Assembly (NCBI GenBank): GCA_964409875.1 | Contig: CAYPEN010000001.1 | Coordinates: forward strand, 70,362-134,361 | Length of the DNA stretch: 64,000 nucleotides | Direction: 5' to 3' | Source of the DNA: an uncultured Gammaproteobacteria bacterium | Lineage (GTDB): Bacteria; Patescibacteriota; Microgenomatia; Levybacterales; GWA1-39-11 | Shown: positions 1 to 64,000 of the stretch, in pieces | Position numbering within the stretch: the first letter of the stretch is position 1 | How the letters are laid out: each line of letters starts with the position of its first letter | Notes under the pieces: model-generated | Told to the model about the DNA's origin: nothing | The model's database searches: none | The model's input: the letters and a program-made list of their open reading frames with translations, nothing else | Made by a program: the position numbers and the translations under genes

Positions 1-168
1 GCCCGCGGGAAGTCATTCTGCGTCCCGAGTGCCATCCCCATGCCTTGCGCTCTTTGAGAATGTTAGGTGTAATAAGCTCTTTCATGGAACCATTATATCT
101 TATAGTGTTATAGAACACAATAAAAATTGTTCTTGCTTTTTTTTTGATGAGCCTGTACCATATCAAAT

Positions 169-630
169 ATGGAAAAGACAGTAGTTCTTATAAAGCCCGA
201 CGGCGTTCAAAGAGGACTTATTGGAGAAATTATTTCCAGGTTTGAGAAGAAAGGATTAAAGCTATCGGCACTTAAAATGATGAATATGACCGATGAAATT
301 ATTGATGAGTGGTACGCACATCACAAAGAGCGTCCATTTTTTCCCGCTTTGAAAGCATTTATGACTTCTTATCCAATTGTTGCGATGGTATGGGAGGGAA
401 TTGAAGCAGCTTCGGTTGTCAGGAAAATGATTGGCATAACCCAAGCCCGTCAAGCAGAACCGGGAACTATCCGCGGTGATTTTGCTATAAGTACTCAAAT
501 GAATCTCATCCACGCGTCAGAATCATTTGAAGCAGCACAAAAGGAATTGGGAATTCTTTTCCAAGACACTGATATCTTCAGTTGGGAAAGGACAGATTCG
601 CCCCATCTATACGGCGCCGACGAGCGGTAA
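169..630 (+). CDS. ndk: nucleoside diphosphate kinase
   Basis: 153 aa. N-terminus VVLIKPDGVQRGLIGEIISRFEKKGL and the NDK active-site region are conserved. Typical size. Confidence 0.9.
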   Translation: MEKTVVLIKPDGVQRGLIGEIISRFEKKGLKLSALKMMNMTDEIIDEWYAHHKERPFFPALKAFMTSYPIVAMVWEGIEAASVVRKMIGITQARQAEPGTIRGDFAISTQMNLIHASESFEAAQKELGILFQDTDIFSWERTDSPHLYGADER

Positions 631-631
631 A

Positions 632-1423
632 TTACCGTGCCATTCTTTCAAGGTATTGAAGATACGCCCTTTGCTTGCTGATTTCATACCTGGTTTCTAT
701 CAAATCCTTTGTGCGTTCATCTGTCTCAAGTGCTTTCATCTGATCACTTAGGGCACGTATTTCTTCGCGGACAATAAGTTGAGTCAGGGGTATCCTATCT
801 CCCAGGCGTGCATCTTCCACCATTCTAAAAAATCTCAATTTTTCCTCACTGACTCTATCTATTTCAGGATTTATCCAGTAAGGTATCTGTGACAGGCCCC
901 CTTTGAGGAGCATTCCATCGACCAGGAGGCGGCCGAGTCTTCCATTTCCATCCACGAATGGGTGGATATCTTCAAGACGGGTCATGGTATCTACTGCATT
1001 TTCAATTACATATTCGATGTCTTTTGGTTCTTCAATTGCCGTTTTCATGTATCTTCCATAGTCTTCGCCAAGCTCTTTCATCGCAGGAATTTTTTCGCGG
1101 CCTTGAACGAAAGGTTTGGGTTGCCATGGGAGAGAAGAGATGATGCGCCGGGGTGCAGTAAAGTATTTGCCAGGATACCCTCCGATATCGGGAATATGAG
1201 CTGAAAGAGTGGAATGGAGGTCAATAATTGTATGCTCTCCGAATTGATACGTAGGGTCGGCTAAAAAAGAGCCCATTCTTGAATAGGCGCAAGAAAGGTC
1301 TTCAAGTTGTCTGACTTCGGGGGTGAGTCTTAATGCAGCTTCAGCATTATGGCGGGCTGTCCATGCCTCAAGAGCTGTAACATCATGCATCGCATCAATT
1401 GAGTGAGGGTGCTCCGTTATCAT
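632..1423 (-). CDS. Fic/DOC family protein (putative AMPylase)
   Basis: 263 aa. Canonical Fic motif HPFVDGNGRLGRLL (HxFx[DE]GNGRxxR). Confidence 0.8.
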   Translation of the reverse strand: MITEHPHSIDAMHDVTALEAWTARHNAEAALRLTPEVRQLEDLSCAYSRMGSFLADPTYQFGEHTIIDLHSTLSAHIPDIGGYPGKYFTAPRRIISSLPWQPKPFVQGREKIPAMKELGEDYGRYMKTAIEEPKDIEYVIENAVDTMTRLEDIHPFVDGNGRLGRLLVDGMLLKGGLSQIPYWINPEIDRVSEEKLRFFRMVEDARLGDRIPLTQLIVREEIRALSDQMKALETDERTKDLIETRYEISKQRAYLQYLERMAR

Positions 1424-1586
1424 AGGACAATAATAATTTCTCGATAAATGCTCCGGTAGGCATTTGCTGGCCTTGTTTTAACTCAATAATAAGATTTGTT
1501 GTTATTCCCGTAATTCTATGTTGGTTTGAAACTTCGTGTTTTACTTCTTCTATAAGTTGTGTTGATTCTTGTTCTTGTCTGGCCAC
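1395..1586 (-). CDS. small hypothetical protein immediately upstream of and overlapping the Fic gene
   Basis: 63-aa ORF, same strand. Its stop overlaps the Fic start by ~29 nt. No recognisable motif. Confidence 0.3.
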   Translation of the reverse strand: MARQEQESTQLIEEVKHEVSNQHRITGITTNLIIELKQGQQMPTGAFIEKLLLSYDNGAPSLN

Positions 1587-1611
1587 TTCCTGCCTCCTTT
1601 GAATAATTATA

Positions 1612-2271
1612 CTACAAGATATCTTTTGAGGGAAGCGGTTGAGCGTTATTTACGGTAAAAATTCCGACACGGCTTCGTAAGAGATGGGAAAGATACCCTC
1701 CGGTTCCTAATTTTTCCCCGATGTCGCGGGCAAGCGAGCGGATGTAGACGCCGGGGCCCGTTATAATTTTAAGCTTTAGAAGAGGGTAGTTATATTCAAG
1801 TATTCCGATACTTTTCACGAAAACCGGACGAGGTTTGAGTTCAATCTCTTCACCTTTTCTCACTCTCCGGTGTGCAGGTTTACCGTTTATTTTCACGGAG
1901 GAATAAATAGGAGGCGTTTGCATAATATTGCCAACAAATAATTTACTCACTTTCTCTATATCATCCCGCGTGGGTATTATATTTATACTTACACTTTGCT
2001 TTTCACCTTCATTATCATCTGTCGTTGATGTTTGGCCCAGGGTTACTTTTGCTATGTATTCTTTTTCACCTTTTACATATTGATCAAGTTGCTTTGTGTT
2101 TTCCCGTCCGACCGCAATGACAAGCACCCCCTCAGCCAATGGGTCTAAGGTTCCACCATGACCAACACGCTTTACCCCGGTTTTTTTCCTCACAATATTT
2201 ACCACATCATGAGATGTTATGCCAAGAGGCTTGTAAACTGCAAAAATTCCGTCCATTGGGAGATTATACAC
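1612..2271 (-). CDS. truB: tRNA pseudouridine(55) synthase TruB
   Basis: 219 aa. GHGGTLDPLAEGVLVIAVG catalytic motif. N-terminus FAVYKPLGITSHDVV. Confidence 0.85.
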   Translation of the reverse strand: MYNLPMDGIFAVYKPLGITSHDVVNIVRKKTGVKRVGHGGTLDPLAEGVLVIAVGRENTKQLDQYVKGEKEYIAKVTLGQTSTTDDNEGEKQSVSINIIPTRDDIEKVSKLFVGNIMQTPPIYSSVKINGKPAHRRVRKGEEIELKPRPVFVKSIGILEYNYPLLKLKIITGPGVYIRSLARDIGEKLGTGGYLSHLLRSRVGIFTVNNAQPLPSKDIL

Positions 2272-2275
2272 TTAA

Positions 2276-3931
2276 TTATTGGTTGATTTCCGTGAATTCG
2301 TAGGTGGTGAGTTGATGCGGATAGTTGTATCCGCTCGTAAATCCAAAGTACGGGGTTGAGTAGGAACTGTCGTATTTACCCATGACAAGGACATACACGA
2401 CATATTTGTTGGGATTATTGCCTCTTCTATAGCTGTATGTTCCAAGCCTTTGAGTAACCGGACTTCCTTGCTGGATGTATTTACCCAGAAGCTCTGTAAG
2501 TGAGGCGGGATACCGGTTATTTTCAACGTAGTACATTGTCAGTGCTTTATTAATTTCGTTCATGTCTTGAGTTTGAAGCTCCTGTTGGGCCTTTTGCTGG
2601 CGGGCTGCTTTTGTAAGGAATGAATCCTGAAATAACTTCATATATTCTTCAATGGTCACTGTTTTTGAGGGGGGTGCGATGGTAACCGGCTTGTTAACGT
2701 CAGTCAAAACCACTACGGTTGAAAATGCGAGTTTTGCCTTGCCTAAATCTCCCAGGCCAAAGAAATCGGTGGGTTGTGTATATTGGACTGTTCTGGTAGA
2801 CGGAGCAGAAATAGTCTTTATCGGCGGAGAGTAACTGGGGTACATCATCTTTTGAATGAATCCTAAATCCATTTGTGTTTGAAGGCTCGTTTTTCTGACA
2901 ATTGCATCGTCCTTTCCGACCCACACTTCCAAATGTAATTGCTCAAAACTTGAAGCGAGAGCGTCTGTCGCTTCCTGATATTCTTTCTTCTGTAAATCTT
3001 TGTGTTGATTTATGTACTCAAGGATTATTTGTTTTACCTTTTCTCTTGACGGATTAAGAAGTAAATGATAGGTATTAACACCGTCGATTTTCTCATCCTT
3101 CAATTTCTTAACTTCAGGCAAAATACTGCTTTTAAGCAGGAAGTCCTCCGACTCCTCACGGATTTTATTGGTTATTGAAGTGCTTTCAATATTTTTCTCA
3201 AGTTCTTCACGTGCTTTGGTGGGGAGACTTTTGAATTCGTACTTAATCCAATTTTTGAAGAGCTCTTCAAAATTTGCTTTTATTTCCTCTTGGGGCGTTT
3301 GGGTTTGTGTTGTAATTCCTGCATAACTTCCCAGATTCATGACCTCAGCCGGTAATTTATCAAGTTTTGCATAAATCGCCTTGTTTTTCTCAATAATTTT
3401 TCCATCAACTTCATACGAATGCCCGCCAAAATTAACGGCAGCTTTCCCATCGATGCTGAAGGCAATATTTTTCTCATCTGTGATGTCAACGGGCCCTTTC
3501 ACTTGTAGATCAATTGAGCCCAACTCAACATCTGCGGTCTTAAGCTGTGCAGTCAGTGAAAAGTCGGGGGTATATGTTTTTAACCTTGTATTTTTATCAA
3601 CAGCAGTAATCAAAATTTGTTCAGGATTCTTCGGAATAAGCGGAATTTTATAGAAAAGAAGAGTCAAGTCTTTTCTGTGGGAGGAGAGAATGGGAAGTTT
3701 TGTTTTTGTATATACGGTTACCGCCATGCCGCCAATAACAACGACTATAATCAGAAAAAACAATACTCCAAAAGTTATGAGAAATTTTCTTAGTGTGTTG
3801 TGTCTGAAGGGACTTGCCATGGAAGGAGCGCTCACCGGATTTGTAACAGGGGGAGGTGGAGGCGCAGGGGGAGCTGCAGGAGGCTGGACAGGTTGAGTAG
3901 GTTCCATAAATGATACTTCCATTATGACCAC
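2276..3931 (-). CDS. membrane-anchored protein with Pro-rich N-terminus and C-terminal pseudopilin(GspG)-like segment
   Basis: 551 aa. N-terminal PPAAPPAPPPPP stretch followed by a TM helix. C-terminal LTMYYVENNRYPASLTELLG resembles the ALxMYxxDNGRYP motif of type II secretion pseudopilins/type IV pilins. No prepilin leader. The true start may be an internal Met because the 5' end overlaps the divergent EEP gene. Confidence 0.5.
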   Translation of the reverse strand: MVIMEVSFMEPTQPVQPPAAPPAPPPPPVTNPVSAPSMASPFRHNTLRKFLITFGVLFFLIIVVVIGGMAVTVYTKTKLPILSSHRKDLTLLFYKIPLIPKNPEQILITAVDKNTRLKTYTPDFSLTAQLKTADVELGSIDLQVKGPVDITDEKNIAFSIDGKAAVNFGGHSYEVDGKIIEKNKAIYAKLDKLPAEVMNLGSYAGITTQTQTPQEEIKANFEELFKNWIKYEFKSLPTKAREELEKNIESTSITNKIREESEDFLLKSSILPEVKKLKDEKIDGVNTYHLLLNPSREKVKQIILEYINQHKDLQKKEYQEATDALASSFEQLHLEVWVGKDDAIVRKTSLQTQMDLGFIQKMMYPSYSPPIKTISAPSTRTVQYTQPTDFFGLGDLGKAKLAFSTVVVLTDVNKPVTIAPPSKTVTIEEYMKLFQDSFLTKAARQQKAQQELQTQDMNEINKALTMYYVENNRYPASLTELLGKYIQQGSPVTQRLGTYSYRRGNNPNKYVVYVLVMGKYDSSYSTPYFGFTSGYNYPHQLTTYEFTEINQ

Positions 3932-4736
3932 ACAGGTAGTTCAAATGCAATATGATGTGTATAATTGTGAAATGCAATTAAAATTTTTAACGGTTAACAT
4001 ATGGTTTGGCGGGAAGATATGGGACAATCTCGTTAATTTTATCAATTCTGAAAAGCCTGATGTTTTGGCGGTACAAGAGGTTTATAGCGGACAAAATCCT
4101 TTTCTTGAAAAAAGATTCAGGACCATGAATGAATTCACAGAGTTATTTGGAAGCTTTTTGCCTCATAATGCATTTGGAGCTACATTACTTGATACCGGCG
4201 TTGATGTTGTCTGGGGGAATGCTGTTTTTTCAAAGTTTCCCATAACACATCACCGGACCGTATTTTTCGATTTACCATATGGCGAATATGACTTTTCAAC
4301 AGATACGGACCCACGGTTTGCAACAGAGGGAATGCTTGAAGCAGAACTTGATGTTAACGGTAAAAAACTTTTTACATATAGTTGGCATGGAGTCTGGAAC
4401 ACTCATGGTGGTGACACGGAGAACCGTTTTATAATGGGAGAGAAAATTATTGAGGCAATAAAGGGTAAGGAGAGTGTGATACTTGCCGGCGACACCAATG
4501 TGAACCCTGATACTAACGTCATTGCAAATATCTCCGGGAAATTAGGGCTTAAAAGTGTTTTTGGAACAAGTTTGCAAAGTACATTTAACATGAAGCAAAA
4601 AAAGGAGCCCGGAAATTATGCCCACTCGCCCGTTGATATGGTATTTGTAAGCCAAAATATTCAAATTATAGAGAAGGAAATGCCGCAAGTTGATGTTTCA
4701 GACCACTATCCGCTAAAAGTAATTCTTGAAGTATAG
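3924..4736 (+). CDS. endonuclease/exonuclease/phosphatase (EEP) family protein
   Basis: 270 aa. N-terminal NIWFGG...PDVLAVQEV and C-terminal SDHYP motifs of the EEP fold. Confidence 0.7.
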   Translation: MTTQVVQMQYDVYNCEMQLKFLTVNIWFGGKIWDNLVNFINSEKPDVLAVQEVYSGQNPFLEKRFRTMNEFTELFGSFLPHNAFGATLLDTGVDVVWGNAVFSKFPITHHRTVFFDLPYGEYDFSTDTDPRFATEGMLEAELDVNGKKLFTYSWHGVWNTHGGDTENRFIMGEKIIEAIKGKESVILAGDTNVNPDTNVIANISGKLGLKSVFGTSLQSTFNMKQKKEPGNYAHSPVDMVFVSQNIQIIEKEMPQVDVSDHYPLKVILEV

Positions 4737-4737
4737 A

Positions 4738-5493
4738 TTAATTCGCGGCTTTTAAGGTTTTTATGATTTGGTCCATTTCCAAAAGTACATTTTTGTCTTC
4801 GTTGTCCGGCACGCTGTAGGTGATAAAACCGTATGTAGTTGGCATTCCAAATGAGCCGTTTGAGGCAGGTGTTTTCATGCAAAATGTGTAATTGGTAAAA
4901 CTATTTTGTGATGGCCGTGCAATCCGTCTTAGAATACCTGTGTCAGTTACGATGTCCACAAATTTTTTGCCACGGAAGTCTTGGACAAACGGATTGCCGG
5001 TTGGAAGCGGGTCTTCAAATACACAAAGACCACCTTCAGAAGGAGCCTGGAATATTTTTATGGAGTATTCACCTTTGACAAGAACTATGCTGTCCGTTAC
5101 TCCATCGTTTTCAACGTCTTTGGTCCAGGTTTCAGGATAGGAAATTGTGTAAGAAGGGAAGGATGTTGACTGCAATTTGGTGCTTGTGTAATTTACCCAT
5201 TTGGTAGAAGGGGGAAGGGTTGGTTTTTCCTCCGATGGTAATTGTTTTTGAGTAGAGTTTGAGGACACGCCAGTGGGTGTCGGAGTGGTTGATGACTTAT
5301 TTTGCTTTTGTGAGGTAGTAAGCAATATAACGGCCGCTATTACAAATGCAAGAAAAACGAGAGCTCCGATAATAAAAAATTTGCGTTTGTTGTTGCCGTT
5401 TGCCGGTTGTATGGAGGGTGGTGAGGGAATAACAGGTTGGGATATTTGGGGATCCATATTTTTCATTCTTCCATGAATTAAAAAATTTTGCAA
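4738..5493 (-). CDS. hypothetical secreted/membrane-anchored protein (Ser/Thr/Pro-rich linker)
   Basis: 251 aa. N-terminal TM helix followed by a low-complexity S/T/P-rich region. Confidence 0.45.
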   Translation of the reverse strand: MQNFLIHGRMKNMDPQISQPVIPSPPSIQPANGNNKRKFFIIGALVFLAFVIAAVILLTTSQKQNKSSTTPTPTGVSSNSTQKQLPSEEKPTLPPSTKWVNYTSTKLQSTSFPSYTISYPETWTKDVENDGVTDSIVLVKGEYSIKIFQAPSEGGLCVFEDPLPTGNPFVQDFRGKKFVDIVTDTGILRRIARPSQNSFTNYTFCMKTPASNGSFGMPTTYGFITYSVPDNEDKNVLLEMDQIIKTLKAAN

Positions 5494-5516
5494 TCAAATT
5501 AACCGGAGAATAAGTA

Positions 5517-6674
5517 CTAAATAACAGGTTGGGATTTATCTATTGAAAGAAGCTGTAATCCATTTTCCCAGCCCATTTTTTCTGCAATCTCATTTGCCGG
5601 TGTCAGCTTCCCCTTCACCTCTCTGGTTATGCCTTCAATAATTTGCATCGATGCTTCCTGGGCAGTTCCAAACTTCACAAGTCCCTGAGTTGCGGCAACA
5701 GTTATACCATCAGTTGTATCAACTATTCTTCCTGCCTTGCCAACTTCTACAGGTCCCTGGATTTTTTCCGGGTCGAATACGTTTAACCAGCCTTCGGAAG
5801 TTGGGTTGGGAACCCATGCACCCGGTCTATTAGATGCCCCCTTTGTGATGTGGTAAATTTCGTGTGCTGTACCTAGATGCAGTTGGACTTCTTCTTTTGT
5901 TACTCGTGGTTCTGCGTCAGTGCGGTTGTTTTGTTCTTGGCCTACATATAGTTTGCCGAGACGGTACGCAGAAGCTATCGTATCAACACCTTCAAGAGTA
6001 GTTGCAATGGCTACACCAACCATTTCACCGACCGCAGTTGTATTGGTGTGTGTGTCATCTATCTCGGTGAAGTTGCGGGCAATAACATGTCCGGAGTCCA
6101 TCAACTTTGGGTCTTTGCCATCATCCTCTATCCGGTAAAATGTTGCACCTGTTCTGAATTTATTCCGTTCGTTGGTGTTGCCGGACATAATAAGTCTTGC
6201 CACCGCAGAGCCTCCCGGATGAAGAGGAAGAGGTGTCAAGTGAATAGCAGCCATTCCCAAACGCGCGCTTTTTATCTGTTCTATGCCTACAGTTGGAGTG
6301 AAGTTAGCACCTACTATTAGGTCTGCTTTGTAGTTTTTTAAAGCCGGAAGGAAATTTTTATCCTCAAAGTCCGAAAAGGTAAAATCCTCAATCCCTTGTT
6401 CTTTTGCCAATTTTCTTACCGGGTCGAAATCCTTATCACTTTTTTTCTTCATTGGTCCGCCGACAGCAACCACCTCATGTCCTCTATCTATCAGCCCCTG
6501 TACAACTCCTTCACCAATTGGACCCATGCCGATAACAATTGTCCGAAGCGAGGTTGTTAGCGGGTTCTCCGGATGTAACGTTATTTCTGACTTGTCGAAA
6601 TTGCGGATATCCTTTAGGATTGGAATTGCAAGCTGTGCGTTCTCTTGGGGAGTAGAATGTAATATCTCTGCCAT
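5517..6674 (-). CDS. hypothetical protein with N-terminal Rossmann-type (GxGxxG) dinucleotide-binding domain
   Basis: 385 aa. IVIGMGPIGEGVVQGLIDRGHEVVAV matches the GxGxxG fingerprint. Remainder unassigned, with weak formyltransferase-like resemblance. Confidence 0.35.
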   Translation of the reverse strand: MAEILHSTPQENAQLAIPILKDIRNFDKSEITLHPENPLTTSLRTIVIGMGPIGEGVVQGLIDRGHEVVAVGGPMKKKSDKDFDPVRKLAKEQGIEDFTFSDFEDKNFLPALKNYKADLIVGANFTPTVGIEQIKSARLGMAAIHLTPLPLHPGGSAVARLIMSGNTNERNKFRTGATFYRIEDDGKDPKLMDSGHVIARNFTEIDDTHTNTTAVGEMVGVAIATTLEGVDTIASAYRLGKLYVGQEQNNRTDAEPRVTKEEVQLHLGTAHEIYHITKGASNRPGAWVPNPTSEGWLNVFDPEKIQGPVEVGKAGRIVDTTDGITVAATQGLVKFGTAQEASMQIIEGITREVKGKLTPANEIAEKMGWENGLQLLSIDKSQPVI

Positions 6675-6748
6675 TAATTGTCAAATGTATACCAGTTGAA
6701 ATTTGTTGTCAATATCGTGTGTTTTCGTTCAGTCGGGGTGGAGGGAAT

Positions 6749-6912
6749 AAGAACTCTGCTTCGTAAAGACCTTGATTACATTAAGAACTCTGCTTCGTAA
6801 AGACCTTGATTACATTAAGAACTCTGCTTCGTAAAGACCTTGATTGCATTAAGAACTCTGCTTCGCAAAGACCTTGATTACATTAAGAACTCTGCTTCGC
6901 AAAGACCTTGTT
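6749..6912. repeat. tandem direct repeat, 34-bp unit x ~4.8 (aagaactctgcttcg[t/c]aaagaccttgattacatt)
   Basis: Read directly. Contiguous copies with no spacers. Flanked by 22-nt direct repeats (6726-6748 and 6934-6957); the second is the 3' end of tRNA-Pro. Confidence 0.9.
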
Positions 6913-6941
6913 CCCTCCTACCGCTCCTTCACTTCGTTCAG

Positions 6942-7013
6942 TCGGGGTGGAGGGAATTGAACCCTCTGCCGCACGAACCCGAATCGTGCATGCAACCGAT
7001 ACACCTCACCCCG
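6942..7013 (-). tRNA. tRNA-Pro (anticodon CGG)
   Basis: Manual cloverleaf fold on the minus strand. Acceptor CGGGGTG/CACCCCG. Anticodon loop TTCGGGT. T-arm GAGGG-TTCAATT-CCCTC. 72 nt; CCA not encoded. Confidence 0.75.
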
Positions 7014-7091
7014 AAATGCGACCCCGAGAGGAGTCGTTCTGTTTTACAGTTGCCAAAGGCAACAATCCAATCTTTCGCCGAAGGCAATTTG

Positions 7092-7164
7092 CGACCCCGA
7101 GAGGAGTCGAACCTCCAATCTTTCCCTTAGGACGGGACTGCTCAATCCATTAAGCTACGGGGTC
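7092..7164 (-). tRNA. tRNA-Arg (anticodon CCU)
   Basis: Manual fold. Acceptor GACCCCG/CGGGGTC. D-arm GCTT/GAGC with GG in the loop. Anticodon loop GTCCTAA. T-loop TTCGACT. 73 nt. Confidence 0.8.
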
Positions 7165-7363
7165 ATTTACGTTTTCAATCTGCTCAATCCCTCAGCGCAA
7201 TGCTAACGCATTGAAAGCTACGGGGTCATACGCCGCAAGCTTTGCTTAAACGAAGTTCAAGCTCTGCTTACGGGGTCTAGTTCGTTCGTATTTTATCATC
7301 CATTGTACTCCTGAAGCAAAGGATATGGACATTTTAGACATCATGACTTATAACTAGTCCCAA

Positions 7364-8368
7364 ATGAAAACCCGGTTTCTTTGGGCAGATGTCATTCGGA
7401 TTCTTGCGATTTTTCTGGTTCTTGCAACCCATCTTTCTTACCAGCCCGATTTTGTTACTACTGACGGGCTTATCTATTTTCTGTATTTTGCAGTTGTTAA
7501 AACCTGCATTCCGCTTTTTGTCATGTTGAGTGGTGCGCTGCTTTTGGGAAAGAGTGAGCCATATAACATTTTTTTCAAGAAAAGATTGGGAAGACTTATT
7601 CTTCCGTGGGTTTTTTGGTCAATTGTTTATTTATTTCTTCAAAAAGAATCCATTTCGTCAATTCATGATCTCCCTACATTTATCAAGACACTCATTGCCA
7701 CCATGGAATCTTTCTGGTTCTTGCCGATGATTGTTTGCTTGTATGTCCTAACACCACCAATACGTACTTTTATAGCGCACGCATCAATTAAAGAGATTCT
7801 CTACATTATATTTATCTGGTTTTTAGTTATATCGTTTTTGCCCTACCACCATAATTCAATGGCTTTTCCAAGACAGGTTGACGATGGGCTCCTTCGGCAA
7901 GTAGTCAATTTTTTTGGCTATTATCTTTTGGGATATATTGTTGTCCGAATGAATAAAAAAATCACACCAATTTTTTCTGTTCTGATATTTCTTGTGGGGC
8001 TTTCGTGGACAACGATAATGGTTCTTGCAGCAAACCTACCCTCAGAGCAAATCATGTTTTTATTTGACTACATTGCACCCGGAAATGCCCTGATGTCATT
8101 TGGAATTTTTGCTTGCCTTGTTTCCTTCCTCAAAAATATAAGCCCTGGAAGAAGTAGGGTGCATGAAATTATTGGGTATGTGAGTCAAGCAGCGCTTGGC
8201 ATATATTTTGTTCATGCAATTATCTGGCCGTATCTTCATCAAGTTTTGCGCTTCAAAATCTACCCACTTCCGTATGGAATAGCATCAGTGGTTGCCCTAT
8301 TTGTTATTTGTTTTGTGATAGTTTTTCTTCTTCAAAAGATACCAACAATTAAAAAGTTTGTTGGTTAG
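7364..8368 (+). CDS. acyltransferase family 3 (OafA-like) membrane protein
   Basis: 334 aa, multi-TM. N-terminal FLWADVIRILAIFLVLATH signature of acyltransferase_3. Confidence 0.65.
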   Translation: MKTRFLWADVIRILAIFLVLATHLSYQPDFVTTDGLIYFLYFAVVKTCIPLFVMLSGALLLGKSEPYNIFFKKRLGRLILPWVFWSIVYLFLQKESISSIHDLPTFIKTLIATMESFWFLPMIVCLYVLTPPIRTFIAHASIKEILYIIFIWFLVISFLPYHHNSMAFPRQVDDGLLRQVVNFFGYYLLGYIVVRMNKKITPIFSVLIFLVGLSWTTIMVLAANLPSEQIMFLFDYIAPGNALMSFGIFACLVSFLKNISPGRSRVHEIIGYVSQAALGIYFVHAIIWPYLHQVLRFKIYPLPYGIASVVALFVICFVIVFLLQKIPTIKKFVG

Positions 8369-8386
8369 TTCCCTTGATGACACTCA

Positions 8387-9253
8387 TTGACTAAAAATGC
8401 TACTTGGAATATCATAGTAGACGTGGCTGAGGGACTTACCAAAAAACAATTTAAAGAACTCCGAAAACTTGAAAAGATGCAGGCGCGCACTTTAGATGAG
8501 AAGAATAGTGTAGTGAAATGGATTGCAATAAGTGTTGTAAGCGCATTGTTTCTCCTGCTTTTCGTCGGAATTATTGTTGTAGCAAAGAACAAGAACAAAC
8601 CACAAAACGCAACTGGTGCTGCTCAATTCAGCAACAGCGGACATCCGCGGATGCTGACAAAAGAAGGAAAAGAAGCATCAATTTCTGCAAACCCTTCAAC
8701 AAAAGCTATCACTATGGTAGAGTATGGGGATCTTCAATGTCCCGCGTGTAAGGCATATCATCCACTTGTTTTGGATGTTTTAAAAGAGTACCCCGAGCAA
8801 TTAAAACTTATTTTCAAAAATTTCCCACTCACAACTGTACATAGGAATGCGATGGCAGCAGCAGTAGCTGCTGAGGCTGCAGGCAGACAGAATAAATATT
8901 TCCAATTTGTAGACATGGTATACGAAAAGCAGTTGGAATGGTCGGAACTCGATAACCCGCAAGGAAAATTTGAAGAATACGCAAAAGCATTAGGCCTTAA
9001 TGTTGAGCAATTCAAAAAAGACCAACAGGATAAAGCGATTACAAATCTTATCAATGATGAGCGGAATGAAGGTATTCAAAATGGCGTCACCGGGACTCCG
9101 ACATTTTTCATCAATGGTAAGAAAATTGAAAATCCCGCAAATCTTGATGCTTTCAAAAAGATAATTGATGCCGAATTAAAGCGAGCTACGGGTAATAACC
9201 CCCCAGCGACAAGCACTACAACTGCCCCCGACAAGCTTCCGTTGCAGCAATAG
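8387..9253 (+). CDS. DsbA-like thioredoxin-fold thiol:disulfide oxidoreductase (membrane-anchored)
   Basis: 288 aa. TM helix then YGDLQCPACKAYHP CxxC active site. Start codon uncertain (TTG at 8387 or a downstream ATG). Confidence 0.75.
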   Translation: MTKNATWNIIVDVAEGLTKKQFKELRKLEKMQARTLDEKNSVVKWIAISVVSALFLLLFVGIIVVAKNKNKPQNATGAAQFSNSGHPRMLTKEGKEASISANPSTKAITMVEYGDLQCPACKAYHPLVLDVLKEYPEQLKLIFKNFPLTTVHRNAMAAAVAAEAAGRQNKYFQFVDMVYEKQLEWSELDNPQGKFEEYAKALGLNVEQFKKDQQDKAITNLINDERNEGIQNGVTGTPTFFINGKKIENPANLDAFKKIIDAELKRATGNNPPATSTTTAPDKLPLQQ

Positions 9254-9257
9254 TATC

Positions 9258-9806
9258 ATGCAAGAGTATTCTCAAATCGTGACTTGGATTTTTTCAAGTT
9301 TCACTGTATTAGGACAAATAAGCACTGTCTTTTTGGGTATATTATTGGCGGTACGTATATTCCAGCCAAAGGATAAGACATCCAAAAAAATTGCGTCACT
9401 TATATCCAACAATTATATAGTTCTCATTTTTTTGATAACGGCCGCGGCATCTGCAGGAAGCCTTTTTCTTTCCGATATCATGAATTATCTTCCTTGTAAA
9501 TTATGTTGGTATCAAAGAATTTTTATTTATCCTCAAGTTATTATTTCAGGAGTGGCCTTATTTACCGCTGATACATCGGTGAGAAAATATCTACTTCCGT
9601 TGTCGATAGTGGGAGCTTTGATCGCGGTTTATCACATTTTGCTACAAATATATCCGAGTGTTTTGCAATGTGGGGATGAGACTGTGAGTTGCAGCACCAA
9701 CCAATTCGTGGGATTTGGCTATATTACAATTCCCGTTATGTCCCTGACGGCATTTATTATTTTGATATTCATTAATCTTATGAAGGATAGAGAAGATAAA
9801 AATTAA
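9258..9806 (+). CDS. DsbB/BdbC-like disulfide bond formation protein
   Basis: 182 aa, 4 TM. Loop Cys pairs (LPCKLCWYQR; CGDETVSC). Directly downstream of the DsbA-like gene. Confidence 0.6.
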   Translation: MQEYSQIVTWIFSSFTVLGQISTVFLGILLAVRIFQPKDKTSKKIASLISNNYIVLIFLITAAASAGSLFLSDIMNYLPCKLCWYQRIFIYPQVIISGVALFTADTSVRKYLLPLSIVGALIAVYHILLQIYPSVLQCGDETVSCSTNQFVGFGYITIPVMSLTAFIILIFINLMKDREDKN

Positions 9807-9812
9807 AAGCGT

Positions 9813-10529
9813 TTATTTTCCCTGAGCACTTACATTAGTTGTAGAAAGAGGCACTATGTGATTTAATGCGCCATTTGGTAAGTGTTGCGTTGAATCTTTA
9901 GGTTTAACCACGTCCACACCGTCAAGTTTTGCATAATCGATTTGAATTTCTCCGTTACCTTTTAGAGTAATATTGTCTGAGGTTTGTTGGCTAACACTGA
10001 CGTATACATCAATTTTCTTTCCATCTTTAAGTGCTTGGAATTTAAGCCAACGGTTACCGTTCTCCGAGTGCCCACCATTCGGGTTTTGGGCTTCAACAAA
10101 ATATGGCCTTTCGATTGTAAAACCGTCTTTGTCTGATAAATCCATATAGTCTTCGTAAGTTTTGTTATCGGAAGAATCAAATCGGGTGGTGATAAGCTTA
10201 ATATTTTTCCAATCAACAATGTCACTCGATGTATTCGGTTCTGTTCTACCGTTAAGACCCTGAATCCTCACATCAACAGTACCATCAAAAATTTCTTTTG
10301 GGGTAGTGAACTCACTTGAAGTTCCGGGAAGGATGGACTCGATAGGACGTGTAATTGCCTCTGCTACATTTCCTGGGGCATGAACAACCGTATCTGCATT
10401 TCCTGTAACAGCAGCCAGGATGCTTGCACCGGCGGTGACAGCAGAAGCGCCCAACGCGATTTTTTGTTTCGTTGTTGCTCCTTCTACTTGCGGTCCACCT
10501 ACTGTGAGTTCTGCCGAGTCTTCGCTCAT
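9813..10529 (-). CDS. hypothetical secreted protein
   Basis: 238 aa. Ala/Thr-rich N-terminal signal-anchor-like region. No motif recognised. Confidence 0.45.
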   Translation of the reverse strand: MSEDSAELTVGGPQVEGATTKQKIALGASAVTAGASILAAVTGNADTVVHAPGNVAEAITRPIESILPGTSSEFTTPKEIFDGTVDVRIQGLNGRTEPNTSSDIVDWKNIKLITTRFDSSDNKTYEDYMDLSDKDGFTIERPYFVEAQNPNGGHSENGNRWLKFQALKDGKKIDVYVSVSQQTSDNITLKGNGEIQIDYAKLDGVDVVKPKDSTQHLPNGALNHIVPLSTTNVSAQGK

Positions 10530-10587
10530 AGGCCCATTATGTAGTTTTTAGACTTTTCTGTCAATACTTTTGGTAGTATCAACATAA

Positions 10588-11040
10588 ATGAAGTATAATT
10601 TTGGTATGAACCAGGAATTGGAACTTATTGTCAGAGCACTTATCATCAAAAACAGAAAAATTTTAGTGTGCCAGACCACTGGCCGCGGTTATTATTTTCT
10701 TCCCGGTGGCCATGTAGAATTCGGGGAAACCATGCAGGAAGCATTGAGGAGGGAGTTGGATGAAGAGTTGGAAGCTAAAGTAGTCAGGTCACAATTCATT
10801 GGAGGTTTTGAGAATCTTTTTGAACAAGATGGACAAAAAAAACACGAAGTTAGTTTTATTTTCCAGGTAGATATCGACATCACGGACATTGTTTCCCGTG
10901 AAGAACATATTTCTTTCTATTGGTTCACAATGGATGAATTTGTTAATGAGAATATCGCTCCCCCTGCGTTAAAGGATGCAATTGTCGCATGGACTGCGGA
11001 GAAGGAGATATTTTTTGTTGAAGAAAAGAAAGGCCATTGA
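10588..11040 (+). CDS. NUDIX hydrolase
   Basis: 150 aa. Nudix box GGHVEFGETMQEALRRELDEELE. Confidence 0.8.
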   Translation: MKYNFGMNQELELIVRALIIKNRKILVCQTTGRGYYFLPGGHVEFGETMQEALRRELDEELEAKVVRSQFIGGFENLFEQDGQKKHEVSFIFQVDIDITDIVSREEHISFYWFTMDEFVNENIAPPALKDAIVAWTAEKEIFFVEEKKGH

Positions 11041-11804
11041 GAGCTATGGCAGTCCCTCCAAAATCCCATCATCATAAGAAAAGAAGAAATCAGATTATTA
11101 AGTTCTTGATAATAAGAACCATCGGGAATTTCCTTGTCCTCTTTACTATTTTTGGAGTTGCGGCAACATTCGGTCCGGCGCTATATTTTGAGGCCAGATA
11201 CGAAGCGGCAAAAATACTAAAAGTAAGTTATAAAGTGGCAGAGATACAAACCGTTTCGCAAGGACCTTCGGAGCTTGGAAAAATCATTCAACGAGAACAA
11301 ATACCAAAAACTCAACCCAATCTTTTTGATTCGGTTTTAAGCGGACAGAGGGAGGAAATTCTCTATCCCCAGGACCCCATGTTTTCGGTTGTTATCCCAA
11401 AAATCGGAGCCAATGAAAAAATCATTCCAAATGTTGACCCCGATAATGAGAAAGAATATCTTGGCGTTTTGTTGCACAATATCGCGCATGCAAAAGGCAC
11501 AGCATTTCCGGGAGTCAATGGAACAACATATCTTTTCGCCCACAGTACGGATGATTTTTGGAATGTAGGACGGTATAATGCTGTTTTTTATCTTCTGAAT
11601 AAAATGGAAAAGGGCGATGAAGTTGTGTTGTTCTTCAATAACAAAAGATACAACTACATTGTAAATGATACGAAAATTGTCGACCCTAACGATACCCACT
11701 TTATAACAGCCAATTTAGGACAGGGGGAGAGGGTTATACTTCAAACGTGTTGGCCGCCGGGAACAGCGTGGAAGAGGCTTCTAGTTTTTGCAGTACCCAA
11801 ATAG
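11037..11804 (+). CDS. sortase family transpeptidase (putative)
   Basis: 255 aa. N-terminal TM. Conserved His region (YLFAHST) and VILQTCWP matching the TLxTC catalytic Cys motif. Confidence 0.5.
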   Translation: MRAMAVPPKSHHHKKRRNQIIKFLIIRTIGNFLVLFTIFGVAATFGPALYFEARYEAAKILKVSYKVAEIQTVSQGPSELGKIIQREQIPKTQPNLFDSVLSGQREEILYPQDPMFSVVIPKIGANEKIIPNVDPDNEKEYLGVLLHNIAHAKGTAFPGVNGTTYLFAHSTDDFWNVGRYNAVFYLLNKMEKGDEVVLFFNNKRYNYIVNDTKIVDPNDTHFITANLGQGERVILQTCWPPGTAWKRLLVFAVPK

Positions 11805-11852
11805 TAAAAGGTTCCCCTTGACTTTGAGCTCAATTTCAACGAAAATACAAAT

Positions 11853-12527
11853 ATGGCCGCGCACGAATTCTCTATAAAGGAAGCAATATTTTTTGGTTGG
11901 ATTACTTTCAAATCAAATTGGAAGTACATTACATTAAGTTTGCTAACTATTCTTATATTGCGACTAATTCTTTCTAGTGCTATTAATTCTATATTTGAAT
12001 CGTTGCATATGCCTGCTATTACTGCAATTCTAAACTGGATTATCGATAGTTTTATTATAATGTCGGCTATAATTATTGCCCTTAAATTTGTTGATAGGAA
12101 AAAGCCTAGATATAGGGATTTATATTTACATTATTCATTGTTTCCAAACTATATTCTAGGGTCAGTTCTTGTGTCTCTTATCATGTTTATTCCTTTAATG
12201 ATTATCAATATCGGAAATTATTTGAATATTCCTCAAGTTGGATTTACAGGATTTATACTGCTTATTTTTCCCGGTGTTTATTTGAATTTAAAATATCAGT
12301 TCACAACTTTTTTGATTATCGATAAGAAAATGCATCCAATTGATGCGTTTAAGAAAAGTGGAAAACTGACTAACGGAAAGTTAATGAAATTACTTCTTCT
12401 TGCACTGGCCCAGTTTGGTGTAATTGTAGTTGGAATACTTGCATTAATTATTGGTATTTTTGTTGCGATTCCCATAAGTTACCTGGCCGGCGCATACGTT
12501 TATCGTAAACTTTCCCCAAAAGAATAA
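11853..12527 (+). CDS. hypothetical polytopic membrane protein
   Basis: 224 aa, ~5 predicted TM helices. No motif recognised. Confidence 0.45.
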   Translation: MAAHEFSIKEAIFFGWITFKSNWKYITLSLLTILILRLILSSAINSIFESLHMPAITAILNWIIDSFIIMSAIIIALKFVDRKKPRYRDLYLHYSLFPNYILGSVLVSLIMFIPLMIINIGNYLNIPQVGFTGFILLIFPGVYLNLKYQFTTFLIIDKKMHPIDAFKKSGKLTNGKLMKLLLLALAQFGVIVVGILALIIGIFVAIPISYLAGAYVYRKLSPKE

Positions 12528-12668
12528 CTTCTTAAATTGCTATAGTTTGTCCGCTTTTTTTGTAGAACGTAATCTTGTAAGTTGTCCTCGGAGTTTATTA
12601 AATAGAAAAAGATTTGTCTTCTTGCCCGCTACTACTAGCTATTAACTAGTAGCTAATACTTTTGTTTT

Positions 12669-13151
12669 ATGACTGCCCGTGCATTATATTTATTTTTGTT
12701 TGTTATAGCGCTTAGTGTTTTCCCTTTCGTAGTCTTTAATCTTCTCATTTCAAGCACGTCACTTTTGCCGGGTGCTAAATCATTTGTCATCTCAACAGGC
12801 TCTATGGAACCGGTGTTACCGGTGGGAAGCATTATTTATACATTGAGACAACCGGAATATAAAGTAGGAGAAGTTATCGCATTTCTTAAGGACAGCGGGG
12901 TAGTATCACACAGAATTATCGGGACAACTATAGTGGGAGGGGAAAGGTATTATCTGACAAAAGGGGATGCAAATAACGTTGTAGACGAAGACCTTGTACA
13001 AAAGAACAGCGTATACGGAAAAATTGTTACATTTGTGCCAATTGTAGGTAATATTATTTTGCTTTATAAAAATCCGCTTGGAATAATCTTCGGAACCGTC
13101 TTGCCCACGCTTCTGTTCCTGGCTTCGAAAATATCACCCTATAGTTATTGA
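12669..13151 (+). CDS. signal peptidase I, SipW/archaeal-eukaryal type
   Basis: 160 aa. TM then ISTGSMEPVLPVGSIIY (GSMEP catalytic Ser box) and the HRIIG/GDAN boxes. Confidence 0.75.
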   Translation: MTARALYLFLFVIALSVFPFVVFNLLISSTSLLPGAKSFVISTGSMEPVLPVGSIIYTLRQPEYKVGEVIAFLKDSGVVSHRIIGTTIVGGERYYLTKGDANNVVDEDLVQKNSVYGKIVTFVPIVGNIILLYKNPLGIIFGTVLPTLLFLASKISPYSY

Positions 13152-13327
13152 TTATTTCTTCTTTTTGTGCTAAAATATATCGTTTTTGCTGACCTTTTGG
13201 CATTTGCGTGTCAAAAAAATAGGCATAAGCACATTAAAAAGTTGCTTGATACTAATTAGGTTGCGGCTTTCTGCTAATTTACGTTGGTGGGAAGCCGTAA
13301 CCTATACTATGCGGCAAGGAGACTCCC

Positions 13328-14170
13328 GTGACCGGCCTTCAGGCTATCACCAAGGCGCTCAAGAGTGCCACATCCCGTTGGGAGGCGGTTGAACCCGCTT
13401 TCCACGAACTGCCCGAAGGGCAGGTCGTCGTCGTCCACATCCTACACCACGGTCACCAAAACGTGGCCAAGATCGACAAGCCGGAGGACATCACCAAGTA
13501 CATGTGGGTGTTGTCACTCGGCAGGATCCGGACACTCGGGTTCTACCGTTTCGACGTGAGCACCTGGGAGCTGGTCCATGACCTGTTCGACGCAATCAAC
13601 GAGCTTCAGGAAGATGAGCCGCCGCTGTTCGAGGAACAGCTGCTGGAGCGTCTGCTCGCCGAGGCTAATGTCAGGTCTGACCTGGCGCAGCCTGTCCCCG
13701 AGGACATGGAGGAGTTCTTCCTCCACCGCGTCGGGGACGAGCAGTGCATCACCATGGCGGTGTCGGGCGGGGATTTCTCGCTCGTGCCCGAGCATCCGCT
13801 CGGACGCCTCACCGCCCCGAAGGGGACGGTAGGCATGTACTGGCCGGCCATCCAGAAGGAGCGGGAGAAAGCCCGCGCGAAGCGCGAGTTGGATTCCCAT
13901 CTCGCCGATGCCGTCAACGGCCTCATTAGATCGCTTGTCGCTGAAGACAACCATGACGAGCATGAGGCTTCCGACGATGCGCCGGGTGGGTCCTTCAGCC
14001 GGCTCTTCCGCCGCCGCAACAGAGGCTCTTCCGAGCCGGCTCCCGGTATGGGAGCCAGCGGCTTCAAAGAGAAGGATGGGCCTGCCGACGACCGTCGCGA
14101 AGGCGAGCCCTACGTGACCTCCGGCCTCGCCGGAACCCGAAAGGGTCAGGCCGCAAGCGATATCGGCTAG
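13328..14170 (+). CDS. hypothetical acidic protein (in GC-rich island)
   Basis: 280 aa. GTG start 8 nt after AAGGAG. Coding GC ~60+%. No recognisable domain. C-terminus Gly/Arg/Asp-rich. Confidence 0.5.
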   Translation: MTGLQAITKALKSATSRWEAVEPAFHELPEGQVVVVHILHHGHQNVAKIDKPEDITKYMWVLSLGRIRTLGFYRFDVSTWELVHDLFDAINELQEDEPPLFEEQLLERLLAEANVRSDLAQPVPEDMEEFFLHRVGDEQCITMAVSGGDFSLVPEHPLGRLTAPKGTVGMYWPAIQKEREKARAKRELDSHLADAVNGLIRSLVAEDNHDEHEASDDAPGGSFSRLFRRRNRGSSEPAPGMGASGFKEKDGPADDRREGEPYVTSGLAGTRKGQAASDIG

Positions 14171-14204
14171 TACGCCGAGGCACCATCAAGCAACGAACGA
14201 CCGG

Positions 14205-14250
14205 CCCCCGGCTGCAGAAACGCAGCCGGGGGTCATTTCCACCATTTTTT
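14205..14250 (+). terminator. rho-independent terminator (GC-rich hairpin + T run)
   Basis: cccccggctgc-agaaac-gcagccggggg followed by ...ccaccatttttt. Confidence 0.55.
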
Positions 14251-14477
14251 AATCCCAATTTTTTCTATTGCCCAATTGTTGTGTAAAGAGTAAAATAGCT
14301 GTTAATTTGTGCGCATCTTCCAACATAAGCACGTTGGATGTATTGTGCTCAAATGTACATTGACAAGTGACTGTGAATTTATTTGTTTTTTGCCTTTCGG
14401 CACTTTGTTTTCTATTAACTATTGTCTATTAGCTATTAGAAGGTGGAGTGCCGTAAGGCAACACGAAGGAGGATAGT

Positions 14478-14648
14478 ATGCTACAGACAACAGACCGGGT
14501 TCTCCCTGCCGCATCGGCGGAGGAGACAGACCTGGTCATCGACCACATGCTGGGTATTTTCCTGCATCGCGGGGAATGCCCCATCAACTGGGAAGGGCGA
14601 TACCGCGCCATCGAAGCCCTCAAGAAGAAGGAGCAGCGAAGCGCATGA
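14478..14648 (+). CDS. small hypothetical protein (GC-rich island)
   Basis: 56-aa ORF not in the supplied track (<60 aa). ATG 7 nt after GAAGGAGG. Confidence 0.35.
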   Translation: MLQTTDRVLPAASAEETDLVIDHMLGIFLHRGECPINWEGRYRAIEALKKKEQRSA

Positions 14649-14819
14649 CTATCGCACCTCCCAGACCACCACGCACCGGACCATTTCTCCCGTTCCTGCC
14701 AGGAACGAGAGACCCGTTCGACCCATCGCGCGACCGGCCATCACCGGGCAATCCACGGAAAGGTCCCGTGTGGCCCGCTCCGCCGGACAGCCCGACAACA
14801 CCCTCAGAGGAGGATTTGC

Positions 14820-15170
14820 ATGATGGAGACTAGGCTTGACGTTCTCAGGATACTCAAGAAGTATTCCGACGAACTGCCCGGGCCGCCACCGGCCGCATTC
14901 TTCGGGGCGATGGACCCACATCTCGGCGTTTGGACAACGCATTCGGGAGGCGACGACACCTTCGTGGTGTTCGTCAACCCAGAGGATGTTGGGAGACTCA
15001 ACGAGTCCAACAAGTACTACCTCGCCGTCCGCAACATCATCGAAGATGCCGTCGAGAGGACTAAGCTCCTTGATGCCCTTTATGGCGAGATAGACCAGCA
15101 GGTCCGTGAGAAGGCGGGCTTGCCTCCCGTCCAAAAGCCGCCGGACAGCAAGAGGAGATCCAGGACGTGA
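14820..15170 (+). CDS. hypothetical protein (GC-rich island)
   Basis: 116 aa. GAGGAGG Shine-Dalgarno 10 nt upstream. Confidence 0.45.
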   Translation: MMETRLDVLRILKKYSDELPGPPPAAFFGAMDPHLGVWTTHSGGDDTFVVFVNPEDVGRLNESNKYYLAVRNIIEDAVERTKLLDALYGEIDQQVREKAGLPPVQKPPDSKRRSRT

Positions 15171-15277
15171 CGGACGAAACGGGTAAGCACCCGAGCGTAC
15201 AGTGTTCGCACTGCCACTCCTTCATCCCGGAGAACTTCCCGCGCTGCATCATTTGCAACCGGCACCGGCCCACTTAG
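15167..15277 (+). CDS. small Cys4 zinc-ribbon-like protein (GC-rich island)
   Basis: 36-aa ORF. GTG overlaps the upstream stop (GTGA). CSHCHSF...CIICNRH has two CxxC pairs. Confidence 0.3.
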   Translation: MTDETGKHPSVQCSHCHSFIPENFPRCIICNRHRPT

Positions 15278-15394
15278 GGCCAATACACAGTCACCGACCA
15301 CGCGCCCCGGTTCTTCCGGGGCGCCCATTCCAAAAACCCCATACAACTTGAGCTTTGAGCTTATTTTTGGTACAGTTGAGTATCTTTAAATGCG

Positions 15395-16186
15395 ATGAAT
15401 AACACGGTAAAGTACCAGCGTAGGAAAATATTCATAACGATATTTGTATTAAGTTTTCTTTCACTGCTCCTCTTCTTTTATAAGAATTCACCACCGGTGC
15501 TTTTTTTTGAAGGAATAGTGCAGGAAATCTTTATGGCACCCAAGAGTTTTTTGTATGCTCTTGGGAAAAAAGATGTTGATAGAAAAATTGCAGAACTGAC
15601 AAAAAAAAATAGGGAACTCGAAGCAAAATTAGTAGACTACCAACTCATAAAACAAGACAATGAGGCACTCAAAAGTCAATTTGTTACAAGTGGGGAAACA
15701 ACGCAAAGCCTTGTTGATGCAAAAATAATCGGTTTTCAAGGGAACAGTAAAATTCCATCCCAATTCATAATAAACGTAGGAAAAAAAGAAAAAATTCAGA
15801 CCGGAATGTCTGTGATTTTCGGAAAATATCTAGTGGGCAAAGTTATTGATGTTGGACAAAATTATTCTGTTGTAATAACGCCTTTCAATGAAAAATTTAA
15901 AGTTCTGGCAAAACTGCCCGAAACAAATGCGAACGGCCTGATATTGGGACGAAGCGATTTGTTGCTTTTTGACGGCGTGGTTATTACTGATACGCTCAAA
16001 AAAGACGGAATAATAGTCACGAAAGGAGAGGTGGACAGTAAAGGAATAGGAGTAGTACCCGATCTTATCATTGGCAAAATTACATCTATTTCAAAAAACG
16101 AAACATCCCCTTTTCAGAGCGCTGAAGTAATGCCAGTTCTTGAATATCCAAAATTAATCGATGTATTTGTAATTTCTCAGATGTGA
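15395..16186 (+). CDS. mreC: rod shape-determining protein MreC
   Basis: 263 aa. N-terminal TM, coiled-coil segment (ELTKKNRELEAKLVDYQL), C-terminal beta domains. Followed by mreD and PBP2. Confidence 0.7.
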   Translation: MNNTVKYQRRKIFITIFVLSFLSLLLFFYKNSPPVLFFEGIVQEIFMAPKSFLYALGKKDVDRKIAELTKKNRELEAKLVDYQLIKQDNEALKSQFVTSGETTQSLVDAKIIGFQGNSKIPSQFIINVGKKEKIQTGMSVIFGKYLVGKVIDVGQNYSVVITPFNEKFKVLAKLPETNANGLILGRSDLLLFDGVVITDTLKKDGIIVTKGEVDSKGIGVVPDLIIGKITSISKNETSPFQSAEVMPVLEYPKLIDVFVISQM

Positions 16187-16608
16187 CAAACACAAAGCTT
16201 TTCTTGATATTACTATTGATTTGTTTTCTTGCTGTGCTTCTTGAAACTACGGTTTTTAATTTTCCATTCGTCTTTCTGTTGGCATCTATTATTCTTTTGC
16301 TGGTAAAAAGACTGCCTGGATATATTACGGCATTTATTTTGGGATTTACCATCGATTCGTTACGGGTGTCAAATTTCGGATTTACTCCGGTGTTCCTTTT
16401 TGCAACAGCAATTTTTATATTGTTATATGAGAAATTCTCCGGCTCTAAAGATATAGTAGTAGCATCGGTCATACTAGCAGCTATGGCTTTTGCATATTCT
16501 TATGTTCTTTCCTATTCCATGTATCTTCTCGTTGCTTGTATTGTGCTGATTTTATTTATAGTAACCGTATTGAATCAATTGAAAGGGAGAGGAATTATCA
16601 CGTTATGA
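16183..16608 (+). CDS. mreD: rod shape-determining protein MreD (putative)
   Basis: 141 aa, 4-5 TM. Position between mreC and PBP2. Confidence 0.5.
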   Translation: MTNTKLFLILLLICFLAVLLETTVFNFPFVFLLASIILLLVKRLPGYITAFILGFTIDSLRVSNFGFTPVFLFATAIFILLYEKFSGSKDIVVASVILAAMAFAYSYVLSYSMYLLVACIVLILFIVTVLNQLKGRGIITL

Positions 16609-18380
16609 GAAGAAAAGTTGCCATAGGACATGCATTCTCCGAACATGTGTATGAGGAGCGTATTAAGAGAAGAAGAGGATTTTCAAATTCCAACTTTCAA
16701 GGATTTTTCAGATTTGTCCCGCTTTTGATACTGTGTCTTGTTTTTGCGCTTTTAGTCATGCGGCTTTTTACTTTACAGGTAGTTCGCGCTTCATATTATT
16801 CACGGTTATCAGATGAAAATAGGATTAGGACTGTTTTGATACCAGCCCCTCGGGGAATAATTTTTGACAGGAGTGGTAACGCCCTCGTCAGAAATATTCC
16901 CGCTTTTGGAGTCCTCAAAAATAATAAAGTTGAATGGCTTGATAGGGACGAGGCGTTAAAAAGGGTAACAAAAGGAGAAGGCGTATTGGCTATAGTCAAG
17001 CGCGATTACGTTTACAAAGATATCTTTGCACATGTATTAGGATATGTGGGACAAGTAAGTTCTGATGAGTTGCTTTTGCCAGAATTTAGAGACTATGGAA
17101 TATCTGACTTTACAGGGAGGATGGGACTTGAAGAACAATATGAGAAATTTTTACATGGACAAAACGGAAAGCAATTATATGAAGTAAATGCAAAAGGAGA
17201 AAAAATTCGCCTTCTTGGAGAACAGGAGGCTCAGCAAGGAGCAGTGCTACATACAACTCTTGATGTTGATATACAAAAAACGGCGGTAAGTGCAATGAAG
17301 GATATACAGCGAGGGGCAGTAGTTGTGACCGACCCGCGCGACGGTTCTGTTTTGGCACTTTTTTCAAAACCGTCATTCGATCCAAATCTATTTACCCGTG
17401 AGTCTTCATATGAGCCGACGGGTGACTACAAAAAGAAGGAAGATATTCTTTTGGATGGAGAGAAATTTCCACTTTTGGACAGAGCCATTGCCGGGGTTTA
17501 TCCGCCCGGTTCAACTTTTAAAATTGTCACATCCCTTGCCGCATTGCAATCCAAATCGATAACGGAAGATACGGAATTTGAAGACACGGGAGTGCTGAGC
17601 GTGGGGGGAAGTAATTTCGGAACCTGGGCATATTTGGAGTACGGAAAAAAAGAAGGGCTTTTAGATGTAAGACGGGCACTTACCCGTTCGAATGATATTT
17701 TCTTTTATGATGCGGCAAGAAAAACAGGCGTTGATACTCTTTCTTCTTGGGCAAAAGAATTGGGGCTTGGTGAAAAAACGGGAATTGATTTGCCGGGCGA
17801 AGTTACAGGCATAGTCCCAAATCCGAAATGGAAAGAGAGTGAAATAGGGGAACAGTGGTATTTGGGAGACACAATTAACATGAGTATCGGACAAGGCTTT
17901 TTGGAGACAACTCCCATGCAGGTAAACCGGTACACGCAGCTTGTTGCAAACGGAGGGACTTTTTATAAGCCGCACCTTTTGCAAGGTGACGTGCAGGTAC
18001 TTAAGAAGAATTTTGTTCTTGAGAAAAACATTGGAATTGTCAGAGACGGGATGAAGGGGGCATGCGAAACGGGGGGAACCGGATATCCATTATTTAATTT
18101 CAAAGTGAAAAATGCAAAGTTAAAAATTGATGGATTGGATTATGTGAAAGATGCATCAAGCGGGGCGGATATGGTGCATGTGACAATGGGTTGCAAGACC
18201 GGAACTTCAGAAGCGCACGGATTTGAAGCAAAATCTCATGCGTGGTTTACGGTTTTTGCACCGTTTTATAATCCCGAAATTGCCATTACGGTCCTGGCAG
18301 AAAATTCCGGGCAAGGTAGTGATGTTGCTGCTCCTGTGGCACGGGACATTATGAAAGATTTCTTTGAAAGAAAAAATTAG
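16605..18380 (+). CDS. mrdA: penicillin-binding protein 2 (peptidoglycan D,D-transpeptidase MrdA)
   Basis: TM anchor. PBP dimerisation region. SxxK active site (PPGSTFKIV), SxN and KTG boxes. Start taken as ATG 16605 (MRRKVAIGHAF) rather than the track's 16536, which overlaps mreD. Confidence 0.85.
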   Translation: MRRKVAIGHAFSEHVYEERIKRRRGFSNSNFQGFFRFVPLLILCLVFALLVMRLFTLQVVRASYYSRLSDENRIRTVLIPAPRGIIFDRSGNALVRNIPAFGVLKNNKVEWLDRDEALKRVTKGEGVLAIVKRDYVYKDIFAHVLGYVGQVSSDELLLPEFRDYGISDFTGRMGLEEQYEKFLHGQNGKQLYEVNAKGEKIRLLGEQEAQQGAVLHTTLDVDIQKTAVSAMKDIQRGAVVVTDPRDGSVLALFSKPSFDPNLFTRESSYEPTGDYKKKEDILLDGEKFPLLDRAIAGVYPPGSTFKIVTSLAALQSKSITEDTEFEDTGVLSVGGSNFGTWAYLEYGKKEGLLDVRRALTRSNDIFFYDAARKTGVDTLSSWAKELGLGEKTGIDLPGEVTGIVPNPKWKESEIGEQWYLGDTINMSIGQGFLETTPMQVNRYTQLVANGGTFYKPHLLQGDVQVLKKNFVLEKNIGIVRDGMKGACETGGTGYPLFNFKVKNAKLKIDGLDYVKDASSGADMVHVTMGCKTGTSEAHGFEAKSHAWFTVFAPFYNPEIAITVLAENSGQGSDVAAPVARDIMKDFFERKN

Positions 18381-19528
18381 TCCGAAGGTATAGCAACTTT
18401 CATGACCCCGTTATTCCCACCCTTTAGAGTATAAGATAACGTAAGATATATATTTTTTACCTCCTTATCATATTTACATGTCCCACCGCCACCGGCACAA
18501 GTTCCCAGAACAACTTGACGCGTGAAAGAAGCGTTGTCTTGTAAAGTTTGCGTGCTTCCAATTACTCCACGTGGTACATAAGAGCCGTCGACCAGCGAAT
18601 CGTAATCCAATTCATAATCAAACGATTTGAGGAGTTCTGTTTTTGTGATAGTAATAACGACGTTATTTTTTGAAGCATCAAGTTGCGCTGTCAACCCGAT
18701 ATCCTGCGGCAAGAGATTAGCTGTTTGTGAGATAGATGGAGTCAAAGTAGGCTCAGTGAATTTGAATGTTGAGAGGATTTGGTCAAAATCAGACACACGT
18801 TTATCTGTTTTTTTCCCACTCATAGGTGCAGTGGACAATGCATAAAGATTGTTATCTTTGATAAATATAATTCTTTTTTCAAATGGTAAAACTTCCGCGG
18901 GATATCCTTTAACAGCAGTCCCAATATACACAGCAGCTGTTGTATTATCAATATTAATATCTGATATTCTTTCAAATAAAGTTCCGATTATTTGCATTTT
19001 CTCACCTTTTTTTATTGTTAATAGTTTTTCATCGTCCTGCCGATTTTGTACAAGATAAGCTGCATTTTTAATGTTGCTACCGTAAATATTGATAATTATG
19101 GGAGGAACATTTATCCCCGATTCTTTTGATGCTTCTGAGAAGTCTAGAATTTCGTAATCTGCATCATTGGTGTCCAATTGTTGTAATTCTAAATCTGAAG
19201 GGTATTTTAGGGCATACAAAAACTTAGAACTTGAATACGTTTTCCAATTTGCAGTCGGGTCGGGGGTCGGGGTAGGAGATGTTTGAATAATTGGTGAAGG
19301 AGAAGGAGTGGGTTTTGAAACAAGTTTCATTATCTGTGGTTTGAGGACTGTAAAACTGGCGGCAGCACCTCCTGCTAAAAGAAGAAAAATAATTATTCCA
19401 ATGATAGCCTTTATGGAAAGCTTGAACTTTCCTCCTGGCTGGTGGATATTAGGAAGAGGAGGTGTTTGCGTAGATTGCAAAACCTCTGGAGCGAGATTTT
19501 CAAGTTGTTGGTTTTGATTCTCTTCCAT
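18377..19528 (-). CDS. hypothetical membrane-anchored protein (paralog of 21536..22672)
   Basis: 383 aa. N-terminal region (KxSxxAIIGIIIFLLxxGGAAASFTVxKPQIMKLxSKPTPxP) nearly identical to 21536..22672. Confidence 0.45.
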   Translation of the reverse strand: MEENQNQQLENLAPEVLQSTQTPPLPNIHQPGGKFKLSIKAIIGIIIFLLLAGGAAASFTVLKPQIMKLVSKPTPSPSPIIQTSPTPTPDPTANWKTYSSSKFLYALKYPSDLELQQLDTNDADYEILDFSEASKESGINVPPIIINIYGSNIKNAAYLVQNRQDDEKLLTIKKGEKMQIIGTLFERISDINIDNTTAAVYIGTAVKGYPAEVLPFEKRIIFIKDNNLYALSTAPMSGKKTDKRVSDFDQILSTFKFTEPTLTPSISQTANLLPQDIGLTAQLDASKNNVVITITKTELLKSFDYELDYDSLVDGSYVPRGVIGSTQTLQDNASFTRQVVLGTCAGGGGTCKYDKEVKNIYLTLSYTLKGGNNGVMKVAIPSD

Positions 19529-19559
19529 AAATTTAGTGTTTCAAATTATTGAAAATAGT

Positions 19560-20186
19560 TCAAGGGGTAGGGAAGAATTTTGCTGTTGACATTATCTTGT
19601 CGAGCAAACCGCTATTTGCATCAATCAGCACTTTGTCATCGGATAAGAGGGCAAAATTGTAAACATAGCCATCTTTTTTAAAAAGGTTGTAATAAAAATA
19701 TCCCTCCTGCTTTTCCAGATTCGTGTTTGTTGCTCGTACTCCCTGATTTTGGTCAAGAATAATTTCCTGCGTTTTGAAATCTGAAATTTTTAGTGGCCCC
19801 TTTTTGACGAAATCATCAAGCGAGCCGTTGTATTTCCATGCATTCGCTTCAAAAAGAACGTTGTATGTCGGAATGCCGTCATTTTCTTTCTTTTTGTAAG
19901 CTATGCCTTTAACTTTTTGATACGTATCGGTAAATGTTTCAACGGTGAAATTGCTCAATATGTAGTCAGGGTACTTGAATGAAAAAAAGAAATCATTATT
20001 TTGATACGTTTTCCAATTGCTTGTTTCTTGTATGTTTTCATTTGGAATTTTAACCACTGTTGGTTTTTTCATTGTCAGGAGCAAGAGGGCAAAGAGTGGA
20101 AAAAGGAGGGCGATAATAAGAAAATCGAGTGGAAGACGGAATTTCTTTTTAGCAATTTGTTTATGAACTTTTTTTGCCTTTTTCAT
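19560..20186 (-). CDS. hypothetical membrane-anchored protein
   Basis: 208 aa. Basic N-terminus plus a TM helix. Confidence 0.4.
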   Translation of the reverse strand: MKKAKKVHKQIAKKKFRLPLDFLIIALLFPLFALLLLTMKKPTVVKIPNENIQETSNWKTYQNNDFFFSFKYPDYILSNFTVETFTDTYQKVKGIAYKKKENDGIPTYNVLFEANAWKYNGSLDDFVKKGPLKISDFKTQEIILDQNQGVRATNTNLEKQEGYFYYNLFKKDGYVYNFALLSDDKVLIDANSGLLDKIMSTAKFFPTP

Positions 20187-20191
20187 GATTA

Positions 20192-21439
20192 TTATCCATT
20201 TGCAAACGTTTTTAATTCACTTCTTGACTTATCAATAGCTGCCAATTGCATTACTTTTTCTCTTATGCCCTTGTTTCTCGTAATTGAAGTAGGGGGAATT
20301 TCACCTTTTCTAACACTTTCTATTAAATGAACCATTTCATCTTTATCATAATTTTTGTTGGAACCCTCTATGTTTTCATCCAGTTGGTTGATGGCAAAAA
20401 TTAACTCATCCCAAGATTTTACTTTTTCGATGGGAGGATTTAATTTATCTACGTCTTCAGCAGTTACCATTTTTGTAAGTCCACTACTGTTTCTAACCAT
20501 TAATCTATTACCATCTCTTTTTATGATAAACCAATCATCATCGACCGATCCATCAGATCTTTCTATGCGTATCATTGTGCCGGGAATGAGCCTATATGGT
20601 TTTTCAGCTTCTGGTTCTGTTTGAGTTCTATCGTTCTTTTCAACTGTTGTATCCGAGTTGTTGAGTATATCTACCACGAGTGCAGTTTGATCATCCATTT
20701 TTTTCCCACCAAGAGAATATTCTCTCGCTTTTTTTACAAGAGAATTTGCAGCTTCTGTGGGATTACCTTTATTGTCTTGCAGAGCTTTGAGAAATTCTTT
20801 CTCAATATCTTCACCTAATGCGTCAGATATACCGTCAGAAATACCAATAACTTGATCGTCTGGTAATATATCAAAAATACCCACTTTGGGATCTATATCT
20901 TTTTGTCCAACAGCCTGGGTTAGTACGTTTCCTCGTCCTATTTCTGCTAAATCATCGTCGGTAGTTAGTTGAATAAGTTTTCCTTCTCTAAAGATATAAA
21001 TCCGGCTGTCTCCTACATTGCCGACTACAAGTTTTTTTTCTTCATTTTTTCCTTCCCACAAAATACCAAGTGATGCCGTGGTTCCCATGTCTTTGAGGTC
21101 ACCAATTGCCTTATTTTTTATCGCAGAATGAGCTTCTAAGATTAAGCTTTTTACCAATCCTTCAGTTTGTTCCAGCGACAAATTTGGGTTTATGTTTCCA
21201 TTTTCAATTCTGTTGGAAACCGTATGTAGCGCTGTGGACGATGCGTCAGCACCTCCTTTATGACCTCCCATGCCATCAAAAATTGCAAATACTTTGAGAG
21301 GTGATTTACTGTCTGATGACATAAAAGCTGCATCCTCGTTGTATTCATGTTTGATGCTTTTGAGAGTTGCAGCGCCCATTTTAATGTCCGGGTTTTCGTT
21401 CCTTTCAGTATGCTCGTAAACTTCTGGGTTGTTGTTCAT
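20192..21439 (-). CDS. PP2C-family Ser/Thr protein phosphatase with C-terminal extension
   Basis: 415 aa. FAIFDGMGGHKGGADAS and GDSRIYIF PP2C metal-binding motifs. Confidence 0.75.
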   Translation of the reverse strand: MNNNPEVYEHTERNENPDIKMGAATLKSIKHEYNEDAAFMSSDSKSPLKVFAIFDGMGGHKGGADASSTALHTVSNRIENGNINPNLSLEQTEGLVKSLILEAHSAIKNKAIGDLKDMGTTASLGILWEGKNEEKKLVVGNVGDSRIYIFREGKLIQLTTDDDLAEIGRGNVLTQAVGQKDIDPKVGIFDILPDDQVIGISDGISDALGEDIEKEFLKALQDNKGNPTEAANSLVKKAREYSLGGKKMDDQTALVVDILNNSDTTVEKNDRTQTEPEAEKPYRLIPGTMIRIERSDGSVDDDWFIIKRDGNRLMVRNSSGLTKMVTAEDVDKLNPPIEKVKSWDELIFAINQLDENIEGSNKNYDKDEMVHLIESVRKGEIPPTSITRNKGIREKVMQLAAIDKSRSELKTFANG

Positions 21440-21535
21440 AATTTCAGTTTTTCATAGCTTGTGAAAGTAGTCAATAGATATTAGAAGTAGCATGAGGAAT
21501 AATTGGAAAATCTATGGAGAAATGGAAAAAAGTCT

Positions 21536-22672
21536 TTATATGCTGGAGCACCAAAAACACATGTTGCCGGTTGAGACACAACTCCTGTCCACTTTACCGA
21601 ATGAGTCGTAAATTGTTTCAGGTTTTTGTTGCTCCTTTATGGATTGAGGTTTGTAACAAATATTTAGTTTGCTTTCGGTAGAGTTAACAAAAATTTTTGA
21701 AATTGATTGACTATTCGTCGATAAAAACGAGCCTTTTAATTCTCCTTCATCTATCAGAAGGCTTATGCAGGGAACCATTTGACTTAACGAAGTGCCGTTA
21801 GGAGTTGCCGTTGCGCTTGATTGGCAGGGACCGGTTGTACTCCATGGAAAACCTGCATGTGTCGTGTAATATCTTATATTTGCGTTCGAAAACTCGACAA
21901 GGGTGTTGCGCGTGTCTTCATCTTGCCGTTCTAATGCTGGTTGGTTATCGACTGAATTTTCAGTGAATTTGAAGGTGGAGAGGATTTTTTCTGCAGTCTG
22001 GTGTTCTAAACTATTTTTTATGAAAGTATCACTGACAGGAACTTCTTTTACGGCTTGGTCATACTTCTCATGTTCGAAAATAAATTGCTCTCCAGAACTA
22101 CCATATGCAATATTAGGAACCAGAGATTTAGAAATTGAATCATATTTTACGACTCTAATATAATGTGCTATCTTACCTTTTGCTTCTTCAATATCCGACC
22201 GTGCCGGACCAAGTGCAGCAAACCCTAAATATTTTTCTTTGCCAGATATATAACTATGATCGGTTATGTTCCAACCCTGTGGGTATTTAAAAGTAAAACC
22301 TAACTGGCTATTTGTGAATGTTTGCCAGTTGATAGTCTCATGTGACGAAGGTACAGTATAGGGGGTTGGAGTAGGGCTTTGAACAGTTGGTGTCGGAGTG
22401 GGCGTGGGTTTTGAGATAAGTTTCATAATTTGCGGTTTGAAAACGGTAAAACTGGCGGCCGCTCCACCGGAGACCAATAAAAATATGATAATTCCGATTA
22501 TTGCGCCAACTGAGAATTTAGGTTGTGCCGCCTTCGCCTTTTGCTCCAGCGAGCCAGAGGGTTTGTCAGCATTTGAAACGGGTGGAGCTGACGGAGTTTG
22601 AGCGTCATTAGCAACAGAAGAAGTCTGTTGAGAATTAGTTGAATCAAGGTTACTTTTGGTGTTTTCTTCCAC
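21536..22672 (-). CDS. hypothetical membrane-anchored protein (paralog of 18377..19528)
   Basis: 378 aa. Shares an N-terminal ~60 aa block with 18377..19528. Confidence 0.45.
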   Translation of the reverse strand: MEENTKSNLDSTNSQQTSSVANDAQTPSAPPVSNADKPSGSLEQKAKAAQPKFSVGAIIGIIIFLLVSGGAAASFTVFKPQIMKLISKPTPTPTPTVQSPTPTPYTVPSSHETINWQTFTNSQLGFTFKYPQGWNITDHSYISGKEKYLGFAALGPARSDIEEAKGKIAHYIRVVKYDSISKSLVPNIAYGSSGEQFIFEHEKYDQAVKEVPVSDTFIKNSLEHQTAEKILSTFKFTENSVDNQPALERQDEDTRNTLVEFSNANIRYYTTHAGFPWSTTGPCQSSATATPNGTSLSQMVPCISLLIDEGELKGSFLSTNSQSISKIFVNSTESKLNICYKPQSIKEQQKPETIYDSFGKVDRSCVSTGNMCFWCSSI

Positions 22673-22721
22673 ACACTAAGTATTCGGTATAAAGACACCT
22701 TTTGTCAACAAAAAATGAGGG

Positions 22722-23093
22722 TTAATTCATAGACTCCCAAGGAGTTGCGAGTTGGAAATAGTTTCCGTCCGGGTCCTCAAAAGTTGCAAGCATTGCATTT
22801 GGGTCTTCACCCGGATGATACGGCTCTGCTATAACTTTTGTCCCCAATTCCTTTATCCTCTTAAATTCTCCCTCAACATCCTTCGTTTCAAAATTGATTA
22901 TAATGCGTTCTGGATTTTGACTCTTCCCATGTACTTTATCATGCGGCCCAATTGTGACAGCGCCATTTCCTACCATAAAACCCATATATCTTCCTTCAGC
23001 CCAACCTGGTTCCATTTCAAAAACCTTCTTGTAGAAGTTTCCCAACTCTTCGGGATTTTCGGAAAATAATAATATTGAATTGAAATTAAGCAT
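22722..23093 (-). CDS. VOC/glyoxalase-bleomycin resistance family protein
   Basis: 123 aa. Two beta-alpha-beta-beta-beta modules with the metal-ligand pattern of VOC proteins. Confidence 0.55.
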   Translation of the reverse strand: MLNFNSILLFSENPEELGNFYKKVFEMEPGWAEGRYMGFMVGNGAVTIGPHDKVHGKSQNPERIIINFETKDVEGEFKRIKELGTKVIAEPYHPGEDPNAMLATFEDPDGNYFQLATPWESMN

Positions 23094-23128
23094 AATTCAC
23101 CTCCCTTCTTTTTAATTATATTGTAAGT

Positions 23129-23674
23129 TTAGGCACTTTGCAGATGCAATGCAGTTAAGGGACGAAGTTCAATTGGGGGGTTTTGTTGGGAAAGCTGTTG
23201 TTTTTCCGAAACTGCAAGCGTGGTAAAGGCTCCAAGTTTTACATATGGATTTTCAAGGGAAGTAAAGTGTTCAGAAAGGTCTGGATTTGTTGCAGAGCGA
23301 TAGGGAACAGAAAGTTGTAAAAGCTCCTTGCCCTTGCCCTTTTCAATTGTTTCTGTGAAGTCGTAGAGGTATTGTCTTTGCTTAGTGTAGTCGCGCGCAT
23401 TATGCATCAATTCTGTTACAAACGACGAAATCGTTTCATCTGAGACATCAAACCCGTCAGGTGTGAAATTGCCGATAATTTTTTTTGCATAATTTGCTCC
23501 TCTTGTGAAATTCTGTTGTTGGGAGGAAGGCATTGTTTGTTCCAGGAAATCAATAAGTCTTGTGAAATTATCGGTAGGTAAAGACAAACCTTCTTTCGCA
23601 GGAGTGGCTCTTTCAACAACTTTTCGCAATGGCTTTCTATAGTCTTTTTTCCTGGTAGACAATTCAATACTCAT
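23129..23674 (-). CDS. hypothetical protein
   Basis: 181-aa ORF, no motif. Confidence 0.4.
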   Translation of the reverse strand: MSIELSTRKKDYRKPLRKVVERATPAKEGLSLPTDNFTRLIDFLEQTMPSSQQQNFTRGANYAKKIIGNFTPDGFDVSDETISSFVTELMHNARDYTKQRQYLYDFTETIEKGKGKELLQLSVPYRSATNPDLSEHFTSLENPYVKLGAFTTLAVSEKQQLSQQNPPIELRPLTALHLQSA

Positions 23675-23878
23675 GGTAAAAGAATAAAAGCTGGCAGTAT
23701 GAACGGGGGGTAGATTGAGTGAGAACTGTGTATGAAAATTAAGAGAATCTAAGAAATGCCCAAATCAAAAAAGCAACAATTAACGCAAATGAAGAAACGA
23801 TGTATACAAGAAGCTTATTTTTAAAAAAGCCGTTCAACATAATTACATTATATAGTCAAACGGCTTCTTTTGTAATTA

Positions 23879-24085
23879 TCACTTTTGATTTACATTAACA
23901 TCAAACCTGCCCGGAACATTGATTTGGGGCGTCGTTGTCCCTCCACCTCCGGTTATTAACCCCCTTCCAAAGTAGTAGAAAAGGAACAGTATCAATGCGA
24001 CAGCTAAGAGAACGCCAAAAATTGCACCTAAGCTATTTCCTCCGTTATCCGCTGATGTTTCGTGTTCATGAATTACCTCAACCAT
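23879..24085 (-). CDS. small membrane protein
   Basis: 68 aa with a single TM helix and a Gly-rich tail. Confidence 0.3.
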   Translation of the reverse strand: MVEVIHEHETSADNGGNSLGAIFGVLLAVALILFLFYYFGRGLITGGGGTTTPQINVPGRFDVNVNQK

Positions 24086-24170
24086 ATAACACCTCCTTTC
24101 TTGCTACATAGTAAAATTTTGATTTGAAAATGCGACAGCAATAATGTCAGAATAGGGAAAGAGATTTTAT

Positions 24171-25259
24171 ATGGATGAAGCTGTTGCTCTTGCATTTTCC
24201 TCTTCAAATTTTGGACCCAAAAAATTTCAAAGTATTTTGAATCACTTTGAAAGTCTTGAAAAAGCATGGAACGGTACAAAAGATGAGTATTACGAATTGG
24301 GTATAAAGAATAAAGGATTTGAGGCATTCGATGCATTTAGAAAGAAATTTAATGTCGATAGGTATATATCAACGCTAAAAAAGGAAAAAGTTGTATTTAT
24401 CCCATTTCTAAACGATAAATACCCGGTTAGCTTAAAAAAATTAGAAAATCCTCCGATTGGAATCTATGTGAAAGGCAATGCTAAGCTTCTTCAAGAAAAA
24501 TTGTCTGTTGGAGTTGTAGGAACGAGAAAGATTACAACGTATGGGAGGAGCGTCACAGAAAATATCGTTGCCGAATTAGTCCAAAATGATGTTTGTATAG
24601 TGTCTGGTCTTGCATTGGGAGTCGATGGAGCGGCACATAGGACTGCTGTTGCAAATAAAGGAAAAACGATTGCTGTTCTTGCTTGCGGAGTTGATTGTTG
24701 TAGACCGACTGAGAACTATAGTTTGTATCAAGAAATTTTGGAAAATAATGGCCTTATTATTTCCGAATATCCGCTGTCACTTCCTCCTCAAAAAGGAACA
24801 TTTCTAGCCAGGAATAGAATTATTGCGGCGCTGTCTGATGGAGTTTTAGTAACAGAAGCAGCGGAGGATTCAGGATCCCTCGTGACAGCTGAGTGGGGGT
24901 TTAAACTTTCAAAAAAAGTTTTTGCGGTTCCAGGACCGATAACATCCCGAATGTCTGACGGTAGTCTAAAGCTTTTGAAACACGGAGCAAAATTGGTGAC
25001 AAACGCAAGCGATATTATTGAAGAGTTTGGAATTAAGAATAACATATTAGGGATAAAATCGAAAATCAAAAGTTTGAAACTGTCGGAAGAAGAAGCGAAA
25101 ATAGTTTCACTTTTGGAAAATGAAGCTATGTCTCTTGATGAAATTTCCAAAAAACTTAGTACTCCCATTTCAAAGTTGTTTGTTGCGATTTCTCATTTGG
25201 AAATCAATGGAATTGTTAAAAATGAAAAAGGAACTATGAGGCTTACTATGCAAGGGTAG
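24171..25259 (+). CDS. dprA: DNA processing protein DprA (Smf)
   Basis: 362 aa. GVVGTRKITTYGRSVTENIVAELV...GLALGVDGAAH Rossmann-like DprA core. C-terminal winged-helix-like tail. Confidence 0.8.
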   Translation: MDEAVALAFSSSNFGPKKFQSILNHFESLEKAWNGTKDEYYELGIKNKGFEAFDAFRKKFNVDRYISTLKKEKVVFIPFLNDKYPVSLKKLENPPIGIYVKGNAKLLQEKLSVGVVGTRKITTYGRSVTENIVAELVQNDVCIVSGLALGVDGAAHRTAVANKGKTIAVLACGVDCCRPTENYSLYQEILENNGLIISEYPLSLPPQKGTFLARNRIIAALSDGVLVTEAAEDSGSLVTAEWGFKLSKKVFAVPGPITSRMSDGSLKLLKHGAKLVTNASDIIEEFGIKNNILGIKSKIKSLKLSEEEAKIVSLLENEAMSLDEISKKLSTPISKLFVAISHLEINGIVKNEKGTMRLTMQG

Positions 25260-26631
25260 GTTGGAATTTCTGGAATTCATGAATATCTTGTATCTCACCA
25301 GCCGCAGTTTTGAGTAAATATACGTTATTGCCAGGGATATTCATCCATTCATGGAAGAAATTCTCCTTTAACGCACCCTCTAAAAGACTTGCGGATGCTG
25401 CTCTGCTGCTGGTTTCAATGATAAGCGAAGAGGCTTGAGAGAAAGCCTTTTCTGGCTGTAAGTAGTGGGCAACAGCTTCGGAAAGCGGATATTCGATTTG
25501 TTCTATTCCTTCATTAAGTGCTGCCTGACTAATTTGCACTTCTTTCCTCATCTGACCACGTGCGGTAGGAAGCATTTCCTTCTGTCGTGCGGAACTAACC
25601 ACAAAAAGCGCGCCCGGAATGTCTGAAAGTTCGGGGAATCTATTTCCCTGATGCCATGGATTGGTTGTCCATAGCACAGCCCTTACCTGGTTTTGTACCC
25701 GGTTCATTTTTTCAAAATTTGGATACCTTTCTTTAAGCGTTGCAATTTCATCTTTTTGAGATTGTATATAGTCACGAAAAACCGCAAAATTATCAGGTAG
25801 GTCATCAGGATTTATTGTAGGCAAACCTCCTTCGTAAATTCTATTGGGGTCATAAAGCTCAGGGGAAAGGTATCGTGGATCAAGTCTGCTGCTTCTTGCA
25901 ACATACATTGTTCCGTTTCTTCTTTGCTGTGCGGCTATAAGTTTTATCTCTCCAGTTATATGATCCTCTACCATAGCCGCTACCGGAGTTTCAGTCATTT
26001 GTGCCAATTCAAGAGAGGCTAGATACGTCTGAACAACGGGGTCAGAGTGGAATATTTTCTCTTTCGCAAATCCTTTGATAGAGCCGGGAGCTGCTTCCGC
26101 AACCACTCCTGCCTCAAGAAGTTGCTTTAGACCCAAACCTCCACATCCGTCCTTCGTTATATCTTCAATAGTAATATTGTCTTTTTGGAGTGCTTCTTCA
26201 ACCGAAATTCCATTGAGGTGAGCAAGATTGGCCGTTGCTCGTGTTGTTCTATGGTCGAGTAATTTTTGGTAGAGCTGACGCGTTCCACCTGTAGCTATAG
26301 TGTGAATTACTCGAGATCGCCTTTTTCGTGGTACCCTGACTCTGGCATCTGAGCAGTCAATAGTATTCTCAACCTGTCCACCATCAATCGTTTCTTGCAA
26401 TGCATCTCTATTTGCTTGAGCGTCGTTTGAGTGATTGTCATTCCAAAGAAATTCGGCGGTAACTGGAGGAAGAAGATGCGATGATGAAGGTCCCGTTTCA
26501 GATCCGGCAAGGCCGCCGCTCAATACGGTTTCAGTTGTATTCTGCAATGATTGTTCAGTTGGGCCAATTTCAATTCCTCCTCCGAATGAAGTACCTGCAG
26601 CGTCTTGTGGTGCTCTTTCAAATTCGACCAT
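25246..26631 (-). CDS. hypothetical protein
   Basis: 461 aa. HTIATGGTR segment weakly reminiscent of the asparaginase-type TGGT motif. Unassigned. Confidence 0.4.
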   Translation of the reverse strand: MVEFERAPQDAAGTSFGGGIEIGPTEQSLQNTTETVLSGGLAGSETGPSSSHLLPPVTAEFLWNDNHSNDAQANRDALQETIDGGQVENTIDCSDARVRVPRKRRSRVIHTIATGGTRQLYQKLLDHRTTRATANLAHLNGISVEEALQKDNITIEDITKDGCGGLGLKQLLEAGVVAEAAPGSIKGFAKEKIFHSDPVVQTYLASLELAQMTETPVAAMVEDHITGEIKLIAAQQRRNGTMYVARSSRLDPRYLSPELYDPNRIYEGGLPTINPDDLPDNFAVFRDYIQSQKDEIATLKERYPNFEKMNRVQNQVRAVLWTTNPWHQGNRFPELSDIPGALFVVSSARQKEMLPTARGQMRKEVQISQAALNEGIEQIEYPLSEAVAHYLQPEKAFSQASSLIIETSSRAASASLLEGALKENFFHEWMNIPGNNVYLLKTAAGEIQDIHEFQKFQPTLA

Positions 26632-26727
26632 ATTTCACACAAAAAATGATTATAGACCTATAGAATTAGTCAGTCAAGGGATATATGACTTGTAAAATTT
26701 CTCTGTAGGATTATAATATTTCTTTGT

Positions 26728-27132
26728 ATGTCACAAGCCGGAGAAACATTTTTTACTTCAGTCGGGTGCATGGACGGACGTGTCCAAAAGGCCGTAAATA
26801 GATACGCTTCGCTTATCTTTGGAGCGGAATACGCAGACACTGTCACAAAGGCAGGGCTTGATGGTCTTTTTGCAGCAAAAGAAGTAAATAAAGAACTATA
26901 CGAGTCAGTAAGGAGCATGGTGCTTGTTTCGGTCGACAAACATCACAGTTATGGCATAGTCGTTCATGGGCATGAAGGGTGTGCGGGTAACCCTGTCGAA
27001 GATGCTCAGCATAAGAAAGACATCAAAAAATCCGTCGAAGTGATAAAAAAGATGGTGAGAGGGAAAAAAGTAGAGGTAAGAGGAGTGTATATAAAACTTG
27101 CACCCCGTGTAAAAGTAGTCGAGGTTGTGTAG
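26728..27132 (+). CDS. beta-carbonic-anhydrase-like protein (putative)
   Basis: 134 aa. GCMDGRV and HGHEGCAGN resemble the CxDxR and HxxCGG zinc-ligand motifs of beta-class carbonic anhydrase. Confidence 0.35.
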   Translation: MSQAGETFFTSVGCMDGRVQKAVNRYASLIFGAEYADTVTKAGLDGLFAAKEVNKELYESVRSMVLVSVDKHHSYGIVVHGHEGCAGNPVEDAQHKKDIKKSVEVIKKMVRGKKVEVRGVYIKLAPRVKVVEVV

Positions 27133-27137
27133 TGCCC

Positions 27138-27166
27138 TTGACCTTTGAGCGTAGATTTGCTAAACT
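27138..27166 (+). promoter_or_regulatory. sigma70-like promoter upstream of rplJ (TTGACC-17 nt-TAAACT)
   Basis: -35/-10 hexamers with a 17-nt spacer. Confidence 0.45.
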
Positions 27167-27231
27167 ACACAAGTCCTAAGACAGTGAGTGTGTGACAGAC
27201 AGAAATCTCACCGAGGAAAACTTCAATTTTC

Positions 27232-27259
27232 AACGTCTTGGGAAAGACGTTTTTTTTTG
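27232..27259 (+). promoter_or_regulatory. rplJ leader hairpin + U-run (attenuator)
   Basis: aacgtctt-ggga-aagacgtt followed by ttttttttt. Lies between the promoter and the rplJ start, as in L10(L12)4-autoregulated leaders. Confidence 0.45.
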
Positions 27260-27298
27260 GCCAGTCTCGCCAAGCGAGTCTAGGCGGAGAAAATTACT

Positions 27299-27820
27299 AT
27301 GCCAAATCTAAAAAATCAACAATCATTAACAGAAATTAAAGAAAAGCTTGAAAAGGCCCAAGCTGTTTTTATGGTTGATTACACCGGTCTTACCCATCTG
27401 CAACTTGAGGAATTTAGACATGACTTAGCAACAGCAAAAGCAGAGGCAGCAGTCCTCAAAAATACCCTTGTTAACATTGCGTTAACAGAGAAGAAGATCG
27501 ATGCAACTGACCAGTTAAAGGGTCCCCATGCAGTCATTTTTGCATATGAAGACCCAATTGCTACTGCAAAAACCATACTTGCATTCAACAAAAAATATCA
27601 ACTTCCCGTAATCAAATTCGGAATTTTTGAGAATGCAATAATTGATGAGGGAAAAATTACCCAGCTTTCGACTATTCCTCCAAAAGAGGTGCTTATTGCA
27701 AAGCTTTTGGGACTTTTGAATTCACCAATTACCAATTTGGTATACGACTTAAATTTCAATATTCAGAAACTCGCTCAATTGTTAAAAGCAATTGAAGAGA
27801 AGAAAGGAAAATCCGTATAA
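27299..27820 (+). CDS. rplJ: 50S ribosomal protein L10
   Basis: 173 aa. L10 fold and position upstream of rplL. Confidence 0.9.
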   Translation: MPNLKNQQSLTEIKEKLEKAQAVFMVDYTGLTHLQLEEFRHDLATAKAEAAVLKNTLVNIALTEKKIDATDQLKGPHAVIFAYEDPIATAKTILAFNKKYQLPVIKFGIFENAIIDEGKITQLSTIPPKEVLIAKLLGLLNSPITNLVYDLNFNIQKLAQLLKAIEEKKGKSV

Positions 27821-27842
27821 AGATTGGAGGTGACGACATATT

Positions 27843-28241
27843 ATGGCAAAAATGAACCAAGAAGATTTACTAAAAGCAATTGAAGAAATGTCAGTTCTCG
27901 AACTTTCAGAGCTTGTAAAAGCATTGGAAGAGAAATTCGGAGTCACAGCAGCAGCACCTATGATGGCAGCAGCACCAGCAGGTGCAGCTCCAGCAGGAGA
28001 AGCGGCAGGCGAAGAAGCAGAAGAGCAGACTATCTTTAATGTCGTCATCACTTCAGCCGGAGCAAATAAATTGGGCGTAATTAAGACTTTGCGAGAATTA
28101 GCCCCAACTTTGGGACTTAAAGAAGCAAAAGACTTAGTTGATGCAGCTCCAAAAGAAGTTTTGATGCAAGTAAATAAAAAGACTGCCGACGAGGCAAAGG
28201 AGAAACTTACTGCTGCGGGTGCAACCGTAGAATTAAAATAA
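27843..28241 (+). CDS. rplL: 50S ribosomal protein L7/L12
   Basis: 132 aa. N-terminal dimerisation helix, Ala/Glu hinge, C-terminal domain ([10 protein letters not shown]...ATVELK). Confidence 0.92.
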
Positions 28242-28262
28242 TCCTGAACTTTTTAAAACTAA

Positions 28263-28292
28263 AAAACCCTCCCAAGTTGGAGGGTTTTTTGT
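28263..28292 (+). terminator. rho-independent terminator after rplL
   Basis: ccctccaa-gt-ttggaggg + tttttt. A second hairpin (ccccc...ggggg + T run) follows at ~28314-28346. Confidence 0.7.
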
Positions 28293-28419
28293 TGGCAACT
28301 TTTTATATCAAAACTCCCCCGAAGTCTTGCACGAAGGGGGATTTTTTGTGGGAGTTTGTCAGAATTTTGTCATGAAAAGGATTTTGTTTTTGTTGTAAAA
28401 TTTCTTTTTAAAACCGAGT

Positions 28420-28617
28420 ATGGCTGCTATTGAAAAATCTGTTTTTGCAACTCTTCCACCGGAACAATTTATCGCATACTTAGAAAATCATGGAATAACG
28501 CCTACTCCTTCTGAAAGGCAACCACTTTTTAAGGATAAAGTTGAATTATACGTTGGAGTAGAACAAGTTGTAAACCAAACCGATGGATGGCCTGTTGGTG
28601 AGACCTCGGCAAAGTAA
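28420..28617 (+). CDS. small hypothetical protein
   Basis: 65-aa ORF, no motif. Confidence 0.3.
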   Translation: MAAIEKSVFATLPPEQFIAYLENHGITPTPSERQPLFKDKVELYVGVEQVVNQTDGWPVGETSAK

Positions 28618-28728
28618 CATCTTCCCTAGGTTAAAACCTTGGGTATTCCTCGCAAGGAAGATGTTTTTCCTCTTCAATTCATCTCCGTTCTTGAAAGAAC
28701 GGAGTTTTCTTGAGGTATTCAATAATAG

Positions 28729-30141
28729 CTATTCCCTATAAGGTTTGAACAAAATGTGTGTTCCTGACCCCCCAAAGCCAAAATTTCCTGAACCTACTAG
28801 CGTAATTTCTGCTTGTCTTGCTTCATTTGGTACCAAGTCTATTGGTACACCGTTTCGTAATGCTTCGGGCATAATATGTTGGAGATTTATAGTTGGGGGC
28901 AGAATCTGATCTCTTAAGGCAAGAATAGCAATTCCAGCCTCAATCGCTCCTGATGCTCCCATTGTGTGACCCATTGAAGCTTTTGAAGAAGATATTGCGT
29001 ATGGAATATCTCTTTGTAGCGATTGAGGTACCTGCTGTTCTAAGACTGTTCTGATTGCTTCAATCTCTACCTTATCTCCCGCGACAGTTGAGGTTCCGTG
29101 CGCATTGATATAAAAAAGTCCTTCATTACGAATACCGCTTTGCATAAGACTTATACCTAAAGATTCACGGGCTGCAAATCCTTCCGGGTCAGTATCGTTA
29201 TATGCATCGGATGCAGCGCCGTATCCTGCGACTTCAGCTATTATTCGTGCGTTTCTCTCATGAGCGGCTTCCTCAGTTTCAAGAAGCAGCACACCTGCAC
29301 CTTCAGACATCACAAATCCTTTTCTGTCGGTATCAAAGGGAGTAGAGGCTCTGTAAGGGTCATGCGTTCTATTGAGGGCTCTCATTTCGTCGAACATAGC
29401 AAGAGAAACAGGTTCAACCGTTGCATCTGCACCGCCGACCAGAGCCCGGTTTGCGGCTCCAACAATCAATTTTTCTATACCGGCTATAATTGCCTGACTT
29501 CCAGTAGCGCACGCGTCAATTGGAGTGAATTTTGGTCCCCGAATTTTTTCAATCATGCTGGGAACCGAAGATACCCGTTCCGGACCTACTTTTAATGGGC
29601 CTGTTGGGAATAGTCTTTGTCCATTCAGAACTCTATTGCCTATTGTTGCTACGTAGGAAAGACCGCCTTCGGATGTCCCGATGATAACAGCCATTCTGTC
29701 AGGATTAATAGTTGTTTCGAGTGCACCATTTTCTATTGCCCCCCCATTTTGTAATGCTTGAACTGAGGCGGCTAGTGAGAGTTGTGTTGCGCGAGACATC
29801 CGTCTTGCATCACTACGGTTAAAAGGGGTGATGGTGGAAATGTAGTCGGATGGTTTATAGTCCCTATCAATTAATCCCCCAACACCGATATTAAGTTTGG
29901 CATCTTTTAAATGTTCTACTTCTGCAAGGGTTGCCAGCCGGGCCATTTCATCATTGTCTATGTGAGAAATTCCTGATTTGCCACCAATCAGGTTTTGCCA
30001 CGTACTTTCAGTGTCGGTTCCGAGTGGACTCACCATTCCAATACCGGTAACAACTATTCGTGGTCTTTTAATGACGGGAGTTCGAGCCCATTCGCCCTCC
30101 TGAGTGAATTGCACATTTTCTGGGGACATAGAATTGAACAA
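28729..30141 (-). CDS. beta-ketoacyl synthase (KAS II/FabF-like condensing enzyme) with N-terminal extension
   Basis: 470 aa. Active-site Cys region IDACATGSQAI...VGGADA. His motifs INAHGTSTVAGD and SKASMGHTMGASGAIEA. C-terminal GFGGSGTHILF. Confidence 0.75.
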   Translation of the reverse strand: MFNSMSPENVQFTQEGEWARTPVIKRPRIVVTGIGMVSPLGTDTESTWQNLIGGKSGISHIDNDEMARLATLAEVEHLKDAKLNIGVGGLIDRDYKPSDYISTITPFNRSDARRMSRATQLSLAASVQALQNGGAIENGALETTINPDRMAVIIGTSEGGLSYVATIGNRVLNGQRLFPTGPLKVGPERVSSVPSMIEKIRGPKFTPIDACATGSQAIIAGIEKLIVGAANRALVGGADATVEPVSLAMFDEMRALNRTHDPYRASTPFDTDRKGFVMSEGAGVLLLETEEAAHERNARIIAEVAGYGAASDAYNDTDPEGFAARESLGISLMQSGIRNEGLFYINAHGTSTVAGDKVEIEAIRTVLEQQVPQSLQRDIPYAISSSKASMGHTMGASGAIEAGIAILALRDQILPPTINLQHIMPEALRNGVPIDLVPNEARQAEITLVGSGNFGFGGSGTHILFKPYRE

Positions 30142-30193
30142 TCTTACCCAATTAATATTTTTTTGTCAAACAGTTAGTATTGGTATATAATCC

Positions 30194-30820
30194 TTGCAAA
30201 TGGGTGAAAGAAAACTTATACCATACGACCCGCACAGACTATCAACCGATAGAGCCGATTTGTTACTTGATGGTGAAGAAAGTGATTTTAAGACAATAAC
30301 AAGTAAAGATGGTTTTGTTGGATTTAGGAGGATGATGGTTGAGAGGGACGGGAAAGTACTTTTCGATAAAATTGTCATTGACCCTTCAGAGGGTGTATTT
30401 GTTTTGCCTGTAAGAGTAACACCTGACAATCAGGCAGAATTTCTGCTTACAAATGAATGGAAGGATGTTCTAGGAAAAAGGATTCCCAATATTCCCCAGG
30501 GCAGGATAAATAGGGGTGAAACAGCAGCGCAAGCAGCGATTCGTGAAGTTAGGGAAGAAACCGGACATGAACCTACGAATTTGGTTTTGGTAGGCAAACA
30601 AATATTTGATTCAGCATATATGTCGCTTGAACAGCCGTATTTTCTGGCAACAGTACCTTATGAGCAGGAAAGAGCGGAATTGCAGCTCGATGGTGGCGAG
30701 GATATTTCAAAACTTCCCTGGATGAACGCAGAACAGGTGAGAAGAATGGGTATTACAGATGGAAAAACGACTATTGGTTTGTCGTTAGGACAAAGTGTAA
30801 TAAATCCCAGCCTTTTGTAA
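30194..30820 (+). CDS. NUDIX hydrolase
   Basis: 208 aa. Nudix box GRINRGETAAQAAIREVREETG. Confidence 0.75.
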   Translation: MQMGERKLIPYDPHRLSTDRADLLLDGEESDFKTITSKDGFVGFRRMMVERDGKVLFDKIVIDPSEGVFVLPVRVTPDNQAEFLLTNEWKDVLGKRIPNIPQGRINRGETAAQAAIREVREETGHEPTNLVLVGKQIFDSAYMSLEQPYFLATVPYEQERAELQLDGGEDISKLPWMNAEQVRRMGITDGKTTIGLSLGQSVINPSLL

Positions 30821-30859
30821 TAATTGAAAGTTTAGTTCATTTTTTGTATAATATCGTTT

Positions 30860-31096
30860 ATGGCAATGATTTGCGACAATTGTGGGAAAGGAATCATGTA
30901 CGGCAACTTGGTTTCCCACGCAAAAAACAGAACAAAAAGGACCTTCAAGCCCAACCTTCACAAGAAGACCGTTGTTTTTAATGGCAAAAAAATGAGTGCA
31001 AAACTCTGCACAAAATGCATAAAGCTATTCAAAAAAGCAGATGTTGCTCTCAAAGAGCAAAAAGCACAAGCTTCCACCATTCCCGCAACCGCTTAA
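30860..31096 (+). CDS. rpmB: 50S ribosomal protein L28
   Basis: 78 aa. CDNCGK...GNLVSHAKNRTKRTFKPNL matches the L28 signature. Confidence 0.75.
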   Translation: MAMICDNCGKGIMYGNLVSHAKNRTKRTFKPNLHKKTVVFNGKKMSAKLCTKCIKLFKKADVALKEQKAQASTIPATA

Positions 31097-31148
31097 AATA
31101 ACCTCAAATTCTTTGTAATTTACAATTTCGTATAGTAGAATTCCCATT

Positions 31149-32363
31149 ATGGAGAGAAGGGATAGGTCATTTAGGCCCGAAAGATCGCACGAATTCGACA
31201 CAGGGCAGTTATACCAGGAATTTAGGTTTGCTGATATTGCTCGTGGAGCTGAGAATAAGCCAATCTTTTTTACGCCTGACATTAAAGTATATTTGTCGTC
31301 AAAAAATACTGAATATGGGACTTCATACCAGATGGTTTTTGGCCGTCCCATGCAAAGAGGAGATATTCTTCAGTCATTTTTTCACTATTTATCGGTTCCC
31401 ACTGATCAGGCGACTCTTGCTTCTCAAATTTCAGGGCTTATACCTATGAGCGATGAAGTTAGCCGAGATGCAGCCTTGCTTAAAGACACGCTTGAACAGC
31501 CGGACACAGCTTCTTTATCCGGTTTGGTTGTTGATAGGCTTACGACAATAGATTATTGTTGGGATCAGTTAAAACGTGACAAAAAATATTTAAAACAGTT
31601 ACAGAAGGAAGAATTGGCAGAAGTGCCTCGAATAGTTTTTACGGAGCACGCTGAGGGTTTGGCCAAAATTATGAGAAACCATCCGGAATTATGGAAACCA
31701 AAGACCTCAAGACGGAGCATCGGAAATGCAACTCGTGTGAGGGCAATTAGTAGACTTGCGCAACTGGGTGATCCGATAAGAGAAGCGGTATTTGATGAGG
31801 AGTTTGAAAGTCATGACGCAGATGAGCAAGAGCTCATGACAATAAACAGAACAACAGAATGGCACAATGGAATCCCTCTTGTCATGGGAAATGGAGAGTT
31901 TGGAATGCTTTTGAGAAGCAGTGGTGATCTAAATATTACTGACCTTGGAAATGGGTTGCATAGAGTTACAAAGGGAAGAGAAGAGGTGGTCATAGATCTT
32001 TTTGGCGGAGACAAACATCTTGCAGATATTTATCCAGCAAATGACAGATACGTAATACCAGCTATCTCATGGGAGAAATCAAAAATAGGTTCCCGCGCGG
32101 CAACATTCAAACATGGATTCTATTCCGGCCCATCAACAATTGAGACAATGTCAGGAGATGAAAGAATTAGGGTCATAAGAACTTATGCACCATGGCAGAT
32201 AAATATCCTGGCAGGTCTTATGAGCCTGGGAGTTTCTTCAAGATACGAGCCATTGCATGACGCGAGCACAGCAGAAGAAGTTGTTGAAACGGTATTAAGA
32301 GAGAGAAATCACATTCTAAATAATCCGTTTATTGAAAATGCGGAGAAACTGGCAGTGTTTTAA
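31149..32363 (+). CDS. hypothetical protein
   Basis: 404-aa ORF, no motif recognised. Confidence 0.4.
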   Translation: MERRDRSFRPERSHEFDTGQLYQEFRFADIARGAENKPIFFTPDIKVYLSSKNTEYGTSYQMVFGRPMQRGDILQSFFHYLSVPTDQATLASQISGLIPMSDEVSRDAALLKDTLEQPDTASLSGLVVDRLTTIDYCWDQLKRDKKYLKQLQKEELAEVPRIVFTEHAEGLAKIMRNHPELWKPKTSRRSIGNATRVRAISRLAQLGDPIREAVFDEEFESHDADEQELMTINRTTEWHNGIPLVMGNGEFGMLLRSSGDLNITDLGNGLHRVTKGREEVVIDLFGGDKHLADIYPANDRYVIPAISWEKSKIGSRAATFKHGFYSGPSTIETMSGDERIRVIRTYAPWQINILAGLMSLGVSSRYEPLHDASTAEEVVETVLRERNHILNNPFIENAEKLAVF

Positions 32364-33226
32364 GATAGGTTTAGTTTTTCAAGGAGAGTTTTTCCTTCAT
32401 CTCCAAATCCGTTAATGAAATCTTTATAATTCATTGCATTTTTTCCTTCTACCTGGATTTTTTCCTCCGGCAAAAGCTTTACGATTTTTGTCTGGTTTTT
32501 TAATTGTGTTGTTAGCCAAACTCCTGGCCATGGGTAAAAAGCTTTAATCATAGCGTTTAGCGTATAGGTAGAGCTTGCCCCTTCGGGGTAGCGATTAGCG
32601 TTTAGTTTATTGATATCTATATATCCATCTTGTTTTGTGATTTTGTAACTCCAGGTTTCTTTGCTGTGGTCCTGAGGGATTCCAATTATCTTTTCTCCGC
32701 TTTCAAGCTTCGCTAAAACATCAACCACCATATCGGCACCGATTTCAAACAAGATAGACAACATATCTTCTGCCGTTTCATTTCCTTGGAGATTATATGG
32801 GCGTTGGGAAAGAACTGGGCCATGGTCGATTTCATTATCAAGTTTTATAAGAGTAACGCCTGTTTGTGTCTCTCCGTTAAGCAAACTGTATTGCACAGGG
32901 GAAGGACCTTTCCATTTTGGAAGCAAACTTGGATGAATATTTATGATTCCATTTTCAAATAATCCGATAATCCCATTGGGAATGAAAGCTCCGAATGATG
33001 CAAGCACAGCAACCGTAGGGTTTAATTTTTTTATTTTTTCTATCGTTTCGTTATCTTTCAGGTTTGAACAAACGTAAGGAATATTGTTTTTTTTGCAAAA
33101 ATTAACGACCTTCCCACCTACTTCATTAGTAATAACCAGCTGCAGATTAAACTTTCTCAGCTTTTCTATAACGGGCACTACAAACCAACCGCTCCCAAAA
33201 AAAATGATATTTTGTCCCATCTTCAT
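32360..33226 (-). CDS. fmt: methionyl-tRNA formyltransferase
   Basis: 288 aa. IFFGSGWFVVPVIEKL N-terminus. INIHPSLLPKWKGPSPVQ and GVTLIKLDNEIDHGPVLSQ formyltransferase motifs. Confidence 0.85.
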   Translation of the reverse strand: MKMGQNIIFFGSGWFVVPVIEKLRKFNLQLVITNEVGGKVVNFCKKNNIPYVCSNLKDNETIEKIKKLNPTVAVLASFGAFIPNGIIGLFENGIINIHPSLLPKWKGPSPVQYSLLNGETQTGVTLIKLDNEIDHGPVLSQRPYNLQGNETAEDMLSILFEIGADMVVDVLAKLESGEKIIGIPQDHSKETWSYKITKQDGYIDINKLNANRYPEGASSTYTLNAMIKAFYPWPGVWLTTQLKNQTKIVKLLPEEKIQVEGKNAMNYKDFINGFGDEGKTLLEKLNLS

Positions 33227-33291
33227 ATTTTAACACAACCAATCTATCCTATAGAAAGTGATTTCTACTGATTTTGTAGTATAATAGCCAT

Positions 33292-34416
33292 ATGACAAAC
33301 AGAGCTGAGGCGGGTATAAGTCTTGTGCCAAATGGAATTGAAAGAGCAATTGTGATACAAACCCACAGAGCAGTCCCTGAAAGACTTGCCCGTGAGCGCG
33401 CTATTGTGATTCCTCACGATCCGATAGCTGATTTTGAAGCGCATCAATTAAAATCATTAGGGGATTATCGTATGCGCTACAATTCAGATGGACAGATATT
33501 TATTGACCGCTTTAATAAAACCGGCATTCAAATCGAATTACCTGAATTTCCATCATCTGTTGATATCGGCTTTGATAGTGTTGAAGTTGTAAAACGTCTT
33601 TGGCCGTGTATTCCCGATGTTGAAACTGCAATTCGATATACAAGACATATTGCAGATGAGTACGACAGAAAAGAAGGACAGCAAACGCTTTCGCTTTTGG
33701 CAATCCATAGAGTGATACGGGATGTGTCTTTAGCGTTGCAAAAGCCGGTTGAGGAAAGACCGACGTGGGAAGAATTGGAATCAAAGGTGTTTCTTGCTAT
33801 TGATTCTTTGAGACTTGATACTGCGCGAGACAACGATAAGGTTGAATTGGGAAAAACAATGGCGAGTGCTGTTAGCAAGGACAAGAAGGGAAGAGAAAAT
33901 CCGGGTCGAACAAGAATGAAGCTTGCACATATGTATCCGAAAATTACCTCGATGCTTCTTCGAAATGAGCACAAACATAACAAATACCGTTATCTTGAAA
34001 GCGTTTTGTATCAGGAAAGAGAGAGGGATAGAATTCCGTTTGTTGAGTTAAGTCGAGAAATAAAAATGCTTTCTACAATGAATCCGCGAGATAGAGAGGC
34101 AATTAATTTAAAAAAGAGAATTCGTGAGAATGCCTATAAAAATCTTGCACCGAGCAAAATAAGAGTTGCCCCTTACGTGCAATTGGGTGCAGTTTCGCGG
34201 TTTCTAATGTTCGGAAAAAATACGCCGGAAGATGAAAAAAAATTAGCGGGGTACATTGGCCCGGATCTTGCCAAAGAAACTGCGGAGGCTGGAAGTTATT
34301 ATGATTTACATACCCATGAAGAGCAACTCAAACGGCTTATTGCCATAGCAGATTATATTAATGGAAGCCTGGAGGAGGCAGACCAAAATCTTCCGAATTT
34401 TGAGCAAGCAGCTTAA
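33292..34416 (+). CDS. hypothetical protein
   Basis: 374-aa ORF, charged, no motif. Confidence 0.4.
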   Translation: MTNRAEAGISLVPNGIERAIVIQTHRAVPERLARERAIVIPHDPIADFEAHQLKSLGDYRMRYNSDGQIFIDRFNKTGIQIELPEFPSSVDIGFDSVEVVKRLWPCIPDVETAIRYTRHIADEYDRKEGQQTLSLLAIHRVIRDVSLALQKPVEERPTWEELESKVFLAIDSLRLDTARDNDKVELGKTMASAVSKDKKGRENPGRTRMKLAHMYPKITSMLLRNEHKHNKYRYLESVLYQERERDRIPFVELSREIKMLSTMNPRDREAINLKKRIRENAYKNLAPSKIRVAPYVQLGAVSRFLMFGKNTPEDEKKLAGYIGPDLAKETAEAGSYYDLHTHEEQLKRLIAIADYINGSLEEADQNLPNFEQAA

Positions 34417-34419
34417 TGT

Positions 34420-35619
34420 ATGGAGCTAAAGACAATATCCAAAATCTGCTTACTCTTTTTTATTTACATTCTGGTTGCCTATTTTTATCTCGGAATAATA
34501 AGTCGTCCACATGAAGGAGATAGTCTCAATTATCACATTCCGATTGCAAAAGCTTATTTAAATGGAGATGTTTTCTTTCCCGAAAAGATAAAAGGAGTAC
34601 CATTTCTAAAATATTCACCAGGTGCGTCGGAAGGCGTACTTTCGCTTTTTTATGCACTACATGTTCCTCCGAATTTATACAATGTGTTAGGTGTTGTATT
34701 TTTTTTCTTCACACTTTTTTTTCTTGGAAAACGTTTTGGTTTGTCAAAAGAGATGGGAATGCTTTTTGCTATCAGCATCGTGACGCTCAATGGAATTGTG
34801 AGATGGCTTGATACGCAAATTATAGATATTTATTTAGCATCCTTTTTTGTATTATCTTTAGCGCTCTTACAGAAGCCTGAAAAAAAAGTTTCTTATTTTG
34901 TAAAACTTGGTGTAACCCTTGGGATGCTTGTCGGTTCTAAATATTCGGGGATGTTGTTTGGAGTTATCCTTATGTTAATTTTTTCTCGAAGAATTTTACC
35001 GTTTCTGTCAATAAAGAGAGTAATGGGATTTGTTGCCCCTTTTTCATTATTTGGTGCAAGTTGGTATTTGAGAAATTACCTAAGTACCGGTAATCCATTA
35101 TATCCACAAGGATTTTTATTTTTTAAGGATGCCGGATTTGATATCCTAAAGCTTCAGGTTATCCGCGTTGTTACAAGTTCCTGGTTTGGCTTCTTTGGGA
35201 CTATGAATGCTTTTATCTCTGAATATATGATATGGGGATTATCAGTCCCAATTATTATTGTGTATGTAATTTCAAGTGCTGTAAAAAAAATAAAAATGAA
35301 CCCTGGGATATTACTTCTATTGATAATCGGTATTTTAAATTTTCTTATTTATGCTTTTTTACCGTCCGATAACAAGGATTACATCATGGTATCAGTAATT
35401 CGATATTCTTATCCTGCAGTAGTCCCTTTTATTCTTGCAGTCTTCTTGCTTGCCAAAGAATACAAAAAAGAAACGCATCTTGGAATCGTAGTTTTTTCAA
35501 ATATGATATGGAGTGGATTTCCAATGTTCTATAATCCGAAATTGATATTTATTTTTGTTCCAATAGCGCTCTTTATTTTTTCAAAGATTAATGTGTTCTC
35601 AAATACAAATCGTAGATAA
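34420..35619 (+). CDS. polytopic membrane protein (possible GT-C-type glycosyltransferase)
   Basis: 399 aa, >8 TM helices. Sits beside a GT2 gene. Confidence 0.35.
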   Translation: MELKTISKICLLFFIYILVAYFYLGIISRPHEGDSLNYHIPIAKAYLNGDVFFPEKIKGVPFLKYSPGASEGVLSLFYALHVPPNLYNVLGVVFFFFTLFFLGKRFGLSKEMGMLFAISIVTLNGIVRWLDTQIIDIYLASFFVLSLALLQKPEKKVSYFVKLGVTLGMLVGSKYSGMLFGVILMLIFSRRILPFLSIKRVMGFVAPFSLFGASWYLRNYLSTGNPLYPQGFLFFKDAGFDILKLQVIRVVTSSWFGFFGTMNAFISEYMIWGLSVPIIIVYVISSAVKKIKMNPGILLLLIIGILNFLIYAFLPSDNKDYIMVSVIRYSYPAVVPFILAVFLLAKEYKKETHLGIVVFSNMIWSGFPMFYNPKLIFIFVPIALFIFSKINVFSNTNRR

Positions 35620-36286
35620 GGCGTAAGAAAAGTCCAATTCCCGCCGTAGTTTTTAATTTTGAAACTCCCCATGCACGAGCTTTCTCGCGACTGGGCACTT
35701 CTAACACTCGGAATTTTTTCTCCAAAAAAGAAATGACCATTTCCTGTTCGATACTAAAGCCATCGGATGCAAGGTTGGCCTTTAGTGCCTTTGATTTTCT
35801 AACAGCTCTAAAACTATAGAGAATATCAGTAAGGTGACTATGAAACTTGTGATTTACAAGCATGACCAACAAATCAGATCCCGCAGAACGAAGAAGCCCG
35901 TCAAAATCCATTTTCATATCACTGCTTCCACCCGTTCTTCTTGATGCAATGACCATGTCAGCCTTTTCTTTAATGATTGGCAACACTAACTGCGGTATAT
36001 CTGAAATTTCGTGAGAACCATCTGCATCGACAAGAACAATAACTTCATTTTTTGCACTTGAAATACCCATTCTAACCCCATCACCTCTCCCTTTCCCATT
36101 ATCAAGTAAGTAGCGTACAGCAGCTCTTTCAACAATTTGTTTGGTGTTGTCTGTTGAATGTCCGTCCACGACAATTATTTCCGAGGCATATTTCTTAGTC
36201 TCTATAATGATTTTTTCCAATCCTTTTCCTTCGTTCTTTGCGGGGATGATGGCAGTGACTGACTTCTTGTTATAGGGGATTGCCAT
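35588..36286 (-). CDS. glycosyltransferase family 2 (dolichyl/polyprenyl-phosphate sugar transferase-like)
   Basis: 232 aa. IIPAKNEGKGL...VVDGHSTDNT and DADG motifs of GT2. Confidence 0.75.
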   Translation of the reverse strand: MAIPYNKKSVTAIIPAKNEGKGLEKIIIETKKYASEIIVVDGHSTDNTKQIVERAAVRYLLDNGKGRGDGVRMGISSAKNEVIVLVDADGSHEISDIPQLVLPIIKEKADMVIASRRTGGSSDMKMDFDGLLRSAGSDLLVMLVNHKFHSHLTDILYSFRAVRKSKALKANLASDGFSIEQEMVISFLEKKFRVLEVPSREKARAWGVSKLKTTAGIGLFLRLIYDLYLRTH

Positions 36287-36897
36287 TACAGTGTTATCTC
36301 CTCAAACTCATCTTCTCCATCTTTGTTTTTGTGAGATTTAAAGAGCTTTTCTCCTTGGCTCATAACATGGGTAGTAAACAAAATTCCATTGAGGTGGTCA
36401 ATCTCGTGCTGAATAATAATTGCCGGAAAGCCGGTAAAAACTTGTTTGAATTTATTCCCATCGGCATCTTGCCAGGCAAGAGTTACCTCTTTTTTTCTTG
36501 TCACATTCCCCCAAATATCTGGAATTGAAAGACATCCCTCAAGTAATTTATTCTTTGACGAGGCAGGCTTTTTGCTCTCAATTTTTTCGCTGTTGGTGTG
36601 AGTTGGAATTTCTTCATCCTCAGACATCTGGATTATTTCCGGATTGATATAGGTTGTTACTTTTGATTTTTCTGTTGGTTTCATTTGAAAAAGCCGCATA
36701 GAAAGTCCTACCTGGGGAGCAGCCAGACCGACACCTATGGGGTCTTTTGTGGCGATAAGCGTTTCTTCCATTTCAGATATGATCTTTTTCAGTTTTGCAT
36801 CGAATTGTTTTACCGGCTTTGCCTTTTCAAGGAGTACTTTATTTGGGGTTACGACAATGTTATACATACGGTTACTAAGATTTACATTTATTTGCAA
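36286..36897 (-). CDS. def: peptide deformylase
   Basis: 203 aa. GVGLAAPQVG, EGCLSIPD and HEIDHLNG motifs, with an inserted acidic segment. Confidence 0.85.
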   Translation of the reverse strand: MQINVNLSNRMYNIVVTPNKVLLEKAKPVKQFDAKLKKIISEMEETLIATKDPIGVGLAAPQVGLSMRLFQMKPTEKSKVTTYINPEIIQMSEDEEIPTHTNSEKIESKKPASSKNKLLEGCLSIPDIWGNVTRKKEVTLAWQDADGNKFKQVFTGFPAIIIQHEIDHLNGILFTTHVMSQGEKLFKSHKNKDGEDEFEEITL

Positions 36898-36968
36898 ATA
36901 AGTGTAAACTCATTATTGCAAGCATTATAAAATAACATAGACTCAAACGCTACTCCTAAAAGGATAAT

Positions 36969-39257
36969 TTACTGCAATGTTTTAAGAAGATCTTTTGCCT
37001 GCTGATCATTTGGATTTATATTCTGAAGTGTAAAATTAAGTGTATCGGCAGCTTCCTTTTTAAGTTGCATTGTTTTTTCCTTGTCATTCTTGTTGGCATC
37101 AATCATCTGTGATAGGAAAAGAGCTTTCGCATAATATGCATCCCTGTAATCCTTTTTTGCAGCAATTGTTTCGTTGAGTACTTTTAATGCTTTATCTTTT
37201 TGGCCGACTTGGTCATAAATAAGAGCCTGATTGTATAAGACTTTTGCATCGGTCGGGGCAAGTTCGTGCGCACGCTCAATTGCAGTAACTGCCTCTGGCA
37301 TAAGAGTAGGGGATAACTCGGCAAGGGAGAACATCACCCTTGTACGGGCTTTCCAAAATACAACATTATTTGGATTTGTTCTTGCCACTTCATCGCTTAA
37401 TTCTTTCGAGCGGGTTGCAAACTGTAGAGCAGCATTGTTGTCTTTTTGTTGTGCAGCAATAAGTGCCATTGCTGCAAGGTTTACTGAGAGTTCATTTTTA
37501 TACAGTTCTTCTCCTCCCCGCATACTGACAGCTTTTTCCAAGTACGGATTTGCTTGCTGAAACTCATTAATTCTGTTGTAGTTATATCCGAGTGCATAAT
37601 TAATATCAGCATTCCAATAATTGATTAGATAGAAAATGGAGTACAAGCAGAAAATACCAAGAGCCAATATAACCATAATTCTGCCTGTACCTGGGGCTTC
37701 GGTGGTAATATGTTCTTCATGTTCGCCTTTGGGTAATAAGAAAACTTTCGTTGATGTTTTTGTAAATGCATAGTAGAAAACCGGAATTAAAAACATAAGG
37801 AGGTTGACGATAACCACAGAAAAACCGAAGAAATTTGAGACTTGGATTCCTATAAATGCTCCGATAAGAGCAGGAAGAATTGGATTTCCAAATACCCCTT
37901 TATGCCACTGTTTATACATATGCCTTAATCCAAAGAAAATGAAGGAAAGAAGGAAAAGCATATAGGTACCGAGTCCAAATGCACCTGTTGTTGCCAAATA
38001 ATTCAGGAATTCATTGTGTGCTTTGTTGTATAGATAATCCCATTCAGAGGTAAGGTTGTGCTCGACCGGCCGGTATTTATAATAGGCAAATGCATATGTT
38101 TCAACACCTGAGCCAAAAAGCGGATATGCTTTCCAAATATCAATTGCGCCACGCCATACAATTTTACGGATATCCCCGGAACCCGTAATACTGGACTCAA
38201 GTACAGGTTGATTGGAGGTTTGCTGTGCAGGCTTTTCGGGAGCAGGGGCGTTTTGCTGGATAACGACTTTTTGTTGATTCGACCTTTCCATAAGAGCCTT
38301 GAATCCATATTTGTTAAGGCTTGGAATCGGGTTTTGAGTGAAAAATGTTGTTAGTATAAATAATAACTGAAGAGCTATTAGGACCTGGAAACTTCTTTGT
38401 TGAAGCACTTTAAGAGGAGAAAACGAATTTTTTCTAATGATAAGGACTGAAAAAAGCAGAACAAATACAAGGTTGCCCACCCAGAACCCAACAAAGCCTG
38501 ACTGGGAAAGGGTCCAGGTAAGGTCGAAGTAAAAAAGAAATGCAACGGCAAAATAGGTTATGGTTTTAAGAAACGGAATAGAGAAAATATTACTTTTCTT
38601 TATTTCTTTTGCCGCCATTATTGTATAGGAGCTTACGATAGGAAGAAGGATGAGAAGAAAAGCGGCAAGCCAGTTAGGCTGCCCAAGGGTTGAAAACATT
38701 CTGATTTTCGGTTGGAAAGCTTCTGTCCAGCAAGAAACATCGAATGTCCCTCGGAAAGCAAGGCAGGTCGGGTCATATCCGAAGTGAGAAGGAAAACCCC
38801 AGAGGGCAACAATAACGCCTGAAATGAATATGGCAAACACCATTCTGCCTGCCTTTTTAAGGCTTTCTTCTTTGTCATGTGTAAGAATATTCGTTGAGAA
38901 TGCAAAATAGAGAAAAACATAACAAAGAGAAGAGAGGAATCCGCCATTGAAGCGTGAATAATATCCCCAAAAAGAAGTATGTGTATCAAGTGAAAAAATA
39001 GTTGCTATGAATTGAGAAAGGAGAAAGAGCAGAATTGGGATATCGAAGAAAGTTCTTCTTACTTCGAATTTGTGTTGAACAATCATCTTAGTTCCCCATA
39101 AAAATAAAATTACCAGACTATAAATATAGACAAGCCACATTTTATTGAATTCAAATAGCTCGCTGGTCGCAGGGTGCATTGCAAGCGGAGTTGTTAGAAA
39201 GAGTGCAAAGAAAATTATTTCAATTCCTTTATCAATTTTATTGATGTACTTTCTCAT
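36969..39257 (-). CDS. O-antigen ligase/polymerase-like membrane protein fused to C-terminal TPR repeats
   Basis: 762 aa. ~10 TM helices with a Wzy_C-like loop. C-terminal ~250 aa of TPR-like repeats. Confidence 0.65.
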   Translation of the reverse strand: MRKYINKIDKGIEIIFFALFLTTPLAMHPATSELFEFNKMWLVYIYSLVILFLWGTKMIVQHKFEVRRTFFDIPILLFLLSQFIATIFSLDTHTSFWGYYSRFNGGFLSSLCYVFLYFAFSTNILTHDKEESLKKAGRMVFAIFISGVIVALWGFPSHFGYDPTCLAFRGTFDVSCWTEAFQPKIRMFSTLGQPNWLAAFLLILLPIVSSYTIMAAKEIKKSNIFSIPFLKTITYFAVAFLFYFDLTWTLSQSGFVGFWVGNLVFVLLFSVLIIRKNSFSPLKVLQQRSFQVLIALQLLFILTTFFTQNPIPSLNKYGFKALMERSNQQKVVIQQNAPAPEKPAQQTSNQPVLESSITGSGDIRKIVWRGAIDIWKAYPLFGSGVETYAFAYYKYRPVEHNLTSEWDYLYNKAHNEFLNYLATTGAFGLGTYMLFLLSFIFFGLRHMYKQWHKGVFGNPILPALIGAFIGIQVSNFFGFSVVIVNLLMFLIPVFYYAFTKTSTKVFLLPKGEHEEHITTEAPGTGRIMVILALGIFCLYSIFYLINYWNADINYALGYNYNRINEFQQANPYLEKAVSMRGGEELYKNELSVNLAAMALIAAQQKDNNAALQFATRSKELSDEVARTNPNNVVFWKARTRVMFSLAELSPTLMPEAVTAIERAHELAPTDAKVLYNQALIYDQVGQKDKALKVLNETIAAKKDYRDAYYAKALFLSQMIDANKNDKEKTMQLKKEAADTLNFTLQNINPNDQQAKDLLKTLQ

Positions 39258-39308
39258 GTAATAAGTTACGGTTTAAGACTAAAAAAGTGTATCATAAAAA
39301 GTAGTTTC

Positions 39309-40451
39309 ATGAAATGGTTATCAACTCATTTAATTGTTTCTCTTGCTGCCTGGATTTTCTTTTTCGCTTCGTTTGTATGGATTCTGAAAGCGCTTTTTTT
39401 GGGATTCTATCCAGATTTCTCGGTTTATTATTATGGTGCAAAACTTTATCTTGCCGGACAAAACCCCTATCTTTCAGGGCAAAAATTGTTCTCCGGATAC
39501 TCCTATCCGCCCATCGCATTTCTTTTATTTGTCCCTTTTACTTTTCTGCCATTTCAAAATTCTGAATTATTGTGGGCTATATTAAACGTTTCATTTCTTT
39601 GTATTTCAATATTTATTCTTGCAAAAATATTTTCCATCAAATTATTTTCTTCAATCAATCTTATATTGTCGGGGTTTATTTTTATTTCATTTCCTGTCAA
39701 ATTTACTCTGGGAATGGGACAAGTTAATATTCTTATTTTACTGCTACTTGTCATTTCTTTGTATTTACTCAAGAAAAAGCAAAGCTATTATAGTGGTATT
39801 TTTCTTGGGTTAAGTCTTGGCATAAAACTATTCCCCCTTCTTCTGCCTTTTTATTTTTTATTGAAAGGAAAGAAAAAAATTGTATTTGGAATGTTAAGTT
39901 GCTTCTTGCTAATGGCAATGACGGTTTTGATATTTATTCCTGAAAAGACATATCTTTATTTTATTCAAAATGTGGTTCCATACTTTTTTTCTTCATCCTG
40001 GAAGCTTGAGTATTACAGTCAATCGTTAAGCGCTTTCATAGGAAGAACATTTGGGACAGGGCAATTGGGGAATTTCGTTAAATTGACAGGCTCCATATTT
40101 GTGATAGCAACTACACTTCTGACTGTTTTAAAAAATAGAGAAAAGGAATTTGAAAACAGGGCTTTCATTTTTAGTTATCTCATTGTTGCAACCATGCTTA
40201 TAAATACGTTCTCATGGCAACATCATTTTGTGTGGCTAGTCATTCCTTATTATGCTGTTGTTTCATTCCTAATCAAAAATAAAAAAAAGGCAAGATGGTT
40301 TTTACTGACTTTTATTTCCTATATCCTTGTTTCAATTAATTTCAAAAACCCTAATGTGTTGCCTGTTTTTTTTCAATCACATGTGTTTTATGGAACTCTT
40401 ATTCTCTATGTTATGCAGCTAAAATTTTTAATTGACAAGATAAAAGCGTAG
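39309..40451 (+). CDS. polytopic membrane protein (possible GT-C/GT87-like glycosyltransferase)
   Basis: 380 aa, ~10 TM helices. YPPIAFLLFVPF-type motif. Confidence 0.35.
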   Translation: MKWLSTHLIVSLAAWIFFFASFVWILKALFLGFYPDFSVYYYGAKLYLAGQNPYLSGQKLFSGYSYPPIAFLLFVPFTFLPFQNSELLWAILNVSFLCISIFILAKIFSIKLFSSINLILSGFIFISFPVKFTLGMGQVNILILLLLVISLYLLKKKQSYYSGIFLGLSLGIKLFPLLLPFYFLLKGKKKIVFGMLSCFLLMAMTVLIFIPEKTYLYFIQNVVPYFFSSSWKLEYYSQSLSAFIGRTFGTGQLGNFVKLTGSIFVIATTLLTVLKNREKEFENRAFIFSYLIVATMLINTFSWQHHFVWLVIPYYAVVSFLIKNKKKARWFLLTFISYILVSINFKNPNVLPVFFQSHVFYGTLILYVMQLKFLIDKIKA

Positions 40452-40466
40452 TGTTTTAATCTCGTT

Positions 40467-40730
40467 ATGGAAAGAATATCACAAGGCAGGTTTGTGCCGG
40501 ATGCAAACACAAACGATTTCGTTATAACAAAACCCTTACCCACAGATTGTTATATTCGGATGCATGGAGATGTAGAGGTGTACGTTTTGAACAAGGAAGC
40601 ATCCCTACAACTAATTGCGCAAGCAACTGATAGTATCAGAAAAAGCCAAGATGAATTTTATGCGGCCAATCCGCATCTGCGGGGAGATAGAGCGTATTAT
40701 TCTTGGTTAGCTCAAGCATCAGATCAATAA
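40467..40730 (+). CDS. small hypothetical protein
   Basis: 87-aa ORF. Confidence 0.3.
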   Translation: MERISQGRFVPDANTNDFVITKPLPTDCYIRMHGDVEVYVLNKEASLQLIAQATDSIRKSQDEFYAANPHLRGDRAYYSWLAQASDQ

Positions 40731-40879
40731 TCCCTTCCTTTTTATTTCTCAATTAAATCATACACCGCAAACGTATACTGTTGGTTTAAGTAGCATTTTG
40801 CGTTATACTACGGAATATGTTCCGCCCCAAGGGCACTTGCCATTAAACGGCGGCGGACAATAATTCTTGCAACAAATAA

Positions 40880-41998
40880 GTGTCTATGTTTGATTCAATT
40901 TTTTCCCTTTTTTCTCATGATTTAGGTATTGATTTAGGGACGGCAAATACGCTTGTCTTTATAAAGGGCAAAGGCATTGCTATAAGAGAGCCTTCAATTG
41001 TTGCGCGACACTTGCGTTCAAAAAAAATCATAGCTGTTGGAACCGAGGCAAAGAAAATGCTGGGAAAAACTCCGGGCTCTATTGAGGCAATCCGTCCACT
41101 TGAACACGGAGTGATTTCAGATTTTGACGGGGCCACATATATGCTTTCCTATTACATTAAGAAGGTGCACGAGAGTGGAAGAAGAATTCCTCTTTTGGCA
41201 CGTCCTAGGGTAGTGGTGGGGATACCTAGCGGGGTTACCGAGGTTGAGAGACGTGCGGTTTGGGAGAGCGCTCTCACCGCAGGCGCAAGAGAATGTTACC
41301 TTATTGAAGAACCAATGGCAGCAGCCGTGGGCGCCGGAGTTTCCGTTTTTGAGCCGACAGGAGTTATGACGGTTGATATCGGTGGAGGAACTACTGAAAT
41401 AGCAGTAATCTCTCTTGGGGGGATTGTAGTGAACCGGTCATTAAAAGTTGCCGGTTATGATATGGATCAAGCAATTGTTCATTATATTAGGCTTAAGCAC
41501 GGTCTTATCATCGGTGAAAAAACCGCAGAGGAAGTAAAAGTGAAAATTGGAAGTGTATATAAAAAAAGTCAGAAGTCAAAAGACAAAAGTCAAAAGTTAG
41601 AGGAGGAAAAAAGTTTGAAGGAAAAAGAAGATGGAAATGAACGGGTAGCATTGGTGCGGGGGAGAGATGTTGAACGGGGACTTCCAAGAAGCCTTCGCAT
41701 TACCGAAACAGAAGTGCGCGAAGCAATAGGACCCGTAGTGTCTGAAATAATCGATAGTGTCATGGAGGTAGTGGAAGAAACACCTCCTGAGTTAACATCA
41801 GACATTTTGGAACATGGCATACTGCTTACCGGGGGTGGCGCGCTCCTTCAGGGAATGGATGAATTAATTGTAGAGCGGACAAAAATTCCGGTAACAGTGG
41901 TTGATGACCCGTTAACAACTGTAGTGAGAGGTTGTGCAAAACTCCTTGACGATCCGGCATTATTAAATCAAGTCAAAGTTACCGGCGGACTCAGATAA
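40880..41998 (+). CDS. mreB: rod shape-determining protein MreB (with Lys/Glu-rich insertion)
   Basis: 372 aa. LGIDLGTANTLV phosphate-1 motif. DIGGGTTEIAVIS. Actin-fold adenosine motif. ~45-aa KSQKSKDKSQKLEEEKSLKEKEDGNE insertion. Confidence 0.9.
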   Translation: MSMFDSIFSLFSHDLGIDLGTANTLVFIKGKGIAIREPSIVARHLRSKKIIAVGTEAKKMLGKTPGSIEAIRPLEHGVISDFDGATYMLSYYIKKVHESGRRIPLLARPRVVVGIPSGVTEVERRAVWESALTAGARECYLIEEPMAAAVGAGVSVFEPTGVMTVDIGGGTTEIAVISLGGIVVNRSLKVAGYDMDQAIVHYIRLKHGLIIGEKTAEEVKVKIGSVYKKSQKSKDKSQKLEEEKSLKEKEDGNERVALVRGRDVERGLPRSLRITETEVREAIGPVVSEIIDSVMEVVEETPPELTSDILEHGILLTGGGALLQGMDELIVERTKIPVTVVDDPLTTVVRGCAKLLDDPALLNQVKVTGGLR

Positions 41999-42119
41999 GT
42001 TTTCTTCCCCCAAAATAGTCATGCGCAAACGGATAATTCCCCATTTTGTTACATGGTTTTTCCCTTTTATTACCAAATTCTTACAGCCTAATTGATATGA
42101 TTACATTTATTGGAAAAAT

Positions 42120-42854
42120 ATGACTACGGAGAGGGAAAGACCAAAAGAGGCGGGTTTGCCCTCCCGGCGTGCACGCATTTTTTTTGTGCGGCATGGAGAG
42201 CCACTACAATACGGAGAAGATACAGCTCTGAGTCCAACCGGAGTAAGTCAAGTGTCGGAATTTGCCGATTATTTTGTCAATGAACTGACCGCAGACGAAA
42301 AAACAAAAATTGTAAAAATTCTTCGAAGTGCACGGATGCGTACCGATGAAACCGCGGAAATTATTTCAAGGCGCGTGCATGATGGAATACGTAGTGGAGA
42401 CCTTGACTTCGTTGCGCAGAAACAAAATATACGAAAGAGACATTTTATCTCTCCTGATAATACGCTCGATCCGTTGATAAATCTGGGTGTTCCACTGAAA
42501 GATGCATACCGGGAATGGTTAGCGCTCAGCCATGATGAGGCGATGGCGATCGGGGCAAAATGGAGCGGAGATATTGCAGATGAGGCGTTCCATCTTACAC
42601 AACTCTTGGGTAACTTTGTTGGCGAGACTCCGGTGGGACCGGATCTTTATTATGTACTTGCTACCCACGAAACAACGGTAGGGGCTATCCTCAAGCATTC
42701 CTCTTTTGGCGAACAACCGATAGGGTTTGCGCAACACGTTGAAATTGAAGCGAGGGGTGAGTTTATGTGGGTTTCTTTCAATGAGGGAATTTCTACAGGT
42801 AAAAAAAAAGACTTTGATTGGCAGATAGCAAACCAGCGATTTACTTCCCGGTAA
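42120..42854 (+). CDS. histidine phosphatase (phosphoglycerate mutase-like) family protein
   Basis: 244 aa. IFFVRHGEP RHG catalytic motif. Confidence 0.6.
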   Translation: MTTERERPKEAGLPSRRARIFFVRHGEPLQYGEDTALSPTGVSQVSEFADYFVNELTADEKTKIVKILRSARMRTDETAEIISRRVHDGIRSGDLDFVAQKQNIRKRHFISPDNTLDPLINLGVPLKDAYREWLALSHDEAMAIGAKWSGDIADEAFHLTQLLGNFVGETPVGPDLYYVLATHETTVGAILKHSSFGEQPIGFAQHVEIEARGEFMWVSFNEGISTGKKKDFDWQIANQRFTSR

Positions 42855-42860
42855 GAATTA

Positions 42861-43910
42861 TTATCCTTGCAGTTTTTTATGACGTAATCTGTCTATAGGA
42901 TTTTGTAGGGTTATTACTAACAGTACTGAAAAAATGAGAGTGAGGATGGTAATAATTAACGAATTCAGGTAAGGGATAGTCGGAATATGCAAGGAAAAAA
43001 GAATTTTGGCAAAAATCATATGGGTAATATATACGGGGTATGAGAGTTCTCCTATGAATCTATCAATTCTATTTTCCTTCGTTAAGGTAAAAAAGTATGG
43101 AATGGAAATGGCAAATGCAATGTAATATGTAAGTCCCATTAAGAATGATTTTTCGAGAATTCTTCCAGGCAAAAACTGATAAAAAATGATAAAGAGCAAA
43201 AAGAAAACAAAGACAATAAAAGGGAGTTTTTTCATCTTCGGCTTCTTTAAGTGTTTGTAGATGTAGCGGTAACTTACTATCCCAAATAAGAAGAACAGGA
43301 AGTACCTCAAAAAACTATAGATAAGATTATGCTCTGGAATAATGGAGAACGGCTGTATAATTCCATAAAAAAGCGTGGCATAAAAAAGCACAAATAGTAA
43401 AAAGTTTTTCTTTATATTTACAATAAAGGGAACTAAAAGATAAAAAATGAGTTCAATTTGTAATGTCCATGCTGGATTCACTATAAGGTATCCCGGGGCA
43501 AGATTATCTTGGATGGAGAAAAAATCTTTGGTTATAAGAAGGGTAAAATTTCTGAGAATAAAATTGATAAATTCACCAATAGCTGAAAATCCTGTAAGAT
43601 ATGTTGAGAACTGAAAGTAATGGGTAATTGCAGTTTCATCTGAACCTAAATGTAGTTGCAATTTAACGTATCCGAGTATTATGGTTACACTAAGAGCAAT
43701 CCAATAAAGGGGGAAAATCCGAAGCGCGCGGCTTATATAAAATGATAATCTTGATTGGTATTTTCCGTCAAGAATGAGCGCCATGTAAAAACCGGAAATA
43801 ATGAAAAAAGAAAGAATTGCAGCTTGTTGGTTGAAAAGAAAAAGACCGTGAGGCTCACGCGCGTGATATACGACAATAGAAAGGGCAAATAATAACCTCA
43901 AAATCCCCAT
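42861..43910 (-). CDS. acyltransferase family 3 membrane protein
   Basis: 349 aa, multi-TM. N-terminal LRLLFALSIVVYH signature. Confidence 0.6.
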   Translation of the reverse strand: MGILRLLFALSIVVYHAREPHGLFLFNQQAAILSFFIISGFYMALILDGKYQSRLSFYISRALRIFPLYWIALSVTIILGYVKLQLHLGSDETAITHYFQFSTYLTGFSAIGEFINFILRNFTLLITKDFFSIQDNLAPGYLIVNPAWTLQIELIFYLLVPFIVNIKKNFLLFVLFYATLFYGIIQPFSIIPEHNLIYSFLRYFLFFLFGIVSYRYIYKHLKKPKMKKLPFIVFVFFLLFIIFYQFLPGRILEKSFLMGLTYYIAFAISIPYFFTLTKENRIDRFIGELSYPVYITHMIFAKILFSLHIPTIPYLNSLIITILTLIFSVLLVITLQNPIDRLRHKKLQG

Positions 43911-44445
43911 GCATAGTAGTATATCTTTGGTTGCTAAATAAATAAAGACTACGATCCGGTTTTATGAGTGAAGCAGAGCTTGCTACGCAATGGTTTGATG
44001 TGGCTAGCTAAGCTTGTTACATCACAGTCTGATATGGTTGACAAAATTGAGGCTATCGAGTATCATATACATACATGAATTTGAACTTGTTCATTCGTGG
44101 TGTTTGGCTCAGAGGAAATATGAAATCAAGAGTTATTTTGACTACATCTTCTTCTTAAGCCTTCCGCGGAAAACATAATTCACATTCGGTTCTTTAATAA
44201 CTGAATAGACGTTTGAAAAGTGGTGGGAATCGTTGTGGCAATGCCACGACAGTCTTCGAGGAATCGAAGAATCTCTGCTTTTCAAATATTTTTTTTAGGT
44301 TCAATAAAATTCTAAAAACAAGTAAATTGACGAGCAGGATTAACACAAAAATTTTTTTCTGTTTTGCTATGTACAGTGTACAAAATAAAACAGTACTCAA
44401 GATATTAAGACTTAATCAGTAGCGATACTGATAATGTCGAAGTAT

Positions 44446-45902
<1,457 letters not shown>

Positions 45903-46003
45903 TAATTAAAACTCTCAGCCCAACCATTTATGGAAGGACTATTTAGTTTAATTAGTTCTTCCCGCCACTTTTTAAACGTCTATTTGGTTTGTTTCAAAAT
46001 ACG

Positions 46004-46034
46004 AAAACCTCGACATACGTGCGAGGTTTTTTTG
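46004..46034. terminator. hairpin terminator downstream of 16S (bidirectional-looking)
   Basis: cctcg-acatacgtg-cgagg followed by ttttttt. Also T-rich on the opposite strand, facing the minus-strand gene ending at 46045. Confidence 0.6.
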
Positions 46035-46044
46035 TGTGGAAAGA

Positions 46045-47844
46045 CTACTTATATACAACTGTTGTAATTCCAGTTTTAAAGTCTCCGGTTATTTCTGTAG
46101 TTTTGCCTGTGTATTCCCGAAAGAGAGTTGTCCTTGGAGTTTTTAGACCAACTGTCCTAGGATATGAAAAAGTTATATAGTAAGCGCCTTGAGTTAATGG
46201 TTTCCAATCGATTCCCCATTGTGCTGTCATAACAATTTGGCTGGTATAGTAGTTTATTATCTTTATTGTTGCATTCGTAGGAGGGTTTGTAACTACTCTT
46301 AAAAGTCCCATATTTGAAGGAAGTTTTGTAGGAGTTGGGGAGAGCGTTGGTGCTATCGTAGGCGTATTTGTGGGAAGAGGGGTAGGAGTATTGGTTGGTG
46401 CATTGGTTGGAGTCAGTGTTGGGAGAGGGGCCATATCAGCCATGACAGAGGAAAAAGATGATTTTTGAGTCCCGTCCGTCTTAACTATTCCAAAAGTCCC
46501 TTCGCAAAGACCGCCTGACGTTGCCTCATCCATAATTTCATAAAGAATAATTATATTAGCACTTGAAAGCTTCAGACTATTTATCGACTTTGTTAAATAA
46601 TTTGCCTGGTCAGACTCAGAATATCCGGCAGTCATCGTACATACTCCTGTTTCTGCAACTGCTACGTCTTTAGAATAACGTGCTCTCACGTCATCTACAC
46701 GTGTGCCGAGTTTGGATATCTCTGTTAAATCTGGAGCCGGATACATATCAACGGACAGTATGTCCAAGTTGTCTTTTATAGCATCGAAAAATTGGTACCA
46801 TCGGGTAATTGTCGCGTCATTCATCGGATATCCGCTGACGTTTGTTGTGACATATGTTTTTGCGTCATTTGTTTTTATCGCATTTTTTGCAACAGCAATA
46901 ACCGAGTTTAAGTCTGATAAATAAGAAGAAGTGAGCGTTGTCATCAGGGAATAATCGCGGAAATTTTGCATATCCGATTCGTTAAAAACTTGCCAAACGG
47001 CAATTTTCCCTGCCCATCTTGATGACAAATACTGATAATACTGGTCGGTAACTGTCTTATAATCATCAAGCATGTAACCTTTTGCAAATGCAGGCGTGTT
47101 AGTTACAAGGAATATTCTTAATCCCTTTTGTACTGCATAATTTATGGCCGTATCATACACTGCAAGATTTGTTGAATTCCAGGTAATTGCGTTTGATGAT
47201 AGACCTTGAACGCTTTGGACAACGGAGGTGCCGGCAGTAAGATCTGCAACGACCGTGGTAGTTTTATTTGGGTAAATTGTGGCTTGAGAAGCTGCAGGTA
47301 TTTTGACAGGTGAACCGTTTATCGTTGTATACGGATATGTGTACGAAATAGAGTACTGACCGGTTGGTAAGCTTACCCAATCAATGCTCCATGTTTTTTG
47401 TGCAACAACTTGGCCACCCTGATCTTTTACGGTTATTGTAGTTTCCACTGCAGGGTTGGTATATACCCTCAAAAGGCCTGGTCCGGGAATAGGTGTTGGG
47501 CTTGGGGTTGCAGTAGGAAGAGTGTTGGGAGTCTCTGATGCTACTTCAAAATCAATGACATTGAACCGTATCCATTTTTGTCCATTAGAAACAAGCGTAT
47601 CAACATTCTGCTTAAATTTATTGATATCCAAATTGTTATTTGCAGCAGATACATGAGTGTTAAACCCAAATTCCGTACCATTCGTAAAAGATGCATGCTG
47701 ACGGATATCTATTTGTTTTGTCGTCATGTAGAATGTTGCGCCAATAAGAAGAGCAAATACTCCGAGAAATGCAAAGAGTCTGAAGTCAGAAATATTATCC
47801 TTCAGTCTTTGTCCAAGACTTTTACTTTTAATTTCTCTTACCAT
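46045..47844 (-). CDS. secreted clan GH-A-like glycoside hydrolase with Thr/Pro linkers and beta-sandwich domains
   Basis: 599 aa. TM then QIDIRQHA motif. Central TIM-barrel-like region with acid/base AVWQVFNESD (NE) and nucleophile-like VAVAETGVC. PTP linkers. C-terminal LLRVVTNP...YYITFSYP domain (PEGA-like). Confidence 0.5.
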   Translation of the reverse strand: MVREIKSKSLGQRLKDNISDFRLFAFLGVFALLIGATFYMTTKQIDIRQHASFTNGTEFGFNTHVSAANNNLDINKFKQNVDTLVSNGQKWIRFNVIDFEVASETPNTLPTATPSPTPIPGPGLLRVYTNPAVETTITVKDQGGQVVAQKTWSIDWVSLPTGQYSISYTYPYTTINGSPVKIPAASQATIYPNKTTTVVADLTAGTSVVQSVQGLSSNAITWNSTNLAVYDTAINYAVQKGLRIFLVTNTPAFAKGYMLDDYKTVTDQYYQYLSSRWAGKIAVWQVFNESDMQNFRDYSLMTTLTSSYLSDLNSVIAVAKNAIKTNDAKTYVTTNVSGYPMNDATITRWYQFFDAIKDNLDILSVDMYPAPDLTEISKLGTRVDDVRARYSKDVAVAETGVCTMTAGYSESDQANYLTKSINSLKLSSANIIILYEIMDEATSGGLCEGTFGIVKTDGTQKSSFSSVMADMAPLPTLTPTNAPTNTPTPLPTNTPTIAPTLSPTPTKLPSNMGLLRVVTNPPTNATIKIINYYTSQIVMTAQWGIDWKPLTQGAYYITFSYPRTVGLKTPRTTLFREYTGKTTEITGDFKTGITTVVYK

Positions 47845-47906
47845 ATATTCACGCTAGCACTATTGCAGTGAGCTGTCAACGGAGTTACGGTTTTTTTGAA
47901 TTTAAA

Positions 47907-49427
47907 TTATTGATATGTTACCGAGGTTTTTCCGGTGTTAAAGTCTCCTAAAATATTTGTCGTTTTTTGTTTTACGATTTTAAAAAGCACAGTTTTCGGA
48001 AGTCTTAACCCTCCTGTTTTGGGATAAGAAAAAGTCACGTAATAATATCCGGGATCAAGTGAAGCCGATTGTATTCCTCCTGTTGCTGTAAGCACTATCT
48101 TCCCTCCTTTTTCCGATAAAATACGAATTGTTGCATTGAGTGTTGGAATAACAACAACATTAAGAATGCCTTTGTTTGTTGGTGTTGGGGTAGGTGTTGG
48201 CATAGACGTAGGTGAAGGCGTTGCTGTGGGTATCGATGTAGGGGTGAGGGTCGGAGTTGGATTAAGCGCAGTTATAACTGCTGTATAGGATGATTTTTGG
48301 GTTCCGTCTGACTTCACTATGCCATAGGAAGTATCGCAGGTGCTGCTTGAGGAATTTTGATCTACAAGTTCGTATTGCAGAAGAAGTTTTGCACTTGAAA
48401 GCCTAATATTGTTGACTGTTTGTGGGACGTAGTTTTGTTGGTCTGTCTCCGAATAAATACCGTTTTGTGTGCAAATTCCTGTTCCGGCGACAACAACATC
48501 TTTTGCATATTTTGATTTCAAACTTTCAATAATTGTACTTAATTTGCTGATTTGCCCAGCATCCGTATTCGGATACATTTCTATCGAAACAACATCTACA
48601 TTTGAATTCACTGCATCATAGAATTGATTCCAATTGGCAACAAGGGTATCTGTGAGCGGATTGCCGCCTGTTGATGTTGAGACAATTGTTGCGGGGTCTG
48701 ATGACTTTATGGCACTGTTGGCTGTAGACAGTATGGAGTTGAATTCTGAGAGATACGTTGGGTCAAGAGAAGACATTGGAGCAGCATCCCGAAAGTTTTT
48801 TATATTCGAATCAGGAAATATGTTCCAAACTGATATTTTTCCCTTGTATCTATTTGATAAAAATTGGAAATATTCTGCTGTTGCAGACTGGTAATCTGAG
48901 ACTACGTAATTGCTCGCAAAACGTGGGGTGGCAGTTGACAAGAATATTTTCAACCCATTTTGATAAGCGTAGTCAATAGCCGCATCGTATACAGAGAGAT
49001 TTGTTGTGTTCCATTGGATAAAAGTAGTAGTGCCCAACACAGTATCGGGAGGGGTCGGTGTTGGACTGACAGAAGGACTAATTGTTGTTTGTGGAATGGG
49101 TGTTGGAGTAGGACCGGGAGGTGGGGAGGCTATATCGGAAGGATTGATTGCGAGTCTTACCCACTGCTGATTGTTGTTCTTAAGCCTGTCAACACTGGTT
49201 TTGAATGTATCTAATTGGAGTGTTCCATTGACCGATAGGTCAGCCGCAAAACCGAATTCCATGCCGGTTCCGAAAGCCCTCTGCCGTATTTCTTGAGGTT
49301 TTCGCGCCATATAGAAAGTTATGCCTATAAGAAGCGTAAAAAGGGCAAGAACTAAGAATAGCTTGAAGTCAGAGATATGCTCAAGAAAATTCTTAAGAAA
49401 ACCCTTTTTCTTTATTTCTTTCACCAT
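47907..49427 (-). CDS. paralog of 46045..47844 lacking both catalytic Glu (probable non-catalytic GH-like protein)
   Basis: 506 aa. Same architecture, with motif QEIRQRA. Equivalent positions read VWNIFPDSN and VVAGTGICT (E->D and E->G). Confidence 0.5.
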   Translation of the reverse strand: MVKEIKKKGFLKNFLEHISDFKLFLVLALFTLLIGITFYMARKPQEIRQRAFGTGMEFGFAADLSVNGTLQLDTFKTSVDRLKNNNQQWVRLAINPSDIASPPPGPTPTPIPQTTISPSVSPTPTPPDTVLGTTTFIQWNTTNLSVYDAAIDYAYQNGLKIFLSTATPRFASNYVVSDYQSATAEYFQFLSNRYKGKISVWNIFPDSNIKNFRDAAPMSSLDPTYLSEFNSILSTANSAIKSSDPATIVSTSTGGNPLTDTLVANWNQFYDAVNSNVDVVSIEMYPNTDAGQISKLSTIIESLKSKYAKDVVVAGTGICTQNGIYSETDQQNYVPQTVNNIRLSSAKLLLQYELVDQNSSSSTCDTSYGIVKSDGTQKSSYTAVITALNPTPTLTPTSIPTATPSPTSMPTPTPTPTNKGILNVVVIPTLNATIRILSEKGGKIVLTATGGIQSASLDPGYYYVTFSYPKTGGLRLPKTVLFKIVKQKTTNILGDFNTGKTSVTYQ

Positions 49428-49483
49428 ATAATACCCTCAGTTCAGGCTAGCACACATCCTGGTATAGAGTCAATAAAGATACG

Positions 49484-49798
49484 TTATTTTTTGGGGGAAA
49501 CGACGAGGCAGCAAATGGCGAGCTTACCGAGTCTTTGAGTGCATTCTTTTTTCCCTGATTCTCTTTCAACCTCTCCAAGAGGGCAATTGGCTTCAGCCCG
49601 GCATACATTCACCCGGCCATCGGGGTTATTGGGTGGACAGCCTGGGGTTTCGATTGTAGGCGTAGGTTCAAGAAAATGGTTTGAAGCTTGTTGTCGGATA
49701 TCCTGTCTTTGATTGACAAGGAACATAGTTACACTGAGGACAAATCCGATACCGGCAACGCTAAGAATTGATAATATTGAAAATTTATTGCTAGGCAT
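49484..49798 (-). CDS. small secreted Cys-containing protein with post-TM QDIRQQA motif
   Basis: 104 aa. TM, motif, then 6 Cys. Confidence 0.4.
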   Translation of the reverse strand: MPSNKFSILSILSVAGIGFVLSVTMFLVNQRQDIRQQASNHFLEPTPTIETPGCPPNNPDGRVNVCRAEANCPLGEVERESGKKECTQRLGKLAICCLVVSPKK

Positions 49799-49836
49799 CT
49801 CATTTCAAGATAGTTCTTGATGGGATGAATGTCAAG

Positions 49837-50700
49837 TTAATCTGCCTCATGAGGTTTCGGTTCATCTGTACGGGGCGGCTTTGATATTTCCGGATTATCA
49901 TGTTCTTGTTGTGGGGTATTGAGGATGGGCAAGGAAGGATTTAGAGGCACTGTCGGTGAAGGGAGAACAAAAGGCGTAGGAGTTGCCGGCGGTTGGGTGG
50001 GAGTGGGTTGAGGTGTTGTCATTTGTATTGACTGGAATTGCACTTGCTGCTTTATCTCTTCCAGTTTTTCCTTTGTTTGTTCGATGTTGTCCACTATATC
50101 AGGAGGAGTCTGGTGAGAAGTAGGAGTATTATCTGGAGCAGGAGTTGCTGTAGGGATTGCCGTGCGCTCTGAAGGGTTTTGGCGTGAATTATTTGGTGGT
50201 TGATAGATTTTTGTCGGAAAAATGCGCAGAGGAGTTGTTGGTTTCGGGGTTACATGTAATGTTGAGGTGGGAGTGGGGGTTGGAGGAATATAAGTTGGAT
50301 CTAATTTTTGCTGAGTTTGGGTCAGCCTTTCCTGGTAGTCGTTTATATCGTTGATGAGTTTTTCTTGAAGTACTTCTTTTTGTTTTTGATCCTTTATATT
50401 ATCAACTGATTCTTGAGTTTTTGTTGCTTGAACCACCAAGGTATCAAGTCCTGAGGTGTTGGCTTTGTAGGTGATGAGCTTTTGCGCCTCGTCAAAGCGA
50501 CGTTGGGTAAGAGTAGAGTCATAAGATGCTTTTGCCTCCGGGGTAAGCGAAAAAACGTATGCTCCCACATTCTCCATCCCAAGCTTTACCGGATATAGAA
50601 ATTCGCCCGGTATCGCATTTTGGGCAAATAAACCGATCAGGGTCACGGGAAAGAGTAAATAAAGGCTTACCCACAAACTTCTATTGAGAAATTTCCTCAT
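49837..50700 (-). CDS. hypothetical secreted protein with Thr/Pro-rich C-terminal half
   Basis: 287 aa. Signal-anchor. Coiled-coil-like middle. PTPT-rich tail. Confidence 0.4.
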   Translation of the reverse strand: MRKFLNRSLWVSLYLLFPVTLIGLFAQNAIPGEFLYPVKLGMENVGAYVFSLTPEAKASYDSTLTQRRFDEAQKLITYKANTSGLDTLVVQATKTQESVDNIKDQKQKEVLQEKLINDINDYQERLTQTQQKLDPTYIPPTPTPTSTLHVTPKPTTPLRIFPTKIYQPPNNSRQNPSERTAIPTATPAPDNTPTSHQTPPDIVDNIEQTKEKLEEIKQQVQFQSIQMTTPQPTPTQPPATPTPFVLPSPTVPLNPSLPILNTPQQEHDNPEISKPPRTDEPKPHEAD

Positions 50701-50844
50701 TCATTAAACGTAAAGGATTATTCAGCTCAAGTCAAATGAAATGAAGATGGTGTAGTGTGTGTAAATCCGTTTATCGAAGATTAATCCTTTTCACTAAATA
50801 CATTGTGGGTGATGAACATGTTCTCGCCCACCGCACTTCGTTTG

Positions 50845-50912
50845 TGGGTGATAAAGGAGTCGGACCTTTGACCTCGTTCTTACGCTCTGATGGAGTGAGT
50901 GATCAGGAACGC
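50845..50912 (-). pseudogene. partial tRNA-Ile copy (anticodon arm to 3' end) with a 20-nt insertion in the anticodon loop
   Basis: Identical to the tRNA-Ile 3' portion except CTGA[tcactcactccatcagagcg]TAAGAACG. No D-arm or 5' acceptor strand. Confidence 0.6.
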
Positions 50913-50953
50913 ATTGAAGATATTTTTGATACTCCTTTTCACCGAAGGTATTG

Positions 50954-51025
50954 TGGGTGATAAAGGAGTCGGACCTTTGACCTCGTTCTTATCAGGAACG
51001 CGCTCTACCGTTGAGCCAATCACCC
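50954..51025 (-). tRNA. tRNA-Ile (anticodon GAU)
   Basis: Manual fold. Acceptor GGGTGAT/ATCACCC. D-arm GCTC/GAGC. Anticodon stem CGTTC/GAACG with loop CTGATAA. T-arm AAAGG-TCCGACT-CCTTT. Confidence 0.8.
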
Positions 51026-51127
51026 TAATTTTGATTGGTAAAACGGCAAACTTGTTTACCGTTGAGCCAATCACCCTAATTTTGATTGGTAAAACGGCAA
51101 ACTTGTTTACCGTTGAGCCAATCACCC
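51007..51127. repeat. tandem repeat, 51-nt unit x ~2.4, each unit starting with the first 19 nt of tRNA-Ile
   Basis: accgttgagccaatcaccc + taattttgattggtaaaacggcaaacttgttt repeated. Units contain two inverted repeats (ccaatca/tgattgg; aacggtaaac/gtttgccgtt). Confidence 0.85.
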
Positions 51128-51277
51128 AATATTAAACTTCGGAAGATAATTATATCAAAATTGCCTCAAAAGAGCCATATTATTCTTCTTGCCATTTATC
51201 AATCCGTTTGCTAATCTTATGTATCTTTAGTTTGGTTCCTAACTACTTGCTACCAACTACAAACTACTAATTACATT

Positions 51278-51847
51278 ATGGTTTTATCGGACAGAGATAT
51301 CAAAGCATACATTAAGGAGAAAAAAATTGTTATAACCCCTACCCCGGATTTTGCAACGCAGCTGGGGACGTGTTCTCTAGATCTTCGGTTAGGCAACAAA
51401 TTCAGGGTATTTGACCATAGTAAAAATCCCTATCTTGACCCTACGAAAAAAGATTATACAAATGAAATTACCAGTGAGGTTAAAGTAAAAGAGGGTGATG
51501 CATTTATCATGCAGCCAGGGGATTTTGTTTTGGCCGTTACCATGGAACGGGTAAAAATACCGACAGACTTATTGGGTAGACTTGAAGGGCGTTCTTCGCT
51601 TGGAAGACTTGGAATCGTCGTCCATTCAACGGCAAGCATTTTTGATGCCGGTTGGGACGGGCAGTGTGTTTTGGAACTGGGAAATTTGGGAAGAATGCCG
51701 GTCGCTTTGTATCCAGGAATGAGAATTTGCGCGATGGCTTTTGAACAACTTTCATCACCTGCTGAGGTTCCATATGTCAAAAAAACCCACGCTAAATACC
51801 GTTTTCAAAAAGGCCCCCAGGAGAGTAGATACAATCAAGATAAATAA
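51278..51847 (+). CDS. dcd: dCTP deaminase
   Basis: 189 aa. LSDRDI, LDLRLGNKFRVF and GRSSLGRLG motifs collinear with E. coli Dcd. Confidence 0.85.
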   Translation: MVLSDRDIKAYIKEKKIVITPTPDFATQLGTCSLDLRLGNKFRVFDHSKNPYLDPTKKDYTNEITSEVKVKEGDAFIMQPGDFVLAVTMERVKIPTDLLGRLEGRSSLGRLGIVVHSTASIFDAGWDGQCVLELGNLGRMPVALYPGMRICAMAFEQLSSPAEVPYVKKTHAKYRFQKGPQESRYNQDK

Positions 51848-51962
51848 GCCAATAGAGTCATCCTGCACTTGACCATTCTTCAGAATGTCGAAATCCGGGA
51901 TCTCATGGGATCCTGAAACAAGTGGGTGCTCCACACACAGCTACGCCTCAGGATGACGATTC

Positions 51963-53054
51963 CTACAGAACTAGCAAAAATATTCCTCCCAGGATTACTA
52001 TTATTGCCCCACCAATAATTCCAATTGTTTGAGCCATACCGCCCGGTTTTGCTATGGTCGGTGTAGCCGTCGGCGGAATTGGTGTTGCTGTTGCGGTCGG
52101 TACAACTGTAGCAGTTGCGGTGGGTTGCAAGGATGGGGTGGGGGTCTGAGTTGGTGAAATAGTAGCAGTGGGGGTGCTGGTGGGTGTCGGAGATGGAGTT
52201 AAGGTTGCTGTTGGCGTTGGTGTATAGGTAGCAGTAGGAGTGGGGGTGTTGGTGGGAGTTGCAGTGGGGGTATTAGTTGGGGTGGATGTCGTAGTATTTG
52301 TAGGGCTAACAGAAGTTGTTATTGTTGCTGATGGCGTTGCCGTTATTGTTACTGACGGTGTTGTTGTTGCGGTGGGGGTAGCAGTTGGTGTAATTTCCGC
52401 GTCAAGTACAGAACCAAAATCAGTCGTCCAGTACCAATTCTGGTCGTGCGTTGATTGGACGCGCGCAATGCCAATTGCAACAGCTTGCGCGTCTTTCATT
52501 TGCTCCCTGTGGGCATACGTACAGTTATTTCCATTCGCATCCCCGTCGCATCCGTTTTTCCACGCATCGAATGCACTTTGTCCGGTTGGCCCTACCCAAG
52601 CAATATTTTCTGCAATATGGGGAGCGCTATAGCCAAATGAGGGGATTCTTGTATTAATATTTCTGCCTTTCGAATCCACATGGTCTAAGTGTCCTGAAAC
52701 TGCCATGTCATTCGACATCCAGTCGGCCGATTCCGTAAGCTTTACGGAAATTTTCAAAGGGGATAGTCCAAATGTGGCACGGTAATCATTAATCAGTTTT
52801 AAAAAATTCCACTCTTCAGTGTCTATGTCTTTAGTTGAAGTTGTGGTAGTAGTTGAAGGAGTAGTGGTATCATTTCCGCTTGCACGTTGTCTGTTATCTT
52901 GCTGTTGTTTGATAAGAATTGTTGTGATAATAAGAGCTACCAAGACAAAAGTAATTGCACCGATGAGAACGAATTTTTTCTGCACAGTTAATATTACCTT
53001 TTGAACCTTTATAAACGCAATACTGATAGCATTCCGCTTCAAATTTTGATACAC
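51963..53054 (-). CDS. secreted CAP/SCP (PR-1-like) domain protein with Thr/Pro linker and C-terminal hydrophobic tail
   Basis: 363 aa. TM then QQQDNRQRA motif. CAP-like core ([10 protein letters not shown]...[11 protein letters not shown]...AWKNGCDGD). Long TPT repeat. Ends KPGG + 22 hydrophobic residues. Confidence 0.55.
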
Positions 53055-53065
53055 TTACCGCTAAT

Positions 53066-53137
53066 GGCGCGGTGGCGAAGTGGTAACGCGGGGGTCTGCA
53101 AAACCTCTATGCGAGGGTCCGATTCCCTTCCGCGCCT
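53066..53137 (+). tRNA. tRNA-Cys (anticodon GCA)
   Basis: Manual fold. Acceptor GGCGCGG/CCGCGCC. Anticodon loop CTGCAAA. T-arm GAGGG-TCCGATT-CCCTT (one G-U). Confidence 0.7.
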
Positions 53138-53162
53138 CAAATTTTAGTTTACGTTCTTCAGG

Positions 53163-53248
53163 TTGGCGAAGAGATCACTCACCGTTTCACGGTGTAATGC
53201 AGCGGTCTGCAAAACCGCGATGCAGGGGTTCGATTCCCCTCCGCGCCT
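53163..53248 (+). pseudogene. degenerate tRNA-Cys-like copy (intact anticodon arm/T-arm/3' acceptor strand; no matching 5' acceptor strand; ~22-nt insertion in D region)
   Basis: GCGGT-CTGCAAA-ACCGC, AGGGG-TTCGATT-CCCCT and CCGCGCC are present. The 5' side reads GGTTGGCGAAG[agatcactcaccgtttcacg]GTGTAATGCAG. Confidence 0.5.
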
Positions 53249-53415
53249 CACGAAACATCAATTTTTTTAATTCACGAGTTTTCTTTGTTGCCAATGGTGT
53301 TTGGTTTCGCCCCGATTCTCCCCTTCGGGGATCCGGCTTTCAGCATGACCCACGTGCCTCAAAATTCCCCAAACCCCTATAGTATTTTTCTTAATTTGTG
53401 CTATAATTCTTACTT

Positions 53416-53625
53416 ATGGCAAGTCCTGAGAAAGGTGGAGGTGGCGTTATCGAAGCCTACAAAAACGTTAACAGATATGTAATGGCAGGTGCTTTAAGCC
53501 TCGCTTTTTTAGGTGCATTTTTTGCACCTCCTCTTATTGTCCCTGCGCTTGAAATAGCAGCTGCAGAGGGACTAAATCTCATCGGCACCAACTTCATGCA
53601 AAAAGCCTTCACAAAAAGCGGCTAA
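53416..53625 (+). CDS. small membrane protein
   Basis: 69 aa with one TM helix. Confidence 0.3.
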   Translation: MASPEKGGGGVIEAYKNVNRYVMAGALSLAFLGAFFAPPLIVPALEIAAAEGLNLIGTNFMQKAFTKSG

Positions 53626-53846
53626 GACTCTTAAAAACTGTTAGGTAATTATCAAGCTGGGAAGATTGTTTACTGCTACAATTTCCTAATGAAAGAACAA
53701 TATCATCCCACAGAACCTTTAAAAAAGGGTGTTCAAATAACAGCAATATCGGCAATAAAAATTACTGAAGCATTACAACCAAGAATAGAACCAAGAATGC
53801 GAAGAAGTATTATTGGGGCTATATCAATTCTCTTCGGTGAAAATAG

Positions 53847-54215
53847 CTAACGCCGTGTACGAATTCCCTTCACTTTTGTTAGAGGTTTTACCGGATTCTC
53901 GCTTATTGTTGGGGTTGGGGTTGGAGATGCAACAGTTGGCGTTGGTGTTGGAACAGTGGAGGTTGGCAAAACTATTGTCGGAGTAGGCTCGGAAGCTTTT
54001 TGACGTGTGTCTTGTTGCTGGCTTAACTGTTGAATAGTGATTGGGAGAATAAGAAGCGCAATTGCAAAAGCACCAACAGGGATAAGTCCTGTGTAATTTC
54101 TCCCTTTTTTTGGTATTTTTGCTCCACCGCCTGGGATCGGATTTTGAAATGTATCATTCAGTCCAATTTTTGGGGCAAGTGGTCCCTGGAACGAATTTTG
54201 TGGTATTTCTGCCAT
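53847..54215 (-). CDS. small secreted Thr/Pro-rich protein with post-TM QQQDTRQKA motif
   Basis: 122 aa. TM, motif, PTPT linker, basic C-terminus. Confidence 0.4.
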   Translation of the reverse strand: MAEIPQNSFQGPLAPKIGLNDTFQNPIPGGGAKIPKKGRNYTGLIPVGAFAIALLILPITIQQLSQQQDTRQKASEPTPTIVLPTSTVPTPTPTVASPTPTPTISENPVKPLTKVKGIRTRR

Positions 54216-54220
54216 GTTTT

Positions 54221-54829
54221 TTATCGACTCGGAATTACGCTCGTGGAAGAAAGCACGATTTGCATCGGAGTAGTAGTATCAAGAACTGAGAATTTGGTTT
54301 TTTGAGTAGTAACAGCTGATTTTGGCAAGAATGTAACTTTCGTTGAGGTAACCCCTGAGAATTTGTTAGCTGTGAATGATAGTTGTCCGATGCTTGCTTT
54401 GCCAACTTTCTCGGTATCACCAAGCGCAATAGAAAGAGCATAGGAAATTCTTCCTTGTGTCTTGTCAATAGTATTTATTAAGACAATCGGGTTTTGCCCG
54501 AAAAGCTGGCCTGGAACAAGTGGAGTCAGTGTCACATTGGTAAGCGCTGTGGGGTCATACGTAAGCTCAACTTGTGCGCCAGCCACGGATTGGCCGTTAG
54601 TATCAAGAATAATATCCACCTTTTGCGCAGGGGTGCTTTTGGATACGTCCAACAATGGCGTTGAGAAGGAAAGCGAAGCAAAAGGCCGGATGACTACTGG
54701 TGTTGCAGTTACCGTGTTGGAGACTGATTTGCCTAGATTCTGAGTCTGATCTGAGCGAATAGCAACAAAGATAAGAACTCCTGTAATTATTGCGAGAATG
54801 ATAATAAGAATTGTCGTCTTTTTGGGCAT
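54221..54829 (-). CDS. membrane-anchored cohesin-like domain protein
   Basis: 202 aa. N-terminal TM. ~150-aa domain with QKVDIILDTNGQSVAGAQVELTYDPTALTNV and IGQLSFTANK...TSTKVTF resembling type-I cohesin strands. Homologous to the N-terminal domain of 55047..56615. Confidence 0.45.
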   Translation of the reverse strand: MPKKTTILIIILAIITGVLIFVAIRSDQTQNLGKSVSNTVTATPVVIRPFASLSFSTPLLDVSKSTPAQKVDIILDTNGQSVAGAQVELTYDPTALTNVTLTPLVPGQLFGQNPIVLINTIDKTQGRISYALSIALGDTEKVGKASIGQLSFTANKFSGVTSTKVTFLPKSAVTTQKTKFSVLDTTTPMQIVLSSTSVIPSR

Positions 54830-54945
54830 AGATTTAAATGTTCAATTCTTTACGTTGTATAAGAATGGTTGTTTTTTTGGGCATAGATTTAAATGTTCAA
54901 TTCTTTACGTTGTATAAGAATGGTTGTTTTTTTGGCATAGTAGGT
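54819..54945. repeat. 55-bp tandem direct repeat (x ~2.3) duplicating the start codon and first ~9 codons of the cohesin-like gene
   Basis: tttttgggcatagatttaaatgttcaattctttacgttgtataagaatggttg repeated. Each extra copy gives ATG + ~12-15 codons then a stop (MPKKTTILIQRKELNI*). Confidence 0.85.
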
Positions 54946-55046
54946 TTTTATAAGTCTTTCTTCATTATTGCATGCGGAAGTTTTGGAGTCAAAACTTCCT
55001 GAAAAGAGGAAGAAAGTCTTGGCTCCGTTCCCATTCGGTCACTCCG

Positions 55047-56615
55047 CTAGTCTCCATTTCTATTTATCGTGTTATATTGCATGATATTAATGTCATCATT
55101 ATCTTCCGTAGTTACTCCGTCATCATCCAGGTCTCCAAGGATTGCAATATCCCCTGTACAAGCAGTTTGATGGTTAAAGCAGGCCATAACATTCGTAAAG
55201 TCTTGTATATCAAGGGCGTTATTTTGGTCAAGGTCTCCAGTTACAAGTTCTACGACCGGTGTTGCATTGTCCTGCTTTGTCTGGTCGATATGCACTATTC
55301 CGGGAAGTCTTTTCTTTAGAGTGTTGTCCATCCGTACTTTTACTACATAATTGCCGGTCGGTAACGTGGTTCCTATTCCGACACTCCCTTCGTATTGGGC
55401 GGTAGCTGGGTTGAAATCAACAGTGCCCGTCTTTTCTGAGATCTTTGCGGATTCAGAAGACGTACTATCATATACAGACACTTTTACCGTTCTTCTGGTT
55501 CTTACCGGATGGTCATTCTCGCCATTCTTCTTGCTGATACCCGGAAGCTTTAGTGAAAGCTTCAGGCCTGTTTCTCCAGCTGCAAGGGTTACTGTCGGGA
55601 TTTGGGTTGGAGTGACCGTTGAAGTGACGGTTGTTGTGACTGTCGTTGTAACAGTCGTAGTAGTAGTAACTGTAGGAGAATTTGAGTTGCCATTCATATT
55701 GTATGTGCTCTTGTAACATTTAGATGCAACACCATTGTATGTAGTGCAGTCTGCGTTGCCGGCTGCTATTTCTGACCATCCGGATGGTACTGTTTGGGTT
55801 GTAGGGAGACAGTAGTTAATTGAACCATCCGTTTGGACTGTCGGGCAGCCATTATTGGTTCCGCTTGTTCTCTGGTATCCATTAGCGGCCGTGCAAACTC
55901 TTGCCGAAGCTCCGAGATATGTGGAACAATCTGTCTGTGTTGCTGTTTCACCAAGAGCCGTCTCGCAGGCCTCGCCTGTCGGCCTACAGTGATTCTTACC
56001 GTTATTGTAGTCAAAAGATGTATTGTTATTATCGTTGCTTCCCTGACTGCCACCCAGTGTAAAGCTCGCCTTTATGTTGTCTTTGTTATCAACATTAACG
56101 TAGGTACTAATTAATTGTGAGGTTGCTTGAAGGGAGGCTGGGTCGATAGAAACAGTAGCTGTACCGTTTTTTAATGCCTTGAATTTAAATGTGAAAACCT
56201 TCAAGTTATTTCCCATGACGGGGGTAACATTAGGGTTTATCATGACGACTTCAAAAGTTCCATTTTCATTTGATTTTTGTATTGCTTGTAGATTTGTGGA
56301 TTGGGAAGCCTCACTTACTTCAAGTAATGTTCGGTCGTAGAGCAATTTAAAATGAAGGGCACCCACGTCATTTGTTGCTGCGTTCATTATAAGGTCGACA
56401 TTTTGTGCCTGACCTACGGCTATATTGCCTGTTGCAGGAGAAAAATTGAATGTTATTGAAGGAGCAGTATCTGCCCGTTGCCGTAGGTCTTGCTGTTTAA
56501 GCACTTGATTTATGACAAAAGGAAGCGAGAGTGCCGCGATAGCCACAATTCCGGCAATAAGTTTTGGGCGATGGTTTGTGGCAAGCAATTTTAGCTTTGA
56601 GATAAATGGTTTCAT
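55047..56615 (-). CDS. scaffoldin-like protein: cohesin-like N-domain, Cys-rich module, Thr-rich linker, C-terminal dockerin-like repeat pair
   Basis: 522 aa. TM then QQDLRQRA. GALHFKLLYDRTLLEV cohesin-like domain. TVTTT repeats. C-terminal GDLDQNNALDIQDF and GDLDDDGVTTEDNDDINIMQ (DxDxDG Ca-loop pairs). Confidence 0.45.
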   Translation of the reverse strand: MKPFISKLKLLATNHRPKLIAGIVAIAALSLPFVINQVLKQQDLRQRADTAPSITFNFSPATGNIAVGQAQNVDLIMNAATNDVGALHFKLLYDRTLLEVSEASQSTNLQAIQKSNENGTFEVVMINPNVTPVMGNNLKVFTFKFKALKNGTATVSIDPASLQATSQLISTYVNVDNKDNIKASFTLGGSQGSNDNNNTSFDYNNGKNHCRPTGEACETALGETATQTDCSTYLGASARVCTAANGYQRTSGTNNGCPTVQTDGSINYCLPTTQTVPSGWSEIAAGNADCTTYNGVASKCYKSTYNMNGNSNSPTVTTTTTVTTTVTTTVTSTVTPTQIPTVTLAAGETGLKLSLKLPGISKKNGENDHPVRTRRTVKVSVYDSTSSESAKISEKTGTVDFNPATAQYEGSVGIGTTLPTGNYVVKVRMDNTLKKRLPGIVHIDQTKQDNATPVVELVTGDLDQNNALDIQDFTNVMACFNHQTACTGDIAILGDLDDDGVTTEDNDDINIMQYNTINRNGD

Positions 56616-57782
56616 TTATGGAAAAGTGTTGGTTATTTTTAAAACATGGATATTTTTCCAGGCTTGGAATCCGAGAAGGTCAACCGTTTTGTTTGGGCTC
56701 ATGCACGCACTCCTTGTCGTGCTAATTGCATGCAGATACTCCTGTTTCCATACATTAAAGTCGTTCTCGTCAATTTTCCCGTCCTCTACCGGGTCACACG
56801 TAGACCCATTTCCGCCTGCAATTCCGGTGTTGGTCCCACCACTAGCATTGTTATTCGTCCCAGCTGGTGTTATAGGTGGAAGACAATACGTAGCGATACT
56901 AACGGCACCTCCTGAATATGCTCTACAATCGAGTCCAGTTTGACAATCATCTGCACATGCGCATTGGGCGCCGTTTGAAAACGAATGTGACTTGGTGCAT
57001 TGACCTTTGGGAGTTTCACAAATATATACACCTGCTTCTAATTGACATGAAAGTCCAGCAGAGCACTGAGAAGGATTAGCTGAAGGAACACAAGATTGAC
57101 CATTAAGCCTCGTTCCAGCACATCCTGGATCGGTTGTGTTTGTGCAGGTACCAACCGGTGCTGACCCATATTGGCAAACACCGTAAGAAAGGCCAGAGTA
57201 CATTGCACAATATAAATGCTGACCTGAAGAATTCGTGTCGGTTGTATTGCAGCTTGGAAAAGCATTAGGGTCTTGACCAGGTCTCGCACTTTCGGCTGTT
57301 ATAGTGTCGCATGTTTGTCCTTGATAACTGGTTTGAGCAGGGGTAGGACTTTTGGATGGTGAGGGTGAGGGACTTGTGAGAGGTTTAGCTTGAGGGGAGG
57401 GAGAAACTGTAGGGGATGTAAAGGATGGCATCTGGCCATCGCCAGGTATATACGTTATGCCGGGGGTAGGAATGTATTGGTACCCGTCACCATAATATGT
57501 AGTGTTCCCTTGAGTAACTGCCGTATTGTCAGGGACAATTGGATGTTGGTAACTACTTGCACCAGGAATTGCAACACAAAGATAACTTCCGCCTACCAGC
57601 CGATATTCACATCCCCCTTGTTGTGCAAATGAAGTTATAGAAATAGACAACAGGAGAAATGAGATGCCAACAACAATAATTGTTGTTTTATATGAGCGAA
57701 AAACAAATTTCTTCAATAACTTCAAAACCATACAAAATACAACAGGTACTATCATAGTATGTAGTTTGTGAAAAGAAGTCAA
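56616..57782 (-). CDS. Cys-rich secreted protein with C-terminal dockerin-like Ca-binding repeat
   Basis: 388 aa. TM. >25 Cys in the middle (similar to the Cys module of 55047..56615). C-terminal DPVEDGKIDENDFNVWKQEYL. Confidence 0.4.
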   Translation of the reverse strand: MTSFHKLHTMIVPVVFCMVLKLLKKFVFRSYKTTIIVVGISFLLLSISITSFAQQGGCEYRLVGGSYLCVAIPGASSYQHPIVPDNTAVTQGNTTYYGDGYQYIPTPGITYIPGDGQMPSFTSPTVSPSPQAKPLTSPSPSPSKSPTPAQTSYQGQTCDTITAESARPGQDPNAFPSCNTTDTNSSGQHLYCAMYSGLSYGVCQYGSAPVGTCTNTTDPGCAGTRLNGQSCVPSANPSQCSAGLSCQLEAGVYICETPKGQCTKSHSFSNGAQCACADDCQTGLDCRAYSGGAVSIATYCLPPITPAGTNNNASGGTNTGIAGGNGSTCDPVEDGKIDENDFNVWKQEYLHAISTTRSACMSPNKTVDLLGFQAWKNIHVLKITNTFP

Positions 57783-57793
57783 TAGAGGGAGAA

Positions 57794-58393
57794 CTAATGC
57801 TTTGGACGGCGGCTCATTGCCTCCTCCAGCATATCAGACAGGAATTCATCGGTGATATTGGCTTTTGCATTTTCAAAGAATTCTGAAAGGTCTTTCTTGT
57901 GGGAAATTTCATATTCCAACGCTTGTATTGCCATATCCAGCTTGTCCAATTGCCAAAAAATATTTGCCTCAAGCGTTTCGCGCTCTATCATTTCAGAGAA
58001 AAGATTTACTGCTAAATTGGATTTGTCCGTATCCTTGAAAAGTTTTTGGATTCCTTTTTTTTCTTTTTCCTCTTTATCGCGCCTTTTTTGAAGGTCGATT
58101 ATAGCACCTCTTGAAACGACAATATCTCCTGTTTCTATTTCTCCAATATCATGAAGAATTGCCATTTTGACTAACTTATTTATATTAAGCGGATAATTGT
58201 GGCGGTCAGACAGCATGGGTGCAAGCTGGAGAGTTAGAAAACTAAGGCTAAATGTGTGCTCGGCAACACTTTCTGGACTTTCAATGCCATGCATTCCCCA
58301 TCCTGTTCTTGGAATTTTTTTGGACTCGTTGGCACGCAGGAACAAATCGATAAAAGCAGAGTAGTTAATTGCACTATTTCGTTGCTTCGCCAT
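57794..58393 (-). CDS. HD-domain phosphohydrolase (YfbR-like 5'-deoxynucleotidase family)
   Basis: 199 aa. HTFSL...ILHDIGE...D HD motif pattern. Confidence 0.7.
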   Translation of the reverse strand: MAKQRNSAINYSAFIDLFLRANESKKIPRTGWGMHGIESPESVAEHTFSLSFLTLQLAPMLSDRHNYPLNINKLVKMAILHDIGEIETGDIVVSRGAIIDLQKRRDKEEKEKKGIQKLFKDTDKSNLAVNLFSEMIERETLEANIFWQLDKLDMAIQALEYEISHKKDLSEFFENAKANITDEFLSDMLEEAMSRRPKH

Positions 58394-58443
58394 TGAAAGT
58401 TATTTGCTAGTGTACTCTTAATCTCTTATTTTTACAAGTATTT

Positions 58444-59760
58444 TTAGGGGAGAGGGAAATCCCGCATATACTTTTTTACTTCCAGCGAAATCTGTTTTAT
58501 TTTTTTGTTGGATGAAGCCATTTTCTTGAATTCTTTGAAAAAGGGACCGCGTTTTTCCTTTTCTTCCGGGAGTACGTTGCCCTTTATTTCTTCGATAACC
58601 TCATGCATCCAGTGAGCAATTTGTTTCATATCTCTTTCCTTCATGCCTCTCGTTGTTGCTGCCGGAGTTCCAATCCGTATCCCTGAAGGGTAAAAAGGCG
58701 GCATTGTGTCATAAGGAATGGTGTTTTTGTTGGTGATAATTCCGGCTTGCTCTAAGGCGTAGGCAGCGAGCGCTCCGTTGACGCCTTTGCTTCGAAGGTC
58801 AACGACAAGAAGATGATTTTCAGTGTCTCCTGTTGTTATCGAGAAACCAAAATTTTGAAGATGAGTTGAGAGTGCTTTTGCATTTTTTACAATTTGTTTT
58901 GCATATGCTTTGAATTCGGGAGTTTCCGCTTCATGAAGGGCAACTGCAATTGATGCCGTTTGGTTGTCATGGGGTCCACCCTGGAGTCCCGGAAAAACTG
59001 CCTTGTCAATTTTATCGGGTAGTTGGGGGTCTTTTTGTATTCCCTTTTCTGTCACCATAAGCATTGCGCCCCTCGGTCCACGCAAAGATTTGTGTGTTGT
59101 TGTCATAATGATATGCGCGTATGGTGCGGGAGAGGGATGGGAACCTCCAACGACAAGTCCTGAAATGTGGGAGATATCGGCCAAAAGATACGCATTTACC
59201 TTGTCCGCAATTTCACCAAAGCGAGCAAAATCAATGATTCTAGGGTATGCGGTAAACCCGCAAACAATTATTTTCGGTTTTTCGCGTTTCGCCAGAAGCT
59301 CGATTGCATCGTAATCCAAAAGTCTTTCTTTTGTGACAGGAAAACTGACGGTCTTAAAATATTTCCCTGAAAAGCTGACAGGCGAACCGTGGGTTAAATG
59401 TCCACCGGAAGAAAGGGCAAGTCCCATAATTTTGTCTTTCAGTGGCTCAAGGAGTGCAAAATACACTGCGGTATTTGCGGGACTCCCAGAGTATGGCTGG
59501 ACATTAACGTGAGCAACGTTAAATAATTTTTTCGCCCGCTCGATTGCTGTTAGTTCAACGTCATCGACATTCGCGTTTCCCTGGTAGTATCGTTTTTTTG
59601 AATACCCCTCCGAATATTTATTAGTGAATACCGAGGCAAGTGTTGAACGGACCTCAAGGGATGCGTAATTTTCCGAAGGGATAAGGGTTATCGTGTCACG
59701 TTGTCTCTTGTCTTCTTTCTGAAGAAGCGAGTAGATATGCGGATCTTTTTGTGACAACAT
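58444..59760 (-). CDS. glyA: serine hydroxymethyltransferase
   Basis: 438 aa. ITLIPSENYAS. PLP-Lys region TTTHKSLRGPRG. Full-length collinearity. Confidence 0.9.
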   Translation of the reverse strand: MLSQKDPHIYSLLQKEDKRQRDTITLIPSENYASLEVRSTLASVFTNKYSEGYSKKRYYQGNANVDDVELTAIERAKKLFNVAHVNVQPYSGSPANTAVYFALLEPLKDKIMGLALSSGGHLTHGSPVSFSGKYFKTVSFPVTKERLLDYDAIELLAKREKPKIIVCGFTAYPRIIDFARFGEIADKVNAYLLADISHISGLVVGGSHPSPAPYAHIIMTTTHKSLRGPRGAMLMVTEKGIQKDPQLPDKIDKAVFPGLQGGPHDNQTASIAVALHEAETPEFKAYAKQIVKNAKALSTHLQNFGFSITTGDTENHLLVVDLRSKGVNGALAAYALEQAGIITNKNTIPYDTMPPFYPSGIRIGTPAATTRGMKERDMKQIAHWMHEVIEEIKGNVLPEEKEKRGPFFKEFKKMASSNKKIKQISLEVKKYMRDFPLP

Positions 59761-59879
59761 AAGAGTAGTATAAAGTAGCAGGTATAAGGTATCAAGTATA
59801 AATTCAAATTTTTAATTTTTAATTTTAAATCAATTTTAATTTGATTAAAAATTTTAAATTCTAAATTAAAAATTATTGA

Positions 59880-61256
59880 TCATTGGAAGCAGGAGAAGGG
59901 ATACTTATCAGATTTCTTGAAAATTCCGCCCCACTCAACCATGGTAAAACCGTTTCTTGCAATGCTTGTTAGTGTGGGGGAAGTGACACTGATGGGTGTA
60001 TCGAGCGCTTCAAAATAAAGAGTGATGCGGATAGTGGTAGTAGGTTTTGGCGTGATATAAAGGGGGGAAATAGCATCAAGATTTGCAACAGGGATAACTC
60101 CGACAAAATAGTATGGTGCGTTTGGTAAAACACTATTCCAATAGTCAACAAACTGATTTTTCTCTTTGTCATTCAATCCAAGACGGGGAAGGATGTCGGA
60201 GAGCAGAGCCTTGATTTCATCTTTTTTAACAACGAACCCTTCATTTGGTTTTTCAATTTTCTCATCGGGGATTTCCGCTTCGTAGTACAAATAGTCAAAG
60301 TTTTTACTCCCGGAAAGTATTGTCCCGTCAGGATGGGCAATAACATTCCATCCACCTGTTGGATAATCGGGAATTGTAAGTTTTATTGGACCGGCGGGAT
60401 TTATTTTAACATTTACCGGAGTTGTATTCTCAGGATATAGATAAATGGCAGGTTTGCAGAATGGAGAAAGCCACGGAACTAACAAATTATCCTGTTGGAT
60501 CTGGAATGTTTTTAGCTGTAAGTTGTCTTTTTTACCTGCCTGTTGGGTCGGCGTTACGATGTGCTGCTGACCGCCCGTTGCTGCTCCAGTCGGGAGAGCA
60601 GAAGTGTCGCAATTTTTAATGAAGTCGGGTACTCCAGGAGAGGCAACATCGGAAAGCCGAAAGTACGCATCGTATTGGGATTCGGCATCTCCATAACAAG
60701 TTACCTCCGGTCCCCACATGCCGCTGCAGGTAGCCGCGTGGCAATTCTTCTTGCATACGTATATGATTTCATCATTTGGAATCGAGGTGCAGTAAGGAAC
60801 GGACTGCGGGCTGCCGATTTGAATGGGGGGAGGGGGTACACTTTTCAAATATTTGTCTTTTGGTTCTGTCCGGCAATCGGCAGTAGCGTATTGGGTCGGG
60901 ATGATATGGGTGTCTGATGAGTTAAGGATAATTGGCTGTCCGTTGTATTGTTGGCCCGAATCCTTCAAATGGACGTTTCCTTCCATAAGAATGGTGTTGG
61001 TTCTCAAAAGTCCATATTCTGCTCCATTAAACGTGATTTTTTGCCCGTCTCCAGTTTGGGGTTTGCAATCATTTCCACTCCCCGTATCGCAGCATGAAAG
61101 CACAGAACCATTCCCATTCGGGCCCGTTGGAGCGGATTTATTAACCAGAGTGTTACTTACCATGAAAATTGCAAGAAAAAGAAGAGCAAGAAGCATAAGC
61201 GGAGTTATAATGCCTCCACGCGAATATCTGATAAAACGTTTCCTTTTTTTTGCCAT
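59880..61256 (-). CDS. Cys-rich secreted protein, paralog family A (conserved C-terminal ~190-aa domain)
   Basis: 458 aa. Basic N-terminus + TM + NKSAP. C-terminal PAIYLYPE...YPTGGW...VEWGGI domain shared with 62024..63043 and 63191..64000. Confidence 0.45.
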   Translation of the reverse strand: MAKKRKRFIRYSRGGIITPLMLLALLFLAIFMVSNTLVNKSAPTGPNGNGSVLSCCDTGSGNDCKPQTGDGQKITFNGAEYGLLRTNTILMEGNVHLKDSGQQYNGQPIILNSSDTHIIPTQYATADCRTEPKDKYLKSVPPPPIQIGSPQSVPYCTSIPNDEIIYVCKKNCHAATCSGMWGPEVTCYGDAESQYDAYFRLSDVASPGVPDFIKNCDTSALPTGAATGGQQHIVTPTQQAGKKDNLQLKTFQIQQDNLLVPWLSPFCKPAIYLYPENTTPVNVKINPAGPIKLTIPDYPTGGWNVIAHPDGTILSGSKNFDYLYYEAEIPDEKIEKPNEGFVVKKDEIKALLSDILPRLGLNDKEKNQFVDYWNSVLPNAPYYFVGVIPVANLDAISPLYITPKPTTTIRITLYFEALDTPISVTSPTLTSIARNGFTMVEWGGIFKKSDKYPFSCFQ

Positions 61257-61331
61257 ACATTTATTTAAGCATTTCTCAAATAAAATACAAAATTTGTTGA
61301 CTTATGAGCCTTTTTTTGCAACCATAGATTT

Positions 61332-61949
61332 ATGGAAGGGATTATCGACAAATTGGGTTGGAAAAAAGCCGCTGCAATACTTGTCGGGCTATCAATTCTT
61401 GGCATCCTTTTTTCAGTCTTTTCATTCTCAAATACCGAAAAGCAAATTCAAAATGTAGGGGTTAAGACCGGTGTAAAAGAGCAAGGGGAGTCAAAAATGT
61501 CATCGACAGGTACAAATAATAATCTTCCTGAAAATGGTTCGAACTCTGGAAGAAACCTCAAAACTTATACTACACAATATTTCCAGATTTCATATCCTGA
61601 TAAATACAATGGGGTTTTGTACACAAATTCAAAAGGTGTACTTTCTTATATAAAGTTGGAAGACGCTTCGGTATCTCGTACAATTGAGGTAATAGTTTTT
61701 GATTCATCGACGAGCGCTGTTCAGCTTTCAAGGCCCTTTGAAGCAATGAAGTTTGCAAAAGGAACAGTTACTGCAGGTTCTCTCTCAGGGACTTTATATA
61801 AAGGAACGATTGCAGGGGCAAATGCGCGTGAAATTGTTGCTCTTTTCCCAAAAAACAATACGACAGTAAGAGTGATGACTACATACCAAGGAGCAGTGGA
61901 TCAGAATTTTGAAAACGAATTTAATAGTATTGTCGGAAGTTTGAATTAG
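61332..61949 (+). CDS. hypothetical secreted/membrane-anchored protein
   Basis: 205 aa with N-terminal TM. Confidence 0.4.
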   Translation: MEGIIDKLGWKKAAAILVGLSILGILFSVFSFSNTEKQIQNVGVKTGVKEQGESKMSSTGTNNNLPENGSNSGRNLKTYTTQYFQISYPDKYNGVLYTNSKGVLSYIKLEDASVSRTIEVIVFDSSTSAVQLSRPFEAMKFAKGTVTAGSLSGTLYKGTIAGANAREIVALFPKNNTTVRVMTTYQGAVDQNFENEFNSIVGSLN

Positions 61950-62023
61950 TTAATTTCCGATAACCCCTCCCTCCCCCGAGGGGATTAGCTATTTGCCATT
62001 GCATGGCGCATAGCGGCACATTC

Positions 62024-63043
62024 TCATTTATGGTCGGTGTCTATAACTCCTCCCCATTCTATTGCGGTGAAGCCGGTTCGTTTGGGGGTAGGTGGAAGAA
62101 CGAGTGGAGTAACTGTTTCTCCATCTGAAAGTGGGGCAAAGTAAACAATAAACTCAATCATCGTATCGGGTTTGGGAGATATTAATACTTGGTCAACTCG
62201 CTCTTTTTCATTCTTTTCCAGAATCGAAACAAATAGCCTGTCGGTTTTAATGCTTTGCAATCTTGGAATCCACCAGTCGAGAAATTCCTGTTGCTCGTCA
62301 GCTTTTGTAAGTCCAAGTTGGGTGATAAAAGAACGTAGTTCAAGTTCGAGATTCTTCATTGAAATAATGATACCTGTTTTTGGCCGATTCAAAGAGTGAG
62401 ACTCTGACTCGTAGAAAAGTTCACGGTACTTTTTGTTTTGATACTTCAAAGTCCCGTCGGGAAGCGCTAAGACACCTTTCCAGCCGCCGGTAGGATAGAG
62501 TGGGTCACTCACAACGATATTCCCCTCCGTTTTTACCGTTACATCCACGTAAGTCGGCCTTTCGGGATATAAGTATATGACCGGTTTGCCTATGCAATAA
62601 TCCCCATCTCCTTCAGGCGTAAAGACCGGACCACACCAACCTGTCTGATCCCATTGGGCACATGTATAATTTTTGAATGCATCGCCCGATTTATCATAGT
62701 CTATTTTTACGCATTTACCGTTTTCGCAAGTAACATGAGCATCAGGACATTTACAGTCAGGTGGAATTTTGCGTCCACCATCGGCTACGCATCCTGAAAG
62801 TACCGGTGTTGGTTTTGGTTGGAATGAAACATTCTTAAGCTGTAGGTTCTGTTTGCCGGTTCCTCCTTCGGTTTGTGCTTGACCGTATTCTTCTTTAGGA
62901 TTTGTAGCGCTTTTATTGTAGAGGGCACCGCTGGTGAGTAGCACACCGAATGCAACGACGATAAAAAGAATCGGAACGATAACATTTCCTTTCATGAGTT
63001 TTTGGAGTTTGTGTCTGCGGACTTTCTTCCTATGCTTTGACAT
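62024..63043 (-). CDS. Cys-rich secreted protein, paralog family B
   Basis: 339 aa. Basic N-terminus + TM + NKSAT. Cys-rich segment. C-terminal YLYPERPTYVDV...YPTGGW...IEWGGVIDTDHK domain. Confidence 0.45.
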   Translation of the reverse strand: MSKHRKKVRRHKLQKLMKGNVIVPILFIVVAFGVLLTSGALYNKSATNPKEEYGQAQTEGGTGKQNLQLKNVSFQPKPTPVLSGCVADGGRKIPPDCKCPDAHVTCENGKCVKIDYDKSGDAFKNYTCAQWDQTGWCGPVFTPEGDGDYCIGKPVIYLYPERPTYVDVTVKTEGNIVVSDPLYPTGGWKGVLALPDGTLKYQNKKYRELFYESESHSLNRPKTGIIISMKNLELELRSFITQLGLTKADEQQEFLDWWIPRLQSIKTDRLFVSILEKNEKERVDQVLISPKPDTMIEFIVYFAPLSDGETVTPLVLPPTPKRTGFTAIEWGGVIDTDHK

Positions 63044-63190
63044 ATCACTATTTAATCATTAATGCCTTTTTGTAAGCAAGTTTAGCGACCGATAACCCTT
63101 CGACGAGCTCAAGGGTTTAGTAACCGATAACTCCTCCCTCCCCCAAGGGGATTAGCTATTTGCCATTTCATGGCGTATAGCGGCACATTC

Positions 63191-64000
63191 TCATTTGTGG
63201 TCGGTGTCAATGACTCCTCCCCATTCGATTGCGGTGAAACCTATGCGTTTTGGAGTTGGAGGCAAAATAAGAGGCGTGACTGTTTCACCATCTGCAAGTG
63301 GAGCAAAGTACACAATGAATTGGATGAATGTGTCAGGTTTTGGAGATATATCAACGTTGTCGACTCGGTCTTTTTCATCCTTTTCCAGAATCGAAATAAA
63401 TAGTTTGTCGGTTTTAATATTTTGTAATCTTGGAATCCACCAGTCGAGAAATTCCTGTTGCTCGTCAGCCCTTGATAGGCCGAGGTGAGTGATAAAAGCG
63501 AGCAGCTGAGATTTTAAGTTTTGTTTTTCCATAACAACTCCTGTCTCCGGTCGAGTAAGGGTTTGAGTATTGGACTCGTAGAACAATTCTCTATACTGTT
63601 TTTTCTGGTACGTAAGTGTTCCATCGGGATTGGCCAGTACATTTTTCCATCCGCCGGTAGGATAGAGTGGATCACTTACAACAATATTCCCCTCAGTTCT
63701 TATGGTAACGTCAACCACTGTTGGCTTTTGGGGATATAAATAAATAACCGGCTTACCAAGACAAAAATCGCCTTCTATTGTTTTGCCACATACGCCAGTA
63801 CACCATTGTTCCGCATCGACATTTGCACATGTATAACTTTGGTATAACGGTCCGGATTTGGTGATATCGACTTTCAGACATTTACCGTCTTTACAGGTAA
63901 TGTGCAGGTCCGGACATTTACATTCTTCGCCAATGGGTTGACAACTATCAGCAAAACAACCACTTTGTGGTATGGGAGTTGGTTGTGGGGTAGGTGTTGA
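63191..64000 (-). CDS. Cys-rich secreted protein, paralog family C (5' end beyond window)
   Basis: Reading frame stays open from 63191 to the window edge. The upstream translation (…CTGVCGKTIEGDFCLGKPVIYLYPQKPTVVDV…) parallels paralog B. C-terminal 170 aa ~75% identical to paralog B. Confidence 0.45.
   Translation of the reverse strand, partial: STPTPQPTPIPQSGCFADSCQPIGEECKCPDLHITCKDGKCLKVDITKSGPLYQSYTCANVDAEQWCTGVCGKTIEGDFCLGKPVIYLYPQKPTVVDVTIRTEGNIVVSDPLYPTGGWKNVLANPDGTLTYQKKQYRELFYESNTQTLTRPETGVVMEKQNLKSQLLAFITHLGLSRADEQQEFLDWWIPRLQNIKTDKLFISILEKDEKDRVDNVDISPKPDTFIQFIVYFAPLADGETVTPLILPPTPKRIGFTAIEWGGVIDTDHK

What the first reader, a model, noticed from the sequence alone, without database searches (positions are those of the whole stretch)
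6725..7290. tRNA-Pro/tRNA-Arg locus riddled with partial tRNA duplicates and a 34-bp iteron-like array
On the minus strand (tRNA-Pro 6942..7013, tRNA-Arg 7092..7164):
- The last 16 nt of tRNA-Pro plus 6 nt of flank recur 190 bp downstream (6726-6748). The 34-bp x 4.8 tandem array (6749-6912) fills the interval.
- The last 19 nt of tRNA-Arg (GACTCCTCTCGGGGTCGCA) recur 56 nt downstream (7019-7037).
- Upstream of tRNA-Arg there are two extra copies of its 5' end (GACCCCGTAGCTT at 7213-7228 and GACCCCGTAAGC at ~7270). One continues into a D-arm-like GGATTGAGCAG.

Direct repeats of tRNA 3' ends are the classic signature of integrase attL/attR sites. The intervening DNA here is only repeats. This could be the scar of excised or decayed integrative elements, an iteron-bearing origin remnant, or a recombination hotspot. 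The supplied ORFs 6840..7130 and 6908..7153 are artefacts of this structure.
Basis: seen in the sequence. Interest (0 to 1): 0.6.

Follow-up and report, generated by a model that had tools for sequence, protein, structure and literature searches.

The report
tRNA genes ringed by self-fragments
In this small-genome (CPR, Levyibacteriota) bacterium and its closest relatives, tRNA genes sit among short leftover copies of their own ends, which look like local duplication debris rather than scars of integrated viruses or a replication origin.

Summary
tRNA-Pro(cgg) and tRNA-Arg(cct) lie on the minus strand. Exact copies of their ends lie 50-210 nt away, and a 34-bp x 4.8 array fills the gap below tRNA-Pro. 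Independent assemblies reproduce the fragments but break inside the array.

The locus is not special. All four tRNAs in the window carry such stubs. In the window's clade (Candidatus Levyibacteriota) 10 of 13 tRNAs do, against 2 of 87 elsewhere. Stubs are always on the gene's strand, 5' pieces upstream and 3' pieces downstream. The promoter always abuts the first copy. For tRNA-Cys the window kept the first copy and three relatives kept the last.

No integrase gene, kb-scale bounded island, phage or plasmid match, rep gene, DnaA-box cluster or GC-skew switch was found.

The best reading is local partial duplication with differential loss, repeat expansion, and homogenisation with the gene. The attL/attR scar reading stays possible for the 3' stubs only.

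One point is unexplained. Some non-tRNA hairpins and trailers next to stubs are about 100% conserved although neutral sites are saturated, which hints that some pieces were co-opted. The pattern seems undescribed. Interest is moderate.

The parts
7290..7298 (-). Extended -10 promoter-like TGATAAAAT for the tRNA-Arg/tRNA-Pro unit, 12 nt upstream of the outermost Arg 5' stub
   Evidence: Read from the sequence. The same TGnTAnAnT architecture is conserved before tRNA-Ile and tRNA-Cys in the window and relatives. Function is inferred, not shown.
7266..7277 (-). Arg 5' stub A, GACCCCGTAAGC (Arg 1-9 exact, then diverged), embedded in a long hairpin
   Evidence: Leader fold z = -3.7.
7180..7229 (-). 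Arg 5' pseudo-half B: Arg 1-13 plus 2 nt of leader (7215-7229), a 24-nt insert with hairpin CAATGC/GCATTG (7191-7214), and Arg 17-27 (7180-7190)
   Evidence: L027 has the same architecture: promoter, stub, hairpin insert, D-arm piece.
7091..7164 (-). Intact tRNA-Arg(cct)
   Evidence: ARAGORN. Rfam 53.8 bits.
7017..7076 (-). Arg 3' pseudo-half: Arg 41-51 (7066-7076), a 29-nt insert with two hairpins (7037-7065), and Arg 56-74 (7017-7036). It ends 3 nt before tRNA-Pro.
   Evidence: It is conserved in L004 with paired indels that keep both hairpins. Fold z = -2.5.
6941..7013 (-). Intact tRNA-Pro(cgg)
   Evidence: ARAGORN. Rfam 49.5 bits. Identical in L004.
6924..6941 (-). Conserved tRNA-Pro trailer CTGAACGAAGTGAAGGAG. 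It contains the 9-mer AACGAAGTG that is shared with tRNA-Ile trailers.
   Evidence: 18/18 identical in L004. Motif enrichment is 6 of 7 occurrences in tRNA trailers.
6749..6910 (.). 34-bp x 4.8 tandem array (97% identical units). Two units carry a weak hairpin plus T-rich tail on the minus strand.
   Evidence: Its RNA fold is no better than shuffles. The unit has no significant similarity to tRNA-Pro. It is absent from all other loci and collections.
6724..6748 (-). tRNA-Pro 3' stub: positions 58-73 plus 9 nt of trailer, 100% identical to 6933-6957, ending 11 nt above the -35 box of the next gene
   Evidence: Absent in L004.
6684..6712 (-). Promoter TTGACA-17-TACATT of the formyltransferase-domain gene (5517-6674)
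   Evidence: A 32-nt block is identical in L004 while the gene itself is 50-70% identical.
51026..51127 (-). Two extra copies of tRNA-Ile positions 1-20, each followed by a 31-nt hairpin-forming spacer. This is the 51-bp x 2.4 array, 100% identical.
   Evidence: Fold z = -7.4. One homologous copy is present in L057.
50953..51025 (-). Intact tRNA-Ile(gat)
50782..50912 (-). tRNA-Ile 3' pseudo-copies: positions 25-35 (50902-50912), a 19-nt insert, positions 35-73 plus 2 nt (50842-50882, 100%), the ancestral trailer, then a third stub plus flank (50782-50816, 80% to 50930-50964)
   Evidence: L061 has the same 35/36-73 stub and junction, 100% identical to its own diverged gene.
53066..53138 (+). 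Intact tRNA-Cys(gca), directly behind the conserved promoter TGATACACT (53047-53055)
53164..53250 (+). Decayed second copy of tRNA-Cys. It lacks the 5' acceptor strand, has a hairpin insert in the D-loop, and is 84% identical over 57 nt.
   Evidence: It does not score as a tRNA.

Best explanation
The Pro/Arg locus is one instance of a clade-wide pattern. In this Levyibacteriota sub-lineage, tRNA genes undergo repeated short local duplications whose end-points fall inside the gene.

Only outcomes that leave one intact copy survive. What therefore accumulates is:
- 5' stubs between the promoter and the gene;
- 3' stubs beyond the gene.

Once two copies of a 15-40-nt segment exist, slippage or unequal recombination expands them into arrays. 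Examples are the 51-bp Ile array, the 41-nt array in L057, and probably the 34-bp array. Gene conversion from the adjacent intact gene keeps many stubs identical to it.

The stubs are therefore duplication and differential-loss debris, not attachment sites. Some neighbouring hairpins and trailers may since have been co-opted as leader, spacer or trailer signals.

**Shown:** the anatomy, the distribution, the alternative copy retention, the tracking of each stub to its own gene, and the absence of mobile-element hallmarks.

**Inferred:** the molecular mechanism (slippage or template switching at tRNA hairpins, and gene conversion).
For: 1. **Every tRNA in the window has stubs.** All four carry cognate partial copies.
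2. **Clade enrichment.** In the clade (window, L004/L057, L059, L061, L027), 10 of 13 tRNAs have stubs, against 2 of 87 in other loci. Fisher p = 1e-9.
3. **Orientation.** Every significant upstream hit is a 5' part and every downstream hit is a 3' part. All are on the gene's strand except one 11-nt hit.
4. **Promoter position and copy retention.** The conserved promoter always abuts the first copy.
   - For tRNA-Cys the window has an intact first copy and a decayed second copy (84%).
   - L057, L059 and L061 have a stub first and the intact copy last. L061 has three copies.
   - This is the signature of tandem duplication with differential loss.
5. **Stubs inside recent tandem units.** The stub is part of perfectly repeated units: 51 bp x 2.4 in the window and 41 nt x 2.5 in L057. 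A non-tRNA 55-bp array at 54804-54940 shows the genome is prone to such repeats.
6. **Tracking of the gene.**
   - The Ile 35/36-73 stub has the same junction in the window and in L061. In each it is 100% identical to its own gene, although the two genes differ at 3 positions.
   - The Cys stubs in L061 carry that gene's own substitutions.
7. **Stubs can also decay.** Examples are the window's Cys copy at 84% and the L027 Arg stub with 3 differences from its gene.
8. **Inverted copies next to stubs.** Several stubs are followed within 3-31 nt by the reverse complement of their own end, as snap-back template switching would give. Examples are GCGAAGTG/CACTTCGC, ACGGTAAAC/GTTTGCCGT and CCCACTGAA/TTCAGTGGG.
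9. **No mobile-element hallmarks.** There is no integrase, bounded island, phage or plasmid match.
Against: - **Pro stub.** It is not a simple tandem product. It shares only 25 nt with the gene region, with sharp edges, and the 184 nt between are unrelated to what follows the stub.
- **Junction positions.** Junctions cluster in tRNA loops, about 10-11 of 14-15 by my own count, binomial about 0.01. This also fits site-specific recombinases.
- **Conserved non-tRNA sequence.** Pieces next to stubs are about 100% conserved between the window and the L004/L057 species, although 4-fold sites are saturated at 36% identity. Pure debris should not be conserved this way.
- **Sampling.** Only 13 tRNAs of the clade could be examined.
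- **Mechanism.** No direct evidence exists for slippage, template switching or gene conversion.
Confidence: 0.5

Rival explanations
1. The 3' stubs are attR-like scars of small or heavily decayed integrative elements that crossed over in the T-loop (Pro, Arg) or anticodon loop (Ile). Each element brought a replacement 3' end and displaced the original one downstream. The 34-bp array would be what remains of the element.
For: - The identity blocks start in the T-loop or anticodon loop and run to the 3' end plus 2-9 nt of trailer. From my own knowledge of Williams 2002, these are the classical integrase sublocations.
- At tRNA-Ile the ancestral trailer follows the stub, not the intact gene.
- The slot below tRNA-Pro differs between relatives. 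The window has the array, L004 has an orphan 329-aa ORF, and L006 has an unrelated gene.
- L019 and L028 carry 134-nt and 82-nt structured inserts at the same T-loop position of tRNA-Pro.
- Integration is the documented source of prokaryotic tRNA gene fragments (PMC9897764).
Against: - No integrase was found in 38 scanned ORFs (37 of the window's 45 of at least 200 aa) or near any stub-bearing tRNA in relatives.
- The intervening DNA is 53-184 nt with no coding capacity.
- No kb-scale repeat pairs occur in any locus.
- No viral, phage or plasmid sequence carries these tRNA halves or the 34-bp unit.
- The model cannot explain 5' stubs between promoter and gene, the alternative copy retention at tRNA-Cys, or perfect tandem arrays that contain the stub.
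- L004 has the same 18-nt trailer directly after tRNA-Pro as the window. So the sequence next to the intact gene is ancestral, not element-borne.
Confidence: 0.2
2. The stubs and their hairpins are functional cis-acting parts of the tRNA precursors or promoters, kept by selection. Possible roles are leader or spacer hairpins that guide processing, attenuate or terminate transcription, or sequester competing strands.
For: - Non-tRNA sequence beside stubs is about 100% conserved between the window and the L004/L057 species, although 4-fold sites are saturated and the adjacent gene is 50-70% identical.
  - AACAAGTTTGCCGT follows the Ile stub.
  - The two hairpins inside the Arg 3' pseudo-half are kept through paired indels.
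  - The 18-nt Pro trailer is identical.
  - AACGAAGTG is shared by Pro and Ile trailers.
- The leaders fold far better than shuffles, z = -3.7 and -7.4.
- The Arg 5' pseudo-half architecture recurs in L027 with a different hairpin sequence.
- Weak terminator-like hairpins occur in two array units.
Against: - Presence, number and kind of stubs differ between close relatives. The window lacks the Cys leader stub, L059 lacks Ile stubs, L049 and L020 have none, and L004 lacks the Pro stub and the array.
- More distant Levybacteria manage without any, 0 of 5.
- Some copies are visibly decaying.
- The 34-bp array has no better-than-random RNA structure and no homologue anywhere.
- No Rfam family matches.
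- Covariation evidence rests on two sequences.
Confidence: 0.2
3. The 34-bp array is an iteron array of a plasmid or chromosomal replication origin, or a remnant of one.
For: Only the form supports this: direct repeats in tandem, in a non-coding region.
Against: - No rep or dnaA gene lies nearby.
- No DnaA-box match lies in 6.4-9.5 kb, and the window has fewer matches than shuffles.
- GC content is 39-55% with no AT-rich unwinding stretch.
- Cumulative GC skew rises steadily across the window with no switch.
- There is no plasmid or phage match.
- The 34-bp head-to-tail period is atypical for iterons (own knowledge).
Confidence: 0.02
4. The repeats are assembly artefacts, from collapsed or mis-joined reads or strain variants placed in tandem.
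For: - Short-read contigs break inside the 34-bp array, so its copy number is unverified.
- Contigs of relatives also end at such repeats.
Against: - A different assembler on two runs gives base-identical sequence across all Arg stubs, both tRNAs and both array flanks.
- L057 (JGI) and L058 (NCBI MAG) agree.
- L019, L023 and L055 agree across three samples.
- Homologous stubs occur in different species.
Confidence: 0.03

Closest known systems
attL/attR direct repeats of tRNA 3' parts left by integrase-mediated insertion of prophages, ICEs and islands (PMC9897764; Williams 2002 from my own knowledge)
   Same: Exact same-strand copies of the tRNA 3' part, starting in the T-loop or anticodon loop and including a few trailer bases, lie downstream of an intact gene.
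   Different: There is no integrase and no cargo. Spacing is 53-184 nt instead of kilobases. 5' stubs upstream are equally frequent. Stubs form tandem arrays. Every tRNA examined in the genome is affected.
Tandem duplication-random loss pseudo-tRNAs of animal mitochondrial and plastid genomes (e.g. PMC5122201)
   Same: Colinear, same-strand partial copies lie next to the functional gene. Sister lineages keep different copies (tRNA-Cys). Order changes occur between neighbouring tRNAs (Pro/Arg arrangements).
   Different: This is a free-standing bacterial chromosome. The units are only 50-200 nt and end inside the gene. Many stubs stay 100% identical to the gene through saturating divergence. 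Stubs are associated with hairpins.
Bacterial minisatellites / VNTR arrays generated by slipped-strand mispairing
   Same: The 34-, 51- and 55-bp head-to-tail arrays are 95-100% identical and lie in intergenic DNA.
   Different: Two of the three arrays are anchored on or bounded by a tRNA end. Copy-number polymorphism has not been demonstrated.
Group I intron-interrupted tRNA genes of Patescibacteria (PMC13011429)
   Same: Same phylum. Interruption falls in the anticodon loop, and the Ile pseudo-copy insert can be placed at 35/36, the site reported there.
   Different: The inserts are 17-82 nt, not introns. There is no Rfam intron hit. The interrupted copies lack parts of the tRNA, and an intact gene lies beside them.
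Split tRNA genes of Nanoarchaeum (own knowledge)
   Same: Separate 5' and 3' tRNA pieces are associated with complementary flanking sequence.
   Different: Here an intact gene is present. The pieces flank it, lack the anticodon arm and cannot be joined into a tRNA.

Membership tests
tRNA-integrated element att sites (attL/attR) | Direct repeat made of the 3' part of the target tRNA | tested here: met
   25-nt (Pro) and 20-nt (Arg) exact repeats starting in the T-loop.
tRNA-integrated element att sites (attL/attR) | Integrase (tyrosine or serine recombinase) gene within or beside the bounded segment | tested here: not met
   Pfam scans of 38 ORFs (37 of the window's 45 of at least 200 aa) gave no recombinase. 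The bounded segments are 53-184 nt.
tRNA-integrated element att sites (attL/attR) | Occupied versus empty site, or a free element carrying the attP copy | tested here: inconclusive
   L004 lacks the Pro stub and array but holds an orphan ORF at the site. No viral, phage or plasmid sequence carries the repeats.
tRNA-integrated element att sites (attL/attR) | Fragments restricted to the side of the gene that the element replaces (normally 3') | tested here: not met
   5' stubs lie upstream of Arg, Ile and (in relatives) Cys.
Iteron-type replication origin | Adjacent initiator (rep or dnaA) gene | tested here: not met
   The neighbours are a formyltransferase-domain protein, an acyltransferase, DsbA and DsbB.
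Iteron-type replication origin | DnaA boxes, an AT-rich unwinding element and a GC-skew switch | tested here: not met
Tandem duplication with differential (random) loss | Colinear same-strand partial copies adjacent to the intact gene | tested here: met
   All 24 significant hits but one 11-nt hit are on the same strand. 5' parts lie upstream and 3' parts downstream.
Tandem duplication with differential (random) loss | Sister lineages retain different copies of the duplicate | tested here: met
   At tRNA-Cys the window keeps the promoter-proximal copy. L057, L059 and L061 keep the distal copy.
Tandem duplication with differential (random) loss | The lost copy decays as a pseudogene | tested here: inconclusive
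   The window's Cys copy is 84% identical and the L027 stub has 3 differences. Most stubs, however, stay 100% identical to the gene, which requires gene conversion or recency.
Slippage-generated tandem array (VNTR) | Copy-number variation between strains or reads | not testable with these tools
   Short-read contigs break inside the array. Long reads are needed.
Intron-containing or split tRNA gene | The pieces reconstitute a complete cloverleaf after removal of the insert | tested here: not met
   The pseudo-copies lack acceptor or anticodon parts. None scores as a tRNA even at E = 5, and no intron family hits.

The most novel reading that the evidence does not exclude
In this Levyibacteriota sub-clade, tRNA genes are deliberately embedded in self-derived leader and trailer modules: a stub plus a hairpin. 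These are maintained by selection and by gene conversion with the gene. They act in cis on precursor transcription or processing, or serve as intrachromosomal repair templates for single-copy tRNA genes. That would be a previously undescribed kind of tRNA gene architecture.
Probability: 0.2. Interest if true: 0.7.

Novelty: new variant of a known kind. Interest (0 to 1): 0.45.

Why it matters
**Practical consequences**
- Island and prophage finders that rely on tRNA-fragment direct repeats would call false att sites throughout this clade.
- The stubs create spurious ORFs.
- The stubs break short-read assemblies at tRNA loci.

**Biological consequences**
- The data show a streamlined CPR genome with single-copy tRNA genes going through frequent duplication and loss cycles at those genes.
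- Stubs survive saturating divergence while staying identical to the gene. That makes a natural system for studying gene conversion and template switching at structured, highly transcribed DNA.
- If the conserved hairpins prove functional, this would be a new layer of tRNA precursor control in bacteria that lack many conventional regulators.

Tried and rejected
- **34-bp unit elsewhere.** No other copy in the window, in viral contigs, in any fetched locus, or in plasmids or phages.
- **Pro stub plus trailer, Arg stub, and Pro and Ile 3' halves in viral contigs.** No hits.
- **Relatives of the formyltransferase-like neighbour in GTDB genomes.** No relative found. Only 3 homologues exist in 5.8 billion proteins.
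- **Descent of the 34-bp unit from tRNA-Pro.** Local alignment is no better than shuffles, p = 0.44. Only the unit/stub junction aligns, with gaps.
- **The array as a structured RNA or terminator set.** Fold z is about 0 to +1.5. Only two weak terminator-like matches were found, about the number shuffles give.
- **Origin hypothesis.** No DnaA boxes, skew switch or AT-rich region.
- **Known RNA families at permissive thresholds.** Nothing but the tRNAs.
- **A shared inserted element.** The GTGAGTGAT motif occurs in the window's Ile and Cys pseudo-copy inserts. It is only marginally enriched, 2 of 3 occurrences against 0.17 expected. I left it as an observation.
- **Homology of the L004 329-aa ORF.** No match to the window or to the L006 neighbour and no Pfam hit.
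- **Literature.** Three searches found tRNA fragments attributed to integration or CRISPR, and group I introns in Patescibacteria. None described tRNA-flanking self-stubs.
Full report
**1. Checking the observation**

ARAGORN and Rfam agree on four tRNA genes in the window:
- tRNA-Pro(cgg) at 6941-7013(-)
- tRNA-Arg(cct) at 7091-7164(-)
- tRNA-Ile(gat) at 50953-51025(-)
- tRNA-Cys(gca) at 53066-53138(+)

TRF finds the 34-bp x 4.8 array at 6748-6910 with 97% matches. The unit occurs nowhere else in the window, and zero matches are expected by chance.

The exact direct repeats are all present:

| Repeat | Coordinates | Content |
|---|---|---|
| 25 nt | 6724-6748 = 6933-6957 | last 16 nt of tRNA-Pro from the T-loop, plus 9 nt of trailer |
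| 20 nt | 7017-7036 = 7090-7109 | tRNA-Arg from the T-loop to the 3' end |
| 15 nt | 7215-7229 = 7152-7166 | Arg 1-13 plus 2 nt of leader |
| 11 nt | 7180-7190 = 7138-7148 | Arg 17-27 |
| 12 nt | 7266-7277 | GACCCCGTAAGC |

With it, the downstream copy becomes a 3' pseudo-half interrupted by a 29-nt insert.

Chance expectation for the longer repeats is 1e-3 to 1e-9.

Logan assemblies of two runs reproduce 6870-7363 and 6638-6777 exactly. They end inside the array. The fragments are therefore real, and only the array's copy number is unverified.

**2. The locus is not special**

The other two tRNAs in the window show the same thing.

tRNA-Ile:
- Two extra copies of positions 1-20 lie upstream, inside a perfect 51-bp x 2.4 array.
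- Downstream lie a 100% copy of positions 35-73, a piece covering 25-35, and a third 3'-end stub.

tRNA-Cys is followed by a decayed second copy. It is 84% identical over 57 nt, lacks the 5' acceptor strand and has a hairpin insert in the D-loop.

**3. Organism and relatives**

The window is a core chromosomal region. It holds 16S rRNA, TruB, MreB/C, DprA, FabF and Fmt.

The nearest named relative is a Candidatus Levyibacteriota MAG, GCA_041910135.1, which supplies loci L004, L007 and L058.

Syntenic loci came from two routes:
- Neighbouring proteins gave L004, L057/L058, L059, L061 and L063-L065.
- A 25-nt tRNA-Pro pattern in metagenomes gave L008-L056.

**4. Clade-wide pattern**

Counting tRNAs with a cognate same-strand partial copy within about 450 nt:
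- In the window's clade (window, L004/L057 species, L059, L061, L027): 10 of 13.
- In all other loci, including more distant Levybacteria at 0 of 5: 2 of 87.
- Fisher p = 1e-9.

Every upstream hit is a 5' part and every downstream hit is a 3' part. All but one 11-nt hit are on the gene's strand.

A conserved extended -10 promoter (TTTTGATAnAnT-like) always abuts the first copy:
- In the window's Cys locus that first copy is the intact gene, and the decayed copy follows.
- In L057, L059 and L061 the promoter is followed by a 17-nt stub plus hairpin, then the intact gene.
- L061 has three copies: positions 1-44, positions 1-17, and the intact gene.

In the Arg/Pro locus the promoter-like TGATAAAAT (7290-7298) likewise precedes the outermost stub. 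L027 repeats the window's Arg 5' pseudo-half architecture with a different hairpin.

**5. Age and homogenisation**

Four-fold degenerate sites of the neighbouring dCTP deaminase gene are saturated between these genomes, at 31-51% identity. The window and L004 are 50-70% identical within the formyltransferase-like gene but 93-100% identical in its promoter.

Despite this divergence:
- The Ile 35/36-73 stub has the same junction in the window and in L061. In each it is 100% identical to its own gene, although the genes differ at 3 positions.
- The L061 Cys stubs carry that gene's substitutions.

Old stubs are therefore kept identical to the resident gene. Gene conversion is the simplest cause, though this is an inference. 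Other copies decay, such as the window's Cys copy and the L027 Arg stub.

**6.

Integrative-element scars:
- No recombinase was found in 38 scanned ORFs (37 of the window's 45 of at least 200 aa).
- No tRNA-derived 14-mer recurs more than 600 nt away in any locus.
- No viral, phage or plasmid match exists to the stubs, the tRNA halves or the array.
- The bounded DNA is 53-184 nt.
- L004 has the same 18-nt trailer next to tRNA-Pro as the window, so that side is ancestral.
- 5' stubs, alternative copy retention and stub-containing tandem units do not fit the model.

Points in favour of the scar reading:
- Junctions fall in T-loops and anticodon loops.
- The ancestral Ile trailer follows the stub.
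- The slot below tRNA-Pro is variable. The window has the array, L004 has an orphan 329-aa ORF, and L006 has an unrelated gene.
- L019 and L028 carry structured inserts at the tRNA-Pro T-loop.

Origin or iterons: there is no initiator gene, DnaA-box cluster, AT-rich stretch or GC-skew switch.

**7. Most likely mechanism (confidence 0.5)**

Short local duplications with end-points inside tRNA genes are filtered by the need to keep one intact copy. This leaves 5' stubs behind the promoter and 3' stubs beyond the gene. Slippage or unequal exchange between the resulting repeats builds arrays. Gene conversion homogenises stubs with the gene.

Two further observations fit template switching or breakage at extruded tRNA hairpins, but they do not prove it:
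- Several stubs are followed by the reverse complement of their own end.
- Junctions cluster in loops, about 10-11 of 14-15 by my count, binomial about 0.01.

The 34-bp array fits as an expanded spacer between tRNA-Pro and its stub. Its unit has no detectable origin and no convincing structure.

**8. What this model does not explain**

Non-tRNA blocks beside stubs are about 100% conserved between the window and the L004/L057 species despite saturated neutral sites:
- AACAAGTTTGCCGT after the Ile stub
- two hairpins inside the Arg 3' pseudo-half, preserved through paired indels
- the 18-nt Pro trailer
- the 9-mer AACGAAGTG shared by Pro and Ile trailers

The leaders also fold far better than shuffles.

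Some pieces are therefore probably under selection as leader, spacer or trailer elements. I rate a primarily functional reading at about 0.2.

**9. Comparison with what is known**

The literature held here attributes prokaryotic tRNA gene fragments to element integration or CRISPR spacers (PMC9897764). [quoted passage not shown] Three searches found no description of tRNA-flanking self-stubs.

The closest analogue in behaviour is tandem duplication-random loss in organelle genomes (PMC5122201).

I classify the finding as a new variant of a known kind (partial tRNA gene duplicates) and give it moderate interest.

Noticed in passing
L008-L056 (metagenome loci): tRNA-Pro(cgg) and tRNA-Arg(cct) are neighbours in about 37 of 49 loci but in three arrangements: Arg>Pro, divergent, and Pro>Arg. 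The two genes often share an identical 12-17-nt T-arm. This suggests recurrent rearrangement and exchange between the two genes.
   Followed up: partly
window 6930-6938 and 50834-50842; L004 236-244; L057 5372, 5413, 5454: The 9-mer AACGAAGTG lies 1-3 nt after the 3' end of tRNA-Pro and of tRNA-Ile or its stubs. Six of its 7 occurrences in 122 kb are tRNA trailers. It may be a processing or termination signal.
   Followed up: partly
window 50895-50903 and 53174-53182; L061 11831: GTGAGTGAT(C) occurs inside the inserts of both the Ile and Cys pseudo-copies, 2 of 3 occurrences against 0.17 expected. Related GAGTGAT and GCGAGTGA occur in the L061, L028 and L019 inserts. Its significance is unclear.
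   Followed up: partly
window 54804-54940: A 55-bp x 2.5 tandem array (95%) lies in an intergenic region with no tRNA, upstream of a cohesin-domain gene. It shows a general tendency to long-unit intergenic tandem repeats.
   Followed up: no
window 44446-45901: The 16S rRNA gene is not followed by a 23S gene within the remaining 18 kb and has no spacer tRNAs. The rRNA genes are unlinked, as is common in CPR bacteria.
   Followed up: no
L004 290-1279(-): An orphan 329-aa ORF occupies the slot that holds the 34-bp array and Pro stub in the window. It has no Pfam hit and no homologue in the window or any fetched locus.
   Followed up: partly
L028 165-334: A tRNA-Pro copy (positions 1-58) is interrupted in the T-loop by an 82-nt strongly self-complementary insert. 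ATTCCCTCCAC follows, and an intact tRNA-Pro lies 20 nt further on. L019, L023 and L055 carry a 134-nt structured insert between tRNA-Pro and a 20-nt 3' stub.
   Followed up: partly
L001/L002 ends (= window 6777), L003 start (= window 6870), L004 start, L020 and L049 starts: Short-read contigs of this clade tend to end inside tRNA stubs or arrays. These repeats therefore fragment MAG assemblies.
   Followed up: no
window 5517-6674(-) and 32360-33226(-): The 385-aa neighbour of tRNA-Pro has only a weak formyltransferase N-domain (1e-8) and just 3 homologues in 5.8 billion proteins. A canonical Fmt-like gene lies at 32360-33226.
   Followed up: no
L065 1092-1304 and 5242-5940; L061 2881-3132: Small GIY-YIG ORFs lie next to tRNA-Ile or nearby, and an IS200/IS605 Y1 transposase lies beside the dCTP deaminase gene, in more distant Levybacteria that lack stubs.
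   Followed up: no

Follow-up and report, generated by a model that had tools for sequence, protein, structure and literature searches.

In standard Sec signal peptides, the c-region is extended, 3–7 residues long, and has a helix breaker close to −6 to −4; Pro does not occur at +1, and the sites of known type I signal peptidases have small neutral residues at −1 and −3. YSIRK-G/S and KxYKxGKxW are long, lineage-restricted and portable N-terminal signals found on many unrelated surface proteins, with ordinary AxA cleavage sites and a motif that lies within the n-region or where the h-region begins. SipW-cognate signals (TasA/camelysin-type) are specialized signals with a conserved, GGTxAxFSD-like consensus around the cleavage site. 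LPXTG/sortase and PEP-CTERM/exosortase signals combine an outside motif, a membrane helix and inside basic residues, and within one lineage occur on many surface proteins that are unrelated. The Bacteroidetes LES and other post-signal motifs are short, polar, charged sequences beside the signal that decide the location of unrelated proteins.

The module described here is located near the N-terminus of six surface proteins encoded by neighboring genes in a 64-kb window (the whole stretch of DNA analyzed) from an uncultivated, ultra-small CPR bacterium that is Levybacteria-like. It consists of a basic n-region (KK/KR), a hydrophobic helix of fixed length (about 21 residues) with a conserved kink at [IL]-P/G-x-T, and the juxtamembrane sequence Q-Q-Q-D-[ILV]-R-Q-[RHQ]-A, predicted to be helical, with the consensus Q-Q-Q-D-[IL]-R-Q-R-A-[SA] and usually followed by a Pro/Thr-rich linker. 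The initial annotation had taken the short motif behind the helix for the conserved unit. This has to be corrected to a module of ~35 residues that includes the membrane helix with its conserved [IL]-P/G-x-T.

The module resembles a Sec/SPase I signal peptide in its basic n-region and hydrophobic core, in the Ala at the putative −1 position and in the small or polar residue, not Pro, at +1. It differs by having Gln at −3, flanked by Arg at −2 and −4, against the rule of a small neutral residue at −3, by an h-region (~21 residues) that is longer than typical and is followed by a 10-residue helical polar segment, and by its near-invariance over nine positions. With YSIRK-G/S and KxYKxGKxW it shares the length, the lineage restriction and the portability, and some carriers likewise appear to be LPXTG-type sortase substrates; in contrast to both, its motif follows the helix. 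Neither TIGR01168 nor TIGR03715 matches the six window carriers or is among the 25 families listed for 98 carriers. The SipW-cognate signals are similar in being specialized and conserved around the (here putative) cleavage site, and the genome encodes an archaeal/SipW-type peptidase, but the consensus is different and TIGR04088 has no match in the six window carriers or the 98 carriers scanned. The tripartite topology and the distribution over many unrelated surface proteins of one lineage are also those of LPXTG and PEP-CTERM signals. Unlike these, the module is N-terminal, as a mirror image, and no cognate enzyme is found in the loci searched; owing to this position, acyl-enzyme transpeptidation cannot apply to the mature part. 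The LES is comparable as a short polar charged motif beside a signal, but it follows the lipidated Cys in the mature protein, whereas the module has no Cys and its motif precedes the likely cleavage point.

The absence of a lipobox, Tat or prepilin signal, as initially annotated, is borne out and extends to the YSIRK and SipW-cognate models. The lipobox [LVI][ASTVI][GAS]-Cys is absent from the carriers; at no position from −34 to +1 does Cys rank among the five most frequent residues, and it occurs only at +3 and beyond. The n-region has KK/KR, in some carriers SSYKRT, and no conserved RR, and no Tat model of NCBIfam or Pfam matches the six window carriers or the 98 carriers scanned. A prepilin/class III G-F-x-x-x-E site before the helix is absent, the conserved motif of the carriers following the helix. 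The helix length and the basic N-side would also suit a type II signal-anchor, an uncleaved N-terminal membrane helix of about 20 or more residues in N-in orientation. No Pfam or NCBIfam model covers the module, and no description of it was found in the literature on the motif and on CPR signals, sorting and sortases.

The module in the window and its carriers

All six peptide strings quoted in the initial annotation are present in their ORFs. The pattern [DEQ].RQ.A has exactly 6 matches in all six frames of the window, each directly after a hydrophobic segment of ~21 residues near the N-terminus of an ORF that lies on the minus strand in the region from 46 to 56.6 kb. Based on the window's own amino-acid frequencies, 0.27 matches are expected by chance in the ~19,100 ORF residues, and 0 of 2000 shuffles reach 6 matches (maximum 3). 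With an HMM of 148 external carriers, the six ORFs score 42–50 bits (Table 1). The next best window ORF reaches only 10.6 bits, and the exported proteins at 2276, 4738, 9813, 18377 and 59880 therefore lack the module, in agreement with the initial annotation.

Table 1 Features in the window (aa, amino acids; bits, HMM score)
Feature	Position	Strand	Motif	Sequence, next residue	Bits	Remarks
N-terminal module of ORF 46045-47844	47689..47790	-	47692-47718	SDFRLFAFLGVFALLIGATFYMTTKQIDIRQHA then S	43.6	GH53-like (Pfam GH53), 599 aa; invariant Ala = residue 51
N-terminal module of ORF 47907-49427	49272..49373	-	49275-49301	SDFKLFLVLALFTLLIGITFYMARKPQEIRQRA then F	41.7	GH53-like paralog, 506 aa
N-terminal module of ORF 49484-49798	49682..49783	-	49685-49711	FSILSILSVAGIGFVLSVTMFLVNQRQDIRQQA then S	45.0	Cys-rich protein, 104 aa
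N-terminal module of CAP-domain protein	52878..52979	-	52881-52907	then S	47.7	
N-terminal module of ORF 53847-54215	53991..54092	-	53994-54020	TGLIPVGAFAIALLILPITIQQLSQQQDTRQKA then S	48.5	122 aa; conserved cytoplasmic head and Pro/Thr-rich tail
N-terminal module of ORF 55047-56615	56469..56570	-	56472-56498	RPKLIAGIVAIAALSLPFVINQVLKQQDLRQRA then D	49.2	522 aa; weak cohesin-like similarity at N-terminus
Degenerate family member, Cys-rich protein	56616..57782	-				Alignment with carriers L122 ORF at 6148 and P0092
Sortase-family transpeptidase	11037..11804	+				Context only
Archaeal/ER-type signal peptidase I (SipW-like)	12669..13151	+			77	Score is for TIGR02228; candidate processing enzyme only

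The codons of the motif vary (Arg: CGA, CGT, CGG, AGA, CGC; Gln: CAA, CAG; Ala: GCT, GCA, GCC), and ORF 55047-56615 differs from its ortholog in locus L122 by 7 synonymous changes across the motif. The motif is conserved at the protein level. A repeat at the mRNA or DNA level is ruled out because the codons differ. The domains downstream of the module are unrelated, as the initial annotation stated, but the six proteins are not independent: ORFs 46045-47844 and 47907-49427 are paralogs with 47% identity over the GH domain, so that the window contains five independent architectures.

For the CAP-domain protein, initially placed at 51963..53054, the motif is confirmed and the start is not: the database gene call begins at MQKKF, giving a protein of 340 aa at 51963-52985. 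Its C-terminal end is PTIAKPGG followed by a membrane helix, and its AF2 model has one helix, from residue 2 to residue 35, with its end at the invariant Ala. The motif is kept in the homologs of ORF 49484-49798 (P0010, P0021, P0150). Orthologs of ORF 53847-54215 are P0004, P0006, P0014 and P0041; homologs of ORF 55047-56615 include P0002, P0005 and others. Read by eye, the C-terminus of ORF 55047-56615 is dockerin-like.

A portable, lineage-restricted module on extracytoplasmic proteins

A profile of the six N-termini was searched against 1.84 billion representatives and yields 361 protein clusters at E≤1e-3. Among the best 150 clusters, 148 have the motif in N-terminal position, at residues ~26–79. 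The carriers comprise hundreds of protein clusters and at least 34 Pfam families, in line with the initial annotation of a portable N-terminal signal that is not part of a fold. The 34 families, matched by 98 carriers, are all of extracytoplasmic types and include Dockerin (18), Cohesin (14), SurA_N_3 (7), GH53, CAP, Laminin_G_3, Big_13, SdrD_B, PA14 and M23. PpiD-like and LPXTG proteins are also found downstream of the module, and locus L123 adds VWA-protein carriers. In 12 of the best 150 carriers, a C-terminal hydrophobic helix is preceded by LPETG, IPVTG, VPVTG, MPVTG, LAPTG or a PG[GES]-type sequence; for one of them, the JGI annotation is that of an LPXTG cell-wall-anchored protein. Because of these LPXTG-like and PG[GES] ends, a subset of the carriers may be sortase substrates.

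An origin by chance, or by local paralogy or gene conversion among the genes of a single cluster, without general function, would be compatible with six genes within 10.5 kb, two of them paralogs. It is refuted, with a negligible residual probability, by the shuffling result, by the synonymous codon divergence at conserved residues, by the diversity of Pfam families and by the spread of the module: 361 or more clusters elsewhere carry the motif on unrelated domains, and orthologs at 45–99% identity keep it. The refuting condition set in the initial annotation, a motif confined to local paralogs, therefore does not apply.

The exact QQQDIRQRA coding pattern is found at 46 loci in JGI metagenomes. 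Of these, 36 are N-terminal helix-plus-motif ORFs; the remaining 10 match outside this context, 9 in DNA of high GC content. Genome contigs contain at least 120 loci with the DNA pattern QQQDxR(CGN)QxA; among the matches listed, none has the helix-plus-motif context and almost all belong to unrelated genomes, mostly of high GC content. Viral contigs have 0 matches to QQQDIRQRA. As a negative control, 0.92 Mb from other bacteria, chosen for containing QQQDxRQxA, gives a maximum of 15.8 bits with the module HMM; 0.44 Mb of CPR-like loci contains 67 ORFs at ≥25 bits. Two word-index protein searches are uninformative: the six-sequence N-terminal alignment gives 14 candidates and 0 matches with an index too coarse for a short motif, and 65 N-termini give 3159 candidates, none at E≤0.01 among 5.8 billion sequences, a cut-off too strict for a 43-column profile.

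The dCTP deaminase of the window falls into one cluster, at ≥90% identity, with a protein of Candidatus Levybacteria. Among the carriers, P0049 has the name Candidatus Levybacteria and P0139 that of the Patescibacteria group. Judged by sequence, the module is specific to the lineage of Levybacteria-like bacteria (Microgenomates, CPR/Patescibacteria).

Signal cleavage or membrane anchoring

With conservation values that are somewhat inflated, since the carriers were selected with the profile of the six window N-termini, the motif Ala (−1) is present in 148/148 carriers and Gln at −3 in 144/148, with Arg at −2 and −4. K or R is found at −32 in 86/146 and at −31 in 89/146 carriers, and the region from −30 to −10 is hydrophobic. 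Position +1 is Ser, Ala, Asp or Glu in 134 of the 148 and Pro in only one; Pro is common at +3 to +5, and conservation collapses directly after +1. The polar segment of ~10 residues is predicted to be helical up to the Ala (AF2), and the sole conserved helix breaker is P/G at −16. The internal [IL]-P-x-T lies inside the helix and is followed by I, V or L, not G. A sortase LPXT site at this position is ruled out, as it would be buried and the next residue is hydrophobic. Cleavage before the Gln run is likewise ruled out, as −9 is not small.

Tentatively, and as the leading reading, the module is taken to be a specialized Sec-type signal peptide that would be cleaved after the invariant Ala. The Ala followed by Ser or Ala fits the −1/+1 positions of a signal-peptidase site, and the motif may therefore be an unusual c-region within the Sec/SPase framework rather than a signal outside it. 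What we infer here comprises Sec dependence, cleavage, its position and the enzyme. The module would carry the protein across by the Sec pathway in N-in/C-out orientation, and the polar peptide would be the extended recognition site (P9–P1') of a signal-peptidase-type enzyme. This could be a dedicated protease or an S26 peptidase, of the LepB or the archaeal type, whose S3/S2/S4 specificity is altered. The cut would free the mature protein, which could then be docked (dockerin-cohesin), sortase-anchored or secreted. Cleavage is favored by the invariant Ala, the preference for Ser/Ala/Asp/Glu and the exclusion of Pro at +1, the collapse of conservation after +1 and the end of the AF2 helix at the Ala. 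The 12 carriers with LPXTG-like or PG[GES]-type C-terminal signals also count for it, because those LPXTG proteins that have been studied lose their N-terminal signal. On the same side are the many carriers with dockerins, next to which the neighboring cohesin protein (54221-54829) has a plain membrane anchor without the motif.

Several features count against cleavage. Gln at P3 and Arg at P2 and P4 break the small-neutral −3 rule, and the site lies ~10 residues past the hydrophobic stretch of ~21 residues in a predicted continuous helix with no breaker near it. Under the rules for the ER and E. coli, such a module resembles a signal-anchor that is left uncleaved. Some carriers are PpiD-like foldases, whose counterparts in other bacteria stay anchored permanently, and the cytoplasmic head [SP]F[QN]GPL[AT]P, common to PpiD-like carriers and the family of ORF 53847-54215, would be lost by a cut.

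Less likely than cleavage, but its main rival, is the corresponding alternative of an uncleaved type II signal-anchor, whose helix would stay in the membrane and whose QQQD-I-RQ-R-A would form a rigid juxtamembrane helical stalk. This stalk would dock all carriers to one shared partner, such as the translocon/PpiD complex, a scaffold of the envelope or a microdomain of the membrane, or would set their height above the membrane. The one continuous AF2 helix through hydrophobic stretch and motif, the 21 hydrophobic residues, and the polar segment without a helix breaker or a small residue at −3 agree with it. Carriers also include PpiD-like foldases and small bitopic proteins whose cytoplasmic heads are conserved; anchors are a need of monoderm CPR cells, and the window encodes many other exported proteins that are helix-anchored. 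However, anchoring does not require the motif, since plain anchors that lack it are common in this genome. A docking helix also leaves the invariant terminal Ala, Ser/Ala at +1 and the exclusion of Pro unexplained, and LPXTG-like and dockerin carriers would be tethered twice. ORF 56616-57782, a natural variant that counts for cleavage, is a further argument against the anchor. Aligned with carrier orthologs, it lacks ~9 residues (SQDLRQHAS), and it scores only 5.9–6.9 bits with the module HMM. It reads ...SISITSFA then QQGGCEY where the orthologs read RQHA then SGGC, and has thus gained a canonical small-x-small site at the position equivalent to the motif Ala.

A conventional signal peptide cut upstream at [AL]-L-[AS] (−20 to −18), leaving the motif at the mature N-terminus, is highly improbable. 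With Ala/Ser/Gly at −18 in 110/148 carriers and Ala/Leu/Val at −20, it formally fits the −3/−1 rule after an h-region of ~10 residues, but conservation here is poor (in three of the six window proteins, −18 is Leu, Leu or Val) and is far stronger at the downstream Ala. There is also no polar c-region, and a hydrophobic IPITIxLV N-terminus would be exposed.

The search for an enzyme bears on the leading reading as well as on a possible Microgenomates envelope-sorting pathway. The initial annotation pointed to a sortase and a SipW-type peptidase at 11–13 kb. Both genes are present, but no link to the motif was found. In a further difference from SipW-cognate systems, the peptidase is 33 kb away from the carriers, and tblastn finds no homologs of it or of the sortase in 48 other loci, 38 of which hold carriers. 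Neighborhood clustering and tblastn around the carriers reveal no recurrent peptidase, sortase or SipW gene, and the lack of a consistently adjacent peptidase gene in the loci searched counts against cleavage. The only recurrent neighbors are the dCTP deaminase and the helix-anchored cohesin protein, a recurrence that is synteny.

In such a sorting pathway, a dedicated enzyme would read the P-x-T helix together with QQQD-I-RQ-R-A, cut after the Ala and fix the new N-terminus (Ser), which would be covalently held by lipid or peptidoglycan, the whole being the N-terminal analogue, in bacteria with minimal genomes, of lipoprotein or sortase/exosortase systems. It would reconcile the need to stay anchored with the need to be cleaved. 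The information content over P9–P1' is very high and matches or exceeds what known sorting signals have. The arrangement is that of LPXTG and PEP-CTERM in mirror image, with the motif outside, a membrane helix and a basic tail inside, and the carriers include Firmicutes-lipoprotein families such as PrsA/PpiD-like and YkwD/DalA-like CAP proteins. This pathway is nevertheless improbable: no candidate enzyme adjoins the carriers in the loci searched, an acyl-enzyme with the mature part is not possible for a protease that cuts N-terminal signals, which would call for another chemistry, and the idea is purely inferential.

Significance for the Microgenomates surface proteome

Whichever mechanism applies, the module is a ready family definition that the curated libraries searched (Pfam, NCBIfam) lack. 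Generic predictors likely call the carriers membrane anchors or overlook cleavage at a site that has Gln at −3. Near-invariance over nine residues implies that the site has a specific reader, be it a docking partner or a peptidase of unusual specificity, which can be sought by phylogenetic profiling, an approach used earlier for PEP-CTERM/exosortase.

CPR/Patescibacteria represent a large share of bacterial diversity and live attached to other cells; to our knowledge, their surface proteins are almost entirely uncharacterized. The module provides a cheap and specific sequence tag that predicts part of the Microgenomates surface proteome, namely glycoside hydrolases, cohesin/dockerin components, adhesin-like VWA and Ig proteins, foldases and putative sortase substrates.

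A conserved N-terminal module in a secreted-protein gene cluster

The six peptides quoted in the initial annotation are present exactly as given in six ORFs of the minus-strand gene run at 46-56.6 kb. In each protein, an N-terminal membrane helix is followed by a peptide of the type QQQD-I-RQ-R-A; helix and peptide are referred to as the module, and proteins bearing it as carriers. In all six frames of the 64-kb window, the pattern [DEQ]xRQxA occurs only at these six sites, always immediately past the hydrophobic stretch and close to the N-terminus. The chance expectation is 0.27 hits (window amino-acid composition, ~19,100 ORF residues), and a count of six was attained in 0 of 2000 shuffles. 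The module HMM scores the six carriers at 42-50 bits and the next best ORF of the window at 10.6. Synonymous codons at the conserved motif residues differ among the six genes, and the 522-aa carrier and its ortholog in L122, a locus syntenic with the window, are separated by seven synonymous changes across identical motif residues. Conservation therefore acts at the protein level. An origin of the motif as a DNA repeat is ruled out by the same codon differences. The six carriers amount to five independent architectures, since the two GH53-like ones are paralogs (47% identity, GH domain).

Positions of carriers and other features in the window
Feature	Position	Strand	Description
16S rRNA gene	44446-45901		
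Carrier ORF	46045-47844	-	GH53-like (Pfam)
Carrier ORF	47907-49427	-	GH53-like, paralog of 46045-47844
Carrier ORF	49484-49798	-	104-aa Cys-rich protein
DUF5667 protein	49837-50700		inside the cluster
dCTP deaminase	51278-51847		
Carrier ORF	51963-53054	-	CAP domain protein (Pfam)
C-terminal region of CAP carrier	51963-52100		PTIAKPGG and helix
Carrier ORF	53847-54215	-	122-aa protein, Pro/Thr-rich tail
Head motif	54168-54194		within ORF 53847-54215
Cohesin protein	54221-54829		motif-free
Carrier ORF	55047-56615	-	522 aa, weak cohesin-like similarity; C-terminus dockerin-like by eye
Cys-rich secreted ORF	56616-57782		ortholog of carriers
Sortase	11037-11804		PF04203, E=5e-19
Archaeal/SipW-type signal peptidase I	12669-13151		TIGR02228, 77 bits
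High-GC island	13250-15350		~2 kb
mreC	15395-16186		
Helix-anchored paralogs	18377-19528 and 21536-22672		

The dCTP deaminase of the window shares a 90%-identity cluster with MDO8269791.1 (Candidatus Levybacteria). Based on this one named cluster member and on gene content, the host is therefore a Levybacteria-like member of the Microgenomates (CPR/Patescibacteria). Homologs of the deaminase (60-88% identity) are found close to a carrier, at a few hundred bases to a few kb, in 13 of 38 carrier-bearing loci (L122, L123, L132, L136, L140, L142, L147, L148, L152, L153, L156, L157 and L160). The arrangement amounts to conserved synteny at an island of surface-protein genes; a functional link is not obvious. 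The 16S rRNA gene abutting the cluster is solitary; neither 23S nor 5S rRNA was detected anywhere in the window.

Distribution and anatomy of the module

The module is not a local feature. A 42-column HMMER profile built from the six N-termini and run without a word index against 1.84 billion cluster representatives returned 361 proteins at E<=1e-3 (7 at E<=1e-10), and the motif is present in 148 of the 150 best matches, always near the N-terminus. Within this set, the invariant Ala falls between residues 27 and 80 (median 48), and the proteins are 77 to 1235 aa long. Of the remaining two, P0117 is unrelated and P0142 has a variant, QQQQTLRQRA, that escaped the anchoring pattern. KQxQDNRQRA is kept in every one of the CAP-protein orthologs recovered at 45-99% identity.

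The exact coding pattern of QQQDIRQRA was found at 46 loci in JGI metagenomes and had zero matches in the viral collection. Helix-plus-motif ORF N-termini in low-GC, CPR-like DNA account for 36 of these loci, several of which come from 0.1-µm groundwater filtrates, going by contig names; the remaining 10 match out of context, nine of them in high-GC DNA. With the module HMM, 67 ORFs reach at least 25 bits in 0.44 Mb of CPR-like loci, whereas the maximum is 15.8 bits in a negative control of 0.92 Mb of other bacteria chosen for the presence of QQQDxRQxA. Named carriers belong to Candidatus Levybacteria (P0049) and to a 'Patescibacteria group bacterium' (P0139). Carriers are clustered: six lie within 10.5 kb in the window, seven within 22 kb of L122 and four clear ones within 13.7 kb of L149. 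Two other Patescibacteria contigs, L173 and L171, encode one strong carrier each, of cohesin/Big_13 and PKD type, respectively, next to MurJ, ribosomal protein S20, PilN and PilO; the C-terminal tails of both carriers resemble sorting signals. The N-terminal export module is real and lineage-wide.

Residue conservation of the module (invariant Ala = 0; counts out of 148 carriers unless stated)
Position	Residues
-32 / -31	K/R, 86 and 89 of 146
-30 to -10	hydrophobic stretch of fixed length
-19	Leu 103
-17	Ile/Leu
-16	Pro 121, Gly 18
-14	Thr 113
-8	Gln/Lys
-7	Gln 111
-6	Gln 145
-5	Asp 128, Glu 19
-4	Ile/Leu/Val 128
-3	Arg 147
-2	Gln 144
-1	Arg 113, His 15, Gln 15
0	Ala 148
+1	Ser 85, Ala 26, Asp 17, Pro 1

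Past +1, conservation collapses and a Pro/Thr-rich linker or a domain follows directly. P-x-T is not invariant among the six queries and is strong among the profile matches, which speaks for a genuine family rather than an artefact of the queries. The AF2 prediction for the CAP protein with 15 orthologs is a single helix at residues 2-35, terminating precisely at the invariant Ala, and a disordered linker beyond it, at only moderate confidence (block-mean pLDDT 65-80 over residues 1-30, <50 from residue 31).

The helix of the DUF5667 protein contains F-P-V-T, with LFA|QNA after it, so the P-x-T kink also occurs outside the motif carriers and may characterise the signal sequences of this organism in general. 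The two helix-anchored paralogs have a different common post-helix sequence, GGAAASFTV[LF]KPQIMKL[VI]SKPTP, which probably reflects simple paralogy.

The misfit to known signals that had been pointed out is borne out: there is no Cys (hence no lipobox), no twin arginine and no G|F prepilin site. No Pfam or NCBIfam model matched over the module in the six window proteins and 98 carriers, the SurA_N_3 model, whose span covers the PpiD helix, being left aside. The YSIRK, KxYKxGKxW and SipW-cognate models had no match in the same proteins. Full-text literature searches covering the peptide strings and CPR signal, sorting and sortase topics turned up no description of the module, two CPR papers giving sortase and SignalP counts only. 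The module is apparently uncatalogued; it belongs to the known class of motif-bearing N-terminal sorting signals, as a new variant.

Cargo domains and C-terminal signals

Cohesins and dockerins are the domains most often attached to the module. Among 98 carriers scanned, 34 Pfam families were found, including Dockerin_1 (18 carriers), Cohesin (14), SurA_N_3 (PpiD-like, 7), GH53 (4) and Laminin_G_3, CAP, Big_13 and SdrD_B (3 each), as well as fn3, PA14, M23, beta-helix, PKD and others; L123 adds VWA-domain carriers. All carrier domains are of extracytoplasmic type. The cohesin protein adjoining the 522-aa carrier has an ordinary membrane helix anchor, and homologs of this carrier bear dockerins. 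The pairing of a carrier with a plain-anchored cohesin protein is found again in about ten other loci. This domain content points to a putative cohesin-dockerin surface assembly in a CPR bacterium.

In 12 of the 150 top carriers, a C-terminal hydrophobic helix follows an LPETG, IPVTG, VPVTG, MPVTG, LAPTG or PG[GES]-type sequence; for one of these, the JGI annotation reads LPXTG cell-wall-anchored protein. The CAP carrier and all its orthologs (P0152-P0164) end in PTIAKPGG and a hydrophobic helix without a basic tail, which looks like a variant C-terminal sorting signal.

Cleavage or membrane anchoring

The module is tentatively read as a specialised Sec signal, which an S26-type or dedicated peptidase would cut after the invariant Ala. 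This Ala is the last conserved residue and precedes a small or polar +1, where Pro is excluded, yet Pro is common from +3 to +5. Release from the membrane is expected of carriers with LPXTG-like signals or dockerins, and the neighbouring cohesin protein is plainly anchored without the motif. Many proteins of this genome have plain anchors; anchoring therefore does not require the motif, which speaks against an uncleaved membrane anchor with a docking helix, an alternative considered somewhat less likely. In favor of such an anchor, the hydrophobic stretch is long (21 residues) and the putative site lies ~10 residues further on within the predicted helix, resembling a signal-anchor. Moreover, PpiD-like foldase carriers and the family of the 122-aa carrier share a conserved cytoplasmic head, [SP]F[QN]GPL[AT]P, which cleavage would discard. 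Gln at -3 and Arg at -2/-4 (Ala = -1) also violate the known specificity of type I signal peptidases.

Besides ORF 53847-54215, the head motif is borne by P0018, P0054, P0066, P0068, P0069 and P0071. It sits ~30-40 residues ahead of the membrane helix and suggests that the cytoplasmic head has a function.

In favor of cleavage, the Cys-rich secreted ORF 56616-57782 lacks ~9 residues (SQDLRQHAS) relative to its carrier orthologs (L122 ORF at 6148, P0092). It aligns as ...SISITSFA|QQGGCEY against ...QQSQDLRQHA|SGGCHF and is a natural motif-loss variant, with a canonical small-x-small site in place of the motif, equally far from the mature domain's first Cys. By inference, the conserved helix Pro/Gly would fit removal of a cut signal peptide by an intramembrane protease.

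The sortase and SipW-type peptidase reported at 11-13 kb were both recovered by family match. Their genes are 33 kb away from the carriers, and no homolog of either was found by tblastn in 48 other loci; sortase is reported to be near-ubiquitous in Microgenomates (PMC6744442). A novel pathway in which carriers would be both cleaved and attached is judged quite improbable. In a single case (L129, 442-1380), a LepB-type Peptidase_S26 fused to an RDD domain is encoded directly upstream of two carriers. At the position of the nucleophile Ser it has Ala (GPAMEP vs GSSMEP in 4me8), which recalls the streptococcal SipA/LepA, non-catalytic pilus-assembly factors.

The high-GC island between the SipW-type peptidase gene and mreC has a GC content of 0.59-0.65 (genome ~0.40). 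Its overlapping ORFs had no Pfam hits and no Rfam family was found there. A foreign insert or a chimeric assembly may account for the island.

The interest of the module lies in the strength and breadth of its conservation and in a putative cleavage site that is clearly non-canonical. Through the module, the surface proteome of uncultivated CPR bacteria and its processing machinery become directly searchable.

What the first reader, a model, noticed from the sequence alone, without database searches (positions are those of the whole stretch)
46045..49427. Tandem GH-like paralogs; the second has lost both catalytic glutamates
- The two adjacent genes share their full architecture: TM + motif, a TIM-barrel-like GH core, PTP linkers and a C-terminal beta-sandwich.
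- 46045..47844 keeps a clan GH-A style acid/base (VWQVFNESD) and a nucleophile-like AVAETGV.
- 47907..49427 reads VWNIFPDSN and VVAGTGI at the same positions.
- This points to a catalytically dead paralog retained as a binding module, or a lectin-like partner, next to the active enzyme.
Basis: partly seen in the sequence, partly recalled or inferred. Interest (0 to 1): 0.55.

Follow-up and report, generated by a model that had tools for sequence, protein, structure and literature searches.

The report
Active glycosidase beside its dead paralog
Two neighbouring genes of an uncultured ultra-small (CPR/Microgenomates-like) bacterium encode related surface sugar-cutting enzymes, and the upstream copy has lost exactly the two residues needed for cutting while the rest is preserved: a well-known kind of "dead enzyme", here in an uncharacterised enzyme family.

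Summary
Window 46045..47844(-) (A, 599 aa) and 47907..49427(-) (B, 506 aa) are tandem paralogs, 47% identical. Each has an N-terminal membrane helix, a (β/α)8 barrel, Pro/Thr linkers and a C-terminal β-sandwich.

A has Asn288-Glu289 after strand β4 and Glu398 on β7. These align with the catalytic motifs of GH1, GH10 and GH53, and about 172 of 180 relatives keep them. B has Pro205-Asp206 and Gly315.

Twelve columns are invariant in 37 relatives outside B's clade. B differs only at the two catalytic ones.

B is not a decaying gene. It has an intact ORF, a confident fold and orthologs in other genomes, and pN 0.18–0.29 is well below the saturated pS of about 0.75. It does evolve about 3.4 times faster than A.

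Two corrections:
- A carries an extra β-sandwich inserted inside the barrel, so the architectures are not identical.
- A relative with 96.4% 16S identity keeps only the dead copy at this locus, so an adjacent active partner is not required.

A glycan-binding role for B is inferred, not shown.

The parts
46045..47844 (-). Gene A, 599 aa: membrane-anchored or secreted clan GH-A glycosidase with intact catalytic residues
   Evidence: ORF; Pfam GH53 30 bits, partial; AlphaFold pLDDT 84.9; Foldseek matches to GH-A enzymes
47725..47781 (-). A: N-terminal hydrophobic helix (residues 22-40), preceded by a Lys/Arg-rich N-terminus
   Evidence: sequence; helix 10-50 in the model
47689..47718 (-). A: post-helix motif KQIDIRQHAS
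   Evidence: motif scans
47533..47682 (-). A: first barrel segment, β1-α1-β2 (residues 55-104), including conserved R93
   Evidence: model strands 58-62 and 91-95; alignment
47206..47532 (-). A: Pro/Thr linker (residues 105-120) plus the β-sandwich (121-213) inserted inside the barrel; the sandwich is a duplicate of A's own C-terminal sandwich
   Evidence: model; 36% identity to the C-terminal sandwich, E 4e-11; present throughout the A-type clade
46432..47199 (-). A: second barrel segment, β3-β8 (residues 216-471)
46978..46983 (-). A: codons for Asn288-Glu289 (acid/base, end of β4)
46651..46653 (-). A: codon for Glu398 (nucleophile, β7)
46048..46431 (-). A: Pro/Thr linker (residues 472-509) and C-terminal β-sandwich (510-599)
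   Evidence: linker pLDDT <50, sandwich pLDDT >90
47845..47906 (-). 62-nt B-A spacer with no terminator-like hairpin; it contains a TTGACA. Co-transcription is plausible but not shown
47907..49427 (-). Gene B, 506 aa: paralog lacking both catalytic glutamates (pseudo-glycosidase)
49275..49364 (-). B: hydrophobic helix (residues 22-40) and motif KPQEIRQRA (43-51)
49128..49268 (-). B: first barrel segment (residues 54-100); R91 is kept
49023..49127 (-). B: disordered Pro/Thr loop (residues 101-135) at the site where A carries the inserted sandwich
   Evidence: pLDDT <50 for residues 116-133
48264..49022 (-). B: second barrel segment (residues 136-388)
48810..48815 (-). B: codons for Pro205-Asp206, replacing Asn-Glu
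48483..48485 (-). B: codon for Gly315, replacing the nucleophile Glu
47910..48263 (-). B: Pro/Thr linker (residues 389-417) and C-terminal β-sandwich (418-506), 50% identical to A's

Best explanation
A and B are tandem paralogs of an uncharacterised family within glycoside hydrolase clan GH-A. Both are exported or anchored by an N-terminal helix. The Lys/Arg-rich N-terminus suggests N-in, C-out topology (inferred). Each displays a (β/α)8 barrel and a β-sandwich on flexible Pro/Thr linkers outside the cell. A keeps the Asn-Glu (β4) and Glu (β7) pair of retaining GH-A enzymes, so it is most likely an active retaining β-glycanase; its substrate is unknown. B has Pro-Asp and Gly at these positions. 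It therefore cannot form the covalent glycosyl-enzyme intermediate and is a pseudo-glycosidase. B is maintained by purifying selection, with fold and core residues intact. The changes at conserved positions that were picked out lie on or next to the catalytic strands β4, β6 and β7. The loss was stepwise within the short-type clade: ND/E, then NN/D, then PD/G or GN/A. The most likely role of B is a non-catalytic, surface-displayed glycan-binding protein that functions on its own, not as an obligate partner of A. Shown: paralogy, fold, catalytic positions, their loss, retention of the gene, faster evolution, and occurrence without A. Inferred: topology, A's activity, and B's binding function.
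Against: No binding or activity data exist. The substrate is unknown, so 'glycan-binding' is extrapolated from other GH-derived pseudoenzymes. dS is saturated, so dN/dS is only bounded, not measured. Several cleft-lining conserved residues on β4 and β6 also changed in B, which could mean binding was lost or altered as well. The L001 contig carries homopolymer frameshifts in the B ortholog and also in both neighbouring genes. They are most simply sequencing errors, but pseudogenisation there cannot be excluded. Whether L001's genome has an active paralog elsewhere is unknown. The tree is neighbour-joining on 19 sequences without support values.
Confidence: 0.6

Rival explanations
1. B is a non-functional relic on its way to loss. 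Its catalytic residues went first because A made it redundant.
For: B evolves about 3.4 times faster than A at non-synonymous sites for the same locus pair. The residues at the dead positions differ between orthologs (PD/G, GN/A, NN/D), as expected without constraint there. The L001 ortholog has three frameshifts.
Against: B is an intact 506-codon ORF. Orthologs at 57-73% identity are still full-length and keep all non-catalytic invariant residues. pN is well below pS. The fold is predicted confidently. The dead copy is the only copy at the locus in L001. The L001 frameshifts also hit the two neighbouring genes, which points to sequencing error.
Confidence: 0.12
2. B is still catalytic by a non-canonical route. 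Possibilities are Asp206 as general acid with an exogenous or substrate-borne nucleophile (phosphorylase-like or substrate-assisted), or a nucleophile relocated to Glu283 on β6.
For: The three proteins with no carboxylate on β7 (B, L008B, P0021) all have Glu instead of the family's 95%-conserved Asp on β6. B and L008B keep an Asp at the acid/base site. From general knowledge, GH-A-like barrels without a protein nucleophile exist, for example GH112 phosphorylases, and myrosinases lack the acid/base.
Against: P0021 has Asn at the acid/base site and Ala at the nucleophile site, so no shared catalytic set exists within the clade. The β6 Glu traces to a single ancestral event in three sequences. 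The protein is predicted to be extracellular, where phosphorolysis is unlikely. No model coordinates were available to check geometry.
Confidence: 0.07
3. B works only together with A, for example as a heterodimer partner that supplies substrate binding, or as a decoy that absorbs an inhibitor aimed at A.
For: B and A lie in tandem on the same strand, 62 nt apart, with no terminator-like hairpin between them. The tandem is conserved in L008. From my own knowledge, an adjacent inactive GH12 paralog acts as a decoy in Phytophthora sojae (PsXLP1/PsXEG1).
Against: L001 (16S 96.4% identical) has the dead copy without A at this locus. P0009 (NN/D) is followed by only about 157 nt of contig, so an A copy downstream of it cannot be excluded. 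Only 2 of 29 loci examined (the window plus 28 others) show the dead+active tandem. There is no evidence of an interface.
Confidence: 0.15

Closest known systems
Clan GH-A retaining glycoside hydrolases (GH53 β-1,4-galactanases, GH10 xylanases, GH1 β-glucosidases, GH5)
   Same: (β/α)8 barrel; Asn-Glu at the end of β4 and Glu on β7 in A. Profile alignments place these on the canonical motifs.
   Different: No family is favoured. Identity to solved structures is 8-19%. The Pfam GH53 match covers only profile positions 154-274 of 340, and members also hit GH42, GH5 and Glyco_hydro_cc. The barrel is interrupted after β2 by a Pro/Thr loop or a whole domain. B lacks the catalytic pair.
PslG of Pseudomonas aeruginosa (GH39-like exopolysaccharide hydrolase)
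   Different: Sequence similarity is only partial (E 1.9e-7 over the N-terminal third). The sandwich here is tethered by a long disordered linker. The glycosyltransferase genes lie across a 16S rRNA gene, so no operon link is shown.
Glycoside-hydrolase-derived pseudoenzymes: α/β-Klotho (GH1), GH18 chi-lectins, beetle GH28 pseudoenzymes
   Different: Different GH families and organisms. Those proteins have experimentally shown non-catalytic roles, whereas none is shown for B.
GH148 EngU (clan GH-A β-glucanase with a CBM4 inserted in the catalytic module)
   Same: A GH-A barrel interrupted by a β-sandwich module (PMC5725463), as in A.
   Different: In EngU the insert lies between the acid/base and the nucleophile and has no linkers. 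In A it lies before β3, is flanked by a Pro/Thr linker, and is a duplicate of the protein's own C-terminal domain. Family membership was not tested because no EngU sequence was available.

Membership tests
Clan GH-A (4/7 superfamily) | (β/α)8 barrel fold | tested here: met
Clan GH-A (4/7 superfamily) | Acid/base Glu (usually Asn-Glu) at the C-terminal end of β4 | tested here: met
   Met for A (N288-E289). Not met for B (P205-D206).
Clan GH-A (4/7 superfamily) | Nucleophile Glu at the C-terminal end of β7 | tested here: met
   Met for A (E398 in strand 394-399). Not met for B (G315).
GH53 (endo-β-1,4-galactanase) | Full-length match to the family profile that is better than matches to other GH-A families | tested here: not met
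   PF07745 scores 30 and 26.6 bits (cutoff 24) but covers only about a third of the profile. The family profile hits GH1, PslG and GH10 as well as or better than GH53. Structural scores do not favour GH53.
GH53 (endo-β-1,4-galactanase) | β-1,4-galactanase activity | not testable with these tools
   Requires an enzyme assay.
GH-derived pseudoenzyme | Homology to an active enzyme family with loss of essential catalytic residues | tested here: met
GH-derived pseudoenzyme | Gene maintained by selection rather than decaying | tested here: inconclusive
   Intact ORF, conserved orthologs, and pN 0.18-0.29 against pS about 0.75. However, dS is saturated, so no dN/dS value could be obtained. The L001 ortholog has frameshifts that are probably sequencing errors.
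GH-derived pseudoenzyme | A demonstrated non-catalytic function, such as ligand binding | not testable with these tools
   Needs binding assays or genetics.
PslG-like exopolysaccharide-locus hydrolase | Encoded within a polysaccharide biosynthesis operon | tested here: inconclusive
   GT87 and Acyl_transf_3 genes lie 2-7 kb away but beyond the 16S gene and in other orientations. Wzy_C is adjacent in L005.

The most novel reading that the evidence does not exclude
The B lineage has not simply died but has re-tooled its active site. The three proteins that lack any carboxylate on β7 (B, L008B, P0021) share a Glu in place of the family's conserved Asp on β6. This could act as a relocated nucleophile or support a different chemistry, such as a transglycosylase or phosphorylase-like reaction, on a different substrate. 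A milder variant of this reading is that B is a stand-alone host- or glycan-recognition adhesin of an episymbiotic CPR bacterium.
Probability: 0.06. Interest if true: 0.75.

Novelty: new member of a known kind. Interest (0 to 1): 0.4.

Why it matters
CPR/Patescibacteria live attached to other cells, and their surface proteins are almost entirely uncharacterised. This locus offers three things. First, it is a natural active/inactive pair in an unclassified GH-A family of at least about 150 clusters at 50% identity. Second, orthologs show a visible stepwise path of active-site erosion. Third, close relatives keep both copies, only the active one or only the dead one. That makes it a tidy system for asking what a pseudo-glycosidase does at a bacterial surface. 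The concept itself, a duplicated glycosidase losing its catalytic residues, is well established elsewhere, so the finding extends known biology and does not overturn it.

Tried and rejected
- dN/dS (Nei-Gojobori) for A/B, A/P0002, B/L008B, B/P0021 and L008B/P0021. Synonymous sites were saturated in all pairs (pS 0.73-0.81), so only pN and dN are usable.
- Single-sequence search of A against PDB sequences found nothing meaningful. Profiles were needed.
- NCBIfam gave no meaningful hit for either protein.
- Pfam on the isolated β-sandwiches gave only FlgD_ig at E 0.014 for the inserted one, so the domain type is unassigned.
- The word-indexed homolog search with B's core returned a single protein.
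- The first metagenome scan, using the B-clade alignment, confirmed no locus. The second scan returned only more distant, catalytically intact relatives.
- The afdb50 fold library was unavailable.
- Literature searches found no description of this family in CPR bacteria or of the N-terminal motif.
- GH53 membership was considered and rejected (see the membership test).
- Pseudogenisation of the L001 ortholog was considered. It is judged less likely than sequencing error, because both neighbouring genes are also frameshifted.
Full report
**The observation.** Window 46045..47844(-) encodes A (599 aa) and 47907..49427(-) encodes B (506 aa). The two genes are separated by 62 nt, with no terminator-like hairpin between them. 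BLASTP gives 47% identity over 380 residues (E 6e-122) and 46% over the N-terminal 103 residues. The quoted peptides are present and aligned. A has VWQVFNESD (N288-E289) and VAVAETG (E398). B has VWNIFPDSN (P205-D206) and VVVAGTG (G315).

**Fold.**
- AlphaFold2 models built on a 41-sequence alignment are confident (A pLDDT 84.9, B 86.9). Each shows eight β/α units, disordered Pro/Thr linkers and a C-terminal β-sandwich.
- Foldseek for A matches GH2, GH1, GH10, GH53, GH39 (PslG) and GH158 structures at E about 1e-10 to 1e-12 and 9-19% identity.
- The core is therefore a clan GH-A barrel, but no family stands out.
- Pfam agrees. GH53 scores only 30 and 26.6 bits and covers profile positions 154-274 of 340. 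Across 41 members, GH53, Glyco_hydro_cc, GH42 and GH5 all give weak hits.
- An exhaustive profile search finds 152 clusters (at 50% identity) with E ≤ 1e-30 and 272 with E ≤ 1e-10. This is a sizeable, unnamed GH-A family.
- The few named members come from a Ca. Levyibacteriota MAG, Arthrobacter, Arsenicicoccus and a Planctomycetales MAG.

**Catalytic positions.**
- In the models, N288-E289 follows β4 (strand 283-285) and E398 sits in β7 (strand 394-399).
- Family profiles align these residues with GH10 WDVVNE and ITELD and with the GH53 nucleophile, and with GH1 TFNEP and ITENG.
- In an hmmalign of 191 sequences, about 172 of the ~180 that cover both positions keep Glu at both. The nucleophile is missing only in B's clade.
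- Of 12 columns that are 100% invariant in 37 non-B-clade sequences, B differs only at the two catalytic ones.
- Of 49 columns conserved at 85% or more, B keeps 38. The 11 changes include Q285N, E289D, D291N (β4), D366E (β6) and E398G (β7).

**Architecture: a correction.**
- The barrel is split. β1-α1-β2 (A residues 55-104) is separated from β3-β8 (residues 216-471).
- In B the gap is a 35-residue disordered Pro/Thr loop.
- In A and all A-type orthologs the gap holds a Pro/Thr linker plus a 93-residue β-sandwich.
- That inserted sandwich is 36% identical (E 4e-11) to A's own C-terminal sandwich, so it arose by internal duplication.
- Stand-alone relatives of about 360 aa have an uninterrupted barrel.
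- A domain inserted into a GH-A barrel has a precedent in GH148 EngU, although at a different site.

**Evolution of the pair.** A neighbour-joining tree of the cores separates two clades.
- The A-type clade contains A and P0002-P0006. All have the insert and all have NE/E.
- The short clade is (P0007, P0008: NE/E), (P0011: ND/E; P0009: NN/D), (L008B: PD/G; P0021: GN/A; B: PD/G). Catalytic residues were therefore lost stepwise within one lineage.

The locus is syntenic across relatives: CAP-domain protein, dCTP deaminase, tRNA-Ile, optionally DUF5667 and a small Cys-rich protein, then the GH gene, then a convergent 16S rRNA gene. What varies is the GH content.

| Locus | Relatedness to the window | GH genes at the locus |
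|---|---|---|
| L003 | dCTP deaminase 95% identical | only an active short copy |
| L007 | 16S 94.5% identical | only an A-type copy |
| L015 | dCTP deaminase 89% identical | only an A-type copy |
| L002 | dCTP deaminase 88% identical | only ND/E (P0011) |
| L001 | 16S 96.4% identical | only the dead GN/A copy |
| Window and L008 | – | dead copy followed by active copy |

L001 is colinear with the window except that exactly window 46037-47906 (A plus the spacer) is absent. Of 29 loci examined (the window plus 28 others), only the window and L008 carry the dead+active tandem. L025 carries two active copies.

**Selection.**
- Synonymous sites are saturated in every pair (pS 0.73-0.81), so dN/dS cannot be estimated.
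- pN for B is 0.18 (against P0021) and 0.29 (against L008B), far below pS.
- For the same locus pair, dN is 0.362 for B/L008B and 0.108 for A/P0002, so B evolves about 3.4 times faster.
- Against L001, B is 71-73% identical. The adjacent DUF5667 and small-protein genes are 76-82% identical. B is thus about as constrained as its neighbouring surface-protein genes.
- The L001 ortholog has three homopolymer-associated frameshifts. Both neighbours are also frameshifted, which points to sequencing error.

**Interpretation.**
- A is most likely an active, retaining, surface-exposed β-glycanase of unknown specificity.
- B cannot carry out the canonical double-displacement reaction and is a retained pseudo-glycosidase.
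- The most plausible role for B is non-catalytic glycan binding. This is an inference by analogy with Klotho, chi-lectins and GH28 pseudoenzymes (PMC6549527).
- An obligate partnership with A is unlikely, given L001.
- Rival explanations are a decaying relic (0.12), non-canonical catalysis (0.07) and an A-dependent partner or decoy (0.15).
- One unexplained detail: the three proteins without a β7 carboxylate all have Glu instead of Asp on β6.

**Verdict.** This is a new member of a known kind: a glycosidase-derived pseudoenzyme in an unclassified GH-A family from a CPR-like genome. Interest is moderate.

Noticed in passing
window 47689-47718, 49275-49301, 49484-49798, 51963-53054, 53847-54215, 55047-56615 (all minus strand); also L002, L003, L005, L007, L014, L015: A motif [LV]xx[QK]xQ[DE]xRQ[RQHN]A[SF] lies directly after an N-terminal hydrophobic helix. 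It occurs in six window ORFs of unrelated families (GH, CAP-domain, small Cys-rich and others) and in about 20 ORFs of related CPR loci. It is absent from distant-homolog loci, and the loose regex matches only 4 times in 55,545 residues outside N-termini. No Pfam or NCBIfam model covers it. In P0015 an ordinary signal-peptide cleavage site aligns at this position. It is probably a lineage-specific signal-peptide or sorting motif.
   Followed up: partly
window 47206-47532 (A residues 105-213) and 49023-49127 (B residues 101-135): The TIM barrel is interrupted after β2. In B the interruption is a disordered Pro/Thr loop. In A it is a whole β-sandwich that duplicates the protein's own C-terminal domain. 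Non-CPR relatives have an uninterrupted barrel.
   Followed up: yes
window 49484-49798 (-): A 104-aa protein (helix, motif, PT stretch and a six-Cys C-terminal domain) lies immediately upstream of the short-type GH gene in the window, L001, L003/L004 and L014 (59-82% identical). It has no family match. It may be functionally linked to the short-type GH.
   Followed up: partly
window 51006-51127: A perfect 51-bp tandem repeat (2.4 copies, 100% identical) begins inside the 5' 20 nt of tRNA-Ile (50953-51025, minus strand) and extends upstream. It therefore repeats the tRNA 5' end plus its upstream region. It could be a real duplication or an assembly artefact.
   Followed up: no
window 44446-45901 (+): A complete 16S rRNA gene lies convergent to gene A, with protein-coding genes (not 23S) following it within the window, so the 16S appears unlinked from 23S. 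The related locus L007 has a LAGLIDADG ORF interrupting its 16S.
   Followed up: partly
L001 1650-3180: The JGI contig carrying the B ortholog P0021 has frameshifts at or near homopolymer runs in three adjacent genes. Its gene calls are therefore truncated: P0021 was called as 413 aa, but the reading frame can be followed for about 506 aa.
   Followed up: yes
L025 341-2564: A distant relative carries two tandem copies of this GH family, both with NE/E. Tandem duplication thus recurs in the family without loss of catalytic residues.
   Followed up: no
L005/L009 (GCA_964557125.1, contig CAZKYX010000001.1): This MAG is titled 'uncultured Gammaproteobacteria', yet its locus is syntenic with the window and carries the same N-terminal motif proteins. 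The taxonomic label is probably wrong.
   Followed up: no
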